The notes beneath the pieces were generated by a model, which saw nothing but the letters and a program-made list of their open reading frames with translations, was not told where the DNA came from and did not search any database. DNA of 64,000 bases from Candidatus Poribacteria bacterium. GTDB taxonomy: Bacteria; Poribacteria; WGA-4E; PCPOR2b. Location of the stretch: NCBI GenBank assembly GCA_965208325.1, contig OZ242326.1, positions 1,024,001 through 1,088,000 on the forward strand. The letters run 5' to 3'. The position numbers and the translations under genes were made by a program. This document shows positions 1 to 64,000 of this stretch, piece by piece (position 1 is the stretch's first letter; every line of letters starts with the position of its first letter).

Positions 1-1
1 C

Positions 2-2998
2 TTCTATCCTGGCGCCTCTTCAGAAGAGGTTGAAAAACTTGTCACTGCGCCGATTGAAGAAGCAATTGAAGAGGGTGTGAATAATATTGACCTTATGTTG
101 TCCGTTTCATCGGAAGCGCGGTCGGTCATCTCAGTTCAATTTGAGGAGATTAGCGACCGCGATTTCGACAAACAGTTTCAGAATCTCCGTACCTCGGTCG
201 ACAGGGTCAATGATCTCCCAAATGAAATTCCAGATGAACCTCAGGTTGTGTCACTCGACACGTCAACCGGTTTTCCGATGCTGACTATCGCTGTGGGCGG
301 CAATATTTCAGAGAATGAGATGAAACAGATTGCCGAAAACCTGAAGGACGACATTTTGGAAATCGAAAATATTTCCACAGTCCGTCTGGTGGGTTTACGA
401 GAAAGAGAAATATGGGTTGAAGCGGATCCGGATAGACTCAGAGCGCATAATCTTCCAATTAACGAGGTAATCAATGCGTTGAAAACCCACAATCTAAACG
501 TCCCTGCAGGAACGTTGGAAATTGGCGCATCCGAGTATTTAGTTCGTACCATGGGAGAGTTTGGAAACTTAGAGGAGATTGAAGATACTATCATTCGCGT
601 CCGCGGCACAGGGACACCATTGCGCGTGCGGGATATTGCCAAGGTCTCCGACACTTATGAGAAACCGCGAACGCTTTCGCATATCAACGGCGCGCCATCC
701 ATCAGCTTGACCATCCAAAAGAAAACAGAGGGCAACACTATCAGGCTGGTCAAGCAGATTCGCGAGCTTGTCGAGAAACGAAAACGCGATATTCCGGAGC
801 GGGCAGAAATCTCCGTGGTGAATGATTACTCTGTCGTTTTGAGCGAACGGCTCGGTATTCTACAAAACAACGCTGTCTTTGGAATTATCCTTGTTGTTAT
901 TTTACTCTTCCTGTTTATGGGATGGCGTAACGCGATGTTTGCAGCGTTGGGAATCCCGGTTGCGTTCATGGCGACATTTTTCTTTATGCAGGCGACAGGA
1001 TATATACTCAGCGGGGTTGCGTTATTCGGTTTAATTCTCGTGGTTGGGATTGTTGTGGACGACGCTATCGTAGTCATTGAAAATGTGTTCCGCCATATTC
1101 AGCAAGGCAAGTCTCCCAAAGAAGCGGCAGTGGCTGGCGCGGAAGAGGTAGGCTGGCCAGTCCTGTCAGCCAGCTTAACTACGATTGCCGCGTTTGGGCC
1201 GCTTATGTTCATGTCGGGCGTTTCGGGCCAGTTCATGCGTGTTGTCCCTATCGTGGCTATTTTGGTGATACTTGCATCACTGCTAGAGGTTTTCATGATT
1301 TTACCTGCTCACATCTCTGAATGGGGAAAACCACAAAGCCGGCATGAGCGGCGGCATGTATGGTTTGATAAGGTGCGCAGAGGTTATTTGAAAATATTAA
1401 AGCCGATGATTCGATGGCGGTATATCGTGTTCTCCGGCGTTCTGGTCTTCGGCGCGATCGTCTGTGTCACAGCATTTCTATTACTGGATAGGGAGCTCTT
1501 TCCCGGCGAGGATTTTTCACAATTTTACATTAAGGCAGAAATGCCAACCTCTTTCGGATTGACGGAAACGTCTGCAGTGTTGACAAAAATCGAGGAAATT
1601 GCAATGTCCCTCCCGGCGCATGAGCGGGTCGCTGTAATATCCAATATCGGTATGCTCACTCCAACGTCCGGCATGGATAGCACCACCTTGCGGTCAAATG
1701 CCGGCGAGGTTCTGGTAGAGCTTGTGCCGAAAGACCAGCGCGATCGGAGCGTGGACGAGATTATCGCATCCCTGCGTGAAAAGGCCCTTGCAATTGGCGG
1801 CGTTGAAAAGCTGCTATTTGACAAATTGCAAGGCGGTCCGCCGCAAGGCCAAGATGTTGAAGTGAAGGTAAAAGGAGAACACTTTGGCCCCTTACAGAGG
1901 ATTGCAGGATTGCTCAAGGATGAACTCCGCAAGATGGATGGCGTTTACGACATACGAGATGATTTCCTCACAGGCAAAGCTGAACTTCAAGTACGAATCA
2001 ATGAGGAAAAAGCACATCAATACGGGTTGAATGTATTCCAAATCGCGTACACGATGCGCAACGCCCTCGAAGGGAACATCACTACCACGTATCGAGATGC
2101 GGACGAATCGATTGATGTGGTTGTGAAGTACGATCAGGGCAGCCTACAGACAATTTCAGATCTCCAAGAACTGCTAATCGCATCCCCGAACGGCACTATT
2201 GTACCGTTAAAGGATGTGGCGGAGGTGCAAGAGAATCAAGGATATATGGAAATCCGGCGTTTCGAAAACGAACGCGCTATTACCGTGTATGCCAGAGTGG
2301 AAAAAGAAAAGATTTCTGCCGTTGAAGCCAACCAAGCACTGATACAAGCTTTCGGCAACGTCGGGTCAATGTTTCCCGGCTATCGGCTTGACTTTCGCGG
2401 TGTGTTCGACCAAATAAATGAATCATTCGCTGAACTTGTAAAACTGTTTGTGGTCGGGCTATTGATAATCTATGTGATTTTAGGCACACAGTTCAAATCG
2501 TTCCTTCAACCGATTATCATTCTCTTTGCGGTTCCGTTCGGAATTATCGGCGCTATGGTTGGATTATTAGCGGTCGGATCGACGTTGAGCATGATTGCTA
2601 TGTTCGGAATTGTCGCGCTCGCAGGTATCGTGATCAATGATTCCATCGTATTGATAGACTTCATCAATAGATACCGCGACCGCGGCTACAACAAGTGGCG
2701 CGCTATCCTAAAAGCCGGAAGCATTCGTTTAAGGCCGATTATCTTAACCTCTGTTACAACTGTCTTTGGTTTGATTCCGATGGCGACCGGGCTTGGGGGA
2801 AAGTCTCCGATCTGGATGCCGTTAGCGAGCACAATCATTTTTGGACTTTCCGCCGCAACGCTATTGACGTTATTTGTTATGCCGCCGTTATACGCGATAA
2901 TAGCCGATTTGCGCGGGGTGTTTATTAGGCGTGAGCGCCGAGAATCTGTGAGTGAGGTTGAGGAATTTCCCGATGCCGCAGTACCCGCAGATGATTGA
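2..2998 (+). CDS. RND efflux permease, AcrB/AcrD/AcrF family (5' end truncated by the window)
   Basis: Frame is open from base 2 (FYPGASSEEVEKLVTAPIEE). Motifs GIVVDDAIVVIEN, GIVINDSIVL and RLRPIILTS; two large periplasmic loops and many TM segments. Confidence 0.95.
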   Translation, partial: FYPGASSEEVEKLVTAPIEEAIEEGVNNIDLMLSVSSEARSVISVQFEEISDRDFDKQFQNLRTSVDRVNDLPNEIPDEPQVVSLDTSTGFPMLTIAVGGNISENEMKQIAENLKDDILEIENISTVRLVGLREREIWVEADPDRLRAHNLPINEVINALKTHNLNVPAGTLEIGASEYLVRTMGEFGNLEEIEDTIIRVRGTGTPLRVRDIAKVSDTYEKPRTLSHINGAPSISLTIQKKTEGNTIRLVKQIRELVEKRKRDIPERAEISVVNDYSVVLSERLGILQNNAVFGIILVVILLFLFMGWRNAMFAALGIPVAFMATFFFMQATGYILSGVALFGLILVVGIVVDDAIVVIENVFRHIQQGKSPKEAAVAGAEEVGWPVLSASLTTIAAFGPLMFMSGVSGQFMRVVPIVAILVILASLLEVFMILPAHISEWGKPQSRHERRHVWFDKVRRGYLKILKPMIRWRYIVFSGVLVFGAIVCVTAFLLLDRELFPGEDFSQFYIKAEMPTSFGLTETSAVLTKIEEIAMSLPAHERVAVISNIGMLTPTSGMDSTTLRSNAGEVLVELVPKDQRDRSVDEIIASLREKALAIGGVEKLLFDKLQGGPPQGQDVEVKVKGEHFGPLQRIAGLLKDELRKMDGVYDIRDDFLTGKAELQVRINEEKAHQYGLNVFQIAYTMRNALEGNITTTYRDADESIDVVVKYDQGSLQTISDLQELLIASPNGTIVPLKDVAEVQENQGYMEIRRFENERAITVYARVEKEKISAVEANQALIQAFGNVGSMFPGYRLDFRGVFDQINESFAELVKLFVVGLLIIYVILGTQFKSFLQPIIILFAVPFGIIGAMVGLLAVGSTLSMIAMFGIVALAGIVINDSIVLIDFINRYRDRGYNKWRAILKAGSIRLRPIILTSVTTVFGLIPMATGLGGKSPIWMPLASTIIFGLSAATLLTLFVMPPLYAIIADLRGVFIRRERRESVSEVEEFPDAAVPADD

Positions 2999-3038
2999 AA
3001 AGTGAACCTTGGTGTGTCGGTTGAAAGCCGAATATCAT

Positions 3039-3168
3039 TAGGACGTACGCAGATTTAGGTTGAGACGGTGTATTTCGATGGTTCATCAATGATGCGGGGC
3101 AAGATGCCCCGCCTACAGTGGGTGTAGCGGGGACAGGATGACCCGTCTAGAATGGTGCGTAAGTCCTA
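3039..3168. mobile_element. MITE-like element, 130 bp, TIR TAGGAC(G/T)TACGCA, with internal REP-like hairpins
   Basis: taggacgtacgca at 3039-3051 and tgcgtaagtccta at 3156-3168 match 12/13 as an inverted repeat, with TA at both ends; internal gcggggcaagatgccccgcctac hairpin. Confidence 0.7.
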
Positions 3169-4183
3169 TTCACTTAAAACCGCTAAAGAAAACAGACGGA
3201 AATTGTTTGAACGGCAAGTTGCAATTGACGCTGTCCTGCAGGCAATTCAATTATGTCAGCGTGTGCAAACCGAAATGGTAGATACCGATTCGGTTGGCAA
3301 GTCTGATGGGAGTCCTGTAACCGTTGCGGACTTTGGCTCACAGGCGACAATTTGCCGGGTTATAAGGGACAGGTTTCCAGAAGACGTTATCGTCGCAGAA
3401 GAGGATGCCCAAGCATTGCGGGAAGATTCGACGCTACTTGACCGCGTAGCGTCTTTCGTCTCGCAACAGGGAGAAGATACATCGCTTCAAGCTGTCTGCG
3501 ATTGGATAGACCGGGGGCGGGGGAAAATCGGCCAGCGCTTCTGGACGTTGGATCCAATCGATGGAACGAAAGGATTTCTACGGGGGGATCAATACGCCAT
3601 CGCACTGGCATTGATTGTCAATGGAGTGGTGCAGCTTGGTGTATTGGGTTGTCCGAATCTCCGGCAAAAATGGAAAACGGCGGGAGGAGAACGCGGATGC
3701 CTCTTTGCGGCTGAAAGAGGCAATGGAACGCACATGCTTTCACTGGATGGCCGTTTCAAAGAACCGGTTCGCGTTTCTCACACCGTGCACCGCCTTGCAG
3801 AGAGTTTGGAATCAGCGCATGGAGACCGCGCTGCCAATGCATCCATTGCCCGCAATCTCAAGTTTACCGAACCTCCAATTCGGGTTGATAGCCAGGCAAA
3901 ATATGGTCTAATCGCACGCGGAGAGGCATCGGTGTATATCCGCCTTCCACATCCGATAACGCCCGACAGACATGAATGCATATGGGATCATGCGGCTGGA
4001 CTGATAGTAGTGGAGGAAGCAGGCGGAATGGTAAGCGATGCAGACGGGAAGCGGCTGGATTTCCTTCAAGGGCGGCGGTTTACCGCCAACCGCGGGATTG
4101 TGGCAACTAACGGCGTAATGCACCCTCATGTGCTTGAAGGCGTTCGGCTGCATTCAAATGCTGGCAGCGGACCGCCTTCTTGA
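3152..4183 (+). CDS. 3'(2'),5'-bisphosphate nucleotidase, HAL2/Met22-like (inositol monophosphatase superfamily); start uncertain
   Basis: KSDGSPVTVADFGSQA, AEED, TLDPIDGTKGFLRGDQYA, DSQAKYG, IWDHAAG. The ATG at 3152 lies inside the MITE, so a TTG near 3203 is an alternative start. Confidence 0.9.
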   Translation: MVRKSYSLKTAKENRRKLFERQVAIDAVLQAIQLCQRVQTEMVDTDSVGKSDGSPVTVADFGSQATICRVIRDRFPEDVIVAEEDAQALREDSTLLDRVASFVSQQGEDTSLQAVCDWIDRGRGKIGQRFWTLDPIDGTKGFLRGDQYAIALALIVNGVVQLGVLGCPNLRQKWKTAGGERGCLFAAERGNGTHMLSLDGRFKEPVRVSHTVHRLAESLESAHGDRAANASIARNLKFTEPPIRVDSQAKYGLIARGEASVYIRLPHPITPDRHECIWDHAAGLIVVEEAGGMVSDADGKRLDFLQGRRFTANRGIVATNGVMHPHVLEGVRLHSNAGSGPPS

Positions 4184-4241
4184 AAATGCAATCATAAATT
4201 CAAGAGATTGGACGTAGCTCAGGACATTTTTTCCGCCGCAA

Positions 4242-4940
4242 TCACGATTCCAACCGCGTTTGCCTTAACAGACCGTAACCTTCCATAATTTGCGTGCAGT
4301 TGTTCTCACCGATGATGTCGGCGCCGGCTTCAAGCATTGCGAGTGCCTTCTCGGTCGTCGCAATGTGGCCGCCCGCAGCCTTGACTCCGAAATCTGGCCC
4401 AACAGTATCTCGGAGGATGCGAACGTGGTCTAGTGTGCACCCGCCGCGCCAGCCGGTCGAAGTCTTCACGAAATCAGCTCCCGATTCTTTTACTAGCTTG
4501 GCTGCAGCGACGATCTCCGCTGTAGAGAGCATTGTGGTCTCAACGATGAACTTAACCTCTGCATCTGAATTCGCTTGCCGAGCGGCATTGACCATCGCCC
4601 TCAACTCTCGCCGAACGTAATCGAGATTGCCCGCGCGCAGTGCAGGATAGTTAATCATGCAGTCAATACTGTCCGCGCCCTTTTCCACCATCATCTTGGC
4701 TTCCAGAACCTTCACTTCAGGGGGTGAAAATCCACTGGGGAACGCCACGATTCCCACGATGGGGATACCGCTGCCTTGCATTTCACGCTTTACCACATCC
4801 ATCATATACCAAGTCGCGCACATGGCTCGCAAGCCGTATTTTTTGGCTTCACTACAGCGCAAAATCCAACCCTCTTCTAATTCTTCGGCTTCTCTGCACC
4901 CGAGTTCCAGCGATTTCGCTAGTTGTTCTTTAGAAATCAT
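4242..4940 (-). CDS. deoC: Deoxyribose-phosphate aldolase-like class I aldolase (divergent)
   Basis: AFPSG, GADSID, KFIVET, FVKTSTG (Schiff-base Lys), GVKAAGG. Confidence 0.75.
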   Translation of the reverse strand: MISKEQLAKSLELGCREAEELEEGWILRCSEAKKYGLRAMCATWYMMDVVKREMQGSGIPIVGIVAFPSGFSPPEVKVLEAKMMVEKGADSIDCMINYPALRAGNLDYVRRELRAMVNAARQANSDAEVKFIVETTMLSTAEIVAAAKLVKESGADFVKTSTGWRGGCTLDHVRILRDTVGPDFGVKAAGGHIATTEKALAMLEAGADIIGENNCTQIMEGYGLLRQTRLES

Positions 4941-5215
4941 TTGGTTTTCCTTCCAATTCTCTTGAGATACGGCAAGTTTTTTCGCAATTTCTATTTACCT
5001 GCCGCCCTGCTAGGGCTATGCGATTGGTTAATGCCGTTTTCTATACACATGTCCCTACACTACAGCGGGCAATCCGGTGACAAATAAGCGAGTGAACAGC
5101 ATGTGCTATCGGGAGGCGCAAGGCATACAAGTCCAGTCATTGCGAATTGGCCGATGCCAATAGCGTTTGCAATATTGACGTCACCACAATGCCAATACGC
5201 CGCAATTATCGACGG

Positions 5216-6736
5216 TCATTGGTGCGGCCAAATCGGTTCCATGTCCCATGCGTCAAGCGAAACGAGTTTCGCTGAGCCGCCCCGAGCAAAAAACGCGACA
5301 TTCACGCAGTCAAACTGGGAAGGGTATATGCGTTTCGCCAAGCAACTCCGATCGTTGGCAAATACTTCGATCACCGACCGATCAAGAAAAATTCGAAGCC
5401 GAAGCGGTTCGTTGTCACCAAGTTCTAAGGGTGCCGCTTGTTCCTCAAAATCTACGACATCCGGGTTTTGGCTTGAACGGCTGACATCAACCTTAATCCG
5501 GCGCTCGGTAACCGAGAAGCTCACGAGGGTCTGCTCTGCGCTATCTGAAGAATACCGAAACGCAAAACCGCACTCATGCGCCGAGAGCGCTTCAATCACG
5601 GCGCTAATCTCAAGAACGTCGTTGCCGATGCCTTCAAGGCCAATTTCCTCGCCGGGAGGGACAACTATCTCGGACACGCGGCGGTGACGCCGCCGCAGCT
5701 TATCAATCTCGGCGATCGGCTCCATTCTCAACGCGCCGCTGCCGGTCAAGGACAGAACCCGAGGAATAGCCATGATGCCGCACCATCCAGAGGCTTTTTG
5801 AACCGAGAATTGCCGTCCTTCGCCAATCCACGAAAACAGTATACGCCGCCCGTCCGGAGCCTCCAGCGTGGCGGGAGCTAGGTAGTTACCAGATTCCATC
5901 GTGACGCCAATTGTGGGATTGTGGTTGAGGCGGCTGTGTTGCTCCGGGTGAAACTTCTTCTCCGAGGGCGAATATGTACCGAGGTAGTATTGCGCGCCGT
6001 GCTTGTGGCTGGAGAAAACGAGCATGTGCTTGTCTCCAATTGAGAAAAAGTCAGGGACGGCGCAATCCTCATCGACTTCGGTCCAACTCCGTTTGCTCTC
6101 ATAAAACTCGTGCTGATATTCCCAGTTGATGAAATCCGTGGACGTAAGTAGAAAAGCCGTGTCACCACGTTCGGTACGCCCACCGCAGATTAGATGCCAA
6201 AGATTTCCAAATTTCCAAACGCATGGGTCGAAAGGTCTCCATGGCGACCCCGCGGGCGGGGGCGGAATAATAGGGTTGCCCTCGAATTTTTCCCAATGGA
6301 CGAGCGACAAATCTGCCGGGTGACCGCGGGCAATACATATTCCAGCCGGATTGCCGTAGTAAACCGCGGTCGGCACACCATCAACAATCACAATTGGCCC
6401 GCTCCAGCAACCATCTCTATCCGGCCCGCCGGGCGTCGGCGAAAGTGCTACCGGCAGATCCGTCCAATGGACGAGGTCTTCGCTCATAGCATGCCCCCAA
6501 TGCATATTGGAATCTTCTACTTCGTAGGGGTTGTTCTGATAGAATAGGTGGTACTTCCCCTGCCAGTAGAGGGGGCCGTTAGGGTCTTTGAGGAGGTTGG
6601 CTGGCGCGGCATAATGATAGAGCGGCCGATAGGGATCGGCCGCAAGCCGCACCCGAGCACTCTTCACAGCCGCCGGAAGATTTAGTGGTGCGACCGATTG
6701 GACGAGCATGTCTTTGGACATATCGCCGTTGCTCAT
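5216..6736 (-). CDS. Glycoside hydrolase family 32 (beta-fructofuranosidase-like); in-frame upstream ATG at 6844
   Basis: RPLYHY, LKDPNG, YHLFYQ, MHWGHA, CWSG, FDP (RDP-like), C-terminal LDRSVIEVF beta-sandwich; GAGGTG RBS before the ATG at 6736. Confidence 0.9.
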   Translation of the reverse strand: MSNGDMSKDMLVQSVAPLNLPAAVKSARVRLAADPYRPLYHYAAPANLLKDPNGPLYWQGKYHLFYQNNPYEVEDSNMHWGHAMSEDLVHWTDLPVALSPTPGGPDRDGCWSGPIVIVDGVPTAVYYGNPAGICIARGHPADLSLVHWEKFEGNPIIPPPPAGSPWRPFDPCVWKFGNLWHLICGGRTERGDTAFLLTSTDFINWEYQHEFYESKRSWTEVDEDCAVPDFFSIGDKHMLVFSSHKHGAQYYLGTYSPSEKKFHPEQHSRLNHNPTIGVTMESGNYLAPATLEAPDGRRILFSWIGEGRQFSVQKASGWCGIMAIPRVLSLTGSGALRMEPIAEIDKLRRRHRRVSEIVVPPGEEIGLEGIGNDVLEISAVIEALSAHECGFAFRYSSDSAEQTLVSFSVTERRIKVDVSRSSQNPDVVDFEEQAAPLELGDNEPLRLRIFLDRSVIEVFANDRSCLAKRIYPSQFDCVNVAFFARGGSAKLVSLDAWDMEPIWPHQ

Positions 6737-6751
6737 TTTGCACCTCGTGTC

Positions 6752-7602
6752 TATTTGATTAATGCTATAAGCACCCAATCCGATGAGCACCAGACGCGCC
6801 GATAACAGTGTGCAGAATAGCCGTTTTATACAGAACCCCCTCATTTTTCTGCCACCTTCGGTTTGAATCAGCTAGTCCAACTATGCGAAGCAAGATACAC
6901 AATTGGTAACACTCAAACGATTTACGTTTCCCTCTAGATTGCGTAGATTCGGCGTATTTACGGTTGAAGCGCTTTAGCCTCCACATGATTCTATGAGCGG
7001 GTTCTAGAATAGCCGACATTATAACACGATTGCGGGAGATTAAACAGATAATTTGCAGTAAGCCTAACGGCGAGGACTCCCCGTCCATTGACTAATACGG
7101 GTTGAATCAATTATTGATTGTTAGGTCGAGATTTATAGCGATTTATGTTCGACACGAAACGTCAATCTTGAAAAACTAAGTACAGCAATTCTAAATCGTT
7201 TCTGAATTGTGAACAAAAGGTTGCGAGACCCAATGCCTACGTAAAACCATGCATCTTCGTGTTGCTCTTAAACCCTCTATTGCAGTGAAATGTCAAAAAA
7301 AAACTAGAATCCGTGGCATTTTATTTACAATATTCTCTCAATGTATAGTATAATATTGCGGGGTGCAATATTGTGCGCCGTATAGACTATATGAAGAATT
7401 GGGCGTAGTTTCAAGAGATTCCGCAATTTTGCAAACCTTTAGTCACAAGATTCGCGCATCTAGCTTCGCTTAGTTGGGTATGCTGATTCAAACCGAAGGT
7501 GTCATAAAAACGAAAGGGGTTCTGTATGAAAAGGCTATTCGGCACACTGTTATCGGTGAGTCTGGTGCTCATTGGGTTGAGTGCATACAGCATCGATCAG
7601 AA
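6752..7602. repeat. About 150 bp imperfect inverted repeat (about 6752-6900 vs about 7452-7602) covering a 5' leader plus a signal-peptide coding region
   Basis: The reverse complement of 6752-6900 aligns to 7452-7602 (gctgattcaaaccgaaggtg...ggggttctgtat.aaa.ggctattc.gcacactgttatcgg). Confidence 0.9.
7349..7372 (+). promoter_or_regulatory. TATAAT -10 box overlapped by the palindrome AATATTGC-N5-GCAATATT (candidate operator)
   Basis: tataat at 7349-7354; perfect 8-bp arms at 7352-7372 in the AT-rich divergent intergenic region. Confidence 0.45.
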
Positions 7603-8353
7603 TAACATCCTCGTCCATTGGTCATTCGACGAACTTGATGGCGAGATATTCAAAGACGAATCGGGCAATGGCCATGATGGAAGACTTGACGGCGACGGCG
7701 CAGTCGTCGAAGGGAGAATTAACAACGCTGTCCATCTGACCGGCGGTTACGTCACTTTGGCTTCGGGTATAGGCAATGTTGTTGAGTCCGTGGGTGCAAC
7801 CGGTGAAATCTCTATGGAGGCGTCGATTTACTTGAGCGCCCATGACGCTTGGGATTCGGTAATTTCAATTGGGGAAGGCGATGAAAATGGTCCGCTAGAG
7901 GGAAACAGAGCAATCATTTTCCGAATGATGGTCTCCCCTGATCTCACGCCATACTGGAACATAGGTTATCGAGCAGACCACAACTTCCCAGATTTCGTGT
8001 TCGACCTGGACACATGGTATCACTACGTCATTACGGGCGATAGCGTAACCAGCAAAATTTACATTAACGGCGAGCTAATCGTTGATGACCCACATGCCAA
8101 CCACAATGTACCGGCGGACTTCGCATTCGCGACGTATACAGATGTGTTCATGTTTGTTGGAGCGGGCGAAGCACCACACGTCTGGAGGTTTGAAGACGCA
8201 ATTGTTGATGAGGTTGCAATCTACAATAAGGTGCTCTCCGAAGGCGAAATCAACGATTTGATGGCGAACGGGATTCCCGGGGTCCTCACCTCAGTTGATG
8301 CACAGGACAAATTAGCCGCACGCTGGGGCGAAATTAAAGCGCAGCACGAATAG
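7526..8353 (+). CDS. Secreted LamG/concanavalin A-like domain protein with C-terminal WG.IK motif
   Basis: Signal peptide; HWSFDE...D.SGNG, WYHYV, IYINGEL, DEVAIYN..LS; ends SVDAQDKLAARWGEIK. Confidence 0.85.
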   Translation: MKRLFGTLLSVSLVLIGLSAYSIDQNNILVHWSFDELDGEIFKDESGNGHDGRLDGDGAVVEGRINNAVHLTGGYVTLASGIGNVVESVGATGEISMEASIYLSAHDAWDSVISIGEGDENGPLEGNRAIIFRMMVSPDLTPYWNIGYRADHNFPDFVFDLDTWYHYVITGDSVTSKIYINGELIVDDPHANHNVPADFAFATYTDVFMFVGAGEAPHVWRFEDAIVDEVAIYNKVLSEGEINDLMANGIPGVLTSVDAQDKLAARWGEIKAQHE

Positions 8354-8400
8354 AACCTCAGCGATGGATATTTACATTTATAATTACTAGTAACATTTTT

Positions 8401-8433
8401 ATTGTAGGGGCGTAGTCGTTTTGCCCCTACAAT
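8401..8433. repeat. GTAG-type REP-like hairpin, possibly also a terminator (related copies at 10685-10717 and 33887-33911)
   Basis: attgtaggggcg-tagtcgtt-ttgcccctacaat. Confidence 0.7.
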
Positions 8434-8498
8434 ACCTTTATCATCGGTCATTACCGATGTAAATGCCAAAAATTCCCGCTAATTCGTACGAGAGTGCC

Positions 8499-9296
8499 AT
8501 GAATACATATGACTGCGAACCTACCTTGACCGACACACAGGTACTGGAGTTCTGCAAGCAGGGCTTCTTGATGTTGGAGGGCGTTGTACCCGATGAAATC
8601 AACCGGCAGGCGTTTGAATTCTTGGCGGAGCACACCGAGCACGGATGTTCTGTCGGCAGCATAGACGGGGTTATTGAGAACGTGCTGCTAAACCCGCAAG
8701 CCACAGGCGCGATACGGTCTCTCTTAGGCAAGAACTTCACCTATCCTGCGGACCTGTACGGTCCTGGAAATCAGATAAAGTGTCCAAAGCCGGCAGGGCC
8801 GTGGCACATAGACGGCGGCGCCGTGTTTGGTCCCCATCTGGACTGTCTGCAGGTTTTCTACATCCCGCAGGATACGCCGCTAGAACTGGGACCGACGGAG
8901 GTGTTGCCCGGATCCCATTTCCTCATTGCTGACGGTATTCCTTCCATGGCGCACTACGGCAGTATCCGGGGGGCAGTCCCCACAGCGGGACCGGCAGGCT
9001 CCATTTTTCTCACCGCCTATCCCATTTGGCACCGCCGCGGGGCATCCACGGCAAAGGGCGTCCGCAATTTGCTGAAGTATTCTTATAAACGCACCGTTCC
9101 GCCGGAACGAGACTGGATTCGAGAACCGAACTTCGTGCCCCGGCGCGCCAAAGATGCACCGCCGCGGCAAAAATTTCATCGAGAACACCAACGAGCCATC
9201 TATGATGCTGCCGAGATGTTCTACTGGCTTTGCGGTATGCACAGTGAATATCATACGACCAGCGGAAATAATTTTCCGGTTCACCATTCTAGTTGA
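8499..9296 (+). CDS. Phytanoyl-CoA dioxygenase family (PhyH) Fe(II)/2OG oxygenase
   Basis: WHID (HxD), GPTEVLPGSH, AGSIF, WHRRG. Confidence 0.85.
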   Translation: MNTYDCEPTLTDTQVLEFCKQGFLMLEGVVPDEINRQAFEFLAEHTEHGCSVGSIDGVIENVLLNPQATGAIRSLLGKNFTYPADLYGPGNQIKCPKPAGPWHIDGGAVFGPHLDCLQVFYIPQDTPLELGPTEVLPGSHFLIADGIPSMAHYGSIRGAVPTAGPAGSIFLTAYPIWHRRGASTAKGVRNLLKYSYKRTVPPERDWIREPNFVPRRAKDAPPRQKFHREHQRAIYDAAEMFYWLCGMHSEYHTTSGNNFPVHHSS

Positions 9297-9339
9297 GTCT
9301 AACTTTTCGTCTGCTAATACGGAGAAGGCTATGCCAAGC

Positions 9340-11133
9340 GGCCGCCGTTGAGTTCACATTGATACGTTGCGGCGGCGGCTTGAGCACAACGCTTCCGTAA
9401 AATTCCTTTCCTCTCAATCAAGACGCTGATACTATTTGCAGTGAGTATCAACAATCCTACCAACCGTCGTAAGTTGAACCCAAGGCTTGTAAGGCGACAC
9501 TATTAGCTATCAGGATTATTTCCAAAGAGAAATTCACGCAGGCATTAAGAGATAACTTGTGTGAGACTCATCCAACCAAAACAATCTTGACGATTTTGCA
9601 ATCCATTGAGTCAGCCCTGCAATGGAAGGCATAACGATGTACGCCCAGCGTGCAAGGGTTTACCCCCGCGGGCGTAGTTTTCATGTTCGCGGGAATAATT
9701 CTCGCGGAACAAAGCCGCGCCGAATTAGTTTTCAGTAATGACTAAAGACGATTCAGGTGCGGCAATTGGTTGTTTAAATAAAAGTAAAGGAGTGCTAACA
9801 ATGTCTAAGAACATGTTGAAATGGCTGATCGGCGCACTGGTTTCGACGGGCTTGGTATTCGCCGGGCCGAGTGCTCATAGCATCGACGAGAACAACATCC
9901 TTGTTCACTGGTCATTTGACGAACTCGACAATGAGATGTTCAAGGATGAAACGGGCAACGGTTACGATGCAGAACTGGTTGACCCAGGCGAACTTGTCGA
10001 AGGAAAGTTCAACCAAGCTGTCCACCTGCCCGGCGGCTTTGTGAAGCTAGCGCCAAGCGACGTTGTTCAGAGTGTCGGCGATACGGGGGAAATTACCATG
10101 GAGGCGTGGGTATTCTTCAACGAACTCCCGCCGGCACAGTGGGATGGAGTTATCTCGGATAGCACCGCCCAATTTCGGATTATGGTGCAAGCTCCCGACC
10201 ACAACCCGTACTGGAACGTCGGAAATCGCGCAGACAAAAGCGATAAGGCTTTCAAGTTCAAAAAGAACCGGTGGTATCACTATGTCGCGCTAGGAGATAC
10301 CAAAAACAGTAAAGTTTACATTGACGGGGAGCTCGTGGCTGAAGCGGCCCAACCGGCGAACCTTGATAAGAATTTGCCCAAACCGCCGGACGTCGACAAA
10401 CCCTTCCAGATGCCGAAGCTCAAACAGGTGTCAATCTTCGTCGGTGCCGGCGAGGCTGAACATGTTTGGAGGATTGACGACGCAATTATTGATGAAGTCG
10501 CAATCTACAACAAAGCACTCACCGAAGAGGAGATTAACGATTTGACGGAACGAGGGCTTGGCGAAGTTCTCCGCTCGGTCAATCCGCAAGGGAAGTTAGC
10601 CTCCCGCTGGGGAGAAATAAAGATGAAACGCCATTAGAACCTCAGCAATTGATATTTGCGTTTATGGCGGTTAACCATTCATTGATTGCAGGGGCGAAGA
10701 CGTTTCGCCCCTGCAATGGTTTATCTTTGGTCAATCGGGCGCCAGTTTAGTTTGCATGGAGACGTTGCCGCGCAAGCTTGAGTAGAACGCTTCCGTAAAT
10801 GTCCTTTCCTCTCAATTGTGACACTGAAACTATGCACAGTGAGTATCAACGAACCTACCATTCGCCGTAAGTTTAGCACAAGGCTTTTAAGGGCTTCATG
10901 GTCGACTATTGGGGCCATTCCAGGCAGAAATTCGCACAGGCATGAAGATGGAACTTGTGTGAGATTTATCCAACCAACACATTCTTAACGATTTTATGTC
11001 CCACTGAATCAACCCTACATTGGGAGGCAAAAAAGATGAGAGCCCCAGTCTCAATATTAATCGTAGCGGTAGTTGCTTTCAAATTCTTGGGACTTATTGT
11101 CGCAGGACAAAGCCGCGCCGAATTAGATATCAA
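9340..11133 (+). repeat. About 390 bp diverged direct repeat (about 9340-9733 vs about 10738-11133): leader plus signal-peptide region of the LamG gene at 11036
   Basis: Shared blocks aacgcttccgtaaa.tcctttcctctcaat, cagtgagtatcaac, aacttgtgtgaga..tccaacc and caaagccgcgccgaattag. Confidence 0.9.
9801..10637 (+). CDS. Secreted LamG-like protein (paralog of 7526), C-terminal WG.IK motif
   Basis: AAGGAG RBS; signal peptide; SIDENNILVHWSFDE shared with 7526; ends SVNPQGKLASRWGEIK. Confidence 0.85.
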   Translation: MSKNMLKWLIGALVSTGLVFAGPSAHSIDENNILVHWSFDELDNEMFKDETGNGYDAELVDPGELVEGKFNQAVHLPGGFVKLAPSDVVQSVGDTGEITMEAWVFFNELPPAQWDGVISDSTAQFRIMVQAPDHNPYWNVGNRADKSDKAFKFKKNRWYHYVALGDTKNSKVYIDGELVAEAAQPANLDKNLPKPPDVDKPFQMPKLKQVSIFVGAGEAEHVWRIDDAIIDEVAIYNKALTEEEINDLTERGLGEVLRSVNPQGKLASRWGEIKMKRH

Positions 11134-11821
11134 TTCCGTTAAAGGAGGGTGGCTGCTTGATGAGGGCGCGGGGGAGGAGGCCACGGATGCTTCCCGCCAT
11201 CGGAACGTTGGGTCACTCAAGAACCGTCCGCAATGGGTGGAGGGTAAGTACGGCAAGGCTTTGATGTTTGATGGCGACGGCGCCCATGTTGAAATTCCCC
11301 ATGAGAAGAGTTTGGATGTAAAAGATGAATTTTCAATTGTATTCTGGATGACATCAAATCTAATTCCACCCGGTGGAACGACCAGAGCACTGGTCACTAA
11401 AAATAAATGGGAAGTGGCCATTGACAATGGGACAATACGGTTTTTCCTCAATCCAAAAAATGAGGTTTGTTGTGAAAGACTGTGGGGAATTACGGCGCTA
11501 AATGTAGACACGTGGTATCATGTGGCATGCACTTATAACAATAAACACATGATAATGTATATTGACGGCGTTTTTGACGGTTCTCGTGAAGCATCAGGAG
11601 ACATAAGCAGCACGCAGGACATACATATCGGCCACGACGTTGACCTGCATGGAGCTGGCGGATTTTTCGATGTCATCTTAGATGAAGTAATCCTCTTTGA
11701 TGTTGCGATTACCGAAGATGATGTAAACAGCCTCATGAATGATAGCGCCGCGCTGCTACTCCCAGTTTCGCCCTCCGGCAAACTCGCGACCGCATGGGGA
11801 CGAATAAAGAACCAAGAATAG
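11036..11821 (+). CDS. Secreted LamG-like protein, C-terminal WG.IK motif
   Basis: GGGAGG RBS; WLLDEG, WVEGKYGKALMFDG, WYHVACTY; ends PVSPSGKLATAWGRIK. Confidence 0.85.
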   Translation: MRAPVSILIVAVVAFKFLGLIVAGQSRAELDINSVKGGWLLDEGAGEEATDASRHRNVGSLKNRPQWVEGKYGKALMFDGDGAHVEIPHEKSLDVKDEFSIVFWMTSNLIPPGGTTRALVTKNKWEVAIDNGTIRFFLNPKNEVCCERLWGITALNVDTWYHVACTYNNKHMIMYIDGVFDGSREASGDISSTQDIHIGHDVDLHGAGGFFDVILDEVILFDVAITEDDVNSLMNDSAALLLPVSPSGKLATAWGRIKNQE

Positions 11822-11913
11822 TTCCGCCTGCCCGGCGGCTTCGTCAAACTGCCTCCAAGCGACGTGTTATGCTGCGTGCAAAAAGGACAGGTATACATTT
11901 AGGGATACACAGA

Positions 11914-13368
11914 ATGAAGCCCGGCAAACAACAGGTTGAACGGTGGATTTTGAATCGCCGCATGGCTCAAATTGCCCTGCTGACCATCATATTCTTCATT
12001 GAAATCTGCCTTTTGAATGCTCAACAAAACCGCGTCCGCGACTCTTCTCCTCTACTTGTTCATGGCGAAATTGAATCGCAACAATCAACAGCCGCATTGC
12101 AGAAGCACCTCGATGCGGCTAATCTGTATGCGAAACAAAACGATTTCTCAAAAGCCATTGAAAAGCTCCACAAAATGCTGGAGATAGACCCGCAATGCAT
12201 TGAGGCGCACATTCAGCTTGGAATTCTCCACTCCAAAATAGGAAATCTAGACGACGCGCTTCAATCATATACACAGGTGGTGAAACTCAGGCCGGATTCT
12301 TACTCTGCCCACTACAATTTGGGAGTTATTCTCGCACGGAGAGGGTTGTTTGAAAAAGCCGAGACGCAATACCGGCACGCCATACAACTAGACGCAAATC
12401 AGCCCCTGCCGCATTACCAACTCGGTTTTGTGCTTGCCCAACAGGGCAAATATGGGGAAGCGCTTCCTAAATTCAAGAAAGCAGTTGCGCTTGCTCCCAA
12501 TGCAAGCGCCCACTATCAACTCGCCAATACATATTTTCGATTAGGAAACCGCGATGAAGGTGAGCGGCAATTAAAAAAATATAGGGGCATTCAGGCAAAA
12601 CAATATTTCGACAAAGCAGAACAGTCTTTCAAAAGCGGAAATGTGCAGGAAGCCATTAAATCATACCAAAGGGCACTTGACACGGATGTTGAATTTGCCC
12701 CGGCATTTGCGAGACTCGGCGCAATCGCGCTTCAACAGGATGAATTGGAGGACGCGATTCGACATTACCGTGCATACCTAAAGTTAAAACCGGAATCGGT
12801 GCAAGCCCGGCAGACGTTGGCTTCCGCGGCTCTGAAAATAAAGGACTTTGTAACGGCGGCAGAAGAATTTGAACAGGTCATTGCCAGAAATCCTACAGAA
12901 GCTTATCCGTTTTATGGTCTCGGCGCCGCCTATTTGGGAAGTTCTCAATTGGAAAATGCGGAAAAACACTTGCAAAAAGCGCTAGAAATAGAACCGGATT
13001 TTGCAGAGGCTTATTACCAACTCGGCTGGGTGTATCGGGAACGCGGCCAAATCGAAGATGCGATTGAATCCTTTAAGCGTTCAATTGCGAATCGACCGAA
13101 TTTGGCGCCGGCATGCAATACGCTCGCATGGTATTATGTCGAACAAGAGCAGCATTTAGATGATGCTGTGACACTTGCGAAAAGAGCCGTTGAATCTAAT
13201 CCGATTGCGCCTTATTGGGATACACTCGCGCTTGCGCTGTATAAAAATCGAAGATACAAGGAAGCGTCTGAGGCAATTGGCAAAGCGCTCGCGCTGCAAC
13301 CTGCCCATCCGGAATATGCGGCACACCAGAAATTAATTAGGAATGGTATTATCGAGCAGAACAGATGA
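11914..13368 (+). CDS. Tetratricopeptide repeat protein, probably exported (start 11914 or 11962)
   Basis: About 12 TPR-like repeats (AHYNLG, AYYQLG...P); hydrophobic N-terminal segment. Confidence 0.85.
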   Translation: MKPGKQQVERWILNRRMAQIALLTIIFFIEICLLNAQQNRVRDSSPLLVHGEIESQQSTAALQKHLDAANLYAKQNDFSKAIEKLHKMLEIDPQCIEAHIQLGILHSKIGNLDDALQSYTQVVKLRPDSYSAHYNLGVILARRGLFEKAETQYRHAIQLDANQPLPHYQLGFVLAQQGKYGEALPKFKKAVALAPNASAHYQLANTYFRLGNRDEGERQLKKYRGIQAKQYFDKAEQSFKSGNVQEAIKSYQRALDTDVEFAPAFARLGAIALQQDELEDAIRHYRAYLKLKPESVQARQTLASAALKIKDFVTAAEEFEQVIARNPTEAYPFYGLGAAYLGSSQLENAEKHLQKALEIEPDFAEAYYQLGWVYRERGQIEDAIESFKRSIANRPNLAPACNTLAWYYVEQEQHLDDAVTLAKRAVESNPIAPYWDTLALALYKNRRYKEASEAIGKALALQPAHPEYAAHQKLIRNGIIEQNR

Positions 13369-15037
13369 AAATATCCCTCAGCAATCGGTATCGGAGAGCG
13401 TCCATTTCATAGTCCTCGCCATTTGGCTTTGTACTTGCCAAATCCTCAACGCACAGACACCAATTTTCACAGATGTGACAATTGAAGCCGGAATTGAATT
13501 CCAACATACGGACGGTAGAAGCGGAAGGTATTATCTGCTCGAAGAGTTAGGTTCCGGTGCGGCATTTTTTGATTACGATAACGACGACGACCTAGATATC
13601 TATTTTGTGAACGGCACATATCTTCCCGGCGCCCACGCCGAGAGGCAACCAACAAATGCCCTTTACCGCAACAACGGAGATGGTACGTTTACGGATGTGA
13701 CGAACCTTAGCGGCGTCGGCGACACCGGTTATGGGGTTGGCTGTTGCGTCGGAGATTTCGACAATGACGGCTATCTGGACATATATGTAACAAACTTCGG
13801 GAAAAACGTCCTCTACCGCAATAACGGACACGGCACCTTTTCTGATGTTACAGACGCGGCTAATGTTGGGGACGGGCGTTGGGGGGCGAGTTGCGCCTTC
13901 GCCGATTATGATAAAGACGGCGACCTCGATTTGTACGCGGCTAATTACGTCGAGTTTAATGTTGACGAAAATAAGGTTTGTCACCGCGGCGGGGTACGCA
14001 CCTACTGTCCGCCGCAAGCCTTTGAAGGCGTAGCCGACGTCCTTTACCGCAATAACGGGGACGGCAGCTTTTCCGAGGTTACCAAAGAAGCGGGTGTTTT
14101 CAACCCGCGCGGCAGAGGGCTTGGGGTCGTGTGGGGAGATTACGACAACGACGGATATCTCGACCTTTATGTAGCAAACGATACCAATGAAAACTACCTA
14201 TACCGCAATGACGGCGGCGGCAGCTTTTCGGATGCAGCCTTTTTTGCAGGTTGCGCGTTGAGCGAACACGGCAAGATGGAAAGTGGTATGGGCGTGGACT
14301 TTGGGGATTACGATAACGACGGTTTTTTGGATATCGCCGTTACCAACTTTCAAAACGAAGTGGCTACGCTGTACCGAAACAACGGAAACGGATTTTTTAC
14401 GGACGTTTCATACCCCTCCGGCACGGGGGAAAAGACCTTGCCGTCTTTAGGTTGGAGCGTGTGTTTTTTTGACTACGACAACGATGCGGACAAGGACTTA
14501 TTCATCGCCAACGGGCATGTTTACGACAATGTTGAACTGTTTGACCCATCGACGGCGTTCGCGCAAACCAATCACCTTTTTGAGAATTTGGGGAACGGGA
14601 GTTTTGAAGAAGTTACAGACCAAATCGGCACCGATTTTTCCCGCAAAACACCGAGCCGCGGTGCCGTGTTTGGGGATTACGACAACGACGGTGATATTGA
14701 TATACTCGTCACAAACAGCAATACAAAGCCGCAGCTCCTCAGAAATGACGGCGGCAATCGCAATAATTGGATAAAGGTGCGTGCCATCGGCACGGCGAGC
14801 AACCGCGCGGGCATTGGAGCCCGGATCAAAGTTGCCACCGGCGGCCTGGTTCAGATGGCGGAGGTGAAAAGCGGTTCCGGCTACCTTGGGCAAAACGAAA
14901 TCGCTCTGCATTTCGGGTTGGGGGATTTCGCCATTATTGATAAAATCATCGTCATCTTTCCAAGCGGAAGTGTACGCGAGGTTGAGGCGGTCGCAGCCAA
15001 TCAGGTTATTGAGATTCAAGAGCCCCGGAAGAGATGA
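13343..15037 (+). CDS. CRTAC1-family protein (FG-GAP/VCBS repeats plus ASPIC/UnbV domain)
   Basis: Repeated DYDNDG.LD and LYRNNGDG.F motifs; C-terminal SNRAGIGA...GSGYLGQ...LHFGLG. Confidence 0.9.
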   Translation: MVLSSRTDENIPQQSVSESVHFIVLAIWLCTCQILNAQTPIFTDVTIEAGIEFQHTDGRSGRYYLLEELGSGAAFFDYDNDDDLDIYFVNGTYLPGAHAERQPTNALYRNNGDGTFTDVTNLSGVGDTGYGVGCCVGDFDNDGYLDIYVTNFGKNVLYRNNGHGTFSDVTDAANVGDGRWGASCAFADYDKDGDLDLYAANYVEFNVDENKVCHRGGVRTYCPPQAFEGVADVLYRNNGDGSFSEVTKEAGVFNPRGRGLGVVWGDYDNDGYLDLYVANDTNENYLYRNDGGGSFSDAAFFAGCALSEHGKMESGMGVDFGDYDNDGFLDIAVTNFQNEVATLYRNNGNGFFTDVSYPSGTGEKTLPSLGWSVCFFDYDNDADKDLFIANGHVYDNVELFDPSTAFAQTNHLFENLGNGSFEEVTDQIGTDFSRKTPSRGAVFGDYDNDGDIDILVTNSNTKPQLLRNDGGNRNNWIKVRAIGTASNRAGIGARIKVATGGLVQMAEVKSGSGYLGQNEIALHFGLGDFAIIDKIIVIFPSGSVREVEAVAANQVIEIQEPRKR

Positions 15038-15110
15038 TGTACCGCCAACTTTTTTTTCCATTCAACTACACAGATGGAAGTGGAAAAAATAGAGCCGCGT
15101 GCGATTTCTG

Positions 15111-15139
15111 TTGACGAGGGTGTGGAAACTGGGTAAAAT
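15111..15139 (+). promoter_or_regulatory. Sigma70-like promoter TTGACG-N17-TAAAAT
   Basis: Near-consensus boxes with 17-bp spacing, upstream of the PhyH gene at 15386. Confidence 0.5.
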
Positions 15140-15200
15140 ATTTTGCAATTTTAATCGAGTAGATTTGGGCTTTCACTGGATTAAACGTACTATGTAAATC

Positions 15201-15304
15201 ACCCCCTTTACAAGGAGGAGTTAATCATATTAATCCTCCCCCTTTACAAGGGGGAGTTAATCACATTAATCCTCCCCCCTTACCAAGGGGGAGTTAGAGG
15301 GGGT
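15201..15304. repeat. Three tandem 36-37 bp palindromic units (CCCCCTT.ACAAGGGGGAG plus TTAATCA.ATTAATC linker)
   Basis: caag cores at 15211, 15247 and 15284; related single copies at about 19821-19860 and 20991-21030. Confidence 0.85.
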
Positions 15305-15385
15305 GCAGTTCAGCTTCTAAAAGCTAGGAATAACTGATCGTGACGAAAAAAATATATCCAACAGACCGCAACAAGGAGTAGTGCC

Positions 15386-16351
15386 ATGAAATACGATAAA
15401 GAAAAAAGAACATTTGACTGCGAACCGACCTTGACAGACTCACAGGTGCTCGAATTTTGCCGGAACGGATACCTGATTTTGGACGCCGTTGTTCCGGATG
15501 AAGTCAATCAACTCTCCTGTGATTACTTGGATGGGAAACTGCCCGCGAACCCCATCTACATTCCGGAAGGATTGACATTTGAGGACCTAGAGAGTTTCCG
15601 CACAACCGGCGAGCCCTCCGGAATCATGCTTGAAGAATGGTTCATTGAGCACGTCCTCCTCAATCCGCAACTCGCAGGCGCATTGCGCTCGCTGCTTGGA
15701 AAGAATGTCGGTCTGCCGGCGATTATTAGCCACCACCGGGCAGAATGCCCGGCGGGTCCGCAGGGCTGGCATCACGATGCCGATTGCGTCTTTGGGCCCG
15801 AAGTCAACTTTGTCGAGGTTTTCTATTATCCGCAAGATACGCCTCGAGAACTCGGTCCCACCGAAGTTATCCCCGGCTCCCATATCCGCCGTGTCCGGGT
15901 TGAAGCCGGGAAAGAAGAATTACGGGAGGTTCCGCGGACGCCGCCGCACTTTGTCGTTTGGGAACCCACCAAGGTCGTAACCGATGCACCTGCCGGGTCG
16001 ATTATTATCCACCACCAAAGCGTCATGCACCGCAAAGGCCCTTCCACGGTGAAGGGGCTGCGCCGTATGCTTAAACATAACTACTGGCGCACCGTCCCGC
16101 CAGAAAGAGATTGGATTATCGAGCCGGACTTCGACTTTCAAACAGCCGATTATTGGGGACACGGAGTCGCCAAATATATTGCGCACATGTTCTATTGGCT
16201 GTGCGGGAAAGGGGACGATTTCCGCATAATGGGCGGCCAAGCTTGGCCTTGGCACAACCGAAACCAAATCGGTAAATCTTACGGATATGGGTTGACCGAA
16301 GGCTATCGCCCCAACTGGCGAAATAATAACGTTGATGATTACGCAGCTTAA
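15386..16351 (+). CDS. PhyH family Fe(II)/2OG dioxygenase
   Basis: AAGGAG RBS; DCEPTLTD N-terminus, WHHD, GPTEVIPGSH, MHRKG. Confidence 0.85.
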   Translation: MKYDKEKRTFDCEPTLTDSQVLEFCRNGYLILDAVVPDEVNQLSCDYLDGKLPANPIYIPEGLTFEDLESFRTTGEPSGIMLEEWFIEHVLLNPQLAGALRSLLGKNVGLPAIISHHRAECPAGPQGWHHDADCVFGPEVNFVEVFYYPQDTPRELGPTEVIPGSHIRRVRVEAGKEELREVPRTPPHFVVWEPTKVVTDAPAGSIIIHHQSVMHRKGPSTVKGLRRMLKHNYWRTVPPERDWIIEPDFDFQTADYWGHGVAKYIAHMFYWLCGKGDDFRIMGGQAWPWHNRNQIGKSYGYGLTEGYRPNWRNNNVDDYAA

Positions 16352-16455
16352 TCGAGCTCACGGTAAATCAGATACTACACTGTCAAGAATGTCAGAAATT
16401 TCGCTTTTCATATCCATCCTTAATCGTCTCCACAGAAGAAAGACGGGGTCTATAC

Positions 16456-17286
16456 ATGTCGAGGGTTTTGTTTTCAATGCTCGTCCTTGTCCTGATGTCG
16501 GGCTGGATATCGGGAATAACACCGGTTTCCCAAGCCAAGGTGATAGGTGCTTGGCTCTTCAATGAAGGGAAAGGCAATGTTGCCAAGGATTCCACCGGTA
16601 ACGGGTTTGACCTGGAGGTCGTCAAAGGGAAGTGGCTTGAAGGTGGAGGTTCATTTGATGGAGCCTTGGGATTTAGTATGGCAACGTATGCTTGGATCGA
16701 GGTCAAAAAGAAAGACGCAGAGTTTAACCTTGATAAAGGAGAATTCACGATTATAACGAGGGGATACCTAACAGGATTGAGCTCGTGTTGTGCAGGGATT
16801 CCCCGTTGGGAGGCACTCAGCGGAGACTTTGACCGTGCAGGCTGGCTCATACATCCGGATACAGGAGCACCCGACTATGTGTTTAGTTGGTGGTATAATG
16901 ATGGAGGCTGGACCAAAGCTGGAAGTTCAGGTGCACTAAGGTTTAAAGCGGAGTGGCATCAGTTTGCCGTGACTTTTGATACAAAGAGGATACTGATGTA
17001 TCTTGACGGCGAAGAGATAGCTGACTTCCCAGCGAACCGTGGACCAACCCCCTTTGAAGACGGTGGAACACTCACTTTCTCCCGCGACCGCTGTTGTGTC
17101 CCGCCCCGGATGTTCACCGGCGCCATCGATGAAAGCCTTATAGCGGATGAAGCCTTCTCAGCAGCCGTAATTGCAGAATCAGCGAAGAAAGGACTTCAAA
17201 ATACAGCCGCGTTCAGACAGGTGTTCACCGTCGATGAGCGCGGTAAGTTAGCCACGACCTGGAGCCGATTGAAAACCCTATACTAA
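16456..17286 (+). CDS. Secreted LamG-like protein with C-terminal W..LK motif
   Basis: Signal peptide; WLFNEGKG..AKDSTGNG, WHQFAVTFD, FTGAIDE; ends TVDERGKLATTWSRLK. Confidence 0.85.
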   Translation: MSRVLFSMLVLVLMSGWISGITPVSQAKVIGAWLFNEGKGNVAKDSTGNGFDLEVVKGKWLEGGGSFDGALGFSMATYAWIEVKKKDAEFNLDKGEFTIITRGYLTGLSSCCAGIPRWEALSGDFDRAGWLIHPDTGAPDYVFSWWYNDGGWTKAGSSGALRFKAEWHQFAVTFDTKRILMYLDGEEIADFPANRGPTPFEDGGTLTFSRDRCCVPPRMFTGAIDESLIADEAFSAAVIAESAKKGLQNTAAFRQVFTVDERGKLATTWSRLKTLY

Positions 17287-17432
17287 TCTGTGATACGAGG
17301 TTTAATTCCTGTTGCGATGGATGTAGGAGTAAAACCCCTGCCCCCGAATATCGTAGGACGACGTATTACGCATCACCGAACCCAATTTTCGAAGAACATA
17401 AACCATGTCTATAGAAATGGAGATAAATCGCG

Positions 17433-18293
17433 ATGACAGCTATGAAAACAGCCAATTGTGAACCCACGTTAAATGACCACGATGTCTGGGCATTTTGCAA
17501 AAAGGGGTACCATGTGTTAGAGGGTGTTGTCAGCGACGAGATAAACACGAAAGTGCTTGAATTCCTTGACGCCCACGAGGGGTTGGGCGGGCAGCTGATC
17601 AATGAGGAGTGGTTTGTTGAAAACGTCTTTCTCAATCCTCAAGCCGCGGGCGCAGTGCGTTCATTGCTCGGCAAGGACTTCGGTCTGCCAATCGGAATGG
17701 GCAATCATCGAGTCGTTTGCCCCAATCGAAGTCAGGGATGGCATCACGACGGAGCGGCGTTGGTGGGTCCAGAGTTGAATCACCTGCAGGTGTTTTACTA
17801 TCCGCAAGACTGCCCGGAGGAAATGGGACCGACCGGATTGGTGCCCGGCTCGCACTTTCTGCGCGCCCTTCAAAGCTGGATGAGCCACTACGGCGCCATT
17901 AGTAAAGAGGTCAAGACATCAGCCCCGGCCGGTTCGATTTTCATAACCGCCTATCCGATATGGCATCGCCGCTCTAAATCGACCGCGACTGGGATTCGCA
18001 ATATGCTGAAATACTGCTATTGGCGAAGTACGCCCCCACGGCACGATTGGATAGCCGAACCGAATTTCAACCCAATGACAGCAGACTTCCCCGACGCGAC
18101 CGACTCACCTCGCCAACAGTGCCAGTCTTGGTATGAAGTCGGCGAGATGTATTACTGGCTGCGCGGAGAACTGGACACGTTTTATGGAATCATGGGCGGC
18201 GAAGGCTGGCCGCACGGCTATCCCGTAGGGTGGAAACCTGAAGGGTTCCGCCGTTTTACAAAAGAGGCTGCAAACGCGCCCGCGCCACGGTGA
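17433..18293 (+). CDS. PhyH family Fe(II)/2OG dioxygenase
   Basis: NCEPTLND, WHHD, GPTGLVPGSH, WHRRS; paralog of 8499 and 15386. Confidence 0.85.
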   Translation: MTAMKTANCEPTLNDHDVWAFCKKGYHVLEGVVSDEINTKVLEFLDAHEGLGGQLINEEWFVENVFLNPQAAGAVRSLLGKDFGLPIGMGNHRVVCPNRSQGWHHDGAALVGPELNHLQVFYYPQDCPEEMGPTGLVPGSHFLRALQSWMSHYGAISKEVKTSAPAGSIFITAYPIWHRRSKSTATGIRNMLKYCYWRSTPPRHDWIAEPNFNPMTADFPDATDSPRQQCQSWYEVGEMYYWLRGELDTFYGIMGGEGWPHGYPVGWKPEGFRRFTKEAANAPAPR

Positions 18294-18318
18294 ACCGCGG
18301 CAAACGGCTTATACTGTG

Positions 18319-19641
18319 TCACTCTTCCGCGATGCAGTAGAGGTATTTCTCGCCGCGCAAGAAAATTTCGCTGCCAACGAGGGCAGCCGATGCGCTGAAA
18401 CTGTCGTCCAAACGATTCTGCGCCAAAACGCTTGGGTTATCATCGTGGCTAATCACCAGCGTTGTGCCGACTCGGTCGGTGATGTAGATTCGGTTCGCAG
18501 CAGCCACGGGTGAGGCGTAAATATCGCGCAGTCCGCCCAATCGAAAAGGTCCGCCTTTGTCCTCACCGGTAGTGGTATCCACCCGCGACAGTATCCCTTG
18601 ATAGTGGCGCAGAAAATACAACGAGTTCCCATATAGCAGGGGAGACGGCACGTACGGCGTGCCGCGTTTGCGGCGCCACAGCACGCGGTCGGTTTCAGTG
18701 ATGTCGCCCTTCGCACCGTCTAGCCGGATAGCCAGCAGCGCGCGTTTGTCGTAGCTGCTGCCGGCGTAAACCATCCCGTCCGCCGCCACCGGCGACGCCA
18801 CGATGTTTGCCGACAATCCCCCGCACTCCCAGATGACCGCACCGGTAGTTAAATCGTAACCGCGCACCCGGTGCGTACCGCTAATGATGACCTGCGGTTT
18901 GCCTGCATGTTCGACTACGATTGGCGTCGCCCACGACGTGACCTCGTCTCTCGCTGCACTCCAGCGCTGCTTCCCGCTGCGTTTGTCGTACGCGGCGACA
19001 AATGACTGGCCTTCATGATCCCAGTTGACAACTAGTATGTCGCCGTATAGCGCAGGTGAACTACCCTCCCCGTGCCCGTGCTTGGTCTGCATCTCACCGA
19101 GATCCTTCTCCCACTGCGGCTTCCCGTCTACGTCGAAGCAATAAAGCCCTCGCGACCCGAAAAATGCGTACACCCGCTCCCCATCGGTCACGGGGGAGTT
19201 GGACGCTAGGCTTGCGGTAAAATGCCCCATTTCGTGCGGCAATCCTTGGCGAACCGTACGTTCCCAGAGAATCGTCCCATCGCGCCGATTAACGGCGATA
19301 ACGAGGTATTTGTATCGGTGTGTCACCGGTAGATTGTCATGAGCGCCAGGTGCATCGCTATATTTGGGTTGCAAAGCCTCACCGTAAGGCGCTGCTGCGG
19401 TCACGAAAACCTTGTCCCCCCAGACGATTGGCGAAGAATGTCCGCCCCCCGGCAGTTCAATTTTCCACCGAACATTCTTGCCCTCGCTCCATTCTACCGG
19501 CGGATCGGCATGCGGTGCGACCCCAGTAGCCAAGGGACCCCGCCACTGGTGCCAAAAATGAGCCGTATCCGTGCCGTTAGCGCCCGTCATCGGGCGCCCC
19601 AGCAGCCAGAATACCGTAAGGATAAATACAAATCGTTTCAT
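18319..19641 (-). CDS. PQQ-like beta-propeller repeat protein, secreted
   Basis: WHQWRGP..TG, W....NVRWK..LPG.G.SSP, repeated SP motifs and W.....G repeats. Confidence 0.85.
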   Translation of the reverse strand: MKRFVFILTVFWLLGRPMTGANGTDTAHFWHQWRGPLATGVAPHADPPVEWSEGKNVRWKIELPGGGHSSPIVWGDKVFVTAAAPYGEALQPKYSDAPGAHDNLPVTHRYKYLVIAVNRRDGTILWERTVRQGLPHEMGHFTASLASNSPVTDGERVYAFFGSRGLYCFDVDGKPQWEKDLGEMQTKHGHGEGSSPALYGDILVVNWDHEGQSFVAAYDKRSGKQRWSAARDEVTSWATPIVVEHAGKPQVIISGTHRVRGYDLTTGAVIWECGGLSANIVASPVAADGMVYAGSSYDKRALLAIRLDGAKGDITETDRVLWRRKRGTPYVPSPLLYGNSLYFLRHYQGILSRVDTTTGEDKGGPFRLGGLRDIYASPVAAANRIYITDRVGTTLVISHDDNPSVLAQNRLDDSFSASAALVGSEIFLRGEKYLYCIAEE

Positions 19642-19765
19642 TATTTCTTCAATGTGAAAATCTCGTCTTACTCAAGCGGCGTGGACATGTGAGCCGCCCG
19701 TTTATTTATTTATAGGCATTTTCTTTGAATATGTGCAGGTGCGGAATACCCCTTGATAAGGCTTA

Positions 19766-19980
19766 CTATTACTCACATCTTTATGAGCGAGCTAGAAACA
19801 GCGCTTAACCCGCCATACAACCTCCCCTAACCCCTCCTTTGTAAGGAGGGGGATGATTATTGTAATGAACCAACAAGGCGTCTTCACTGTGGGAGAGGCA
19901 TCCCTGCCTCGATTATCGGGCGAAAATTCTCCCTTACACAGTCTGGCTCTATGGGGATTTCTGAACCTGTGCGTAACAGC
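19766..19980. mobile_element. Degenerate MITE-like composite repeat
   Basis: Ends ctattactcaca and tgtgcgtaacagc form an imperfect inverted repeat; the interior holds several hairpin repeats (cccctaacccctcc..gtaaggagggg; gaggcatccctgcctc). Confidence 0.45.
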
Positions 19981-20134
19981 AAGCTGACAAGGGGGCTGAG
20001 CATCCTTTGCGATCTCCGTAGGTTTGAACGGTTACGTGTAATACCTGTTTGTGATTACTTATGTGCGAAACATTCAATGGTAACAATGCGCGCAAAGGGA
20101 TGAAGAGGGCGGTGAGGAAACTATTCGAAGGCGT

Positions 20135-20926
20135 TTAAGCCAACGCCCTGAGGCAATCGTCGTTTAGCGGACTCAACGGCGTAAAGTCGCGGTTGTTGTG
20201 ATGCCAAGCGCGTTCGGTGCCGGTGCACGCGTTGCTGACGGCGTTGTAGTTCAGGTACATGATCGCCCGCCGCCACGGCGAGACATTGTTCGCCGAGCCG
20301 TGCAGCAGGTTGCAGTGGACGAATGCCACAGATCCTGCGGATCCTACCAGTGCGTCAATACCGTTTTCGTCAGCGTATTGTTTCATTGTGTCTTGATCGA
20401 TGTGGTACAGGGAATAGCCGCTCCCCTTTGCGTCCACGTGCAGGCTTGAGTCCAGCGTACCGAGGCGGTGCGTACCCGGCACAACGAGGAGAGGCGACTT
20501 GGCAGCCGTGCAATCGTCGATAAACACCGATGCCATGATGCAGCGCGGTTCTTGCATGCCGTCGATGACTTTCCACGGCGGGTAATCCTGATGCCAGTCC
20601 CAGGAAGATCCCTTGCCGAGTCCGTACTTCGGGTTGATACGGCTCTGATGAAGATACACGTCATCTTTAAGTATTTGGCGCACCGGGTTCAGTATGCGCG
20701 GCAGCAGCGAAAGGCGCCGGAATGGTTCCGAATACACGTGCGCCCCAAAGACTAGCTTCGCTGCGTCCGAATCATCATTCTCACGCACCACCTCCGGTCC
20801 TCGCCGATTAAGAATCTCCGGCATGGCTTCCTGAAGAGTCTTCACCTCGTTCTCGCCCAGCAATCCCGGAAAGAACAGGTAACCCTGCTCCTCAAACTCC
20901 GCAATCTGCGCATCGCTAAGTTGCAT
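20135..20926 (-). CDS. PhyH family dioxygenase, ectoine hydroxylase (EctD)-like
   Basis: VYLHQSRIN.K, WDWHQDY..W...DGM..PR, VVPGTH, LLHGSANNVSPWRR. Confidence 0.8.
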   Translation of the reverse strand: MQLSDAQIAEFEEQGYLFFPGLLGENEVKTLQEAMPEILNRRGPEVVRENDDSDAAKLVFGAHVYSEPFRRLSLLPRILNPVRQILKDDVYLHQSRINPKYGLGKGSSWDWHQDYPPWKVIDGMQEPRCIMASVFIDDCTAAKSPLLVVPGTHRLGTLDSSLHVDAKGSGYSLYHIDQDTMKQYADENGIDALVGSAGSVAFVHCNLLHGSANNVSPWRRAIMYLNYNAVSNACTGTERAWHHNNRDFTPLSPLNDDCLRALA

Positions 20927-21238
20927 TAAACCCTTCCAAATCTCCGAAACTCGAAGCGAATTCCCTTAACCGTGTCTACAAGTGCTGCAACCTCGCCTAA
21001 GCCCTCCTTAGCAAGGATGGGAATGATTATTGGTAGTTCTTGTAGGTTGGGTTGAGCGGTGTTAACGAACCAACGCATGTACGCCGTGTGGGTCACAATT
21101 TTGGATTGCGTTCAATTCTTGAACTGATGAAGCGTAACCCAACGTTTTTTGTTAATTGCGAAATGCATAATTGACCGGTAGCCGCAGTATACGAAAAGTT
21201 TTCCCATTTATGGACAATCAATTTATTTTTGCATCGTT

Positions 21239-21580
21239 TTAGCCTTCTTGAACAACAACTCCCGCTGACTTTAACTTTTTCGTTACAAGCGCGTAAAGGC
21301 TCATACCTGCTTCCGCAGCTTCATTTGACAATGAAGTGTAAAGTTGCGCATCAACCGGAATGTTAACAGTTCCCTCATACCCATCCCGAGATGGCGTTTT
21401 TGGCAATGTTTCATTGTGTTTCCGATAACTCTCTTTAACCCCTCTCCAAGCCAAGGCGAGCTCTTGCACGGCCTTCTCTGGTGTGTCTGAAAATGCGGAC
21501 ACATTGGGCATTTCAACCAAATGTGCCAAATAATCTCCATCTTCGTCAAGGAAAACGTTGACCGCAAATCCATCAAACAT
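21239..21580 (-). CDS. hicB: HicB-family antitoxin with RHH-like C-terminus
   Basis: DEDGDYLA...EMPNVSAFSDTPEKA..EL..A, followed by YEGTVNI; directly downstream of hicA. Confidence 0.8.
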   Translation of the reverse strand: MFDGFAVNVFLDEDGDYLAHLVEMPNVSAFSDTPEKAVQELALAWRGVKESYRKHNETLPKTPSRDGYEGTVNIPVDAQLYTSLSNEAAEAGMSLYALVTKKLKSAGVVVQEG

Positions 21581-21584
21581 ATCT

Positions 21585-21827
21585 TTACTCAATTTTCGTC
21601 TCCTCATAATATTGTTTAAGGAATTTCTTTACTTGATACCCTTTCGCTCGTGCCCTTTTTGACTGGATTGGCAGACGATAGCCCCGTGGGGAATACCAGA
21701 TGCGATGGCTGCCAGTCTGATGGTCAAAGGTCCACCCACATTGCGAAAGCAAAGTTTCAAATTCACGAAAGCGAACGCTATTTGGATTATTCCTCGCCTT
21801 TGCTAATAGCCTATCTATTCTCCGCAT
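21585..21827 (-). CDS. hicA: HicA-family toxin (mRNA interferase)
   Basis: NPNSVRFREFETLL..CGW, GSH catalytic His, AKGYQVK. Confidence 0.85.
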   Translation of the reverse strand: MRRIDRLLAKARNNPNSVRFREFETLLSQCGWTFDHQTGSHRIWYSPRGYRLPIQSKRARAKGYQVKKFLKQYYEETKIE

Positions 21828-22199
21828 AAATACATGAACATCTCCGTGCACTAAAAATCTGCACTCGCATCATCTCATTTTATCACTAGTCGATCAACGG
21901 AGCGAATGACAAAGATGACAGTTATTCCAGAATTCCAAGATGTCTAAATCTGATCGAACCAAAGCACAAATGTCAAATCTAACCGATGCAAATTCAAGAT
22001 AGGACAAAAACGTGTTGGGATTTTCTAAGATTAGGGGAAATCGCAAATCGAATTGTCCCCCAACATAGAATTGTAATGCTGGACATTTTTCATTGATTCC
22101 GTTTAACCCAACCTACGAACGTTTGAGTTCGCGCACATTCTACAGCCATATCTCCTGTGCCGCGTGCAGATTGAAAAATCTCAGACATCTTGTACCGTG

Positions 22200-22769
22200 T
22201 TATAACCTACCCAGCAGCTCCTGTTTCTTGGATTCAAACTCGCCTTCGGTGAGGATGCCTTCGCCTTTCAATGCGGCGAGTTGCCGAATTTGCTCGAGAA
22301 CATCAACGTCGTCATCGGCGCCGGTAATTGCCGGCGGCGTCTCCTCATCCGGTTTCGTGCCAAACACCCCGGCTCGTGAAAGCGCCCATACACACCCGAC
22401 CAACAACCCCACCAGCAATACCTTCATGTGCAAAGCGTGCACGGGGGGCCACGAAGACGAGGAGTATGTAACTTGTAACGGGAGTGAATCTTGAATTACG
22501 AATTCAGGTCCGCTTCCATAAACCAAAACGAGGCAAACCAAAAGCCCCGCCAAGGTCGGCACGACAAAAGCAATGCGTACCTCCCTGCGTTCGATTGCCC
22601 AGCAAACCCCAACACACAGACCAAACAGCACCCCGCCCCAAAGCCAAACATCATTCGACTCGGGATTGTAGCTGCCGTTTATCGATAAAAACAATGACAC
22701 GCCTATCGCAAACCCAACGCAGCATACAAGTACCTTCAGGACTGCTACTGCCAGCTTTCCAAATTCCAT
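22200..22769 (-). CDS. Membrane protein (about 4 TM) with C-terminal SHOCT domain
   Basis: Ends EQIRQLAALKGEGILTEGEFESKKQELL; AGGAGG RBS. Confidence 0.8.
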   Translation of the reverse strand: MEFGKLAVAVLKVLVCCVGFAIGVSLFLSINGSYNPESNDVWLWGGVLFGLCVGVCWAIERREVRIAFVVPTLAGLLVCLVLVYGSGPEFVIQDSLPLQVTYSSSSWPPVHALHMKVLLVGLLVGCVWALSRAGVFGTKPDEETPPAITGADDDVDVLEQIRQLAALKGEGILTEGEFESKKQELLGRL

Positions 22770-22898
22770 CTTAATCTGTCCTCCTAACTGTTAAATGGAA
22801 AAACCAATGCATTAGCCCCGACAATCTTGCGTGTTTCAACATCTCGTCATAAATGCGCTAGATTTCGGGGTCGAAGGCCGTACTTCCGCTGTAATAAC

Positions 22899-23417
22899 CT
22901 AAAGTCTACCCAACAACTCGTGTTTCTTAGATTCAAACTCTTCGTCGGATAGAATGCCATCGTTTTTCAACTCCCCGAGTTCCCGTATCTGTTCGATGAC
23001 ATCGACTCCGGAGACTCCGGATGCTTCATGCGGGGCAGCCTCATCCTGTTTCGGCGCGAATGCCCCGAATCGTGAGAGCGCCCATACGCCCGCAATCGCC
23101 AACGCCAGAATTAATAACAGCGGTATGTCCGCAGGGCTCCAGCGGGGCGGACTATCTTCGTAGCTTGACAAAACCACCCAAAAGGCTAACAATCCCACTA
23201 GCAGCGGCATAATGAACGCAATCCGCATTTCTACGCGTCCGCTTGCCCAACATATCCCAACACACAGTCCAATCAATACGCCTCCCAAACCCCATAATAA
23301 ATACAACTCATGATCGGGATACGAACTTAACGACCAAATCAGCATTCCAGCAAACCCGAATCCAACAATACACGTGATTACCTTCGTGATGCCTAATGCA
23401 ACTCGACCAGTACTCAT
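22899..23417 (-). CDS. Paralogous membrane protein with C-terminal SHOCT domain
   Basis: Ends EQIRELGELKNDGILSDEEFESKKHELL; shares GLCVG.CWA and WALSR.G.F with 22200. Confidence 0.8.
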   Translation of the reverse strand: MSTGRVALGITKVITCIVGFGFAGMLIWSLSSYPDHELYLLWGLGGVLIGLCVGICWASGRVEMRIAFIMPLLVGLLAFWVVLSSYEDSPPRWSPADIPLLLILALAIAGVWALSRFGAFAPKQDEAAPHEASGVSGVDVIEQIRELGELKNDGILSDEEFESKKHELLGRL

Positions 23418-23574
23418 AGTATTTCTCCTCCTTACAGTAACGGATTGAGGTTAAAAGCGCTGTGTCTACGGTCATTCAACTGCTTACTGACTTACCACCA
23501 AACTCTGTCTCACTGATTGAAATTCCTGTACGGAAGGGTTAAACGTGCTTGGGAATTACCGACATTGCTGGAAG

Positions 23575-24387
23575 TCAGTAGTCGACAACGCTGCAAAATT
23601 GAAAAAGCTCACGTGCGCGCTCCGATAGCCCGTCGTATGTCTCCGGCGGCACCTTTATCGGGCCGCCGATACTCATCCACCACAACGTATAGCAGACCAC
23701 AATTTCGGGACGCGGCGAATCGGAAGTGTTTGGGGTTCCTCGATGCAATATGCGGGGATCTTGTATCCACATCGTACCTTTTTTCACATTCAGCCGCTGC
23801 GCGGACGGAAAATTCCCTTGCGTCAACACCTCATCGTACCGCCCTTCTAGGTCGGGATTCGCGAGATACTGCGATGAAGGCAGCACCTCAATACTGCCGT
23901 TCTCCTCGGAAGTGTCCACGAGCGGGAACTTAACGCCTATTGACGGACACGTGTCAAGCCCGACATGCGGGATTTCTTTTGCAAGTTCGACGTCTCTATG
24001 CCAAGGCTGAAACTCGCTGCCCGGATACGGGTTGTTGGAGTGAAAACACTTGATGTAAAAATCGTCTCTGTCCCAATAACGCCGGAGGAATTCCAGTATA
24101 ACCGGGTTCTCGTACACCTCCGGGTCCGCGAACGGCGGCACCCACGGGATGGTTAGTGTGTAACGGTTGACCATCTGTTGGCGCCCATACCCGGTACGCA
24201 GCTCGCCCCACTCTTTGGGCGCGATACCGTCTTCCCGCGTTCTGACGTGTTCAAGCATCGGCAGAAACGCTTCTCGGACGCGGTCTACCGTCGCGGCGGA
24301 CAATACATCCTCAATCACCGCGAAGCCGTTTATCCTGAACTCGGATACTTTAAGATCTAAATCTACGTCTTCACATCTTACAGTCAT
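23575..24387 (-). CDS. PhyH family Fe(II)/2OG dioxygenase
   Basis: GGAGG RBS; QPWHRD, FPLVD...ENG.IEVLP, HRGTPN.S..PR. Confidence 0.8.
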   Translation of the reverse strand: MTVRCEDVDLDLKVSEFRINGFAVIEDVLSAATVDRVREAFLPMLEHVRTREDGIAPKEWGELRTGYGRQQMVNRYTLTIPWVPPFADPEVYENPVILEFLRRYWDRDDFYIKCFHSNNPYPGSEFQPWHRDVELAKEIPHVGLDTCPSIGVKFPLVDTSEENGSIEVLPSSQYLANPDLEGRYDEVLTQGNFPSAQRLNVKKGTMWIQDPRILHRGTPNTSDSPRPEIVVCYTLWWMSIGGPIKVPPETYDGLSERARELFQFCSVVDY

Positions 24388-24420
24388 GAATCCTCCGCCG
24401 GTCAACGGAAAAACTGTTTT

Positions 24421-24452
24421 GAAACCGAGTTTTTTCCCCAAAACTCGGTTTC
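24421..24452. repeat. GAAACCGAGTTTT...AAAACTCGGTTTC hairpin (REP-like)
   Basis: Perfect inverted arms just upstream of the PhyH gene start at 24387. Confidence 0.6.
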
Positions 24453-24722
24453 TCAAAACTTACAAAAAGCCGTCAATCGCATTGTGACCCTGGCTTTAGA
24501 AACCAAGTAGGTTTTCAAAACGCGGTTGCTCCGCCATGCGATGCAGGTATAGGCAAAGATTAAAGCATAACACGTGCAAACTTGATTTTATCATAGCACA
24601 TTTCCACCCGTCCAGAAAAACAGGAAATCGATTCCGCATTTCTATGTGCCGATCGAGCGGTTTGTGCTATCATACCGGTTGTGCTAAATTCAGAATTCAA
24701 CCTGAGAAAAGGAGAATTAGAT

Positions 24723-24932
24723 ATGCGGCACGAAAAATGGAGTTGCCCCAAATGCAGCAACAATGAATTCGAGACAGATGTATTTCAAGCAACAGGCGGT
24801 GCATTCGCCAAGGTGTTCGATGTCCAAAACAAGAAGTTTACTACCGTGTCATGTACGCAATGCCAATACACTGAAATCTACAAAGCGGATACATCCCGCC
24901 TCGACAACATCTTCGATTTCTTCACCGGTTAA
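24723..24932 (+). CDS. Small zinc-ribbon protein (DUF2082-like)
   Basis: CPKC...FAKVFDVQNKKF..VSCTQCQYTEIY...IFDFF; AAGGAG RBS. Confidence 0.8.
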   Translation: MRHEKWSCPKCSNNEFETDVFQATGGAFAKVFDVQNKKFTTVSCTQCQYTEIYKADTSRLDNIFDFFTG

Positions 24933-25145
24933 GCGTGTGCCGAGGACTGGTGTAAAGAAATCTTTGGATTGGTACAGCTAAACCAATATTCTTTATTCAT
25001 GCCACCGGTTCGATTTCGTGACCGAACCGGTATTCATCCAGTCCGCGGGCGTGCCTGGAAATGTACGTACCAATTCATGTGTAAATTGGAAACGGTTACA
25101 GCTACCGCAGCCGCATTTCGGTGTTATATCTGCCCCTCAAAGTCG

Positions 25146-25386
25146 AAATGTCCGATAATTAACCTTATCGGACGTTTTAACCCCCGAAAACGTCCGATAA
25201 GTGGAAACGTTCTCCGAAAAAGTTCGTTTTTTAAGTCACAGTTGTCGTCGGGTCAGCGGGCGAAACCGCAAAACCGATTCGCCGGCAACCCCGATGTAGA
25301 CTGACTTTCCAGCCATTTTTCAAATTCCAATATACTACGGCGGGAATACTGTAGAATTACTGCTTTGAAAAAACACGTCCGATAAG
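25146..25386. promoter_or_regulatory. Tyrosine-recombinase binding/recombination site: 13-6-13 core plus two accessory direct repeats
   Basis: aaatgtccgataa-ttaacc-ttatcggacgttt at 25146-25177; further acgtccgataag copies at 25190-25201 and 25375-25386. Confidence 0.8.
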
Positions 25387-25397
25387 GAGAACACAAA

Positions 25398-26300
25398 TTG
25401 AACGACAATTTACAAGACTACCGAGACTATCTGTACGATTTAGACAAGTCCGAGAAGACAATTCAAGCCTACATGACGGATTTGCGTTCATTTTCGCACT
25501 GGTTCGAGACAGAGACGGGAGAATCGATTGACCCGGAGAACATCACACCGCTAGATGTAATCGACTACCGCAAAGATATGCTCGATCAGGGCAGAAAACC
25601 GTCAACCATTAACCGCCGCTTAATCAGCATCTCCAGCTTCTGCCAGTGGGCGCGCGAAAACGACCTGATACCCAATAACCCGGTTGAAGGTGTTCGACCC
25701 GTGGCTGAGGAGCCGCTTGGCCCCGCCGCGCTAGAACGTAAGCAACAACTCGCGTTGATCAGGACGGTTCGGAGATCAGGAAATATTCGGGATCTGGCGA
25801 TTATCACGACCTTGTTACACACCGGTATACGCGTAAACGAACTCTGTAACCTTCACGTTTCTGATATTATTATATCTGAGAATAGCAATATGATTACAGT
25901 CCGCCAAGGCAAAGGTACGAAGCGGCGGACAATCCCGTTAAACCCAACTGTTGTCCGCATTTTAAAGGACTATTTGGAGTCACAAAACGGCAAGGGTACT
26001 CGGACCACTGCGACACAGCTCGAGGCGTCTGAGTTCCTGTTTTACGGACAGAAACGAACGCCGCTGACCGACCGCGGCGTACGTTATATTATCAAAAAAT
26101 ATGCGTATATTGCAAAAATAGAGCATGTATCACCGCATTCGCTTAGACATACCTGTGCTAAGAACCTTATTGATGCTGGACAGCCTATCGATAGAGTCGC
26201 AACAATTCTCGGACATTCAAGTGTTAACACAACCAAAATTTATACAATGCCTACAGAACGAGATTTACAAAAGACTATGGACAGCATTGCGTGGGAGTAA
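25398..26300 (+). CDS. Tyrosine recombinase/integrase (XerC/D-like size, N-terminal SAM-like domain)
   Basis: HTGIR, GKGTKRR, HSLRH, LGH, TKIY give a full catalytic set; TTG start after AGGAGA. Confidence 0.93.
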   Translation: MNDNLQDYRDYLYDLDKSEKTIQAYMTDLRSFSHWFETETGESIDPENITPLDVIDYRKDMLDQGRKPSTINRRLISISSFCQWARENDLIPNNPVEGVRPVAEEPLGPAALERKQQLALIRTVRRSGNIRDLAIITTLLHTGIRVNELCNLHVSDIIISENSNMITVRQGKGTKRRTIPLNPTVVRILKDYLESQNGKGTRTTATQLEASEFLFYGQKRTPLTDRGVRYIIKKYAYIAKIEHVSPHSLRHTCAKNLIDAGQPIDRVATILGHSSVNTTKIYTMPTERDLQKTMDSIAWE

Positions 26301-26385
26301 TATTCCAAATTATAGTACGTTCCTATTATTTGGAATTACAAATTCTTTAACTGTAAATGTTTATTATATTCCTTTCGAATTATTA

Positions 26386-26415
26386 TTGACATGATGTATC
26401 CCTGCATGTTATTAT
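26386..26415 (+). promoter_or_regulatory. Sigma70-like promoter TTGACA-N18-TATTAT with extended TG
   Basis: Located in the AT-rich region upstream of the gene at 26504. Confidence 0.45.
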
Positions 26416-26503
26416 TTTTGTATTGTAGCAATTAGCGCCGTCTTAAATCACATATTTAGTGATTTCACTCATTCAACTTTCGGAAATAGCATAAATCCAG
26501 AGG

Positions 26504-26899
26504 ATGCATATGAAAGAATATCGACAGGCAAAAAACTCACTAAAGAAACAGGTAAGCCTATTGTTACCGATTGAAGTTTACGAAGGTGCCAAACGCGATT
26601 CGCAACGATACAATAGGTCGATGGCATACCACATAGTTGAAACGCTTCGTTTAACCTATAGCAAATCGATCGAAGAAATACTAGCGGAAAAAGAAGCGGC
26701 TGCCCAACAGAGAATCCTGCATGAGCTGAAGGAAAGGGCGGCTGCCGCGGGTAAATCTGAGGAGTTAATTCAGGCGATAGAAACGGTGTTCAACCGATTT
26801 GCCCAAGTCAAAACGTCAAATGACTTTACCGAAGATTTTCAAAACGACATTATGACCTTCGCAGCGATGATGCTAGAAGGAGAAACTGTTACACAGTAG
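26504..26899 (+). CDS. Hypothetical protein with Arc/ribbon-helix-helix-like N-terminus
   Basis: KQVSLLLPIEVYE.AK..S....RSMA..IVE.L pattern. Confidence 0.55.
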   Translation: MHMKEYRQAKNSLKKQVSLLLPIEVYEGAKRDSQRYNRSMAYHIVETLRLTYSKSIEEILAEKEAAAQQRILHELKERAAAAGKSEELIQAIETVFNRFAQVKTSNDFTEDFQNDIMTFAAMMLEGETVTQ

Positions 26900-27363
26900 C
26901 GAAATTGTCGGGAGACATGCGCTGCGTACTGCTTGAGCTATCCGCTTAACCTTCTCCATGATTCTAACGGGAAGCTAGAAGGAACGATATAAGCACTCCC
27001 GCTCTCCAAAGAGACGCTGGCAAATGGAACATTTCATCCACCCCCTGTCGAATGGGAGCTAGAGGGATCGAAATTAACACCCTGCCCTTATTACGGCAAA
27101 AAGATAACTCGCCGGTGGTGAAACTCATTCTAATATCCTGAATCTGACTGTGACGCGTGTGCTACACCTTTGTATCACTGCTACAACAGTTCTCTCCTGC
27201 ATAACCTCACCCACTACTAGAAATAGCCCGATAATTAAAGAGATTTGGCGTTGGCATCTAAATTGCTTTTTACCAAGCAATAGAAATCTCCGCTCCGAAG
27301 CGTTGCGGAGCAATCCTACCTTAAAGTAATTCCATTTCCCAATTGAGTACGGAGGTAAGTCTG

Positions 27364-29310
27364 ATGAGCGTTCGCCCCATTTCTCGACCGAAGGTTGTTT
27401 ACATCCGTTTCGTTACCAGGATCGCTACGGCGGTGCTGCTATTCATCCCGTGTTCGGTACAAGCGATTAATTTCGCCGACAAAATCGTGTATGTTTCCGA
27501 CCTCGGCGTAACACCCGATATGTTTCTAGTTGAAGGATTGGACGGCAATCCGACTCAACTCACGCGCAATATGTTCGTAAGTTCGCCCACAATTTCACCT
27601 GACGGTGCTGAGGTCGCCTTTGTGTCCAGTCCACCGGGAGGACAATCGGATATTTTCAAATTGCACATCGCAGCCGATCGAGTTGAAAAACTGACGGGCA
27701 ATGCCGAATGGGATGCCAGATTCACCGATCTCGATTGGTCGCCCGATGGACAACAAATCCTCTTTATCACGTCAATAGGTGCACAAGGCGGCGATCAAAC
27801 ATACCTTAGCGTAGTGAATATGAACACTCACGACATACGGCATATTCTTCAACCGGACCTACCGACTCGTATTTCGAATCCCAGTTGGTCGCCCGATGGC
27901 CGGCGCATTATATTTAGCCAAGAAGATGAGGGGCGTCTTCACGACAGGCTATTTATTACTGACGACAAGGGGAACAACGTCATCGAGGTAAGGCAAAGAG
28001 AACTCGAATTCTTGACCGATGCGTCGTCTGTTCACGTCAATACAATCCCTGCATGGTCGCCGAGTCAGCGCGAAATTGCCTACGTCACGTTAATTGAAAT
28101 CAACCGCACTGCGCCCAATCCGATTCAAATTTATTCGATGAACCTGGCTGATGGCAGCGCTGCGGCGTTAACATCTGAAAAAACGATGCACAGTATACCG
28201 CTGGCTTGGAGTCCGGATGGGTTGAAATTTCTGTTCGCCGCTTTACCATTCGATCAAGAAGCTGAATCGAATGACATCTATGTCATGGACGCCAATGGAA
28301 AAAATATGACAAATTTGACGCAGTCGCCGGAACATGAAGGAACTGCACACTGGTCGCCTGACGGAAGCGAGATTGTCTACGCGAGATTAACCGAAGAGCG
28401 TAATAGCACAATCTTCGTGATGAATGAGACCGGTAAAAATCCACAGCAATTGACGTTTGAACTCGGATTAAATGCAGCTCCATTCTGGTCTCCGGATGGG
28501 GAAAAAATCGTCTTCCTATCAGATCGTGACGGCGCGAGGCAAATCTATACGATGGACCGCGACGGCGAAAACGTCCAACAAATCACGGAAATCCAACGCG
28601 AATTCGTCGGGGCGCCGGCTTGGTCGCCGGATGGCAAATGGATAGCATTCGCGTCTGGCGATAAAGACAGTTGGGGGCTTTATCGCATCGACCCACAAGG
28701 CCTCAAGGAAACGCCCATTTTACGTTCGAAAGTGAATCAACTTGATGGTCGGGCTATGTTCCGCCCTGCGTGGTCGCCCGATAGTCAGAACCTCATTTAT
28801 GTCGACCCTGAAGCAAACGATAATGTCGGTCTAATGCGAATTCAAACTGAAGGAGGCTTGCCAACCCAGTTAAACACTGACGGAATAGAATTCTGGTGGA
28901 GCCCTGTTTGGTCGCCGGACGGAAACAGCCTCCTCTTCAGTGCGCAAAGGAATGAAGACGGCCCTTTCTTTGCCGATCAAATGCTTGCGCTATACTTGAC
29001 CAACCCCAATACTTCGGTACAAAGGGAGATTTTTCTTAGGGGCATTGACCACTTAGATTTTAAATCAGAATGGAATTTTCGCCGGTTAGTGTGGGCGCCA
29101 GACCGCTCACATCTCTTGTTGTCAATCGAGCGGAAACGGGTAGGCACTCAACAGGAAAATAGGCTATATCTGATTGATACCATGAATGAAAACGCCAGCT
29201 TATGGATGAAAGACGCGGGCGATGCGGATTGGGTCAAGCCGGGCTATGTGTATGCCGTGAACCCCAGCGGAAAACGGATTTCAACATGGGCTGAACTGAA
29301 AAAACGCTAG
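27364..29310 (+). CDS. TolB-like (PD40 repeat) beta-propeller protein, secreted
   Basis: More than 10 P.WSPDG repeats; ends AVNPSGKRISTWAELK. Confidence 0.85.
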   Translation: MSVRPISRPKVVYIRFVTRIATAVLLFIPCSVQAINFADKIVYVSDLGVTPDMFLVEGLDGNPTQLTRNMFVSSPTISPDGAEVAFVSSPPGGQSDIFKLHIAADRVEKLTGNAEWDARFTDLDWSPDGQQILFITSIGAQGGDQTYLSVVNMNTHDIRHILQPDLPTRISNPSWSPDGRRIIFSQEDEGRLHDRLFITDDKGNNVIEVRQRELEFLTDASSVHVNTIPAWSPSQREIAYVTLIEINRTAPNPIQIYSMNLADGSAAALTSEKTMHSIPLAWSPDGLKFLFAALPFDQEAESNDIYVMDANGKNMTNLTQSPEHEGTAHWSPDGSEIVYARLTEERNSTIFVMNETGKNPQQLTFELGLNAAPFWSPDGEKIVFLSDRDGARQIYTMDRDGENVQQITEIQREFVGAPAWSPDGKWIAFASGDKDSWGLYRIDPQGLKETPILRSKVNQLDGRAMFRPAWSPDSQNLIYVDPEANDNVGLMRIQTEGGLPTQLNTDGIEFWWSPVWSPDGNSLLFSAQRNEDGPFFADQMLALYLTNPNTSVQREIFLRGIDHLDFKSEWNFRRLVWAPDRSHLLLSIERKRVGTQQENRLYLIDTMNENASLWMKDAGDADWVKPGYVYAVNPSGKRISTWAELKKR

Positions 29311-29384
29311 CGCCTTGATGATTCATGCAATCAGACTCCACTAAGGAGAACAGAGTTCCCAATCAAATCCCAGGAGGACGACAA

Positions 29385-30167
29385 ATGAGATTGAATCTGT
29401 TTTGCATCGTATCGCTCTGTCTTATGAGTTTGATACTGAGTTGCGGCGATGACGAAGACGAACCGTCAATAGACGTTGTTATGTCGCCGACTGAGAGTCT
29501 TAAAGTTGAGGCAGGCGTTCCGGACGAGGACAACATTGCGGTACCTGATCCTGTGGAGGAACATGTCCAAAATCCAGATTTAGTCGAGGAAATTGTGCCC
29601 CCAGAGGCAGAGGTGCTGGAACCCGATGTAGAACCAATCCAGGATGCAATCGATGGCGTATTGGAACGCTTGCGGGAGGGTTACGAAAAGGAAGATATTG
29701 ACCTGTATCTGAGTGCGTTCTGGATTGATGGATTCCGATACACCTCCGATATGGCAACCCCCCACGATCGATTCGACGATGTAATCTTTGATGAACTCAA
29801 GACCGAAGGCGAATCTGCGGGTAGGGTGTTTGCACGTTTCCAGGATATTAGATTGCATATATTCTCTCCTGCTCAGATCGTTAGGGCGGCCCCCGCACGA
29901 ATCGAAGCCGTGACGCATTATCGTGTCCAAGCGTTTGCGAATGATGGCCACGCTTTAGAAGGCGGATTTCTGGCATGGTATGCCGAAGGAGATGCGCGTT
30001 TTACCTTTGAATTCCGTGAGGAGGAGTGGCGGATTACCAATTGGCTAGATGACGCATTTGACGTGCAAGAGATGCTTGTATTCAACGAAGGCATCAAGCT
30101 TGAAGTTGCAGTCAATCCCATTGATAAGTTGGCGTCAACGTGGGGACGCATCAAGACAGCGTTTTAA
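29385..30167 (+). CDS. Lipoprotein with acidic linker, NTF2/SnoaL-like domain and C-terminal WG.IK motif
   Basis: AGGAGG RBS; lipobox LILSC; GYEKEDIDLYLSAF...F.F....WRI; ends AVNPIDKLASTWGRIK. Confidence 0.7.
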   Translation: MRLNLFCIVSLCLMSLILSCGDDEDEPSIDVVMSPTESLKVEAGVPDEDNIAVPDPVEEHVQNPDLVEEIVPPEAEVLEPDVEPIQDAIDGVLERLREGYEKEDIDLYLSAFWIDGFRYTSDMATPHDRFDDVIFDELKTEGESAGRVFARFQDIRLHIFSPAQIVRAAPARIEAVTHYRVQAFANDGHALEGGFLAWYAEGDARFTFEFREEEWRITNWLDDAFDVQEMLVFNEGIKLEVAVNPIDKLASTWGRIKTAF

Positions 30168-30180
30168 GGGGTATACGGTT

Positions 30181-31938
30181 ATGAGACATTGCCTTGTGAT
30201 TGCGATAGGTATTGCGTTCGCGGCATGGGTCGCTAGTGCGGAAGAGCAGATTTTGTTTGAATCGAACAGACATGGCAACGATGAGATTTACAGGCATTTT
30301 CCCGGCGTCAGGACTCAGAGACTTACATTCGATGAGGGCGGTGATTATTATCCGGCGTTGTCGCCCGATGGGAAAAAGATGGCGTATGTCCCGAGAATCG
30401 GGGGGATTCTCGAAATCGCCGTCCTTGACTTCAGGTCTGGCAAACGCCAGCAATTAACTTTTTCACCCTTGCACAAGAGCAATCTCCACCCAACCTGGTC
30501 GCCGGACGGAAGTCGAATCGCTTACGCTTCAGATGCAGATGGCGATTTCGATATTTATTTCATGGATGAAAACGGACAAAACGCGACAAATTTGACCGAC
30601 GATTCGCCTCTGCACGAAAACTCACCCCATTGGTCACCGGTGAGCGAGAAAATTGTATTTGTCTCTTATCCAGATGGATGGGTCGCGGAAGATGTCAATC
30701 TACTTGATGTGCGGACCGGCGATCGGCGAAGACTCACGTCTTCGATCAACCCAGTAGCTTATCCACGTTGGTCGCCGAACGGTTCTCAGATTGCCTATTT
30801 TTCGACGAAGCCGTTTGAACCCCCGCTGTCGACTTCAGAGATTTGGCGCGCAAAGGCGGATGGTACGGATGCGGAGCCGTTAGTGACTGACGGCGGCGGC
30901 AATAGGAGTCCCAGATACTCTCCAGACGGAAAGTGGATTGCATTTGAATCTTATCGGGACTTTAACACCGACATTTACGCATTGAATCTAGAATCACGGG
31001 AGGTTATCCGTTTAACGACCCACCTCGGGGACGACTCATACCCCAGTTGGTCTCCCGACGGAGAACGGTTCGCCTTCGTTTCCAGCCGAGACGGCAACCC
31101 GGACATCTTCACCATGACCGTCAATGGACAGCAGATAACCAATCTGACAAAAAACGGCCTGTCTGAATACCACCCCACCTGGTCCCCTGACGGAGAAAAA
31201 ATCGCGTTCACGCGGTGGATGGGGGACGACAGCTCCAGGATTTACATTATAGATAGCAATGGCGAGAATGAAGTCGAGTTAGCCGCTTTGCCCGCCAACA
31301 ACGATTTTCCCGCGTGGTCCCCGCTAGGTAACAAAATCGCCTTTGTGAATCGTCCGGAACGAGGAGAGCGAAAGTCTCTGGTTTATATAGTTGACCCAAA
31401 CGGGAAAAACCTACAAGCGATTCACAAAAACCAGGACAAACGGATTAGGCAGATGGCGTGGTCCGGTGATGGGACTCAGATTATTTTCAGTCCTATCCGC
31501 AGTCCAATCACCGCTGTCAACACGGTGACCCTTGAAGTTCACACCGTTGATATACCGGTGCACTCGCCAAATTCTCCCGATTGGTCACCTGACGGTCAAG
31601 ACATTACTTTTACGGCGTTTCCTCCGCCAATTGTAAGCTTTGACGCGGGCCACGGCGTCTTCATCATCGATCAGGACGGGAACGCCGTTCGAACTATTAT
31701 TGTGGACACACATCCATTAGACGCCGAAGGACTTGCTTGGTCGCCCGACGGGAAGGAGATGCTCTTGGGTCAGCATGGAGGGTTATACACACTGGACTTG
31801 GTTAGCGAAACCGTTTCGTTGTTCCTCGAATTCGCTAGCAACCCCAATTGGCAGAATCCGACTCAACCTCGGTCAGTGTCTCCTCGAAATAAACTGAATA
31901 CGACATGGGGCGATATGAAAACGGGCGCAGGACGTTGA
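30181..31938 (+). CDS. TolB-like (PD40 repeat) secreted protein, paralog 1 of a tandem trio
   Basis: Signal peptide ending ASA-EEQ; WSPDG repeats; ends SVSPRNKLNTTWGDMK. Confidence 0.85.
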   Translation: MRHCLVIAIGIAFAAWVASAEEQILFESNRHGNDEIYRHFPGVRTQRLTFDEGGDYYPALSPDGKKMAYVPRIGGILEIAVLDFRSGKRQQLTFSPLHKSNLHPTWSPDGSRIAYASDADGDFDIYFMDENGQNATNLTDDSPLHENSPHWSPVSEKIVFVSYPDGWVAEDVNLLDVRTGDRRRLTSSINPVAYPRWSPNGSQIAYFSTKPFEPPLSTSEIWRAKADGTDAEPLVTDGGGNRSPRYSPDGKWIAFESYRDFNTDIYALNLESREVIRLTTHLGDDSYPSWSPDGERFAFVSSRDGNPDIFTMTVNGQQITNLTKNGLSEYHPTWSPDGEKIAFTRWMGDDSSRIYIIDSNGENEVELAALPANNDFPAWSPLGNKIAFVNRPERGERKSLVYIVDPNGKNLQAIHKNQDKRIRQMAWSGDGTQIIFSPIRSPITAVNTVTLEVHTVDIPVHSPNSPDWSPDGQDITFTAFPPPIVSFDAGHGVFIIDQDGNAVRTIIVDTHPLDAEGLAWSPDGKEMLLGQHGGLYTLDLVSETVSLFLEFASNPNWQNPTQPRSVSPRNKLNTTWGDMKTGAGR

Positions 31939-32072
31939 TATGATACGCATGGCACAATTTTCAGTACTCTAGCCTCATCGGAAAACTAATTTTCTACATG
32001 AATTATCCAAAACAGATTGAGATTCATGATTCGCAACTCTGCCGTTACAACTTGTGTAAAAGGGGGATAGTC

Positions 32073-33830
32073 ATGATGCGTTACATTTTAGCTGCAGTAG
32101 GTCTCACTTTCGCCGCACTATTGGCGAGTGCGGAAGAGCAGATATTGTACGTTTCCGGAGAAATCAGAAATGCCGAGATATACAGGCAATTTCCCGGCGG
32201 GGAACCCGAAAGGCTCACATTTAACGCCGGAACTGACGGCCATCCCGCGTTATCGCCCGATGGGACGAAGATGGCGTATTTCACGACTATTGATAGGGTA
32301 TATCAAATCGCCGTCCTCGACTTTGAATCCGGCGAACGCGAGCAACTTACATTTTCGCGCTGGCCGAGGAGCAATTTCCATCCATCATGGTCTCCGGACG
32401 GAAAGCGCATCGCTTACTCTTCAGAAGAAGATGGTGATTTCGATATATATATCATGGATGCCGACGGCAAAAACGTGACAAACATGACCGATAATTCCCG
32501 TTGGGACGATAGTTGGCTGCATTGGTCGCCAGCAGGCCCAAAAATTGTGTTTACCTCCAATCGAGATGGAGGAGTGGATGAAGTCTATCTGCTTGATGTA
32601 AATACGCGTGTTCAACGCAGACTCACAAACTCATTCATCCGTGCGACTTATCCCAGATGGTCGCCGAACGGTTCCCAGATCGCCTACGTATCGGCAGAAT
32701 ACCCTGAGTCGAAGCCGTCAACGTGGTCCATTTGGCACATGAAGGCGGATGGATCGGATTTGGAGAGATTAGTAACAGACGTCGACAGAAACGCACGCCC
32801 AAAATACTCACCGGATGGAAAGCGGATTGCGTTTGTATCATCTAGAGACTCAAATACAGATATTTATGCTTTCAACGTCGAAACTAATGAGGAAGCCCGT
32901 TTAACGGTGCACCTAGGCTACGACTCGTACCCTGATTGGTCTCCAGACGGCGAGCGAATCGCCTTTGTTTCCACCAGAGACGGGAATCGCGACATCTTCA
33001 CAATGACCCTTGAACGAGAGCAGTTAACCAATTTGACAAAGAGCGTTACATCTGAAGGCTACCCGACTTGGTCTCCTGACGGCGAAAAAATCGCTTTCAG
33101 CCGGCGGCTAGGGGACACCAGTACCAAGATTTTCGTGATAGACAGCACTGGTGAAAACGAAATCAAACTGGCCGACTTGCCGTTTTTCAACCTGTATCCG
33201 TCATGGTCGCCTCGAGGGGATAAAGTCGCTTTTGTGAATTACCCAGAGCGTAAAAATTCTATGTTCCGAATTTTTACGGTTGACCCGGATGGTCAAAACC
33301 TACAAGTGTTATATGAAGATCAGTTGGAAGAGTGGGATTCAGGGATTACTTGGTCAAGTGACGGAACTGAGATTATATTCAGTCGAGCTGGCATTTGGAT
33401 AGTCTTTCTCGACACGGTGACCCTTGAAGTTCGCACGGTGCAACTACCAGTGATCGGTTTCAAGGACCCCAATTGGTCGCGCCACGGTCAAAACATCACT
33501 TTTTCCGCGGTCACCGAATTGGCTGAAACATTTCAACCGCGCGATGGCGTCTACATAATTGATCCCGAAGGGAATCCGTTACGAACAATTTTGACGGACG
33601 GGCGTTCTATAACTTACCTTGGATTAGCTTGGTCGCCGGACGGGAATAAGATTCTCGTCGGCCGCGAAGACGGCATATACACGCTTGACCTGGATACCGA
33701 AGCCATGGAGCTATTCATGGAATCCGCAAGTAATCCGAATTGGCAGGATCCGACGCTACCTCGGTCAGTGTCTCCGCGAAATAAGCTGAACACAACGTGG
33801 GGCGACATGAAAAAACTTGGAGCGCGCTGA
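32073..33830 (+). CDS. TolB-like (PD40 repeat) secreted protein, paralog 2
   Basis: Colinear with 30181; ends SVSPRNKLNTTWGDMK. Confidence 0.85.
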   Translation: MMRYILAAVGLTFAALLASAEEQILYVSGEIRNAEIYRQFPGGEPERLTFNAGTDGHPALSPDGTKMAYFTTIDRVYQIAVLDFESGEREQLTFSRWPRSNFHPSWSPDGKRIAYSSEEDGDFDIYIMDADGKNVTNMTDNSRWDDSWLHWSPAGPKIVFTSNRDGGVDEVYLLDVNTRVQRRLTNSFIRATYPRWSPNGSQIAYVSAEYPESKPSTWSIWHMKADGSDLERLVTDVDRNARPKYSPDGKRIAFVSSRDSNTDIYAFNVETNEEARLTVHLGYDSYPDWSPDGERIAFVSTRDGNRDIFTMTLEREQLTNLTKSVTSEGYPTWSPDGEKIAFSRRLGDTSTKIFVIDSTGENEIKLADLPFFNLYPSWSPRGDKVAFVNYPERKNSMFRIFTVDPDGQNLQVLYEDQLEEWDSGITWSSDGTEIIFSRAGIWIVFLDTVTLEVRTVQLPVIGFKDPNWSRHGQNITFSAVTELAETFQPRDGVYIIDPEGNPLRTILTDGRSITYLGLAWSPDGNKILVGREDGIYTLDLDTEAMELFMESASNPNWQDPTLPRSVSPRNKLNTTWGDMKKLGAR

Positions 33831-33835
33831 AACAA

Positions 33836-34053
33836 TAGACATCTTTCCTAATTAACTCAATGTGGTTGACAAAACCGAAGCGTTAAGGGCAACCACAAGG
33901 GTTGCCCCTACAGCGTATTAGCCCAATTTGAGGGTAGTCGTTTTACACCTGCCGCCCCTCTGGGGCTAGATGTTGATGTGTAACAATGTTTTCTATATAC
34001 CTGTCGCCCCTCCGGGGCTATCCGGCGGTGGAATTATTTTGGAAAGATGTCTA
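33836..34053. mobile_element. MITE-like element, 218 bp, TIR TAGACATCTTTCC, carrying REP-like hairpins
   Basis: tagacatctttcc at 33836-33848 and ggaaagatgtcta at 34041-34053 form a perfect 13-bp IR that extends imperfectly to about 22 bp; internal gggcaacc..ggttgcccctac and two cctg.cgcccct..ggggcta units. Confidence 0.8.
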
Positions 34054-34218
34054 ATACATTAGCGTGATCGTAGTTCGAAGAAGCCGTGAATACGCGTAGC
34101 GATTATATTACGCCATTGACACACTTTGGACTCGACCTTCGGTTACAGTTAATCCCCCCAACCAATTCAATCCTACATTGCGTCTCGTTCAGTTCAATTA
34201 TTGGAGGAGAGATACAGC

Positions 34219-35973
34219 ATGATTTATCGCATTGCCATGTTCACCGTAGGTCTCGCTTGCATTGCGTTGTACGCTAACGCGGAAGAGCAGATCCTCTTTG
34301 TATCCGACCGAGACGGGAACAGTGAGATATACAGGTATTTCCCCGGCGGCAGACCCAAGAGGCTTACATTTGACGAAGGACCGGACGGCCATCCAGCGTT
34401 ATCCCCGAATGGGAAATCAATGGCGTATGTCACGACGATTAATCGGGTATCCCAAATCGCTGTGCTGGACTTCAACACCGGCAAACGCCGGCAACTGACC
34501 TTTTCGCCCAAGAACGACGTTCATCCCACATGGTCCCCGGACGGCAGACGAATCGCATTTTCGTCCAACCGCGACGGTGATTTCGATATTTATATCATGA
34601 ATAGAAACGGGACGAACGCGATAAATATGACCGATAATTCCCCTCTGCACGACGGATCGCCTCACTGGTCTCCGGCAAGCCAAAAGATTGTATTTACCTC
34701 TGAGCGGGATCGTCTAGCCCCAAAAGAAGTTTATGTGCTTGATTCCCAGGCTGGTAACCGGCGAAGACTCATCACTTCATCATCATTTGCGTTTAATCCC
34801 AAATGGTCACCGAACGGGTCACTGATTGCGTATTATTCTACGGACATGTCTGACACCTCACCGTCGACTACTCTTCTTTGGCGAGTGAAACCAGATGGTA
34901 CAGAATTGGAAGTATTGGTGGCTGAAGGGGAGTCAAATTCACATCCCAAATTTTCTCCTGATGGATCGTCAATTGCGTTTGTGTCTGAGAGAAACTTTAA
35001 CATGGACATTTATGCTTTAAACCTTGAAACCAAGGAGCTAACTCGCTTAACAACACATCTTGGCTACGATTCGCACCCCGATTGGTCTCCAGATGGAGAA
35101 CGGCTAGCCTTCCTTTCCAGCCGAGACGGGAATTCAGATGTCTTTACAATGACAGTCAACGGAGAGCACATCACAAACCTGACCATGAGCGGCATGAATG
35201 AGGGGTTTCCCACTTGGTCCCCTGACGGAGAAAAAATAGCGTTTAGTCGGTTAATGGGGGACAACAGCGTCAGGATTTACGCGGTTGATTCCGATGGTGA
35301 TAATGAGGTTCAACTGGTTGACTTGCCAGTTGCCAACCTCTACCCTGTCTGGTCCCCGCGCGGGAACAGACTGGCTTTTGTGAATCTCCCGGAACGCGGA
35401 GACCCGACACACCGAATTTATACGGTTGACCCCGATGGGATAAACCTACAAATGTTGTATGAAGATTTGCTCGAACCTATTGACGAAATTGCTTGGTCAC
35501 ACGATGAGTCTCAGATTGTTTTTGGTCGAACCAACAATGCAATCGCCTTTCTGGATACGGAGACAGGAGAAGTCCACTCAATAGATGTGCCTGTATGGAA
35601 TCTGAGTTCCCTAGATTCCTCACCCGACGGGGAGGACATTGTCTTTTCAGCGTTAAAGCCAATCGACAATCCAGTACCGCGCTTAGGAATCTCCATCATT
35701 GATACTGAAGGAACGCTCCTACGAATCGTCCCGACGGACCTGCGAATATCGTTGTTGAACCAAGGGCTTTCGTGGTCTCCCGACGGGAATACAATTCTCG
35801 TCAGTGACGAACATGGCATATACACGCTTGACTTGGACACCGAATCCGTTGAGCTATTCATCGAATCTGCCAGTTACCCGGATTGGCAGAATCCGTCTCT
35901 CCCGCGCTCAGTCACTCCTAAGAATAAGCTGAATACCATATGGGGTGAGATGAAATCCGGAGATACGCGTTGA
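34219..35973 (+). CDS. TolB-like (PD40 repeat) secreted protein, paralog 3
   Basis: GGAGGAG RBS; ANA-EEQ signal; ends SVTPKNKLNTIWGEMK. Confidence 0.85.
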   Translation: MIYRIAMFTVGLACIALYANAEEQILFVSDRDGNSEIYRYFPGGRPKRLTFDEGPDGHPALSPNGKSMAYVTTINRVSQIAVLDFNTGKRRQLTFSPKNDVHPTWSPDGRRIAFSSNRDGDFDIYIMNRNGTNAINMTDNSPLHDGSPHWSPASQKIVFTSERDRLAPKEVYVLDSQAGNRRRLITSSSFAFNPKWSPNGSLIAYYSTDMSDTSPSTTLLWRVKPDGTELEVLVAEGESNSHPKFSPDGSSIAFVSERNFNMDIYALNLETKELTRLTTHLGYDSHPDWSPDGERLAFLSSRDGNSDVFTMTVNGEHITNLTMSGMNEGFPTWSPDGEKIAFSRLMGDNSVRIYAVDSDGDNEVQLVDLPVANLYPVWSPRGNRLAFVNLPERGDPTHRIYTVDPDGINLQMLYEDLLEPIDEIAWSHDESQIVFGRTNNAIAFLDTETGEVHSIDVPVWNLSSLDSSPDGEDIVFSALKPIDNPVPRLGISIIDTEGTLLRIVPTDLRISLLNQGLSWSPDGNTILVSDEHGIYTLDLDTESVELFIESASYPDWQNPSLPRSVTPKNKLNTIWGEMKSGDTR

Positions 35974-36093
35974 TACGATTTGTGAAACATTTTCGCGTGA
36001 AATTCGGTTTTATAGCACAAATGTTCGTTTTCACGAAATTCGAAGGATGCGTTACATATCATGTCGCACATCTTATGTCACACGGAGGAAAAC

Positions 36094-36672
36094 ATGTTTC
36101 CAGTCTCAGAAGCGATTCAATCGCGGCGGACTATTTTTCATTTTAAACCTGAACAGGTCGCACGGGATTTACTTGAAGAGGTGCTCGCGGCGGGTATCTG
36201 GGCGCCTAACCACCGTCTAACCGAGCCGTGGCGGTTCACCGTCATCGGTGAACAGACCAAGTTGAAGCTGGCAGAGCGGTATCGACAGATTCAGATTGAA
36301 AAGGTTTCAAAAAGCGCAGATGTCGACGAAGCTGCGCTCGCAAACGTAGGCGAGAAAGGGTTCGACAAGTTCATGTCCAAACCCACGGTCGTAGCCGTTT
36401 CGTGTCTTCAGGAAGGGGACGAACAGCGGCAGCGAGAGGACTATGCGGCGACGTGCTGTGCTTTGTATTGCATTCAGCTCGCCGGATGGGAGCGGGGCAT
36501 CGGGATGCAGTGGAGTACCGGCCCTATTACGCTGGAACGGCAAACTTACGAACTTCTCGGTATTGACGCCGAGCAAGAATACATGGTTGGTTTCTGTTAT
36601 GTCGGCTATCCGGCTGACGTGCCAACCCCCAAGCGCAAACCGCTGCACGACGTACTGCACTGGACAGTATAA
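36094..36672 (+). CDS. Nitroreductase family protein (YdjA-like)
   Basis: AIQSRRTI..F, WAPNHRLTEPWRF, GIG..WSTG, GYP. Confidence 0.85.
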   Translation: MFPVSEAIQSRRTIFHFKPEQVARDLLEEVLAAGIWAPNHRLTEPWRFTVIGEQTKLKLAERYRQIQIEKVSKSADVDEAALANVGEKGFDKFMSKPTVVAVSCLQEGDEQRQREDYAATCCALYCIQLAGWERGIGMQWSTGPITLERQTYELLGIDAEQEYMVGFCYVGYPADVPTPKRKPLHDVLHWTV

Positions 36673-36705
36673 TCGCAACCGTACCGCTGTTTGACCCATA
36701 CAGCA

Positions 36706-38178
36706 ATGAACGAATACGATCTCACGATTATCGGCGGCGGCAGTGCAGGCTTGGTTTTAGCAGTAGCGAGTGCAAAGCTGGGAAAGAAGACGGCTCTCGT
36801 CGAGAAACATAAACTAGGCGGCGATTGCTTGTGGACAGGGTGTGTCCCATCAAAGGCGTTTCTGAAATCCGCCCACATCGCCCACCTCATGAATACGGCG
36901 GAACGTTTCGGGATTACGGTTGGAGGCGTGGGCATCGACTTTCAGCGTGTCATGCAGCATGTCCGGAGCGCCCAGGGGACTATTGAGCGCGAACACGATA
37001 ATCCGGAGCGATTCCGTGAATTGGGCGTTGATGTCATCTTCGGCAGCGGGCATTTTGACTCACCGAGGTCTTTCATTGTCGAAGATTGTGAGAAGCACGA
37101 TACGACTTCGCTGACTAGTAAGAAATACGTAATTTCAACCGGATCCCGCCCTGCTGCGCCGCCAATTACCGGTATTGAATCCATCAACTATTTGGACAGC
37201 CACAACGTTTGGGAGATTGGGAAACTCCCGCAAACGCTGCTAGTGGCGGGCGCCGGGCCAATCGGCGTCGAATTAGGGCAAGCTTTCAACCGCTTGGGCG
37301 CAGAGGTCACAATTGTGCAGCGGAGTGATCGCATTCTGCCTAGGGAGGAGCACGTCGTCTCCCATCGGATGCTGGAATGCCTTCGAACAGAAGGCATCTC
37401 GATTCTCCTCAACACCAATCTCCACGAAGTGACAGATGCCGTACCAAATCACGATGAAAATCGCCGCGCTCCGACTAATGGGAATTACAGTGTCGTGCTG
37501 GATACACGCGGCGAGAAGCGGGAACTGACAGTAGATCAGATCTTGATAGCGACAGGCCGAAACCCCAACATCGAAGGATTGGGGCTTGAACGAATTGGTG
37601 TACGGGTAGGGAAACACGGAATTGAAGTCAACGAGAAGCTACAAACCTCGGTCAAGAATATTTATGCCGCCGGCGATGTCATCGGACATTACCTGTTTAC
37701 CCACGTCGCGGCATTCCAAGCGCAGCAGATAATTCGCAATATCTTCTTCCCGGGGGCGGCATCAATAAATTACGCTGCAGTCCCTTGGACGACATTCTGC
37801 GATCCGGAGGTAGCCCGGTGCGGACTGACGGAGGCGGAAGCGCGGCGGAAATACGGTGATGTTGATGTGTTTACCGTGGATTTTAAAGATGTGGATAGAG
37901 CGGTGGCAGAAGGTGAAACAGAGGGATTTATCAAGATTGTTGCGACAAAGTGGACCGGCAAGATTCTAGGTGTACACCTGCTTGGTCCGCGCGCCGGGGA
38001 GATTCTCCACGAGTTTGTTTTAGCAATGAAGGCAGGGATTTCGTTGCGCAAGTTGACTTCGATAATACACGTTTATCCAACCTATTCCAGCATCGTTTGG
38101 CAGGTTGCCGGAAAGTGGCTTGCCGAAGGCACGCTTGTCAACACGGTTCGGAACTTCTTACGCAAGAGCGGAAAATAA
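36706..38178 (+). CDS. Class I pyridine nucleotide-disulfide oxidoreductase (Lpd/MerA-like, no MerA C-terminal Cys pair)
   Basis: GGGSAG, GGDCLWTGCVPSK, GAGPIG.E, IYAAGD, HVYPT. Confidence 0.85.
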   Translation: MNEYDLTIIGGGSAGLVLAVASAKLGKKTALVEKHKLGGDCLWTGCVPSKAFLKSAHIAHLMNTAERFGITVGGVGIDFQRVMQHVRSAQGTIEREHDNPERFRELGVDVIFGSGHFDSPRSFIVEDCEKHDTTSLTSKKYVISTGSRPAAPPITGIESINYLDSHNVWEIGKLPQTLLVAGAGPIGVELGQAFNRLGAEVTIVQRSDRILPREEHVVSHRMLECLRTEGISILLNTNLHEVTDAVPNHDENRRAPTNGNYSVVLDTRGEKRELTVDQILIATGRNPNIEGLGLERIGVRVGKHGIEVNEKLQTSVKNIYAAGDVIGHYLFTHVAAFQAQQIIRNIFFPGAASINYAAVPWTTFCDPEVARCGLTEAEARRKYGDVDVFTVDFKDVDRAVAEGETEGFIKIVATKWTGKILGVHLLGPRAGEILHEFVLAMKAGISLRKLTSIIHVYPTYSSIVWQVAGKWLAEGTLVNTVRNFLRKSGK

Positions 38179-38262
38179 CATAGAGACGAAACACGATTGG
38201 GATCTGTTCAAAGGCGCCTTGTTCAGTAACGTGCGTTCCAACCTTCCGCACCGCACATGATT

Positions 38263-39417
38263 CTATTGCTCCTCGTCATCGTGATTGTGCCGGTGAAACA
38301 GCTTATCGCCTAATTTGTCGAAAAACCCGGTGTGCTCCCCACCTACCTGCTCTCCTCGGACTCGGGCAAACTCCGCCAACATCTCTTGTTCTCGATCGGT
38401 TAAACGCGATGGCGTTTCTATTCTAACCTTCACGATGCAATTCCCACGCCCATAGTGATTGTGGTGTGGAACGCCCTTACCGGGAATGCGCAATCTCCCG
38501 CCATATTGCGTTCCGGGCGGGATGGTAAGCGGGATAGGCCCATCAATTGTATCAACTTCAATCTCCGCGCCCAGCGCAGCTTGTGTGAAGGAGATTGTGG
38601 CTACTGTAATTAGGTCGTTGTCTTCCCGATCGAATCGATTGTGGGGCGCAACTTCAATCAAAATATAGAGATCGCCGGGCGGGCCGCCGTTAACCCCAGC
38701 CTCACCTTCACCGCGCAACGAAATTTTGAATCCTGTATCAACGCCTTTTGGAATTGCCACTTTCAGTTGCCGAGTCACCCGCACGACGCCTTGACCTTGG
38801 CATGATTTACACGGACGAGAGATGATTTGGCCTTCACCGCGGCACCGTGAGCAGGTTCGGGACATGGAAAAAAAGCCCTGTGAACGTGTAACTTGACCGC
38901 GCCCGTGGCAATCGGGGCAGGTTTGTGGGCTTGAACCGGGCTCGCTTCTTGTCCCATGGCAAGCCTTACACGATTCAAGGCGCGGGACATCAATCGGGGC
39001 AGTTTTTCCATTTATAACATCTTCCAGTGAAATTTGTAAGTTGTATTGCAGGCTGCGCCCCCGTTTCGGAGCTCTTTGCCCGCGGGTACTGCCGGTTCCG
39101 AAAAGATCTCCAAAGTCGCCAAAGATATCGCCGACGATGTCTTCAAAGTTGCCGAAATCAAACCCGAATCCGCTAGATCTAATCGAACCTTCTACGCCTG
39201 CATGGCCGAACTGGTCGTAACGGCTGCGCTTTTCAGCGTCACCCAAAACTTCATACGCCTCAGTGGCCTCTTTAAAACTCTCTTCCGCGTTTTTGTCGCC
39301 GGGGTTCTTATCCGGATGGAATTTTATTGCGAGCTTCCGGTACGCCTTCTTAATCTCGTCTTGGCTCGCACCTCTGCCTACGCTGAGCACGTCGTAGTAA
39401 TCTCGTTTTTCTCTCAT
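38263..39417 (-). CDS. dnaJ: Chaperone DnaJ
   Basis: J-domain HPD, G/F region, four CxxCxGxG-type repeats. Confidence 0.97.
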
Positions 39418-39428
39418 GGAACTCTCCT

Positions 39429-41393
39429 CTATTGCTTGTCGGTAGTGCCCGTAGCTTTGTCACCAGAGCGGTCGTCAGTATGCTCAACATCTTCTGCTTC
39501 GATGTCGATGATTTTTTCCTCAGCATCCGTATTTTCTGTCTGATTCTCCGTCTCCGTTCCCGCTTCAGCATCACTTTGCCCGTCAGCCGCCGCCTCGGCA
39601 TACATGGCTTCAGCCAACTTGTGGGAAGCTTGCAGCAACGCCTCGGTGTCTGTTTTTATTGTTTCAACATCTTCGCCTTTTAAGCTCTCTTTAAGTTTCT
39701 GAATCGCCGTTTCTATGGTGTTTCGATCCGCTTCAGAAACTTTATCGCCATATTCCTGTAATGATTTTTCCGTGCCATAGACCAGCGAATCGGCTTGGTT
39801 TCGAACTTCAACCGTCTCTTTTCTTTGTTGATCTTCCTCCGCATGAGCTTCACCATCCTTAATCATCTGTTCAATCTCAGTATCCGACAGGCCGCTGGAA
39901 GACTCAATGCGAATTTTCTGTTCCTTACCGGTACCTAAATCTTTCGCCGAGACATGCACAATCCCGTTGGCGTCAATATCAAAGGTGACTTCAATCTGGG
40001 GTACACCGCGCGGTGCGGGGGGAATACCGACCAAATCGAACCGCCCGAGTGTCCGGTTATAGACCGCCATTTCACGTTCGCCCTGCAAGACGTGAATATT
40101 GACAGCCTCTTGGTTGTCAGCGGCTGTCGAAAAAATTTGTGTTTTCTTAGTCGGGATGGTTGTATTTCGTTCAATTAGCCGTGTGAAGACCTGTCCGAGT
40201 GTCTCGATGCCCAATGACAAGGGCGTTACATCAAGCAACAGGACATCTTTGACGCCTTCATCACCGGATAACACCCCGGCCTGAATTGCCGCCCCGATAG
40301 CGACGACTTCGTCCGGATTGACGCCTTTGTGCGGCGCCTTAGTGAATAGCTGTTCAACCATCTCCTGAACTTTGGGCATACGGGTCTGTCCGCCGACGAG
40401 CACGATTTCGTCAATGTCCGAAGGACTCAATTCAGCGTCCGCCATGGCTTGCCGGCAGGGTTCGATTGTCCGTTCAATCAAGTTCATGGTCAGTTGCTCA
40501 AGCTTGGCTCTGGTAAGCGTAATAGTCATATGCTTGGGACCGCTGGCGTCCGCTGTGATAAATGGCAAATTAACTTCCGACTGCAGCGCCGTAGACAGTT
40601 CGCACTTAGCCTTTTCAGCGGCTTCTTTCAGGCGTTGGAGCGCCATTGGATCTTTGCGTAAATCAATGCCATTGTCCTTCAGAAATTCTTCCGCCAACCA
40701 ATCGACGATGCACTGATCGAAATCATCGCCGCCAAGATGCGTGTCTCCATTGGTGCTTTTGACCTCGAAAACGCCATCGCCGATTTCAAGAATTGAGATG
40801 TCAAATGTCCCTCCGCCAAGGTCATAGACCGCGATTTTTTCGTCCGACTTCTTGTCCAGACCGTACACTAGCGAAGCGGCGGTCGGTTCATTGATAATGC
40901 GCAACACTTCCAGCCCCGCGATGCGTCCGGCGTCTTTTGTCGCCTGCCGCTGCGCATCATTAAAATAGGCAGGAACAGTAATCACAGCTTGTGAGACGGC
41001 TTCACCGAGGTAGGCTTCGGCAGTCTCTTTCATCTTTCGCAATGTCATTGCCGATAATTCGAGAGGCGCATATTCTTGGTCGCCGATTTTAACTTTTGCT
41101 TCCTGGTTGGGTCCTGTTACGACTTGATAAGACACCCGCTCAATTTCTTGCGTTACCTCCTCATAACGCCGCCCCATAAAACGCTTGACAGAAAAGACGG
41201 TGTTCTCGGGATTGGTCACAGCTTGCCTTTTTGCAACTTGCCCCACAATTCGTTCGTCATCTTTTGTAAATGCGACCACTGAGGGTGTAGTACGGCTTCC
41301 CTCAGTGTTGGGGATAACCTTCGGTTCACCTCCTTCCAATACTGCGACGCACGAGTTTGTGGTACCAAGGTCTATTCCAATCACTTTACTCAT
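39429..41393 (-). CDS. dnaK: Chaperone DnaK (true start [10 protein letters not shown] at 41393)
   Basis: [25 protein letters not shown]. Confidence 0.98.
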
Positions 41394-42111
41394 TCGATTC
41401 TTCCTCCTTTTCACCTTCATCGTCCGGTGATGTGTTTTCCGTCTGTGGTTTTCCCTTAGAGACCGATACCATAGATGGGCGAATGACCCGGTCGTGCAGC
41501 AGATACCCGCGTTGAAACTCCTCAATTACGGCGTTTTCCTCGACATCTTCAGAGTCAATGTGCATTACTGCTTCGTGGAGATTCGGATCGAACGGCTCAC
41601 CTTGAGCTTCAATCACCGTTACATCTCGCTTTTTGAGTAATTCGCCAAGTTGCTTGTGAATCAGTTGAATGCCTTCGTTCAGAGAATCAAAATCTTTCGA
41701 CTCCTTTGCGGATTCGATACCTCTTTCTATACTGTCCATGACTAAAATTAAATCTTTGATGACGCCTTCGACTGCATACTTAAAGAACTCAGTTTTCTCA
41801 CGCTCCGCGCGTTTTTTTGAATTTTCGTAGTCGGCAATGGTACGAAGCATCCGATCAGACCGATCTTCAAACTCGGCATTCTTGGCTTGTGCGCCATCTA
41901 ACTCCTCTTTCATCCGAGCAAATTCTTCGGCGGAAGGCGCTGCTTCCGACTCGGATTCCGCTTCGTCCACGCTTTCACTAGCATCCTCCGAGGCTTCAGC
42001 TTCAGAGGCTGGCGCTTCGTCCGCCGAATCTGCCTGAACGTCTTTTGCGCCGTCTTCCGATGTAGTGCCTTCGGCTTCCGCCTCTATTTGTACCTCTATT
42101 GTTTCTGACAT
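41386..42111 (-). CDS. grpE: Nucleotide exchange factor GrpE
   Basis: [31 protein letters not shown]. Confidence 0.96.
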
Positions 42112-42152
42112 TTCATCACCTCATATCAATGGATTCAATCACTAATGGCTCA

Positions 42153-43208
42153 TCATACCGCCTTTTGAAGATGTTGACCGATAACATGCGCCGTAAATTT
42201 TACGATTGACACCACACGCGAGTATTCCATCCGCGTTGGTCCGATCACGCCTATGGTGCCGAGTAAATCGCCTTGAACGCTAAAAGTCGACTGGACGACA
42301 CTGCACATCTCCATTCCTTCACACCTATTTTCGCTGCCGATAAGCACCTGAATGTCAGGACTCTCTTTTTTTGGCGAGAGGAGGTCTGCTACTCGTTCTT
42401 TTTGCTCCAAAAAACGAAACAACGGTTCAATTTGTTCCACTTCCAAAAATTCAGGCTGGCCGAAAAAATTGGAAGTGCCGTTTAGATAAACGTGGATTTC
42501 CCTATCCAGCGAAAAGGTGCTGCGCGCCAGCGTTGCGACAGAATCAGACAGATCCTGATCGAAAACCGCTTTTAGATTTTTATGGCTTTGTGAAATTCGT
42601 TGTATCTCCCCCAAGGACAATCCCGCTAACTTTTCATTCAGAATTCGGCTGATTCGTTTGATATCAGCTTTGGATACGCTTTCACGGATGGAAATCACTT
42701 GATTCTTGACAAGCCCTGAATTCGTAATCAATACGACTACTACCCGCTGGGTATCGAGCGGAATGAGTTCCAATCGCCGTAGAATACCATCATGCAATTG
42801 AGGGCTTAAAGCAACTCCGATGTAATGAGAAATTTGAGATAAAATCTTAGAAGTCTGTTCGACGGTTTCAACAATATCGAGTTCCGATGAGTCGTACCAT
42901 TGTCGAATGAATCTACACTCCTCATCCGTTAACCGTTGAGTTGTCATCATATTGTCGACGTACACGCGATAGCCGAGTTCCGTTGGGATTCGCCCCGCCG
43001 ACGTATGCGGTTGCGTCAAGTAGCCATATTCTCCAAGCTGCGCCATCGTATTCCGAATAGTTGCCGGGCTCAATCTCATGTCACATTGCCGAGCAATCGT
43101 CCGGGAGCTGACAGGCTTCGCTGTCCGATTATAGCATGTAATAATCGCTTCAAGCACCTCGCGTTTTCGGGCATTCAGCACAGCGGTTGTCAATGGCGCC
43201 GCCCCCAT
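42153..43208 (-). CDS. hrcA: Heat-inducible transcription repressor HrcA
   Basis: LSPATIRN.M, QPHTSAGRIPT..GYR.YV, IGPTRM.Y; start moved to 43208 because 43235 lies inside CIRCE. Confidence 0.95.
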   Translation of the reverse strand: MGAAPLTTAVLNARKREVLEAIITCYNRTAKPVSSRTIARQCDMRLSPATIRNTMAQLGEYGYLTQPHTSAGRIPTELGYRVYVDNMMTTQRLTDEECRFIRQWYDSSELDIVETVEQTSKILSQISHYIGVALSPQLHDGILRRLELIPLDTQRVVVVLITNSGLVKNQVISIRESVSKADIKRISRILNEKLAGLSLGEIQRISQSHKNLKAVFDQDLSDSVATLARSTFSLDREIHVYLNGTSNFFGQPEFLEVEQIEPLFRFLEQKERVADLLSPKKESPDIQVLIGSENRCEGMEMCSVVQSTFSVQGDLLGTIGVIGPTRMEYSRVVSIVKFTAHVIGQHLQKAV

Positions 43209-43219
43209 CTCTCTTAATG

Positions 43220-43246
43220 TTAGCACTCTTTTCATAAGAGTGCTAA
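43220..43246. promoter_or_regulatory. CIRCE operator
   Basis: Perfect TTAGCACTC-N9-GAGTGCTAA. Confidence 0.97.
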
Positions 43247-43254
43247 ATCGGGTA

Positions 43255-43284
43255 AAGATACCATTTTACCCACCGATGTGTCAA
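43255..43284 (-). promoter_or_regulatory. Sigma70-like promoter of the hrcA operon (TTGACA-N18-TATCTT, extended TG)
   Basis: Lies immediately upstream of CIRCE on the minus strand. Confidence 0.65.
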
Positions 43285-43421
43285 GCCAAAAGGAAAAGAG
43301 TCACATGCCAGCGTCATCGACACGAACCCTTTCTCTCTGCACCTCGAAGACCAGTTTTAATTTGCGCCGCCTTACCGGCCACGCCCATATAAGTAACACT
43401 GCACCCTATCTGTATGCACAC

Positions 43422-44168
43422 TCATCCATGGACTGCATCTGCGAATCTCTTCATTAACGAGAAGGAGTTTTGCTGTTCAATGACGTTTCCTGTCACAATA
43501 AAGTCCGCCCCGGCGTTTACCTTTGCAACAGCCAACTCCGGCGTCGTGATTCCTCCGCCCACTATGATAGGAATAGTAACGTGTTTGCGAACGGCGCCGA
43601 TTAATTCCTCCGGAACGGGTATTCTTGCGCCGCTGCCCGCCTCAAGATAGATGAACTTCATACCGAGATACTCCGCAGCAAGCGCGTGCGCCCACGCAAT
43701 GTCCAATTTATCACGCGGAAGCGGGGCAGTCCCGCTCATAACTTCAACCGACGTAGCAGTACCACCGTCAATAAGCATATACCCTGTGGATATCGCCTCT
43801 ATACCGCAACGGTGAATTAATGGCGCCGCTTTGACCTGCTCGCCGATTAGAAAATTGGCATTCCGGCCGCTGATTAGGCTTAGGTATAATATGGCATCGG
43901 CATGCTGGGATAGGTGCATAGAGTCCCCGGGGAACACAATGACCGGTAAAGACGTCTCGTCCTTCAAGGCTTTTGCAAACGGGTTGAGGTCATTTGTCAA
44001 GAGGCTGCTCCCCAGCAACAGTGCATCAACTCCTGCTTCTTCCGCTTGATGCGCAACATGCATGCAATCGGCGATGGAATGCCGATCGGGGTCTAAGAGC
44101 ACAATGTAGCCTGCTCTGCATCTTGACAGAACATTCAGTAGGTAATCTAAGGTTGAACCTGATTTCAT
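43422..44168 (-). CDS. Geranylgeranylglyceryl phosphate synthase (GGGPS/PcrB family, group II-like)
   Basis: LLDPD, LGSS, FPG, LSLISGRN, GYMLIDGG, YLEAGSGA, VGGGI, VTGN. Confidence 0.92.
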   Translation of the reverse strand: MKSGSTLDYLLNVLSRCRAGYIVLLDPDRHSIADCMHVAHQAEEAGVDALLLGSSLLTNDLNPFAKALKDETSLPVIVFPGDSMHLSQHADAILYLSLISGRNANFLIGEQVKAAPLIHRCGIEAISTGYMLIDGGTATSVEVMSGTAPLPRDKLDIAWAHALAAEYLGMKFIYLEAGSGARIPVPEELIGAVRKHVTIPIIVGGGITTPELAVAKVNAGADFIVTGNVIEQQNSFSLMKRFADAVHG

Positions 44169-44246
44169 GGGGTTAGGTGTTTGGAGATTCGTTTTTTCAA
44201 ATCTGCTCTCGCCGCCATTGAATCTGATGGAATTAGACCGATTGCG

Positions 44247-45440
44247 TCAGAGCCATCCGGAGCGTATGAGATGTCTCAATTCCAGTAGCAAGCGTGGTTG
44301 GTGCATCAACACCGTCTTAAAAATCTGCATCATGTTGACCTTGTCAGGCGGCATCTTTGACACCACCTCCGCACACTTGTCAAAAAGGTCATCACTGAAC
44401 TTAAGCACACCATCTCGTATTCGGCAGACGTGCTTGAAATTACTGCCAATTTCCTTGTCCCACCGGTTTTGATAAGCGCTCAAAATCTTTGCGGACACAT
44501 CTCCAATTCGGATAGCATCGACCGCCGCGTCGGCGGCAAATTGTCCCGAATACATTGCGTTTGCGACCCCGCCGCCAGAAATAGGATCGCTATGGTGCGC
44601 CGCATCGCCAATCAGCATAATCCCGTCACCCACAATCTTGGGCAGACTATTCCCTACCGGCACACAACCGACGACCTGCGCAAGAATTTTTCCGTGCGGA
44701 AATTTTCGTTTGACGAATTCATTTAGATAGTCGATGGCGAGCTTCCCGCCCTTACCGGAGATTGTCCCGCCGATTCCGATGCCGACATTCGCAATGTCAT
44801 CTCCTTTAGGGAAAACCCAGGCATAGCCTCGCGGCGCAAGCTCGCGGCCAAGGTAAAAATCGCAGAAATCGGGGATAATGCCAATCTTAGAAATTAAGTA
44901 TTGGGCGCAAATGTCCACGTCACGTAAATCGTGTGTGCTATCTATGCCCGCCCACCGCGCCACCTGCGATTCAATTCCGTCGGCAGCGATGACGACCTTC
45001 GCCTTACATGAGTAGTCACGTCCGAAATAACGGAATACCACCCCGTTGACGAAACCGCCATCTGACTTGGAAACGGTCGTCGCCCGTGCTTTAACGATAA
45101 TTTCGGCACCCGCATCCGCCGCCATTTCCGCCAAGACTCGATCGAAAACCTTGCGTTCTAAAACATAACCGGCGCCCGGAAAATGGATTGTGGCGGCGGT
45201 TTCGTTGGGAGAAAAGATTCGAGCGCCGTTAATTTCGCGCGAAACCCACGCCGGATCGGGCTGAATAAACTCGCACAGCGACGCTGTACCAATCCCCTCC
45301 GCTCAACGCACCGGCGCGCCAATTTCCTGACGTTTTTCCAACAACAAGACACGCAAGCTATTTTCTGCGGCAACCTTAGCGGCAATTGCACCCCCAGGGC
45401 CGGCACCGACAACAATGACATCATAGTCCGAGTGAACCAT
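44247..45440 (-). CDS. Digeranylgeranylglycerophospholipid/geranylgeranyl reductase, 397 aa, with in-frame TGA at codon 46 (candidate selenocysteine)
   Basis: Manual translation: [17 protein letters not shown]...[17 protein letters not shown]...LERKVFD, continuing in frame into the track ORF 44247-45134 (ADG, GYAWVFP, GDAA..DPISGGG). Confidence 0.88.
45268..45294 (-). promoter_or_regulatory. Candidate bacterial SECIS hairpin
   Basis: mRNA after UGA reads GCGGAGGG-GAUU-G-GUACAGC-GUC-GCUGUGC-G-AGUU; the G-initiated apical loop begins 20 nt after UGA. Confidence 0.6.
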
Positions 45441-45658
45441 CAAAAAAGTCCCCGTCCTTCGTACGCTGGGTAATACACCTTACCGTTTCGTTCTAATGCA
45501 AGCACGCCTACCGGGCAACCTTTGATGCATCGCGCACAGTCGGTGCACTTGGGCTGGTCTATTTTCAGATAGATATCAACGAGATCAATGATGTTCTCAG
45601 GACAGACGGCAACACAAGCCCCACAATAACTACAAAGTTCTTCGTCTATAAGAATCAT
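45440..45658 (-). CDS. 2x[4Fe-4S] ferredoxin
   Basis: [12 protein letters not shown] and [12 protein letters not shown]; its stop overlaps the reductase start (TGATG). Confidence 0.92.
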
Positions 45659-45769
45659 CGCATGCCTTTCCCGCTTGAGAACGTAATTTCTACAGTGCGA
45701 GTTTCCTAATATTTGGATTCATTTAACGGTTAATGGTCAACTATTTTTCTTATGATTTTGGTATCGAAG

Positions 45770-46591
45770 TTAATTTACCGATTGAAACTGCCGCCGTCGG
45801 ACGTGTTCAAACAGTATTATTCCAGCGGCGACCGCAACGTTCAACGAGGATTGGCCAGGCGCCATAGGAATCTTGACAAGGTTGGTGCAAAGTTGGAGAA
45901 TTTCTTCCCTGATTCCTTCGTTTTCATTTCCCACCACAATCGCCAAGGGGGTACTAAGTTCCAAATCATACAGGCTCGTGTTCGCCTTGGCGGTGGCACC
46001 GAGAATCTCAAATTCAGCCGAAATCAACTGAGGAAAATAATCTTCCGGTGACTCGCAAAATGCCAGTGAACTGCGCCCAACAGCTCCTCTAGCAGCCCGG
46101 ACACAGTTCTTATGGAAGGGGTTTGCGCCTTCTCCGATGAACACGACGGAATCAACTGCCGCCGCTTCAGCGGTGCGCAGCACCATGCCAAGGTTATCCG
46201 GATTGGTGACACTATCGGCGATTAACAGCGTACTCTCAGCCGGCAGGTGAAGATCTGCCGCGTTCTGGTAATTCATCCAAACCGATGCGATCACGGCTGG
46301 AACCGGTCTCGTGCTGGTAATGGTCCCCATTAGTCCGGCGCTAAGCATAAATGGGGCGAATTTTGCTGCGGCGGAATTATTCAGTAATGCAACCCCCCGC
46401 TCATTCGCCAACAGGTCGGGAGTATAAAGGATTTTGTCAACCGGTAACCTGTCATGAACAGCACGATCGACGAGCGTAACGCCTTCGACCACAAATCTGG
46501 ACGCCTTCATTCTCCCGTTTAGTGAGCTAAGTTTGCGAAATTCAGAGATGATAGGATGCTTTTTACTGTTTATAACCGCTCGGTTCGCCAC
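45770..46591 (-). CDS. TrmH/SpoU family RNA methyltransferase
   Basis: NPDNLG..LR, VVGNENEG, IPM...SSLNVAVA. Confidence 0.9.
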   Translation of the reverse strand: MANRAVINSKKHPIISEFRKLSSLNGRMKASRFVVEGVTLVDRAVHDRLPVDKILYTPDLLANERGVALLNNSAAAKFAPFMLSAGLMGTITSTRPVPAVIASVWMNYQNAADLHLPAESTLLIADSVTNPDNLGMVLRTAEAAAVDSVVFIGEGANPFHKNCVRAARGAVGRSSLAFCESPEDYFPQLISAEFEILGATAKANTSLYDLELSTPLAIVVGNENEGIREEILQLCTNLVKIPMAPGQSSLNVAVAAGIILFEHVRRRQFQSVN

Positions 46592-46597
46592 TTTTGC

Positions 46598-47446
46598 CTA
46601 TGGGGAGGATCCAAGGTAGATTGCCCCCAATCCAATGAAAATGTCCCACTTCATCCATTTTTGAATCTGTGCGCTGTTGGCTCTGGAATCATTCCGCCAA
46701 AGCCGATAGCCTAGATATATTAATACCAAATCCACACCTACGATAACGGTTAAAAGATAATGCCACGAATACCAATTCAGAAAATATGGAATCGGACTGA
46801 ACAATATAACCGCGGCGATAAAGATGAGTGCAATCAGCACGGCAACCCGTTTTCCCCAAACTACAGGAATTGTACGCGCATCGTGCCGGACATCACCCTC
46901 CGTGTCCTCAATGTCTTTAATTATCTCTCTTGCGGTGGTAAACAGTAGCGCAAATACCGCCGGAACGAACGTACCGGAAACAGTCCGCACCGAGGTTCCT
47001 CCTACAATGAAAGTTAAGCCTGTCAGTACCCCAACTAGGAGATTACCGAATAACGGTGTTTGTTTCAAGCAGAACGCGTACAAGACAAGACAACCGGACA
47101 CGGTGACGGTAATTGCCGCAGTATGCAGGTTAACTGTAAACCCAAACAAGATTCCCAGTCCCATCAATGTTATAGAAAACACCATAGCGCCTTGTCGGGA
47201 AATCCTTGCGGACGGAATCGGACGATCGGGTTTGTTAATCCGATCTATCTCGTAGTCACAATAGTCGTTGAGCGCATTGCCCGCCGATAGGAGCAGAAAC
47301 GCCGAACTCGCTGCCAACAACACATTGATATTAGTTACGACGACCCATTCCCCCAACCCGACTGCAAACATCGCTCCGAGATAGACAGAGAAAAAAGCGA
47401 TCAATCCGTTTATTGGACGTGAAAGTTGAAGATAAGCTGTAATCAT
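46598..47446 (-). CDS. Digeranylgeranylglyceryl phosphate synthase-like UbiA prenyltransferase
   Basis: RPIN, AGNALNDYCDYEIDRINKPDRPIPS, AREIIKDIEDTEGD...T.P, matching DGGGPS-type motifs. Confidence 0.85.
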   Translation of the reverse strand: MITAYLQLSRPINGLIAFFSVYLGAMFAVGLGEWVVVTNINVLLAASSAFLLLSAGNALNDYCDYEIDRINKPDRPIPSARISRQGAMVFSITLMGLGILFGFTVNLHTAAITVTVSGCLVLYAFCLKQTPLFGNLLVGVLTGLTFIVGGTSVRTVSGTFVPAVFALLFTTAREIIKDIEDTEGDVRHDARTIPVVWGKRVAVLIALIFIAAVILFSPIPYFLNWYSWHYLLTVIVGVDLVLIYLGYRLWRNDSRANSAQIQKWMKWDIFIGLGAIYLGSSP

Positions 47447-47474
47447 TAGGGCAACAGTTTAATGCGTTGGATTG

Positions 47475-48542
47475 TTACGCTTCGCGGCCCGGATATGTGA
47501 TGCCGAATCTAACGGAATAATACCAGCGAACGAAAATTAGGCTTCCAGCGAGCAAAATTATGTAAAATGGGGCTAAAACACAAGCGATAAGTGAAAGAAT
47601 GAGTATACCTGCCCGTGCCGCGAAGATAATAACCCTTCGTTCTCTCCTGAAGTTCATATAAATGAAAGGCGGTAAACAGAGTAATGCGGTAAATAATGGT
47701 ATCATATCTTTGACCCACCATGCGGCCAAAATTGCGCCCACCAATAGCACCAAGCTCAACAAGCAGGATAGCTTGGCGCCTAATATTACGCCGGTCGTAC
47801 GATCTCCGAACTCACTGTCGCCGTTCAAATCCGGGAGCGTCGTGTTGACAAAGGCTGCCCCCACACACAAGGCATAAGGGATTATCCGCCGCAAGGCTTC
47901 GCCGTTCATCGGCGCTGCTAACCCCCAGCCGATTAAAAATGCGATGCCGCCATAGCCGGCGGCGTTGGCTAGAAGGTCGAGGAAGGGTCTCCCTTTTAAT
48001 CGAACTGGACGAATGGAATAAACGACGCCAAGTAAGATTGAAAGCCCAATTAGGACGAGATAGCTCAGGTTGTTTCTAAACCAGAAACCTGCCCAAACCA
48101 CGGCAGAAACAAGTAACATGCCGGCTTCCAACACAAGCAGCCGAATTTTCACATGTCCCTGCGCAACGAGAAAGAGTTTGTTGTTTGCTGCGTCTGTTTC
48201 TTTGTCACAGATTTGGTTGATGATGTAAATTGCCCCCATCAGCATAGAGTACAAACAGAGGGTACCCAGCAACTCATGATTGGGACGAACCAAAATATTA
48301 AATTTCGGCAGAAATGCGAGCTGTACTGCCCTCAATCCTTCGTATGTAGAAGTGTCAGACAATGCGCCATAATAGCCAAGCAACACAAGGGTCCAAACCG
48401 GCAGCAGCAGTGTTGGACGAAGGACAATTATATAATCCAAAAGATGTATCGCGCTGCGTTTCGTGGGTTGCAGCTTAGTTTGAGTGAGTGAATTTCCCAT
48501 TCCAAATCCGACTGCGCCTGAGATGCCGCGTCCACAATACAT
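47475..48542 (-). CDS. Second, divergent UbiA-family prenyltransferase (start may be 48500)
   Basis: YIINQICDKETDAANNK, YSIRPVRLK.RP, NTTLPDLNGD; multiple TM segments. Confidence 0.8.
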   Translation of the reverse strand: MYCGRGISGAVGFGMGNSLTQTKLQPTKRSAIHLLDYIIVLRPTLLLPVWTLVLLGYYGALSDTSTYEGLRAVQLAFLPKFNILVRPNHELLGTLCLYSMLMGAIYIINQICDKETDAANNKLFLVAQGHVKIRLLVLEAGMLLVSAVVWAGFWFRNNLSYLVLIGLSILLGVVYSIRPVRLKGRPFLDLLANAAGYGGIAFLIGWGLAAPMNGEALRRIIPYALCVGAAFVNTTLPDLNGDSEFGDRTTGVILGAKLSCLLSLVLLVGAILAAWWVKDMIPLFTALLCLPPFIYMNFRRERRVIIFAARAGILILSLIACVLAPFYIILLAGSLIFVRWYYSVRFGITYPGREA

Positions 48543-48564
48543 GGGAATTCTTGCGTATGACGCA

Positions 48565-49401
48565 TCACGCGTAACGTAGTACGTTTAAGTATGCAAAACG
48601 ATTGATGAGTCTGTTTTTTAAGCACTCAAATTTAAAACGGCGTCTTCCCAATAAACCGAGTTTTCCCTGGAAAGATCGAAAGGTGTCACATCGATAGATT
48701 CCCATCCGCGGGAAACGGTACATCGCTTCAAGTGATAACTCCCGGACTGGATCCAAGCTAAACGCGATGCGGTATCCGGCAGATTTCACCAAATCCAATG
48801 TCTCCGCATTCACACTTCCATACGGATATGCGAAACTCCGAACGGGGCGGCCTAGAATATGCTCGAGCCGGTATTTAGATTCCTCGAGCTCTGCGTTTGC
48901 CTCGACCCGGCTGCAATGCGTTAAGAAGCGGTGGTGCAATCCGTGGGACCCAAACCCAATCCCATTTTGGACGAGTGATTTAATTTGGCTTTCGCTTAGA
49001 TGTTTAGGGCGTTTTAAACTGCGCTGCACATCCCACTCATTTAACCGTCCAATGTATGCCGCAATCATAAATACAGTTGCCGTTAAGCCGTATTTTTTCA
49101 GGATCGGGTAGGCGAAATTATAGAAGCTTTCATAGCCGTCATCGAAGGTAATGAGGATTGGATTACATGGCAATGCGGAATGAGATGAGATGAAATGAAT
49201 TAAGCTATCCGGGGTGATAGCGGTATACCCCTGCGCCGCAATAAATCGCATCTGGGACTCAAAAGTTTGCGGAGAAATAGAGTTTACCCCAAGTTCGAAT
49301 TCAACGTCCACTTGATGATAAGCCAGAACAGGAATACACCATTTCATTGGGAGGGGAGTTAGGTGTTTTGAAACTTTTCTACGACCCAGTCGATTCCTCA
49401 T
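48565..49401 (-). CDS. Polysaccharide deacetylase (NodB/CE4)
   Basis: PVLAYH, ITFDDGY, GSHG..H, FAYPYG. Confidence 0.9.
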   Translation of the reverse strand: MRNRLGRRKVSKHLTPLPMKWCIPVLAYHQVDVEFELGVNSISPQTFESQMRFIAAQGYTAITPDSLIHFISSHSALPCNPILITFDDGYESFYNFAYPILKKYGLTATVFMIAAYIGRLNEWDVQRSLKRPKHLSESQIKSLVQNGIGFGSHGLHHRFLTHCSRVEANAELEESKYRLEHILGRPVRSFAYPYGSVNAETLDLVKSAGYRIAFSLDPVRELSLEAMYRFPRMGIYRCDTFRSFQGKLGLLGRRRFKFECLKNRLINRFAYLNVLRYA

Positions 49402-50455
49402 TAATTCGGCGGCATTTATCTTCTAACTCAAGCACTCGCTGCTGTAGCCGGGAGAACTCTTGCAACATAGCGGGTAGTTTGCGGAGAGAGGCTTGGATAC
49501 GTAATTGCTGAGCGTGCGGCCGCGCCGGGAAGCCGGACACATAACTTCCCGCCGGTGTATCTTTTGTAACGGCGGATTTTGCAAAGATAATGTTCCCTTC
49601 GCTTATTGTGAGATGCCCTGCGACCCCTGATTGCCCCGCCATCGTTACCCTGTCTTTGAGTTCGCTGCTGCCTGCGATTCCTGATTGGGCAGCGATACAA
49701 CAATCTTCACCAATTATGACATTGTGAGCAACCTGCACCAGATTGTCGATTTTGGTGCCGCGCTTGATTATTGTCGCCCCATTCGTCATCGTAGCGCGGT
49801 CTATTGTCGAATTGGCGCCAATTTCGACATCGTCCTCAATGATTACTGTGCCAACCTGTGGAATCTTGTAGTACCGATCGCTGACAGCGGCAAAACCAAA
49901 TCCATCGCTGCCAATTACCGCTCTACTGTGAATAATGACACGATTTCCAACCTTGACCGCGTCGTAAATGGTGACACCGGGATAGAAGAGCACATCACTT
50001 CCAATCTCGACGTCATCTCCGATATACACGAATGGGTTGATAACCGCACCATTGCCAATTTTGACGTTATCGCCGACGACGGCAAAGGCTTGGATTGAAA
50101 CCTGCTCCCCAATCTGGGCGTTTTTGCCGATGATTGCAGTTTCATGGATGCCGTACTCGGTTTCCCGTTTTGGCCATGCAAACATCTCCATCACTTTGAC
50201 GAAAGCAAAATACGGATTATCAGCACGGATCGTCGGCTTGCCATTTTCTCCATTCGTCGGAATAAAGTCCTTGCCGATGATAACTGCGGAAGCCTGTGTG
50301 TGCTCTATTTCCCCCCGATACTTGGCGTTTGCGACAAAGGTAATTTCGTGCTCTTGCGCCTCCTTAATACCCGAAACGCCCCGAATTTCAATCTCGCCGT
50401 CGCCGCACAACTCTCCACCGATTAACTCACAGACTTCCTTCAACTTCTTTACCAT
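49379..50455 (-). CDS. lpxD: UDP-3-O-acylglucosamine N-acyltransferase
   Basis: Hexapeptide repeats, IGSDGFGF, KIDNLVQVAHN. Confidence 0.96.
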   Translation of the reverse strand: MVKKLKEVCELIGGELCGDGEIEIRGVSGIKEAQEHEITFVANAKYRGEIEHTQASAVIIGKDFIPTNGENGKPTIRADNPYFAFVKVMEMFAWPKRETEYGIHETAIIGKNAQIGEQVSIQAFAVVGDNVKIGNGAVINPFVYIGDDVEIGSDVLFYPGVTIYDAVKVGNRVIIHSRAVIGSDGFGFAAVSDRYYKIPQVGTVIIEDDVEIGANSTIDRATMTNGATIIKRGTKIDNLVQVAHNVIIGEDCCIAAQSGIAGSSELKDRVTMAGQSGVAGHLTISEGNIIFAKSAVTKDTPAGSYVSGFPARPHAQQLRIQASLRKLPAMLQEFSRLQQRVLELEDKCRRINEESTGS

Positions 50456-50593
50456 CGTTCTCCGAGTTGACGATTGCTGCGCATCAACCCTGCTCCCTTA
50501 TGCTGCTCTTATTTGACGCCCGGCCGTCTGCGAACGCACAACCCGCCAATAGCCTACTCCACTGTACATTGAAAACCGTACATGTGCCAGCAG

Positions 50594-51187
50594 CTACTCA
50601 TCTTTATTGGCGCCAGTTGCTGCAGCGGGTTTTTCATCCTCAGCAGTGGCTTCTTGTTCGTATTCTGTATTCAATATCTCAATAATGTTATTCGTTAAAT
50701 CGTGCTTCGGGTCAACATACAGCGTCACAAGGCGTTTTTCGAGGATTATACTATAATTTTCGTTCGTACCAATCTGTTGAATTAACGCTTGAATCTCATT
50801 CAAAATGGGCTGGAACAGTTCCGTCTGTTTTTCCTGTAGCGCGCCTTGGCCGACCTCCAGCTCACGCTGAAACTCCTGCTTTTTCCGCAGAATGTCACCC
50901 TCTAAAGTCTGTGTGGCCGATTCATCAAGGAAAAGTTTTTGCTTGGTCAGACTGTCCTCCATGTCTACGATTTCTTCCCTAAGTGCTTCCAGTTTATCGC
51001 TAAGCCGCTTTTCTGCGGATTTCAGAACATTTATCGCTTGCTCAGCTTTTTTGTAACTTTCAAACACACCTTGGGTGTCCACAACGCCGATTTTGAAATT
51101 GCTTTGCGCCAATGCACAAAGGTGGAGAAGAAACAACCCCGATGAAACGATGCTTAAAGGTAAATATAATTTCCGGTTGCGTATCAT
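50594..51187 (-). CDS. skp: Periplasmic chaperone Skp/OmpH
   Basis: Signal peptide, KIGVVD, coiled coil, DLT..II; lies between bamA and lpxD. Confidence 0.88.
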   Translation of the reverse strand: MIRNRKLYLPLSIVSSGLFLLHLCALAQSNFKIGVVDTQGVFESYKKAEQAINVLKSAEKRLSDKLEALREEIVDMEDSLTKQKLFLDESATQTLEGDILRKKQEFQRELEVGQGALQEKQTELFQPILNEIQALIQQIGTNENYSIILEKRLVTLYVDPKHDLTNNIIEILNTEYEQEATAEDEKPAAATGANKDE

Positions 51188-51246
51188 GCTTTCATCCTTG
51201 TTAGAGTATGTGAACCTTCCGGTAATTGCAGTTCACCCGAAGGCAA

Positions 51247-53613
51247 TTAAAAACCTGGGCCAATAGTGAAGTGAATCTTACCCCCCGGCTCCTTAATACC
51301 GTCGCCGTTTCTATCGCGATCAAATCCATATCCCCATTCCAATCGCGCGAGCATGCCCAGCAAATCAAAGCGGATGCCAACGCCGGCACCTTTCTTAAAA
51401 TTAAGGTCTTTGAAGATATTTGGAGTACTCTCGTGCCACACATGTCCGATATCAAAAAACACGGCGCCGGTTAACTGTGGGCTGATTGGAATACGATATT
51501 CGAAATTCCCGTAAACCATTTTGTTTCCACCGAATTCGCCGGTGCTTGGACGGATTTCATGCCATTCATACCCGCGGATGGTGTCGTCGCCGCCGAGGCG
51601 GAATCGTTCATAGCGCAGGTATATGCTATCGTCAAGGCGGCTTTTCAAGTATCCGGCTCGTATATGGGTGGCAAAGACAAAGTGTCGACCTGTATTTACA
51701 AATAAACTGGAGTCGAGAGAATATCTTTGAAACTGATTCTCGGCGCCAAAAATTCCGCCAGCGTACTCATAAGAGGCTGTGTTAAGAAGGCCAGATACCG
51801 GGTAGTATGAACTCCGCCAATAGTCGCGTGTATCCCTTGACAAGAAAAACGTCACGCTGCGTGTCAAGCGGCTGGCAATGTCTTCAGGTTCTAGGGTGAT
51901 TGGGTCGAAGGCTCGGTTGTAATGAACACGCTCGTTCTTCAGGCGAACTGATGCATCCATATCCCTAGTGATGGGACGCCCAAGCGTTATAGCGCCTCCT
52001 TTTCGCGTAAAAATATCACGGTCATTTGTAGATTGGCTTGGGAAAATTCTGTTATACGAATAATACCTATTATATCTATATGACCTACGGGTATTGTACA
52101 AACTCAGATTGAGGCGGGTGGGCGTCCCGAGAATCCAGGGTGTATTGAACCGAAGTTCAGCGGTGTGCCGATCTCTGGCGCCTAACTCGCCCTTCAAGTG
52201 AATACGGTAGGCACGTCCGAAGAGGTTATTTTCGCCGACTTCCGCGACGCCAAAAATTCCCCCTTCAGTTCCATAACCGCCTCCCAAACTAAACATACCC
52301 GTGCGCGGGGATTCCGCAACGTTTACGCTAAGATCCCGCAGTGTTCCTTCCGATTCACTTGGTACAAAGTCCACACCTCGAATGAATGGGCCCATCTGGA
52401 AAAGCCGCTGACGCGCTTTGCGCAAGGAGGCAACATCAAAAAATTCGCCCGATTTTATATCTAAATGATTAAGCTCGCGCCGTATTACATTCTCTCTTGT
52501 CTTTTCTAAACCGTTGATGCTAACTTTATCAATGACGATGACAGCCCCTTCGTTCACGTTCAACGCAATCTTGAGGTTCCCACTCTCTTCGTCATAATTA
52601 GGGTGAGGAACAATCTCGGCTAAGATATAACCCTTATTTTGGTAGGCTTCTTGAATCTCGTCAAGGGATTTTTGAAATTCGCCGCTATTGAAGATTTCGC
52701 CCTCAGGCGGCTCTAGCATATCACGAATCTTTTCTTCGGAAAACGCCGGTTTATCCGACTGTTGAAGTTTAATGTCATATAAATCGACGATGTATTGCGT
52801 GCCTTCATCGACGGTAATGTCCAGCATCATCCCTGTCTTATCATCAGTGAAGCGTTTTGTATAATCGTCGTTGATTTTTGCCTGAGTGTATCCCCTGTCC
52901 TGATAATAGTGAAGCAATGTGAGTAAATCCGCTTTAAGTAATTTTTCGTCAAAATGCTTTCCAACACGGATTTTCATCTGCTTCCCGAGTTTTTTCGAGG
53001 AGACTTCATCGTTGCCAATGAAGTTTATTTCTTGGACCTTGATTCTTGGACCTTCACTAATGTCAAATGTTACCGAAATCGTATTGTTCTCCGGATTCAA
53101 ATCCGCATGGGTTTGCACACCAACTAGATAGTAACCAGCGTCTTTGTAGGCATTAAGAATCTTCTGCTCGCTTTCCCAACGGCGTTGATCGCTGTAGATT
53201 TCGCCTGGTTTGAGTGTAATCTCGCCATTGATTTTTTTGTAACTCAACTTTTCATTCCCAATAATGTTAATGCCGCCTTCAATCTTGGGGCTTTCCGTTA
53301 ACCGATAAATGACTTCAAGTCCGCCTTCATCTAGCGGTTCAACATCAACGGCAATGTCGGAGAAAAAGCCTGTATCTTTGTAAAGATTCTTGATATCCTT
53401 CGTTAATTGGTCAGGAGAAATTTCTTCGCCGACTTTGGTCTGTATAATCGCACGAAGCATGTCCTCCGGACCGCCTTTCGCTCCTTGAAACGAGATTTTC
53501 TTGACAGTCAAGGCGTCATCGTTTGCGGGTGTTGTTTCTTCAGCATAGAGGTTAACTGAACCCATGACTACGGTAAGCATCACAACAAATAAAACGGTTC
53601 TAATCGGGTTCAC
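51247..53613 (-). CDS. bamA: Outer membrane protein assembly factor BamA
   Basis: POTRA repeats, LGG..TIRGY, C-terminal F.IG..F. Confidence 0.95.
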   Translation of the reverse strand: MNPIRTVLFVVMLTVVMGSVNLYAEETTPANDDALTVKKISFQGAKGGPEDMLRAIIQTKVGEEISPDQLTKDIKNLYKDTGFFSDIAVDVEPLDEGGLEVIYRLTESPKIEGGINIIGNEKLSYKKINGEITLKPGEIYSDQRRWESEQKILNAYKDAGYYLVGVQTHADLNPENNTISVTFDISEGPRIKVQEINFIGNDEVSSKKLGKQMKIRVGKHFDEKLLKADLLTLLHYYQDRGYTQAKINDDYTKRFTDDKTGMMLDITVDEGTQYIVDLYDIKLQQSDKPAFSEEKIRDMLEPPEGEIFNSGEFQKSLDEIQEAYQNKGYILAEIVPHPNYDEESGNLKIALNVNEGAVIVIDKVSINGLEKTRENVIRRELNHLDIKSGEFFDVASLRKARQRLFQMGPFIRGVDFVPSESEGTLRDLSVNVAESPRTGMFSLGGGYGTEGGIFGVAEVGENNLFGRAYRIHLKGELGARDRHTAELRFNTPWILGTPTRLNLSLYNTRRSYRYNRYYSYNRIFPSQSTNDRDIFTRKGGAITLGRPITRDMDASVRLKNERVHYNRAFDPITLEPEDIASRLTRSVTFFLSRDTRDYWRSSYYPVSGLLNTASYEYAGGIFGAENQFQRYSLDSSLFVNTGRHFVFATHIRAGYLKSRLDDSIYLRYERFRLGGDDTIRGYEWHEIRPSTGEFGGNKMVYGNFEYRIPISPQLTGAVFFDIGHVWHESTPNIFKDLNFKKGAGVGIRFDLLGMLARLEWGYGFDRDRNGDGIKEPGGKIHFTIGPGF

Positions 53614-53772
53614 GATGATTTCTCCTTTCTATCGTGTATCCTGCCATCAAGACATAAGTCAACGCGGCCACCAAAAGATGACCTTTGTCGAATATGCATT
53701 TTCGCCTAAACTAATAATCCAAATGCGAGAACTTTCTCCGCGATTCTCTTGGTATACCGAACAATGCCTGCA

Positions 53773-54648
53773 TCAATCGGGATAAATTGGGGAACCCACT
53801 AATCCTGTAATCTGGTGAAATTTCTCAATCAACTTCTGAGTTACGACACCAGGACTCCCATTGCCAATGACACGGCTGTCTATTTTCACAACAGGAATAA
53901 CTTCAGCGGCTGTGCCCGTTAGAAAGCATTCATCAGCGATATAAAGGTCATGGCGCGTGAAAATTTTCTCCTCCACAACAAGATCCAGATCCCTCGCTAA
54001 GTCGATTACCGAATTGCGCGTTACGCCCTCTAGAATGCCAATATGAATGGGCGGGGTGACAACTGTACCATTTTTGACGAAGAAGATATTGTCACCCGAA
54101 CACTCGACAACAAAACCCTCGGCATTAAGCATCAGTGCTTCACCGGCTCCAGCCTGTTTACCCTCTATATTCGCCAAGATATTATTGAGGTAGTTCATCG
54201 ATTTGATCCGCGGGTTTATGGCTTCCGCGTAGTTCCGGCGGGTCGGAACCGTTACGATTTCCAGACCGTCCTCATAGCATTGCTGCGGGTAAAGCGTTAT
54301 GTTATCTGCGATAATAATAATCGTGGGTTGGCCGCACTTGTCCGGGTCCAGACCGAGATCGCCGACACCACGGGTGATTATCAGACGAATATAAGCGTCG
54401 TAAAGATTATTTCGGCGAAGCGTTTCCAATACGGCGGCTTCCATCTCCTCGATTGGCACCGCAATCTCCAGCATGATTGCCTTTGCTGAATCGTAAAGCC
54501 GCTGTAGATGCTCGTCCAACTTAAACACCCGTCCTCCATAGGATCGAATTCCTTCAAAAACTCCATCGCCATAGAGGAGACCGTGATCGAAAACAGAAAC
54601 CTTTGCTTCTCCCTTCGGCACATATTGTCCATTAATATAAACTAACAT
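53773..54648 (-). CDS. ilvE: Branched-chain amino acid aminotransferase
   Basis: DHGLLYGDGVFEG, KSMNY, ILEGVTR, FLTGTAAE. Confidence 0.93.
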   Translation of the reverse strand: MLVYINGQYVPKGEAKVSVFDHGLLYGDGVFEGIRSYGGRVFKLDEHLQRLYDSAKAIMLEIAVPIEEMEAAVLETLRRNNLYDAYIRLIITRGVGDLGLDPDKCGQPTIIIIADNITLYPQQCYEDGLEIVTVPTRRNYAEAINPRIKSMNYLNNILANIEGKQAGAGEALMLNAEGFVVECSGDNIFFVKNGTVVTPPIHIGILEGVTRNSVIDLARDLDLVVEEKIFTRHDLYIADECFLTGTAAEVIPVVKIDSRVIGNGSPGVVTQKLIEKFHQITGLVGSPIYPD

Positions 54649-54792
54649 AGCAATTTTCCTTCGCACGGCGGGCGACCGTGCGGGTTCCCCTGTAAAATCT
54701 ATCGCTTAAAAATTGAATACGCATTGCCCAAGATTTCGAACCTCGTTCCTAAACCGGGATACAATCTTCGCTAATGCTCTAAATTTCGCTCC

Positions 54793-55494
54793 TTATGAAG
54801 ACTGGCTGTCTATTTGCGCCAAATCTGACACTTTTCCGTCGGCGAGGATAATGTGCCGATCTGCTCGCCGGGCAATCGCTTGATTATGCGTCACAACGAT
54901 TAAAGTTTGACCCAACTGCTTATTAAGGTCCCACAATAAATCAATCACGGCTTCACTTGTCCGACGATCGAGGTTTCCCGTCGGTTCATCTGCTAATACG
55001 GCTTGGGGTTGGTTGATTACAGCGCGCGCGATGGCAACGCGCTGCCGTTCGCCGCCGGACAGTTGGCTAGGGTAATGGGCAAGCCGACCTTCTAAACCCA
55101 CGTAGTCAAGCAAGTCTTTGGCTCGGACGTATCCCGCCTCTGAGTTTTCGCCGGCAATCCACGCTGCCATCGCTACATTTTCGACTGCTGTAAACTCCCC
55201 CAATAGGTGGTGAAACTGAAAGACAAATCCGATTTCCTGATTTCTGAATCCATCTAAACGTCTGTCATTAAAGTCAAAAATATCTCGATTTTCGTAAAAG
55301 ATTTGCCCCCGCGTTGGACGGTCTAACCCGCCAATTAGATGAAGCAGTGTACTCTTTCCAACGCCTGACGCGCCGACAATCGCCAGGATTTCACCCGACT
55401 CCACCTCTAAATCCACCCCTTTGAGTACCGGTAGTTCTGTTAACCCGTCATAATAGGATTTATATAAATCCACAACCCGAATCAGATTACTCAT
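54793..55494 (-). CDS. lolD: Lipoprotein-releasing ABC ATPase
   Basis: [36 protein letters not shown]. Confidence 0.9.
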
Positions 55495-56956
55495 ATCTCA
55501 GCGCCTCGACAGGGTTAAGTTTCGAAGCTTGCCATGCAGGGTACATCGTCGCCAACAGGCAGATTGAGAATGATAGGGCGTTAATAAAGCCAACGAAAAA
55601 CCAGTTGATTTTAACGGGTAACCGGTTGAGTTGATAAACCTGACTAAAATCTTGCCCAAATATGCTGTCGAGATAGATGGGTTGAATTAGGCAGAAGAGA
55701 GACAAACCAATTGCCGCCAGCCAAACCAATGTGAGTGTTCCTTTTAGCCCGATATGCAATGTTTTCATTCGCCGCAACGCGAAATGTATCGCAATGGGCA
55801 GCAGAATCAGCAAAGCAAACCAGCGTGAGGGACGGAGTATTTGCAACTCAAGGAACCAACATACGACTAGACCAAACCCTGTGCCCAATAGCGATCCTAG
55901 GATGCCGATGACAGTTCCCTGAAAGACAAAAATTTTCCGAATTGATCCCTTGGAGCCACCCATCGCCCTAAGAATTCCAATGTCGCGTGTTTTTTCCATG
56001 ACCATCATGATTAATGTACTTGCGATATTGAATGCGGCGACAATAATGATTAAAGCCTCAATAATCACGGTCACAATTTTTTCCAACCTAAACGCCTCAA
56101 AAAGGTGTCCGTGAAGCTCCATCCAAGTCTGGGCAATAGGGATAGACCGCAACCCTTCACCAAAACGAAGTTCTTCCAGGATTCGATTACGGATTGCTGG
56201 CGCTAAATCGGCATTATCTATATGCACCTCAATCATATTAATTGCGTTCGGCTGCCCATAAGCTTTCTGCGCTGTTTCTAGGTCGATAAAGCCGAACGCA
56301 TTGTCATAAGTATACATCCCGGACTCGTAAAATCCGATGACAACAAAATTGCGAATTAAAGGAAGAAAACTGTCCGGTTGAACGGGCGACTGCCGCATTT
56401 GGAATATCAGTCGAAGAACATCGCCCTTTGAAACGTGCATGCGATTCGCAACATGGTGACCCAAGACTATACCGCCGGCAATCGTTTCTTTTCCAGCCAG
56501 GCGTTTCCGCACGTCTTCGATCAATCGAGCACTCTTGAAATCGACTGACCCATCGACAAAATTCGAGAATCCCGTTACGTTATCCTCCTTTCGCAAATCA
56601 ATGCCTTTGAGGTAAATTGTCGATTCAATTGTGTCCCTGTCCTTGGGCCAAAGGGCTAGTTGGGTATAAATTACAGGTGAAGCAGCCACGACCCCTTCTA
56701 CCGATTCGACCTGTTGGACTTTTTCCTGGTAATCCTTAAAGTAAACGTCGGGAGATCGAATGATAATGTGAGCTTCATTTGCCAGAAATTTCTGCCTTAA
56801 GCCGTAATCAAATCCGTTCAATACAGAGATAACAAGTATGACAGTTGCAATGCCGAGCGCTACCCCGCCGATAGAAATTACGGTGATAATGGATATAAAG
56901 GACTGCTTGCGCTGCGACCGCAGGTATCGAGAGCCAATGAACCATTCATACTTCAT
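55487..56956 (-). CDS. Lipoprotein-releasing ABC permease LolC/E, with extra hydrophobic insertion
   Basis: RYLR...SFIS.I..ISI.G, SVLNGF, VAAFNI..TL.M.V.EK..DIGILRAMG, P.EALRYE. Confidence 0.9.
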   Translation of the reverse strand: MKYEWFIGSRYLRSQRKQSFISIITVISIGGVALGIATVILVISVLNGFDYGLRQKFLANEAHIIIRSPDVYFKDYQEKVQQVESVEGVVAASPVIYTQLALWPKDRDTIESTIYLKGIDLRKEDNVTGFSNFVDGSVDFKSARLIEDVRKRLAGKETIAGGIVLGHHVANRMHVSKGDVLRLIFQMRQSPVQPDSFLPLIRNFVVIGFYESGMYTYDNAFGFIDLETAQKAYGQPNAINMIEVHIDNADLAPAIRNRILEELRFGEGLRSIPIAQTWMELHGHLFEAFRLEKIVTVIIEALIIIVAAFNIASTLIMMVMEKTRDIGILRAMGGSKGSIRKIFVFQGTVIGILGSLLGTGFGLVVCWFLELQILRPSRWFALLILLPIAIHFALRRMKTLHIGLKGTLTLVWLAAIGLSLFCLIQPIYLDSIFGQDFSQVYQLNRLPVKINWFFVGFINALSFSICLLATMYPAWQASKLNPVEALRYE

Positions 56957-57121
56957 AATATGTAACACATTAAATTCACTACGTACATTTCCACTTTAAA
57001 GCAATCCGTGTCCCTTACCTACGGTCTACCGTTCCGCATTTGAGGCATAACCCTGCAACCGCACCTGTTCACCTGGCGCATGACATCACGCGGTACTGTT
57101 ATGGATTCACAATTTCATTAA

Positions 57122-58600
57122 TCACCGTTCGCGTTCCGGGCGCATTTGCGGGAACAAAATTACATCGCGGATTGAACTCTGATCGGTGAGCAGCATTGTG
57201 AGCCGATCTATGCCAATACCGAGTCCTCCCGTCGGCGGCATGCCGTATTCCAAAGCACGCAAATAATCTTCATCCATCATGAACGCTTCCTGCTCGCCTG
57301 CTTCCCACTTCTTGGCTTGCTCTACAAACCGTTCCCTCTGGTCGATGGGATTGTTCAATTCACTGAATGCATTTCCTATTTCCATGCGGCCGATAAACGG
57401 TTCAAATCGTTCGACCAAGTCGTCATTCCCTCGTTTCTTCTTCGCCAGCGGGGAGATTTCAATGGGATAATCGCAAACAAACGTCGGTTGGACAAGGTTG
57501 GGCTCGACCAATTTATCAAACAACAGCGCGATTAGATTCCCCTTCGATTCAGCTCCATCTAGCTCGATTCCGGACTTTAATGCAAAATCCACCAACTGCC
57601 CGCTATTCAGATTCTCGATATCAATTCCAGTTTCATCCTCAATAATCTCAATCATTGAGACTCGGCGCCACGGAGGTGCTAGGGAGATTTCCTCGCCTTG
57701 ATAAGAAATTTCTGTAGTGTTGAGAACCGTTTGCGCGGTGTGAGCAACGAGGTTTTCCGTCAACTCCATCATATCCCCGTAATCCGCATAGGCTTGATAA
57801 AGTTCAAGCATCGTAAATTCGGGATTGTGGTCGCGGTCCATACCCTCATTCCGAAAATCTCTTGCAAATTCGTACACACGGTCAAAGCCGCCAACGATCA
57901 GCCGTTTGAGATACAGTTCGTTCGCAATGCGGAGATAGAACCGAGTATCTAATGCGTTGTGGTGCGTGACAAAGGGACGAGCAAACGCGCCGCCGTAAAT
58001 TGGTTGGAGGATTGGCGTCTCTACTTCAATAAAATCTTGGCTATTGAGGAATTCGCGAATTGCCTGAATGATTTTCGTCCGGTTGATAAAGACCTGTTTT
58101 ACGCCAGGGTTCACGATTAAATCCGCATACCGTTGACGATACCGTGTCTCCTTGTCCTGAAGGCCGTGCCATTTCTCCGGAAGCGGACGCAGGGATTTTG
58201 CCAAAAGCGTAATTTCATTGACCATCACTGTAATTTCGTCGGTTCGAGTCCTAAAAACGAGTCCTTCTACACCAATGACATCTCCCACATCAAGTGATTT
58301 GTATACTGCATACGCTTTTTCGCCTACCAAATCCTTCCGAACAAATATCTGAATTCGGCCTGACATGTCCTGCACATGCGCGAATCCGCTCTTGCCGTGG
58401 TCGCGCTTCGTCATAATACGCCCGGCAATGCAAACAGGCTCAGATTCATCAGGTTGGTGCTCAATGTTGGCAAATTGTTGGTGAATTTCGCGGGTAGTAA
58501 AATTTGGCGAGTAGTTGTATGGATATGGCTGAACGCCGTATTGAAAAATCTCTTCCAATTTTTCTCGGCGTTGACGCAACAATCCGCTAGAATCTTCCAA
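57122..58600 (-). CDS. lysS: Lysine--tRNA ligase (class II)
   Basis: LPEKWHGL.D.E.RYRQRY, FRNEG, YGMPPTGGLGIGIDR. Confidence 0.97.
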   Translation of the reverse strand: MEDSSGLLRQRREKLEEIFQYGVQPYPYNYSPNFTTREIHQQFANIEHQPDESEPVCIAGRIMTKRDHGKSGFAHVQDMSGRIQIFVRKDLVGEKAYAVYKSLDVGDVIGVEGLVFRTRTDEITVMVNEITLLAKSLRPLPEKWHGLQDKETRYRQRYADLIVNPGVKQVFINRTKIIQAIREFLNSQDFIEVETPILQPIYGGAFARPFVTHHNALDTRFYLRIANELYLKRLIVGGFDRVYEFARDFRNEGMDRDHNPEFTMLELYQAYADYGDMMELTENLVAHTAQTVLNTTEISYQGEEISLAPPWRRVSMIEIIEDETGIDIENLNSGQLVDFALKSGIELDGAESKGNLIALLFDKLVEPNLVQPTFVCDYPIEISPLAKKKRGNDDLVERFEPFIGRMEIGNAFSELNNPIDQRERFVEQAKKWEAGEQEAFMMDEDYLRALEYGMPPTGGLGIGIDRLTMLLTDQSSIRDVILFPQMRPERER

Positions 58601-58701
58601 TGGTGATTCCTTCCGGAACTGGCTACCGTAACAAGTTCTAGTATAGCACGCCTCTTGCTTTTGGGCAACAAAAAAATGGTAACCCTGAGAGGTGATACGC
58701 G

Positions 58702-59803
58702 TTAAGTTTGACTTCTCTTTTTCAAGTAACTTTCGATAAAATTATCTAAATTGCCATCCATGACTGCGTCAATGTTTCCCGTTTCAACATTAGTCCGTAA
58801 ATCTTTTACTAGCCGATAGGGATGAAACACATAGGATCGGATTTGATTGCCAAAATTGATATCCGGGCGTTCTCCCTGCAGCTTCGTAATCTCTTCGCGG
58901 CGGCGCATCTGATAATGTTCGTAGACCCGTGAACGCAATACTTTCATTGCCAATTCCCGGTTCTTATGTTGCGACCGCTCATTCTGGCATTGGGCGACAA
59001 TTCCTGTTGGAATGTGAGTCATCCGGACTGCGGAATCTGTTCGGTTGACATGCTGTCCGCCGGCGCCGCTTGATCGATAAGTATCAATTCGCAGATCGGC
59101 GGGTTGGATGTCAATATCAACAGTCTCACCGATTTCAGGAGAAACGGCAACCGCGGCGAATGAAGTGTGGCGGCGGTGATTAAAATCGAATGGCGAGAGA
59201 CGGACAAGGCGGTGGACACCGACTTCTGCGCTGAGGTAACCGTAGGCATAGTCGCCTGAGACCAAAACGGTCGCACTCTTGATTCCCGCTTCTTCGCCGG
59301 GCATCAGTTCTATGGTTTCGGTTTGGTAGCCGCGGCGCTCACACCAACGCGTATACATTCGCAAGAGCATGAACGCCCAGTCCTGGGATTCTGTGCCGCC
59401 GGCACCGGGGTGAATAGTCAAGATAGCATTACTTATGTCATGCTTACCATTAAGCAGGAGCATGGTTTCTACCTGCTCAATTTGCTCCTCAATACCATCT
59501 AGATTTCTACTAATTTCTCCGCTTACACTCTCATCATTTTCTTCGATTGCCAATTCAAGTAGAATCTGAATATCTTCGAGCTGGGAGTAAAGTTTCCCAA
59601 ATTGTCCAATTTCTTCCTGTAAATTTGCGAGCCGCTGCGTGACTTTTTGGGCGTGTTGAGAGTTATTCCAGAAACCCGGTTCTGACGCCTCCCTTTGAAG
59701 TGCGTCTATCTCTTCCGCTTTACTCGCAATGTCAAAGACACCCCCTGAGATCGAGGAGTCGATTAGAGACCGCTTGGATATTGAGTTTCAAATCAGCTAA
59801 CAT
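58702..59803 (-). CDS. prfB: Peptide chain release factor 2 with programmed +1 frameshift
   Basis: SPF and GGQ motifs; ORF1 MLADLKLNIQAVSNRLLDLRGCL ends at AGGGGG-TGT-CTT-TGA-C (59746-59731), and the +1 frame continues DIASKAEEI...PGFWN. Confidence 0.96.
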
Positions 59804-59871
59804 ACTTTCTTCCTTTCATTTTTGCGGTTTACATTGAATGATTTTAGATTTTGGTTCAAGTGCGTTCGTGG

Positions 59872-61419
59872 CTACTGTTGCTTTATCTGTTTGCGAAAGG
59901 GGATGAGTTTGAAGGCGATTCCGGCAGCACGAGTGTACAACAACAATACAATGCAAACGACCGTGCAGATGATTGGCAACCAATCACCGAAACGCGTATA
60001 GAGGGTGCGCTGCTGTTCGTTTATGGGGACTTGCGCAATCAAGAAATCCTGCTCTGCATTGGGATGAATCGGCTTGGTTATTACATTGCCATACGAGTCA
60101 ATTATACATGAAATTCCTCCATTCGCGCAACGGAAAACTGGGACTCGGTTCTCGACTGCGCGAAACGGGGCAACTGAGAAATGTTGATGGGGCGCTGCCG
60201 TCCCATCAAACCATGCGTCATTGGTGAGAATACCCATAACAGTTGCTCCCTTTTTAACAAACATTCGGAAATGATTTGGAAACACGGATTCGAAACAGAT
60301 GGAAATTCCCATCCGCGCGTCTTTGGTAAGTGGAATTGGAAAGATATTCACCGACTTCCCCGGTTCATACGGTTTAAACTGGATGAGATTCGGGAGGTAG
60401 CGGCCGAGCGGGACATATTCACCGAACGGCACTAGATGCATCTTGGAATAGCTGCCGATTTCCTCGCCGTTTGGGGATAGCAGAAACACCCGATTATACA
60501 CCTTCGAGTCGGGGCTATAATGCGGCGCCCCAATGAGTAAGTTTATCTGTCCGTCAGACAATGTCTGCTCCAATTTTTTGCGATAGTCATTTGGCGCTGA
60601 AAAAATGGCGCCGGGGATAGCGGTCTCGGGTAATACAATGAGAACGGGGCGGGCAGTATCGGCTTGTTCAATCAGATTCACGTATTTATTGAAGATCTTA
60701 TTCAAGTTTTTCCCCCGCCATTTCTCTTCCTGCGGCACATTGCCGGGTACAAGTGCTATTTTAATCGTCGAGGCGGCCTGACGTGGAGTGGACATAGCAA
60801 CTACTCCGTAAACAAGCGAGGCGATAACAATAAAGAGCGGCAATGCCGCCGACTTGAGTTGGCGCCGCCAGAATGGACGCGCACAAAACACGTTTGCGAT
60901 TGCGGCATTGAGGAGAACAATGATGAAGCTTACGCCGTGTACACCCGTTATTGATGCAATTTGAATTGCGTATGAGTTATTCCATTGGCTATATCCCATG
61001 CTTCCCCAAGGAAACCCGGTTAGCATCCAGCTGCGAACCCATTCTAACGCTGTCCAAATCACCGGAACCATGAACATATACCGCAAATCGGAATTCCAAG
61101 GAAACCGAAATATAATGGCAGAAAAAATAGCTGGGTAGACGGCAAGATAGGCAACCAGCGCGGCGCACGCGAACGATGTCACAAAGATATTCGCAAACGG
61201 ATAGAGCAGGGCTATCCAATAGGTCATGCCGAAGAAAAAAATGGCGCCGGCAACGTATCCACACCAAAATGCTGTCTTCCAACTGGATGCCGAATTCAAG
61301 CTAACCAGAAGAGGGGTAAGCCCCACCCACGCGAGAGGAAACAGATTAAAGTTCGGTTGGCTGAAAATTAGCAGTAGGCCGGATAAGCCCGCGAGAACGA
61401 ATTTCTGATAACGTTTCAT
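59872..61419 (-). CDS. lnt: Apolipoprotein N-acyltransferase
   Basis: GFPW..GY, PETA, K.HLVPFGEY, ICFE, TNDAWF, RAVEN. Confidence 0.95.
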   Translation of the reverse strand: MKRYQKFVLAGLSGLLLIFSQPNFNLFPLAWVGLTPLLVSLNSASSWKTAFWCGYVAGAIFFFGMTYWIALLYPFANIFVTSFACAALVAYLAVYPAIFSAIIFRFPWNSDLRYMFMVPVIWTALEWVRSWMLTGFPWGSMGYSQWNNSYAIQIASITGVHGVSFIIVLLNAAIANVFCARPFWRRQLKSAALPLFIVIASLVYGVVAMSTPRQAASTIKIALVPGNVPQEEKWRGKNLNKIFNKYVNLIEQADTARPVLIVLPETAIPGAIFSAPNDYRKKLEQTLSDGQINLLIGAPHYSPDSKVYNRVFLLSPNGEEIGSYSKMHLVPFGEYVPLGRYLPNLIQFKPYEPGKSVNIFPIPLTKDARMGISICFESVFPNHFRMFVKKGATVMGILTNDAWFDGTAAPHQHFSVAPFRAVENRVPVFRCANGGISCIIDSYGNVITKPIHPNAEQDFLIAQVPINEQQRTLYTRFGDWLPIICTVVCIVLLLYTRAAGIAFKLIPFRKQIKQQ

Positions 61420-61789
61420 GCTCTAACCTAAAAGGCTCAAAAAACGAGTCCTTCATCCCATGCCGCCGTCGATGCATCTCAGAAAAAGCAGGCGCATTGG
61501 AATTCAATACGAAATTCTTAAAAGGCGATGAATCTCAATTACCCGCCGTGATACACGGCACTAACTTGCGCCGCCGCGTCGCGTGATGTGTAATTGGACC
61601 GGGCAGGGCTTAGCTCAGAAATCAGCATGTATGGCGTTGCAAGCCCAAGGATTCAAATGGGAATAAGAATTTTGGAGTAGATATAGCGGGAAAAGGCTGC
61701 GCCAAACGGCAAACATCAATTCAAAACCGGAATTCGGGCGAATCCGTGAATCGCAGGTAAATCTCGCATGGGAATGCTGGTCCCACCTG

Positions 61790-62893
61790 TCACCGAAGCT
61801 TGAGCGTGCTTAATGCCATTAGCATAAGTATGAATGCAACAATCCAAAATCGAATGACGATTTTCGATTCCTTCCAACCGATTTGTTCAAAATGGTGGTG
61901 TAAAGGCGACATCTTGAACACACGCTTTTTCCGCGTCCGATACGACCATACTTGAATAATGACGGAGAGTATTTCCGCAACGAAGATACCGCCGACAAGT
62001 ACTAGCAGAATCTCCGCTTTTGCTAGAATGGCGACCGTACCCAGCGCACCGCCGAGCGCCAATGAGCCTGTATCTCCCATCATGACCTGTGCCGGATGGC
62101 AATTGTACCACAAGAATCCCAAGCCCGCCCCGATGAGCGCCGCACAGAAGATTGCAACCGCCTCTCCGCTTGCGGGTAGGTGTGCAATGTCCAAATAACT
62201 TGCCAACTGTTGATGCGTCGTCAAATATCCCAATGCGCCAAACGTGGCTGCCACAAACAATGTACAACCGATCGCTAGGCCGTCAAGCCCATCTGTCAAG
62301 TTTACAGCGTTGGAAGTCCCCACGATTACGATTGTAGCGAATGGAATAAATAAAAACTCAAGATTCGGGCGAAGTTGCTTGAAAAATGGGATGATAATTG
62401 ATGTTCTCGTTGCCAGGTCGTCCTTCGGGGCGGGACCCCAATGGTAAAGATAAAAAGCGATAGCTAAGGCGCCAATCGTTTGAAGGAAGATTTTATGCCA
62501 GCCCCGCAAACCAAGCGACTGTTTCCTTGAGATTTTAAGATAATCATCAAGAAAACCGATGCCGCCAAACCATAGTAAACTCAACGCTAACAGGAAGATA
62601 TAAGGTTGATCCAACCGCGCCCACAGAAGCGTTGAAATCAACACGGACGAGATAACTAACACACCGCCCATTGTCGGCGTACCAGCCTTGATAACGTGGC
62701 TTTGGGGGCCATCCTCCTGGATGTACTGGCCAATCTTCAACTGGCGAAGATGTCGAATGACAAGCGGGCCAAAAACCAAAGCAATCAACAACGCCGTTAC
62801 CGTCGCATAGATTGCCCGAAAGCTAATATACCGGAAGACGTTAAAAGGCGAAAAAACGTCTGTTAATAGTTCAAAAAATAGGTAGTAAAACAT
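61790..62893 (-). CDS. mraY: Phospho-N-acetylmuramoyl-pentapeptide transferase
   Basis: KAGTPTMGG, DDYLK, NAVNLTDGLDGL, MGDTGS, PLHHHFE. Confidence 0.97.
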   Translation of the reverse strand: MFYYLFFELLTDVFSPFNVFRYISFRAIYATVTALLIALVFGPLVIRHLRQLKIGQYIQEDGPQSHVIKAGTPTMGGVLVISSVLISTLLWARLDQPYIFLLALSLLWFGGIGFLDDYLKISRKQSLGLRGWHKIFLQTIGALAIAFYLYHWGPAPKDDLATRTSIIIPFFKQLRPNLEFLFIPFATIVIVGTSNAVNLTDGLDGLAIGCTLFVAATFGALGYLTTHQQLASYLDIAHLPASGEAVAIFCAALIGAGLGFLWYNCHPAQVMMGDTGSLALGGALGTVAILAKAEILLVLVGGIFVAEILSVIIQVWSYRTRKKRVFKMSPLHHHFEQIGWKESKIVIRFWIVAFILMLMALSTLKLR

Positions 62894-62941
62894 CGTAATA
62901 AATTGGGAGATTGAGATTTGATGTTACGTTTAATCGGGCGC

Positions 62942-64000
62942 CTAATTTTTCACGCCCGCGCCCGAATTGATTTTGCCTGATTTGAGATTCAGCCGACTCA
63001 GAAGATTAGCACCGTAAGAATATGAAACGCTGTTTCGCTCTGCATACACTTCAAAAGCGAGTTCAATCAGATTGTCGACTAACAGCGGGAAATCGACATT
63101 TTCGCGTTCCCATAAGTAAAAACTAAATGAGCCGGGAATAGTATTGATTTCATTTACAATGGGAATCTCGCCCTTTCCAACCAGGAAGTCAACCCGCGCG
63201 ATACCCTTGCAGTCGAGAACTTCGAAGGTGCGCTTGGCTAAATCTTGGATTTTCGAAGTTAGCTCGGGCGAAATTGGCGCAGGGATCGTTCGGTCAGCAC
63301 CCGCCATGCCAGAAATTTTACTTTCATCGTGAACGTACTTATCGTCAAAACTCAGGAATTCACCGGAAGACACCGGTTGTTCACATACGGACGCAGCTAA
63401 ATCGTAGCTACCCATTACCGAGCAATTGATTTCTATTGCGTCCTCTAATCCCTCTTCTACAATAACACGCATGTCGTATTGGCACGCCAGATCAAGAGCC
63501 GACTTAAGATTGCCCTGATTTTGAACTTGGCTTACTCCGATACTGGAGCCGGAGTTTGCCGGTTTAACGAACACAGGGTAATTTAGGTTATGTTCAACCT
63601 TTTTTGCGGCGCATTCCGGATTAGCTTCCAACTCTTTCTTCGTGAACCACAAGTATGACACAACCGGGAGATTTTCCTCCTTAAGGATTGCCTTCATGAC
63701 AATTTTGTCCATTCCCACCGCCGATCCAAGCACTCCTGCTCCAATGTAGGGAATATTCATGAGTTCCAGCAATCCCGGCAGCGTTCCATCCTCACCGTGA
63801 GCCCCGTGTATTACCGGAAATACGACATCGACCGGCAGGAGTTTACACCGTTGAAATCGCCCAAATCCACGTTTAGATGCCCGAAACCGTGGTTTTTGCC
63901 CGAATTCTATGATAACTTTGTCCGAGTTGGCGTCATTCGGAAGATCCCCGCGCGTAAAAGTGTCCAATTCAAGAAAATTATTGCTTGTTAACCACTCACC
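62942..64000 (-). CDS. ddl: D-alanine--D-alanine ligase (5' end truncated by the window)
   Basis: HGAHGEDG, MDK, VKPANSGSSIG, ARVDF, NEINTIPG. Confidence 0.92.
   Translation of the reverse strand, partial: GEWLTSNNFLELDTFTRGDLPNDANSDKVIIEFGQKPRFRASKRGFGRFQRCKLLPVDVVFPVIHGAHGEDGTLPGLLELMNIPYIGAGVLGSAVGMDKIVMKAILKEENLPVVSYLWFTKKELEANPECAAKKVEHNLNYPVFVKPANSGSSIGVSQVQNQGNLKSALDLACQYDMRVIVEEGLEDAIEINCSVMGSYDLAASVCEQPVSSGEFLSFDDKYVHDESKISGMAGADRTIPAPISPELTSKIQDLAKRTFEVLDCKGIARVDFLVGKGEIPIVNEINTIPGSFSFYLWERENVDFPLLVDNLIELAFEVYAERNSVSYSYGANLLSRLNLKSGKINSGAGVKN

Follow-up and report, generated by a model that had tools for sequence, protein, structure and literature searches.

In Cloacimonetes and the FCB group, lipid A genes have been described alongside GGGPS, DGGGPS, a euryarchaeal-type geranylgeranyl reductase (GGR) and polyprenyl synthases (Villanueva et al., ISME J, PMC7852524; Coleman et al. 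2019, PMC6431249). According to PMC7852524, Cloacimonetes lack G1P dehydrogenase (G1PDH) and CarS, and bacterial CdsA and head-group enzymes are presumed to substitute. Among archaeal reductases, the M. acetivorans GGR requires a neighbouring ferredoxin (PMC9385802), and Cys47, conserved in all archaeal GGRs, is essential in the Sulfolobus acidocaldarius enzyme (PMC10821996). Here we describe a 64,000-nt stretch of DNA (the window) from Candidatus Poribacteria, a sponge-associated bacterium, which probably carries a vertically inherited Poribacteria cluster for archaeal-type isoprenoid glycerol ether lipids with a selenoprotein GGR. Ether-lipid genes in Poribacteria represent a known phenomenon in a new phylum: an earlier note on this DNA had pointed to FCB-related bacteria, but Poribacteria lie outside the FCB group, and their name occurs 0 times in the main texts of PMC7852524 and PMC6431249.

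Six genes, all on the minus strand, are tightly packed within positions 43422-48542 of the window, with intergenic gaps from UbiA2 to GGGPS of 28, 6, 111, -1 (a TGATG overlap) and 78 nt. Immediately upstream, the cluster is bordered by the diderm markers lpxD, skp and bamA, and downstream by hrcA-grpE-dnaK-dnaJ. Profile searches recovered every member of the co-oriented, closely spaced archaeal-type ether-lipid set that the earlier note had listed and agreed with its gene identities. As in Cloacimonetes and FCB bacteria, Poribacteria carry GGGPS, DGGGPS and GGR, and no canonical G1PDH or CarS was found; unlike in those bacteria, the reductase, ferredoxin and both synthases share one cluster beside lpxD, an extra divergent UbiA protein is encoded and the GGR is a predicted selenoprotein. 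The view that this set is more complete than a simple synthase pair holds for the clustering alone, as Cloacimonetes MAGs have already been reported with GGRs (PMC7852524).

The GGGPS gene (43422-44168, minus strand; PF01884, 142.7 bits), assigned to the first ether bond, scored above the cut-offs of TIGR01769 (210.7 against 161.55) and NF003198 (274.7 against 247). Its best PDB matches were 4jej (1.5e-52) and 4mm1 (7.6e-50), with group I 2f6u at 1.1e-6 and PcrB 4nae at 2e-4; by sequence, it is a group II enzyme. Both Bacillus PcrB, a group I heptaprenylglyceryl phosphate synthase whose product is an isoprenoid glycerol ether, and the window protein are bacterial members of the GGGPS/PcrB TIM-barrel family, but the window protein differs in its group and in being paired with DGGGPS and a reductase.

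The second ether bond is assigned to a DGGGPS-like UbiA protein (46598-47446, minus strand; PF01040, 147.5 bits). It fell under the NCBIfam equivalog cut-offs (NF009523, 245.7 against 269; NF009521 DGGGPS, 231.7 against 296), and its best PDB match was digeranylgeranylglyceryl phosphate synthase 6m31 (E 5.7e-37, versus 7.7e-13 for chlorophyll synthase), with which its NDYCDYEID and KDIEDTEGD motifs align. DGGGPS-type NCBIfam models gave 232-246 bits versus at most 94 for EboC and ChlG. The DGGGPS-like call of the earlier note is thus upheld by PDB and NCBIfam scores, in which DGGGPS far exceeds chlorophyll synthase and EboC. A quinone-type (MqnP/UbiA-like) prenyltransferase and heme O synthase are encoded elsewhere in the genome. 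Poribacteria homologues of the DGGGPS-like protein are already named DGGGPS in sources.

UbiA2 (47475-48542, minus strand; PF01040, 64.5 bits), a divergent UbiA-family prenyltransferase in which the first ATG may precede the true start, bears the Asp-rich motifs NQICDKETD and DLNGDSEFGD. All of its NCBIfam subfamily matches were at or below 56 bits, its sole PDB match was chlorophyll synthase (7e-6) and its homologues are unnamed UbiA proteins of Poribacteria, KSB1, Krumholzibacteria and Zixibacteria. The gene is carried by 18 of the 41 related genomes, each of which is one of the 25 with GGGPS, and adjoins DGGGPS in loci L026-L029 and L031-L033; we regard its product as a putative accessory prenyltransferase.

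The earlier note identified the GGR gene correctly but read it as a plain open reading frame, overlooking an in-frame TGA. Under translation table 11 this frame is 295 aa (44247-45134, minus strand) and is missing the FAD-binding N-terminus. The complete frame begins at an ATG at 45440 and comprises 397 codons plus a stop (44247-45440, minus strand), running through a TGA at codon 46 (45305-45303; motif PVR-U-AEG), with the GxGxxG FAD motif 5' of this codon and the catalytic domain 3'. Read through, it scored 230 bits against TIGR02032 (cut-off 158.8) versus 134 for the truncated frame, matched PDB 3oz2 over residues 5-392 (E 3e-77) and gave 295 bits against the DGGGPL reductase-type model NF041160 versus 155 for BchP/ChlP; MenJ and ChlP models matched weakly. 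It is the single GGR_cat match genome-wide. The predicted reductase resembles the archaeal DGGGPL reductases of Thermoplasma acidophilum (3oz2) and S. acidocaldarius (3atq) in its full-length alignment (3oz2), FAD site and GGR_cat domain, and differs from archaeal GGRs in its bacterial host and the replacement of the essential Cys47 by a UGA-encoded residue. The TGA aligns with the Cys of PVRCAEG/PVRCGEG in full-length homologues and in 3oz2.

The TGA is conserved. Exactly one TGA occurs in each of 19 full-length GGR orthologues from the 41 relatives, and a phylum scan of 176 genomes found it kept in 39 of 39 orthologues covering the codon within the window's order (69-100% identity; no second stop in 38). 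Outside the order, 13 of 13 orthologues had no stop, the 11 that were read having TGT or TGC at this codon. Synonymous to non-synonymous differences stood at 422:116 over codons 1-45 and 603:292 over codons 47-120, and purifying selection acts on both sides of the TGA, in one frame. Three further sponge-metagenome assemblies, all from different studies, show the same bases at the TGA and no indels. Codon 46, which corresponds to the catalytic Cys47 of archaeal GGRs, almost certainly encodes selenocysteine. Many database homologues are only 292-345 aa, having been cut by gene callers, and degraded copies occur in genomes G029 and G026 and, with an extra TAG, in G135.

A SECIS-like hairpin lies within GGR just 3' of the TGA (45260-45302, minus strand; upper stem-loop 45273-45289), with an upper stem of 7 bp, a loop 20 nt from the UGA and an apical G(G/U)(C/A) whose first G is invariant. 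SECIS elements reportedly lie 16-37 nt from the UGA and carry a G in the apical loop, according to the bSECISearch work. Across 23 distinct sequences, 88.2% of hairpin cells pair versus 29-53% with the partner slid; compensatory changes occur at three pairs, running through amino-acid-changing substitutions, and none of 500 shuffles attained the observed values. Sec-type genes retain 6-7 stem pairs out of 7, compared with 1-4 in 11 Cys-type genes, the hairpin being specific to TGA-bearing GGR genes. A single-sequence fold of the region was no better than shuffles (z = -0.33), Rfam yielded no family match there and a consensus scan classed the hairpin as terminator-like.

The genome encodes selA, selB, selD (which carries an in-frame TGA of its own) and tRNA-Sec, with tRNA-SeC, selB and selA together; selA is present in 40 of the 41 relatives. 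TGA also serves as an ordinary stop in 657 of 1,916 open frames of at least 300 codons, including the ends of ferredoxin and GGR. The gene thus resembles fdhF-type SECIS/SelB selenoproteins in having a UGA at the Cys of its homologues, a nearby downstream stem-loop with an apical-loop G, and selA, selB, selC and selD. It differs from known bacterial selenoproteins in belonging to the GGR family of lipid saturation; a selenium-related literature search found no report of a selenocysteine GGR, which appears to be a variant absent from the literature found.

Immediately upstream, a 72-aa 2x[4Fe-4S] ferredoxin (45440-45658, minus strand; Fer4 families, two CxxCxxCxxxCP motifs) ends in a stop that overlaps the GGR start. 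Of 16 Poribacteria loci, 14 have the ferredoxin gene directly 5' of GGR, as do 51 of 64 archaeal or other bacterial loci, and the two are fused in some homologues (for example, P0073 and P0097). This adjacency recalls M. acetivorans GGR and its ferredoxin (Isobe et al. 2014, cited in PMC9385802), and we infer that the ferredoxin is the electron donor of GGR.

Among the 41 relatives, GGGPS is present in 25 and DGGGPS orthologues in 24, all of them GGGPS carriers; the one GGGPS genome without DGGGPS is a fragmented assembly. GGR occurs only in GGGPS genomes (19 intact, 1 broken, 1 cut at a contig end and 1 remnant) and no orthologue was found in the 16 relatives without GGGPS, which argues against a quinone-only role. 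It was not found in three genomes with both synthases (G028, G037 and G040); among scored genomes, only 16 of 112 in family f2 and 1 of 20 in genus g5 were found to carry it. Absence from so many genomes makes saturation dispensable, and the same probably holds for the entire pathway in many lineages. In family f2, GGR is located apart from the two synthase genes. Eight of 16 named Poribacteria loci share the cluster, as do Cys-type Poribacteria outside the order, so the arrangement is not due to chance. The order DGGGPS-Fdx-GGR-GGGPS, next to lpxD and hrcA, is kept phylum-wide, including in distant Poribacteria; Cys-type members carry a GT2 or pyruvyl transferase and a protein of ~540-552 aa, of unknown function, between UbiA2 and DGGGPS. 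Poribacteria group in a single clade (SH-aLRT 100) of the GGR tree, nested within the ferredoxin-linked archaeal-type GGRs; the successive outer groups are Chloroflexota, Ignavibacteriota plus LCP-89, and Thermoplasmatota plus ANME-1.

Consistent with the earlier note, G1PDH and CarS are absent from the window, and canonical copies were not found in the complete genome either (best NF002022 score for G1PDH 69 bits against a cut-off of 413); GGPP synthase is also absent from the window, but a GGPP-synthase-like gene lies elsewhere in the genome (C1:2802405-2803445). A GldA-like candidate occurs only in a single genus (4 of the 41 genomes); the genome also encodes CdsA and three CDP-alcohol transferases. 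Supply and activation would therefore rest on putative bacterial substitutes, as in Cloacimonetes. In the pathway we propose, the short-chain prenyl diphosphate synthase encoded elsewhere would supply GGPP, group II GGGPS would couple it with glycerol phosphate and the DGGGPS-like UbiA would add the second chain; head groups could come from bacterial CdsA together with CDP-alcohol phosphatidyltransferases. Chain saturation would fall to GGR, an FAD enzyme that would be reduced by its upstream, translationally coupled ferredoxin. SelB and tRNA-Sec, aided by the hairpin, would recode the GGR UGA so that selenocysteine stands at the essential Cys position, next to the flavin. From the genes we infer the lipid product, the stereochemistry of its glycerol, where in the cell it resides and how selenium affects catalysis; a mixed membrane with a saturated archaeol-like lipid, as proposed in the earlier note, may result.

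A minor or specialised isoprenoid glycerol ether, such as an envelope glycoconjugate anchor or a PcrB-like mono-ether, would be a conceivable but unlikely product in place of a bulk phospholipid. It would fit the lack of canonical G1PDH and CarS in the genome, the extra UbiA, the glycosyl or pyruvyl transferase and ~540-552-aa protein inside Cys-type clusters, and the pathway's loss in many lineages, which marks it as non-essential. The cluster also sits phylum-wide between bamA-skp-lpxD with a polysaccharide deacetylase and hrcA, although such synteny may be plain inheritance, and GGGPS, DGGGPS and a DGGGPL-reductase-type GGR make up the core diether set, the synthases co-occurring in all but one genome. 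Moreover, the Cloacimonetes pair gave an archaetidylglycerol-type lipid in E. coli with bacterial head-group enzymes (PMC7852524). That GGR and ferredoxin serve another prenyl substrate (a menaquinone side chain or polyprenol glycan carrier) in an incidental neighbourhood is improbable: DGGGPL reductases are the best matches, GGR was not found in relatives without GGGPS, quinone-type prenyltransferase is encoded separately and gene order persists in distant Poribacteria. GGRs are nonetheless promiscuous (PMC10821996), and both the weak MenJ/ChlP matches and the separate GGR of family f2 fit such a role.

Salvage or degradation of lipids from co-resident sponge archaea, raised generally for bacterial GGGPS/DGGGPS by Coleman et al. 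(PMC6431249) and compatible with near-identical DNA in sponge metagenome runs, we judge very improbable. The ferredoxin-driven reductase and GGPP-synthase-like gene point toward synthesis, and the cluster is kept in apparently open-ocean MAGs (L031-L033). We know of no evidence for reverse activity. Less probable still is a TGA that acts as a true stop in a pseudogene or split GGR, or arises from assembly error, with the hairpin a terminator or functionless. The truncated database homologues, terminator-like consensus, non-significant fold z-score and genuinely degraded copies would all suit a stop, but either fragment by itself would be an incomplete flavoenzyme, the codon is that of the catalytic Cys, the TGA is kept in every orthologue of the order that covers it, between flanks under purifying selection, the hairpin covaries and is missing from Cys forms, and the genome has full Sec machinery; agreement of three assemblies from different studies speaks against error.

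Within the proposed ether-lipid cluster, the SpoU-family RNA 2'-O-methyltransferase gene (45770-46591, minus strand; PF00588, 118.9 bits) had no match in the clusters of L030-L033 or of Cys-type Poribacteria. Its best matches are RlmB/TrmH-like (TIGR00186, 114.7, under the cut-off of 160), and it is a passenger insertion outside the pathway.

Six co-oriented genes make up the cluster at 43422-48542 (-), with the coordinates and gene list that the earlier note had given. Read in their own direction, they encode UbiA2, an extra UbiA-family protein (47475-48542 (-)); a DGGGPS-like UbiA (46598-47446 (-); PF01040, 147.5 bits); a SpoU-family methyltransferase (45770-46591 (-)); a 72-residue ferredoxin with two CxxCxxCxxxCP motifs (45440-45658 (-)); geranylgeranyl reductase (GGR; 44247-45440 (-)); and GGGPS (43422-44168 (-)). 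The cluster is preceded, in the same direction, by bamA, skp, lpxD and a polysaccharide deacetylase gene and followed downstream by hrcA, grpE, dnaK and dnaJ.

Under translation table 11, GGR appears as a 295-aa ORF (44247-45134 (-)) that is without the FAD-binding fold and whose match to the GGR model starts only at about position 100. Its true start is the ATG at 45440, which overlaps the ferredoxin stop (TGATG), and the frame from there holds an in-frame TGA at 45305-45303 (-), in the motif PVR-TGA-AEG. Reading through this codon gives a protein of 397 residues with GAGPGG, the FAD-binding GxGxxG motif, at residues 12-17 and the GGR catalytic domain PF22578 (89 bits). The read-through protein passes TIGR02032 (230 bits; cut-off 158.8), whereas the truncated ORF falls below it (134 bits), and it aligns end to end with the Thermoplasma DGGGPL reductase 3oz2 (E 3e-77). 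The TGA aligns with the Cys of PVRCGEG in 3oz2, a column that reads PVRCAEG in full-length homologues; the conserved catalytic Cys47 is not present as a Cys codon in the window's GGR, the codon being TGA. PMC10821996 describes Cys47 as shared by all archaeal GGRs and as essential to the Sulfolobus enzyme, with a role that is only speculated on. From the sequence, we read the TGA as selenocysteine (Sec), a functional analogue of Cys, which would make this GGR a variant rather than a non-member of its family. Gene callers cut many of the database homologues down to 292-345 aa, so surveys of Poribacteria lipid genes will miscall or under-score the reductase.

Comparison across relatives indicates that the TGA is translated. 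All full-length GGR orthologues among 41 related genomes carry exactly one TGA (19/19; 70-100% identity). Across the phylum, 56 of the 176 genomes scanned have an orthologue, and 4 of these matches do not reach codon 46; where that codon is covered, it is TGA in 39/39 genes inside the window's order (families f1-f4) and no stop in 13/13 outside it, 11 of these 13 reading TGT or TGC. Between 20 of these Sec-type orthologues and the window's GGR, synonymous differences outnumber non-synonymous ones both in codons 1-45 (422 vs 116) and in codons 47-120 (603 vs 292), which argues that the two sides of the TGA are translated in one frame. TGA otherwise serves as a common stop: of the 1916 open frames with 300 codons or more in the genome, 657 end in it, as do the ferredoxin and GGR genes themselves, so the genetic code has not been reassigned. 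In three other sponge-metagenome runs, belonging to different studies, contigs cover 44200-45700 with 10-23 substitutions, none of them at the TGA, and no indels. In the set of 80 GGRs used for tree building, no gene from outside Poribacteria has a stop at the Cys codon.

Bacterial SECIS elements place a G in the loop, 16-37 nt from the UGA. Alignment of 23 distinct GGR sequences revealed a 7-bp stem at 45289-45273 (-), above a weaker lower helix, with a 3-nt loop, G(G/U)(C/A), whose first G is invariant and which lies 20 nt after the UGA; this hairpin presumably fits the bacterial rule. Three stem pairs are altered on both sides (C-G/U-A, A-U/G-C and C-G/A-U/U-A), and some compensatory changes alter amino acids (for example, TASLC to AEALH). 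Pairing held in 88.2% of cells vs 29-53% when the 3' partner was slid, and the observed pairing, double-change count and covariation score were each reached by 0 of 500 shuffles. At the same positions, 6-7 of the 7 stem pairs are kept in nine Sec-type genes vs 1-4 of 7 in 11 Cys-type genes, those with a Cys codon. The single-sequence fold after the UGA (-22 kcal/mol, z = -0.33) cannot be told apart from shuffles, so the case for the hairpin is purely comparative. Rfam at E up to 5 returned only a chance snoRNA-like match (E 0.65) in 43000-49000, and a promoter and terminator scan of 43000-51500 gave the same counts as shuffles and reported the SECIS stem as terminator-like. A short perfect inverted repeat, CCGC-UGA-GCGG (45299-45309 (-)), has the UGA itself in its 3-nt loop; RNAalifold predicts it, and most of the 23 sequences keep it (21-23 standard pairs, at positions where pairs are invariant or nearly so). 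It may be no more than a consequence of the Arg and Ala codons.

The genome encodes the machinery for selenocysteine. The genes for tRNA-SeC (anticodon tca), selB and selA are clustered at C1:2041505-2044983 on the genome contig C1, and selD, with an in-frame TGA of its own, is at C1:4481278-4482201 (-); the selA, selB and selD matches all exceed their family cut-offs. selA is present in 40/41 relatives, the exception being a 730-contig assembly, and in 4/5 Cys-type Poribacteria sampled, so the phylum used selenocysteine before GGR was recoded. Most simply, Cys changed to Sec once, at the base of the order. A member of the CUAEP/CCAEP-tail radical SAM (seleno)protein family is also encoded (C1:3513058-3514479 (+), 679 bits). 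Elsewhere in the window, the ORF of prfB (release factor 2; 58702-59553 (-)) picks up the PCRF profile only from position 60, with a CTTTGAC motif just upstream (59731-59737 (-)), which looks like the classical programmed +1 frameshift.

GGGPS passed every family cut-off (in brackets) against which it was scored: TIGR01769 210.7 (161.55), NF003198 274.7 (247) and PF01884 142.7 (23.9). Among PDB entries, it matched 4jej (1.5e-52), 4mm1 (7.6e-50) and 6nke (1.2e-44), which we take to be group II, far more strongly than 2f6u (1.1e-6) and 4nae (1.9e-4), presumably group I. GGPP and sn-glycerol-1-phosphate would be its substrates. The group assignment that the earlier note had proposed to check thus came out, by match strength, as probably nearer group II than group I. 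That note had also named a quinone or chlorophyll prenyltransferase affinity of the UbiA at 46598 as a result that would count against its reading. The nearest characterised relative is DGGGPS (6m31, 5.7e-37, vs 7.7e-13 for chlorophyll synthase), not a quinone, heme or chlorophyll prenyltransferase, and two Asp-rich motifs, NDYCDYEID and KDIEDTEGD, align with 6m31. The protein scores below the NCBIfam equivalog cut-offs of NF009523 (245.7, <269) and NF009521 (231.7, <296), and other UbiA subfamily models reach 94 bits or less, far below these two. The best 120 matches of a homologue search are close relatives, every named one from Poribacteria, and public annotation already calls Poribacteria proteins DGGGPS and DGGGPL reductase.

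Separate genes elsewhere in the genome encode an MqnP/UbiA-like quinone prenyltransferase, a heme O synthase and one more UbiA, the third. This third UbiA (C1:1151080-1152000 (+), 306 aa) bears a weak resemblance to DGGGPS (NF009523, 131 bits), and look-alikes with ~23-30% identity to the cluster's DGGGPS occur in 34/41 relatives (E <1e-10), including all those without GGGPS. For the acceptor of UbiA2, the Atlas, PDB and NCBIfam gave nothing beyond 'UbiA family'. In a candidate division LCP-89 locus (L054:3262-5508 (+)), the ferredoxin and GGR genes are immediately preceded by a UbiA2-like gene with 29% identity to UbiA2 and no match to the DGGGPS query; a functional link between UbiA2-type enzymes and GGR may exist in other phyla.

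The ferredoxin gene is a recurrent neighbour of GGR. A homologue lies directly upstream of GGR in 14/16 Poribacteria loci and in 51/64 loci from methanogens, Thermoplasmatota, DPANN archaea, Chloroflexota, Ignavibacteriota and LCP-89; contig ends cut some of the remaining 13 loci. Fused ferredoxin-GGR proteins exist, in Poribacteria too, and according to PMC9385802 a Methanosarcina acetivorans GGR requires the neighbouring ferredoxin in E. coli. On the strength of this adjacency, the fusions and the M. acetivorans precedent, the ferredoxin would be the reductant of GGR. A quick maximum-likelihood tree, built from 80 GGRs, groups Poribacteria in a single clade (SH-aLRT 100), joined outward by Chloroflexota (89), then Ignavibacteriota with LCP-89, and then Thermoplasmatota with ANME-1.

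The order UbiA2-DGGGPS-(SpoU)-ferredoxin-GGR-GGGPS is preserved in loci L026-L029 and, without SpoU, in L031-L033; L030 has no match for UbiA2 or SpoU, and in L028 the DGGGPS match is only partial and apart from UbiA2. In Cys-type Poribacteria outside the order, the arrangement lpxD-deacetylase-UbiA2-(two other genes)-DGGGPS-ferredoxin-GGR-GGGPS-hrcA is seen again piecewise, L132 and L133 spanning lpxD to GGGPS and L134 spanning DGGGPS to hrcA-grpE, which argues that the cluster is old in the phylum. In family f2, only the ferredoxin and GGR genes remain adjacent. The SpoU gene is a passenger. Two Cys-type loci (L133:7956-9614 (-) and L127:4283-5905 (-)) carry, between UbiA2 and DGGGPS, a protein of 540-552 residues with no Pfam match; its neighbour is a pyruvyl transferase in L133 and a GT2 glycosyltransferase in L127. 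The window's cluster has neither this protein nor such a neighbour.

The genes are also coupled in their distribution. GGGPS occurs in 25/41 related genomes and a DGGGPS orthologue in 24/41, every one a GGGPS carrier, while the one GGGPS genome without it is a 910-contig assembly; UbiA2 is present in 18/41, again only in GGGPS carriers. GGR falls only within the GGGPS set, with 19 intact copies, one frameshifted, one cut by a contig end (genome G008) and one remnant. It was not found in genomes G028, G037 and G040, and none of the 16 relatives without GGGPS has a GGR orthologue. This co-occurrence, together with adjacency to GGGPS and DGGGPS, suggests that GGR may reduce DGGGP-type lipids. Decaying copies are a frameshifted gene (G029:C2:1265194-1266383), a 62-residue remnant between GGGPS and DGGGPS (G026:C20:68680-68862) and a gene with an extra TAG (G135:C136:31529-32719). 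GGR was not found in most genomes of genera g5, g8 and g14 (present in 1/20, 8/40 and 5/65), and several lineages seem to be losing saturation, or the pathway altogether.

We searched the genome, a single contig of 4,707,648 bp (4.71 Mb; 95.6% complete by marker genes), for the rest of the pathway. The earlier note had listed G1P dehydrogenase (G1PDH; EgsA/AraM) and CDP-archaeol synthase (CarS) as absent from the window, and canonical copies were likewise not found genome-wide: NF002022, for G1PDH, gave at best 69 bits vs its cut-off of 413, and PF01864 had no match for CarS. A complete archaeal phospholipid pathway, with G1PDH and CarS, was not found here. The best of five Fe-ADH_2-type genes is GldA-like (GldA 323 bits; G1PDH 80 bits vs 413) and is shared with only 4/41 relatives, and we rejected it as a general G1P source. 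The other two genes that the note had listed for a genome search gave candidates, namely one CdsA, alongside three CDP-alcohol phosphatidyltransferases, and, of two polyprenyl synthases, one that is IdsA/GGPP-synthase-like (C1:2802405-2803445). The latter has Trp five residues before the first DDxxD, where a bulky residue means a short product. A tetraether synthase (Tes) search gave 20 radical SAM matches; among the seven longest ORFs, which were scanned, NCBIfam named none as Tes, the sole unassigned ORF (C1:1372159-1373802) matching no PDB chain. Tes and Mss matches are on record in Poribacteria MAGs (PMC11868695). A 9-kb part of the window holds three genes of a broad family, that of phytanoyl-CoA dioxygenase (PhyH) (15386-16351 (+), 20135-20926 (-) and 23575-24456 (-)); the genome may make phytanyl-type chains.

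The cluster's gene set is real and its annotation sound; its lipid product is what we infer. What is new is Poribacteria as a phylum for a known phenomenon and a selenoprotein variant of a known enzyme: a Sec-GGR inside a lipid cluster, order-wide recoding with Cys forms outside, a hairpin specific to the Sec forms and the phyletic pattern shared by four genes. The presence of archaeal lipid genes in bacteria matters for the 'lipid divide' and for whether mixed membranes exist in nature. Such genes are established for the FCB group (PMC7852524, PMC6431249), and the main texts of both papers make no mention of Poribacteria. The organism belongs to Poribacteria and not to the FCB group, which adds a second phylum; its cluster, compact, conserved and coupled to a ferredoxin, is a clean gene set for reconstitution. 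Cloacimonetes share the same two gaps, G1PDH and CarS, and, as described in PMC7852524, their GGGPS/DGGGPS pair yields an archaetidylglycerol-type lipid in E. coli despite them. A 2026 preprint on sponge-symbiont ether lipids (10.64898/2026.06.23.733905) covers elb, agps and mss without mention of GGGPS or DGGGPS and states that ether lipid biosynthesis is not on record for the Poribacteria phylum. Among the matches listed, searches combining selenocysteine or selenoprotein with geranylgeranyl reductase or digeranylgeranylglycerophospholipid found no paper on a selenocysteine GGR; Poribacteria with GGGPS or geranylgeranylglyceryl gave general essays only, and Poribacteria with selenoprotein gave hydrogenases.

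A speculative proposal, which we consider improbable as a whole, is that Poribacteria build saturated, archaeol-type ether lipids whose saturation depends on selenium through the selenocysteine GGR; their destination would be the envelope, given the co-inheritance of the cluster across the phylum with bamA-skp-lpxD and glycan-modifying genes. Were it true, the supply of selenium would determine the lipid chemistry of the membrane in a bacterial sponge symbiont. To our knowledge, no selenoenzyme has been reported in membrane-lipid synthesis. As a rule, Sec takes the place of Cys only at positions whose thiol has a redox or nucleophilic function, so the substitution is a natural experiment on the essential Cys47; it would mark that residue as a redox-active or nucleophilic catalytic one and settle its debated role.

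Away from the cluster, the window holds two typical expanded families, namely four tandem PD40 beta-propeller proteins (27343-35973 (+)) and five Laminin_G_3 domain proteins, four of which lie at 7526-11821 and 16456-17286 (+).

Follow-up and report, generated by a model that had tools for sequence, protein, structure and literature searches.

A predicted selenocysteine-containing geranylgeranyl reductase encoded beside archaeal-type lipid genes in Candidatus Poribacteria

The closest described systems are the archaeal geranylgeranyl reductases (GGRs), of which the Thermoplasma acidophilum DGGR (PDB 3OZ2) and the Sulfolobus acidocaldarius GGR (3ATQ/3ATR/4OPC) belong to the same three-domain FAD family as the enzyme considered here. 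A cysteine adjacent to the flavin is described as conserved across all archaeal GGRs and, in the Sulfolobus enzyme, as essential for catalysis and located directly behind the isoalloxazine ring (PMC10821996, PMC6309074). Its role, electron transfer or flavin tuning, is merely "speculated" in PMC10821996, where NADP(H) is reported as the reductant of the Thermoplasma enzyme, the Sulfolobus enzyme appears with no known reductant, and a ferredoxin is given as the specific in vivo reductant of the GGR of Methanosarcina acetivorans. Among catalogued selenoproteins are FAD enzymes of the pyridine-nucleotide-disulfide oxidoreductase type that act on sulfur compounds. They resemble the gene described below in having selenocysteine (Sec) in place of a redox Cys, a UGA followed by a hairpin, and widespread Cys homologues; this enzyme, by contrast, belongs to the GGR/p-hydroxybenzoate-hydroxylase-like family and is predicted to reduce isoprenoid C=C bonds. 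The gene very probably encodes a full-length, ferredoxin-coupled, FAD-dependent GGR in which the essential Cys behind the flavin is replaced by Sec through a UGA codon and its downstream hairpin.

The gene lies in a 64,000-nucleotide stretch of DNA (the window) from a genome of Candidatus Poribacteria that is a single contig and 95.6% complete. The host is a sponge-symbiont bacterium. The features discussed are the following.

43422..44168, minus strand: archaeal-type GGGPS (PcrB/GGGPS), immediately downstream of GGR; TIGR01769 210.7 bits (cut-off 161.55), NF003198 274.7 bits (cut-off 247)
44247..45440, minus strand: GGR/DGGR-family gene, 397 codons plus TGA stop, Sec predicted at codon 46
45273..45289, minus strand: SECIS-type hairpin, 7-bp stem and 3-nt loop with invariant first G
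45303..45305, minus strand: in-frame UGA, codon 46, putative Sec, aligned with the catalytic Cys of GGRs
45440..45658, minus strand: 2x[4Fe-4S] ferredoxin, 72 aa, presumed electron donor, its stop overlapping the GGR start
46598..47446, minus strand: DGGGP-synthase-like UbiA prenyltransferase; PRK12884 245.7 bits (cut-off 269), PRK12882 231.7 bits (cut-off 296)
47475..48542, minus strand: second, divergent UbiA-family prenyltransferase, 355 aa; PF01040 64.5 bits

The gene layout proposed in a sequence-only reading of this DNA was re-found in full. The start codon ATG (45440-45438) overlaps the TGA stop of the ferredoxin gene (TGATG), the N-terminus is of the Rossmann type, a single in-frame TGA occurs at codon 46 (45305-45303, context GAPVR*AEG), and the frame stays open past it to a 397-residue product that ends at a terminal TGA (44249-44247). 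TGA also serves as an ordinary stop in this DNA, closing 20 of the 41 long frames in the window, the GGR and ferredoxin genes among them. The product carries GAGPGG at residues 12-17 (the Rossmann GxGxxG), YAWVFP at 206-211 (YxWxFP), LIGDAA at 276-281 (GDAA at 278-281) and SGGG at 288-291, the motif names being those of PMC10821996 and PMC6309074. It is a member of the GGR family by the profile TIGR02032 (230 bits against a cut-off of 158.8) and by the catalytic-domain profile PF22578 GGR_cat (88.6 bits against 27). The equivalog cut-offs of the archaeal DGGR models were missed (NF041160, 295 against 780 bits; NF041080, 171 against 580; NF041385, 99.5 against 700), so the protein is related to these clade-specific models yet lies outside them.

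The closest solved structure is 3OZ2 (E 3e-77, aligned residues 5-392), and 3ATQ is matched at E 6e-32. The GxGxxG, YxWxFP, GDAA and GGG motifs are shared with both enzymes, as is the motif PVR-C/U-(A/G)EG. The conserved Cys beside FAD that had been proposed as the counterpart of codon 46, in a PxRC(G/A)EG motif, is indeed what the TGA aligns with: the column corresponds to Cys45 of the Thermoplasma enzyme (PVRCGEG) and to the Cys of the KPCGDA motif of the Sulfolobus GGR. The column that holds the flavin-adjacent Cys of the family holds UGA here and would be equivalent to that residue only if read as Sec, the selenium analogue of Cys. Besides the putative Sec, the bacterial enzyme differs from the Thermoplasma and Sulfolobus GGRs in its host and in its dedicated upstream ferredoxin.

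An in-frame TGA may also mark a pseudogene, having arisen by nonsense mutation or through a mistake in sequencing or assembly. Gene callers treat it so, and all 57 of the closest database proteins are N-terminally truncated; two orthologues, moreover, are damaged elsewhere, one being frameshifted with two TGA and one TAG in its N-terminal piece (G033) and the other having an additional TAG at a Trp codon (G135), so that some copies may be decaying or these metagenome-assembled genomes may contain errors. Among 53 Poribacteria loci read at the codon-46 column, 41 come from the order of the window genome and 12 from other orders or classes; TGA was found in 41/41 of the former, and TGT or TGC, encoding Cys, in 12/12 of the latter. 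Cys also occupies the column in 64/64 homologues from outside the Poribacteria, which brings the Cys forms outside the order to 76/76. The TGA/Cys alternation for which the sequence-only reading had suggested looking therefore falls exactly at this column. The TGA orthologues span four families with 69-95% protein identity, and their synonymous sites are near saturation. In 32 comparisons (pS up to 0.95), codons 1-45 gave pN/pS values of 0.07-0.20 and codons 47-397 values of 0.08-0.22; the sequence on either side of the TGA is under purifying selection. Three other sponge-metagenome studies provide contigs that extend across the gene and show 10-23 differences and no indels, none of the differences falling within the TGA or the hairpin, so the TGA is kept in assemblies independent of this one. 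Such conservation, together with the covarying hairpin 3' of the codon, effectively refutes a pseudogene or an error, to which only a negligible probability can be given.

In a tree of 122 rows the Sec forms of Poribacteria, 38 rows in all, group together in a single clade (SH-aLRT 99) that branches from within the Cys forms, and two Cys/Sec changes are needed over the whole tree; one row, L147, has TGC at column 46. The pattern indicates that the predicted change from Cys to Sec happened once, basal to a single order of Ca. Poribacteria, and was retained thereafter. The direct sisters of the Sec forms are the Cys-type GGRs of other Poribacteria orders, with 49-67% identity, the same phylum and the same motif; they differ in having TGT or TGC at the column and no hairpin, and many of them are fused to ferredoxin. 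The gene is patchy within the order, being found in just 42 of the 159 genomes searched, and is therefore dispensable for many relatives.

The truncated database models raise a second possibility, namely that UGA is a true stop and that a shorter functional protein is made by re-initiation downstream, the 45-residue N-terminal peptide possibly being separate. Downstream starts do exist, such as a TTG at 45134 that would give 295 aa, and databases hold models of this kind. The short product, however, would lack both the catalytic residue and the FAD-binding Rossmann strand-helix with GxGxxG at residues 12-17, codons 1-45 are constrained as strongly as the rest of the gene, and neither the hairpin nor the Cys homology would be accounted for. 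The prediction that automated annotation would truncate the gene was borne out, since 57/57 of the closest database proteins begin past codon 46. Their alignments begin at many different positions, from query residue 54 to 116, which means that there is no conserved internal start. No exact match was found in the protein collection for the read-through protein, nor for the 295-aa downstream frame, whose query had the TTG start as Leu, possibly the reason for the latter result. Re-initiation is accordingly regarded as very improbable, and read-through of the codon as Sec is the reading followed below.

The SECIS of E. coli fdhF contains a bulged U. Like the bSECISearch consensus and the elements of the E. 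coli fdh genes, the putative element of the Poribacteria gene is a stem-loop within the coding region, immediately 3' of the UGA, with a small apical loop led by G; it differs from the fdh type in its stem, a short helix of 7 uninterrupted base pairs that lacks a bulged U and is capped by a 3-nt loop, and SelB is predicted to bind it. The hairpin is present as the sequence-only reading had described it. The 5' arm GUACAGC (45289-45283), the loop GUC (45282-45280) and the 3' arm GCUGUGC (45279-45273) follow one another, with the hairpin beginning 13 nt and the loop 20 nt past the UGA. Counted from the UGA, the first 45 nt have a folding energy of -15.6 kcal/mol (z = -2.51), and 2 of 200 shuffled sequences were as stable. 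The bacterial SECIS model outlined in PMC13188914 has a loop of 3-9 nt, a stem of 4-16 bp, a G as first or second loop base with G or U after it, a spacing of 16-37 nt and an MFE of -7.5 kcal/mol or lower. All of these constraints accommodate the present hairpin (3-nt loop with G then U, 7-bp stem, 20-nt spacing, MFE -15.6 kcal/mol), the 3-nt apical loop of the 7-bp form being at the lower bound of the model. A permissive Rfam scan of window positions 45150-45400 returned three matches at chance level (E 1.5-9.9), none of them relevant.

Each of the 41 orthologues read from the order has this TGA and this hairpin, a recurrence of codon and predicted structure that is far beyond chance. Of 272 cells in the stem alignment 97.4% are paired, compared with 11-62% when the partner columns are slid, and compensatory double changes occur in 3 of the 7 pairs (28 cells). 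Covariation scored 0.361, compared with a mean of 0.202 after shuffling, and 0 of 500 shuffles attained that value, in a test that is blind to kinship and whose outcome is not a probability. The compensatory changes alter the encoded amino acids, as in Thr..Cys to Ala..His or Ala..Arg. The loop G is a third codon position that is kept in 48/48 distinct Sec forms although the codon varies among Ala, Glu, Val and Pro, and it is followed by U or G. All seven pairs form in 39 of these 48 sequences and six in the other 9, whereas 72 of the 76 distinct Cys forms have at most four pairs and 33 have the loop G; the hairpin is specific to the TGA forms and missing from the Cys forms. By itself, RNAalifold predicts no more than a 5-bp core, for which the covariation term is small (-0.72 kcal/mol); the 7-bp stem rests on the pair counts. 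Both the fit to the SECIS model and the stem covariation for which the earlier reading had proposed checks were thus found. The GAUU/AGUU extension of the stem, also suggested there, fared less well: it exists in this sequence, but of its four pairs just those of columns 13-37 and 14-36 are conserved among orthologues. The remaining two fail to pair in 21 and 22 of the 39 distinct sequences, and no covariation is seen in the extension.

The machinery for Sec insertion is encoded in the same genome. The genes selA and selB and the gene for tRNA-Sec stand in a row, and all four components that were to be searched for, selA, selB, selC and selD, are present, with scores of 588.7 bits for selA, 373.5 for selB, 77.5 for tRNA-Sec and 376.8 for selD. 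ARAGORN identified the tRNA as SeC with anticodon tca, and selD carries one TGA of its own at the canonical site. Across the phylum, selA is present in 163 of 176 genomes; the two genomes that have the TGA form of GGR and no selA match have selB and a TGA-containing selD. Machinery, hairpin and conservation together point to Sec decoding. The UGA at codon 46 would escape termination, and the 7-bp hairpin with its first-position loop G would recruit SelB and Sec-tRNA(Sec), leading to the insertion of Sec.

A residue other than Sec could also be inserted, either Cys carried by tRNA-Sec under selenium scarcity or Trp or Arg by near-cognate read-through. Cys insertion at Sec codons under selenium limitation has been reported for some systems, and sequence data cannot tell which residue is inserted. 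This possibility is nevertheless judged very unlikely, given that the Sec pathway is complete and includes a selenoprotein SelD, that the hairpin fits a SelB-type SECIS model and that Cys alone occupies the column in homologues; a default reading as Cys would give no reason for the long retention of UGA and SECIS. Decoding of the codon as Sec, as the sequence-only reading had proposed, is supported by the machinery, the alternation, the covarying hairpin and the independent assemblies.

A second lineage has a similar gene. A KSB1-like metagenome contig encodes a GGR with TGA and hairpin at the same place, which probably represents an independent origin. A pattern scan of metagenomes gave 40 matches, of which 12 were chance hits without GGR homology. 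Among these 12 are L186 and L193, the latter with no more than a weak N-terminal match. A 347-aa protein (P0086) that shares 69% identity with the Sec form of the KSB1-like lineage and begins at the fourth residue after the column may be another Sec form.

The neighbouring genes give the reductase a plausible context. A ferredoxin gene is directly upstream of GGR in 67/80 loci (14/16 from Poribacteria and 53/64 from elsewhere), and 33 of 118 database relatives are fusions of ferredoxin and GGR, with at least 440 aa and Fer4 domains. Likewise, in M. acetivorans the gene next to that of the reductase (presumably the pair MA1484/MA1485) encodes a small 2x[4Fe-4S] ferredoxin, the archaeal enzyme having Cys where a putative Sec with SECIS and a presumed dependence on ferredoxin are found here. 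GGGPS adjoins GGR in 8 of the 16 Poribacteria loci, and 143 of 176 Poribacteria genomes have a GGGPS match that exceeds the curated cut-off. The DGGGPS-like UbiA gene is just below both PRK cut-offs and is adjacent in 8/16 loci, and the second UbiA gene is beside the module in 6/16. Homology and gene context suggest that the GGR would take electrons from the ferredoxin encoded just upstream and would saturate geranylgeranyl chains, most likely those of ether lipids made by the products of the neighbouring GGGPS and DGGGPS-like genes. A search of the window genome for CarS (PF01864) was negative, and no convincing G1P dehydrogenase was seen (80.5 bits against a cut-off of 413); a complete archaeal phospholipid pathway is therefore not claimed. 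The best Fe-ADH_2 matches, considered as G1P dehydrogenase, were set aside since they resemble glycerol dehydrogenase and a lactaldehyde-reductase-type alcohol dehydrogenase.

GGR is absent from a 2026 table of 119 selenoprotein families, and no report of a Sec-GGR was found in the literature searched; the supplementary tables of selenoproteome surveys may contain a mention. The balance tilts slightly towards a broader interpretation, in which GGR would be a selenoprotein family so far missing from catalogues and the first selenoenzyme in the biosynthesis of membrane lipids (isoprenoids), with at least two independent Cys-to-Sec origins, one in a sponge-associated Poribacteria order and one in the KSB1-like lineage, and with SECIS elements built at the same codons. 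Such recurrence would imply that the flavin-proximal Cys is a chemically active redox or proton-transfer residue with a reactivity that limits catalysis, and would make the saturation of archaeal-type ether lipids selenium-dependent in these bacteria. If true, a new family and a new metabolic area, isoprenoid and ether-lipid saturation, would join the catalogue of 119 families and subfamilies of the 2026 review, and the Sec-GGR would be a natural probe of the essential GGR Cys, whose function is only speculated. The finding also shows that annotation errs systematically: all members of the clade in the searched protein collection are truncated and have no FAD-binding N-terminus, and with such models reconstructions of Poribacteria pathways would under-call lipid saturation. 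As the GGR belongs to a set of archaeal-type lipid genes in a bacterium, it bears on the debate about the bacterial-archaeal lipid divide.

The geranylgeranyl reductase (GGR) gene of the window forms one continuous feature when its in-frame TGA is translated through:

44247-45440, reverse strand, GGR of 397 residues, ATG at 45440 and terminal TGA at 44249-44247, with a single in-frame TGA read through

In the window translation this TGA (45305-45303) is codon 46, in the context GAPVR*AEG, and the frame then continues without further stop or frameshift up to residue 397. In profile searches the read-through product scores 230 bits with TIGR02032 (cut-off 158.8) and 88.6 bits with PF22578, GGR_cat (cut-off 27). 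The motifs GAGPGG (residues 12-17), YAWVFP (206-211), LIGDAA (276-281) and SGGG (288-291) are intact, so that the sequence-only reading of a full-length GGR interrupted by one TGA holds. The archaeal clade-specific equivalog models are not reached (NF041160, 295 bits, cut-off 780). The closest solved structure is the digeranylgeranylglycerophospholipid reductase of Thermoplasma acidophilum, 3OZ2 (E 3e-77, residues 5-392 aligned), followed by the Sulfolobus GGR structures (E 6e-32). The alignment places the TGA in the column of Cys45 of 3OZ2, within PVRCGEG, and of the Cys in KPCGDA of the Sulfolobus enzyme. This Cys is described as conserved across all archaeal GGRs in two papers (PMC10821996, PMC6309074), which also place it immediately behind the isoalloxazine ring and state that the Sulfolobus enzyme needs it for catalysis.

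All 176 genomes of the phylum set were searched in six frames, and a GGR gene was found in 56, among them 42 of the 159 genomes of the host's own order, the host included. Within the order, 38 of the 42 have a full-length match with the one TGA, one of which (genome G135) has an extra TAG; G124 keeps the TGA in a gene cut at a contig end, G089 has it in the N-terminal one of two pieces, and the fragment in G008 ends short of the column. The codon at this column was read in 53 Poribacteria loci. It is TGA in 41 of 41 loci of the order, in the context [PVL]R*AE[GA], and TGT or TGC in 12 of 12 loci from other Poribacteria orders and classes (49-67% identity). The match in G064 does not span the column, and that in G066, outside the 53, is without internal stop. 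TGA also occurs in 16 Poribacteria loci of a species-representative collection that overlaps largely with the genomes of the phylum set. All 64 non-Poribacteria homologues, which include Chloroflexota, Ignavibacteria, LCP-89, ANME-1, Methanosarcinales, Methanobacteriaceae, Methanomassiliicoccales, Micrarchaeota and others, have Cys. The predicted alternation of TGA and Cys falls at exactly this column. Two copies are damaged: that of G033 (C2:1265194-1266383) is frameshifted, with two TGA and one TAG in its N-terminal piece, and that of G135 (C136:31529-32719) has TAG where a Trp codon is conserved. Either the two copies are decaying or the MAGs contain errors.

The window stretch is present in sponge-metagenome runs. 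Contigs from three other studies span 44200-45700, differing by 10, 21 and 23 substitutions and by no indel; all three retain the TGA, which argues against an assembly error, and neither it nor 45273-45289 has a substitution. A fourth run, its contig identical over the span, is possibly where this DNA comes from. Elsewhere in the window TGA is an ordinary stop: of the 41 stop-to-stop frames with 250 codons or more it terminates 20, the GGR and ferredoxin genes included.

A pseudogene, or a product starting downstream of the TGA, would also account for the interrupted frame. In 32 gapless orthologues, each compared with the window GGR (pS 0.20 to 0.95), codons 1-45 show a pN/pS of 0.07-0.20 and codons 47-397 one of 0.08-0.22. 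It follows that selection maintains both halves and that both are translated in the GGR frame; this constraint on either side of the TGA is incompatible with both alternatives.

The host genome (4.71 Mb, single contig, 95.6% complete) encodes the complete machinery for selenocysteine (Sec), for which the sequence-only reading had proposed to search:

near 2.04 Mb, selA, selB and tRNA-Sec, consecutive (588.7, 373.5 and 77.5 bits)
C1:4481278-4482201, reverse strand, selD (376.8 bits)

ARAGORN labels the tRNA as tRNA-SeC with anticodon TCA, and selD, with TGA at the canonical site (TVKCAG*ASKLD), is a selenoprotein gene in its own right. Of the 176 genomes in the phylum set, 163 have selA. Among the 14 in which GGR has Cys or stops short of the column, 9 have it, and Sec use therefore predates the Sec form of GGR. 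TGA-GGR occurs without a selA match in two genomes only, G009 and G089, both fragmented, and these have selB above cut-off and a selD containing TGA. SelA and SelB are reported from most symbiont bins of a 2017 sponge-microbiome study (PMC5649159), and group 4 [NiFe] hydrogenases in Sec form from nine phyla including KSB1 and Poribacteria (2026; PMC13582414).

The hairpin that follows the UGA (45273-45289, reverse strand) was examined in an alignment of 63 nt from the UGA, comprising 41 Sec forms (39 distinct sequences). Its stem pairs columns 17-23 with columns 27-33, and pairing holds in 97.4% of 272 cells versus 11-62% after the 3' partners are shifted by 1-3 columns. Two-sided changes occur at three of the seven pairs (28 cells), and the closing pair is C-G, A-U or U-A depending on the sequence. 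Covariation scores 0.361, compared with a mean of 0.202 for 500 shuffles, none of which is as high; this frequency is not a probability for related sequences. The compensatory changes are not silent: Thr..Cys, encoded by ACA..UGU/C, is replaced in several separate families by Ala..His (GCA..CAC) or Ala..Arg (GCA..CGC). Column 24, the first loop base, is a third codon position (the codon being Ala, Glu, Val or Pro), and all 48 distinct true Sec forms have G there, versus 33 of 76 distinct Cys forms. The 48 form seven pairs (39) or six (9); the 76 form at most four pairs (72), five (2) or six (2). The window's own 45 nt fold at -15.6 kcal/mol (z = -2.51). The bacterial SECIS model (PMC13188914, Fig. 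2 legend) has an apical loop of 3-9 nt with a G within its first two positions, usually followed by G or U, an upper stem of 4-16 bp, UGA-to-loop spacing of 16-37 nt and MFE of at most -7.5 kcal/mol. The GGR hairpin, with loop GUC (or GGC, GGA), a 7-bp stem and 20-nt spacing, satisfies all of these constraints, which, together with the covariation and the invariant loop G, supports the SECIS-type stem-loop first seen in the window. RNAalifold alone recovers only a 5-bp core, and the 4-bp lower-stem extension suggested from the window sequence survives in part, two of its pairs being conserved and two not. An Rfam search of the region found no family.

In a maximum likelihood tree of GGR (quick search, LG+G4, 122 rows), the Sec forms of Poribacteria (38 rows) group in one clade (SH-aLRT 99), whose sister and successive outgroups are Cys forms of Poribacteria. 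Metagenome contigs were also scanned with a degenerate motif requiring TGA at the column; the 40 matches comprise 27 Poribacteria-like GGRs (71-84% identity), 12 chance matches and one further locus, L192. Its GGR, 44% identical to the window's, lies on a 1675-nt contig (CDS 94-1284) with an intact frame of 397 codons and TGA at codon 50, in PVR*AEA, at the same catalytic column. Its hairpin, GCGCAA / CGGGU / UUGCGC, pairs columns 17-22 with 28-33 and has G at column 24. In the database L192 is closest to full-length Cys forms, at 71% identity or less, that carry the names KSB1, Calditrichaeota or "bacterium", and in the tree it is nested among these (SH-aLRT 98). This nesting, on the basis of one 1.7-kb contig, points to a second, independent Cys-to-Sec replacement in a KSB1-like lineage.

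Public gene calls systematically truncate Sec-GGR, as had been predicted from the window. Among 118 database proteins with E of at most 1e-120 to the read-through product, the 57 closest (all 45 with identity of at least 68%, and 12 at 66-68%) start downstream of the column, their alignments beginning at query residues 54-116; the remaining 61 span it, each with Cys. The 118 include no full-length model of the Sec clade, and the public call for L192 is a 337-residue fragment. One database protein, P0086 (347 aa), beginning three residues past the column, may represent another Sec form.

The GGR gene lies in a block flanked by the bacterial genes lpxD, hrcA, grpE and dnaK, with all its neighbours on its own strand:

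43422-44168, reverse strand, archaeal-type geranylgeranylglyceryl phosphate synthase (GGGPS), downstream of GGR (TIGR01769, 210.7 bits, cut-off 161.55)
45440-45658, reverse strand, 2x[4Fe-4S] ferredoxin of 72 residues, its TGA stop overlapping the GGR ATG
45770-46591, reverse strand, SpoU/RlmB-like RNA methyltransferase, between the DGGGPS-like UbiA gene and the ferredoxin gene
46598-47446, reverse strand, DGGGPS-like UbiA prenyltransferase, just below the DGGGP-synthase cut-offs (245.7 bits, cut-off 269)
47475-48542, reverse strand, second, divergent UbiA-family prenyltransferase of 355 aa (PF01040, only 64.5 bits)

The SpoU/RlmB-like gene is present at this position in the host genus and in locus L077; in L079-L082 it is missing there and UbiA directly precedes the ferredoxin gene. 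The divergent second UbiA recurs beside the DGGGPS-like gene in 6 of 16 Poribacteria loci, and a 29%-identical match adjoins the ferredoxin-GGR pair of an LCP-89 bacterium. GGR is directly preceded by a ferredoxin homologue in 14 of 16 Poribacteria loci and 53 of 64 loci of other bacteria and archaea, and 33 of the 118 close database relatives are ferredoxin-GGR fusions (at least 440 residues, with Fer4 domains). Fusion of the 2x[4Fe-4S] ferredoxin to the GGR N-terminus is seen in Cys-type Poribacteria lineages (P0191-P0239); the Sec clade has two separate genes with a one-base overlap. The GGR matches of G061 and G062 are open frames of 475-477 aa. In Methanosarcina acetivorans the adjoining ferredoxin is reported, in the accessible part of the source, as the specific in vivo reductant of GGR (PMC10821996). 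GGGPS accompanies GGR in 54 of 56 genomes, the other two being 73% and 64% complete; it exceeds the curated cut-off of TIGR01769, which among control genomes matched archaea only, in 143 of 176 Poribacteria genomes versus 56 of 176 for GGR. Literature searches on Poribacteria GGGPS or geranylgeranylglyceryl returned only broad evolutionary essays.

Full-text searches of main articles found no selenoprotein GGR or digeranylgeranylglycerophospholipid reductase, no SECIS-geranylgeranyl link, no archaeal-lipid selenoprotein and nothing relevant on Poribacteria and selenocysteine. A 2026 review of prokaryotic selenoproteomes tabulates 119 families and subfamilies (PMC13188914); its main text has no geranyl, isopren, lipid, flavin, Poribacteria or FixC, and no TIGR02032, PF22578, PF01494, PF12831 or PF01266. 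Its FAD selenoenzymes are of the CoA-disulfide-reductase and sulfide:quinone reductase types, with no GGR. The accessible part of the deep-Sep paper likewise contains no GGR-type selenoprotein family. As far as this literature was searched, Sec-GGR is unreported.

Computation establishes a conserved UGA at the catalytic-Cys column, a covarying SECIS-conforming hairpin, a full Sec pathway and coding constraint on both sides; judged from sequence, the window gene is a genuine, conserved selenocysteine-coding variant of archaeal-type GGR. The UGA at codon 46 would be decoded as Sec through SelB-dependent insertion, and ferredoxin is the probable electron donor. The substrate would be geranylgeranyl ether lipids, a reading favoured by the presence of GGGPS in 54 of the 56 GGR-bearing genomes and weakened by the search of the host genome, which yielded neither CarS nor a clear G1P dehydrogenase. 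Sec has a lower pKa and higher nucleophilicity than Cys, and at this column it may give a catalytic gain. Sec-GGR is not categorically new, being a variant of two known things, the GGR enzymes and the bacterial selenoproteins.
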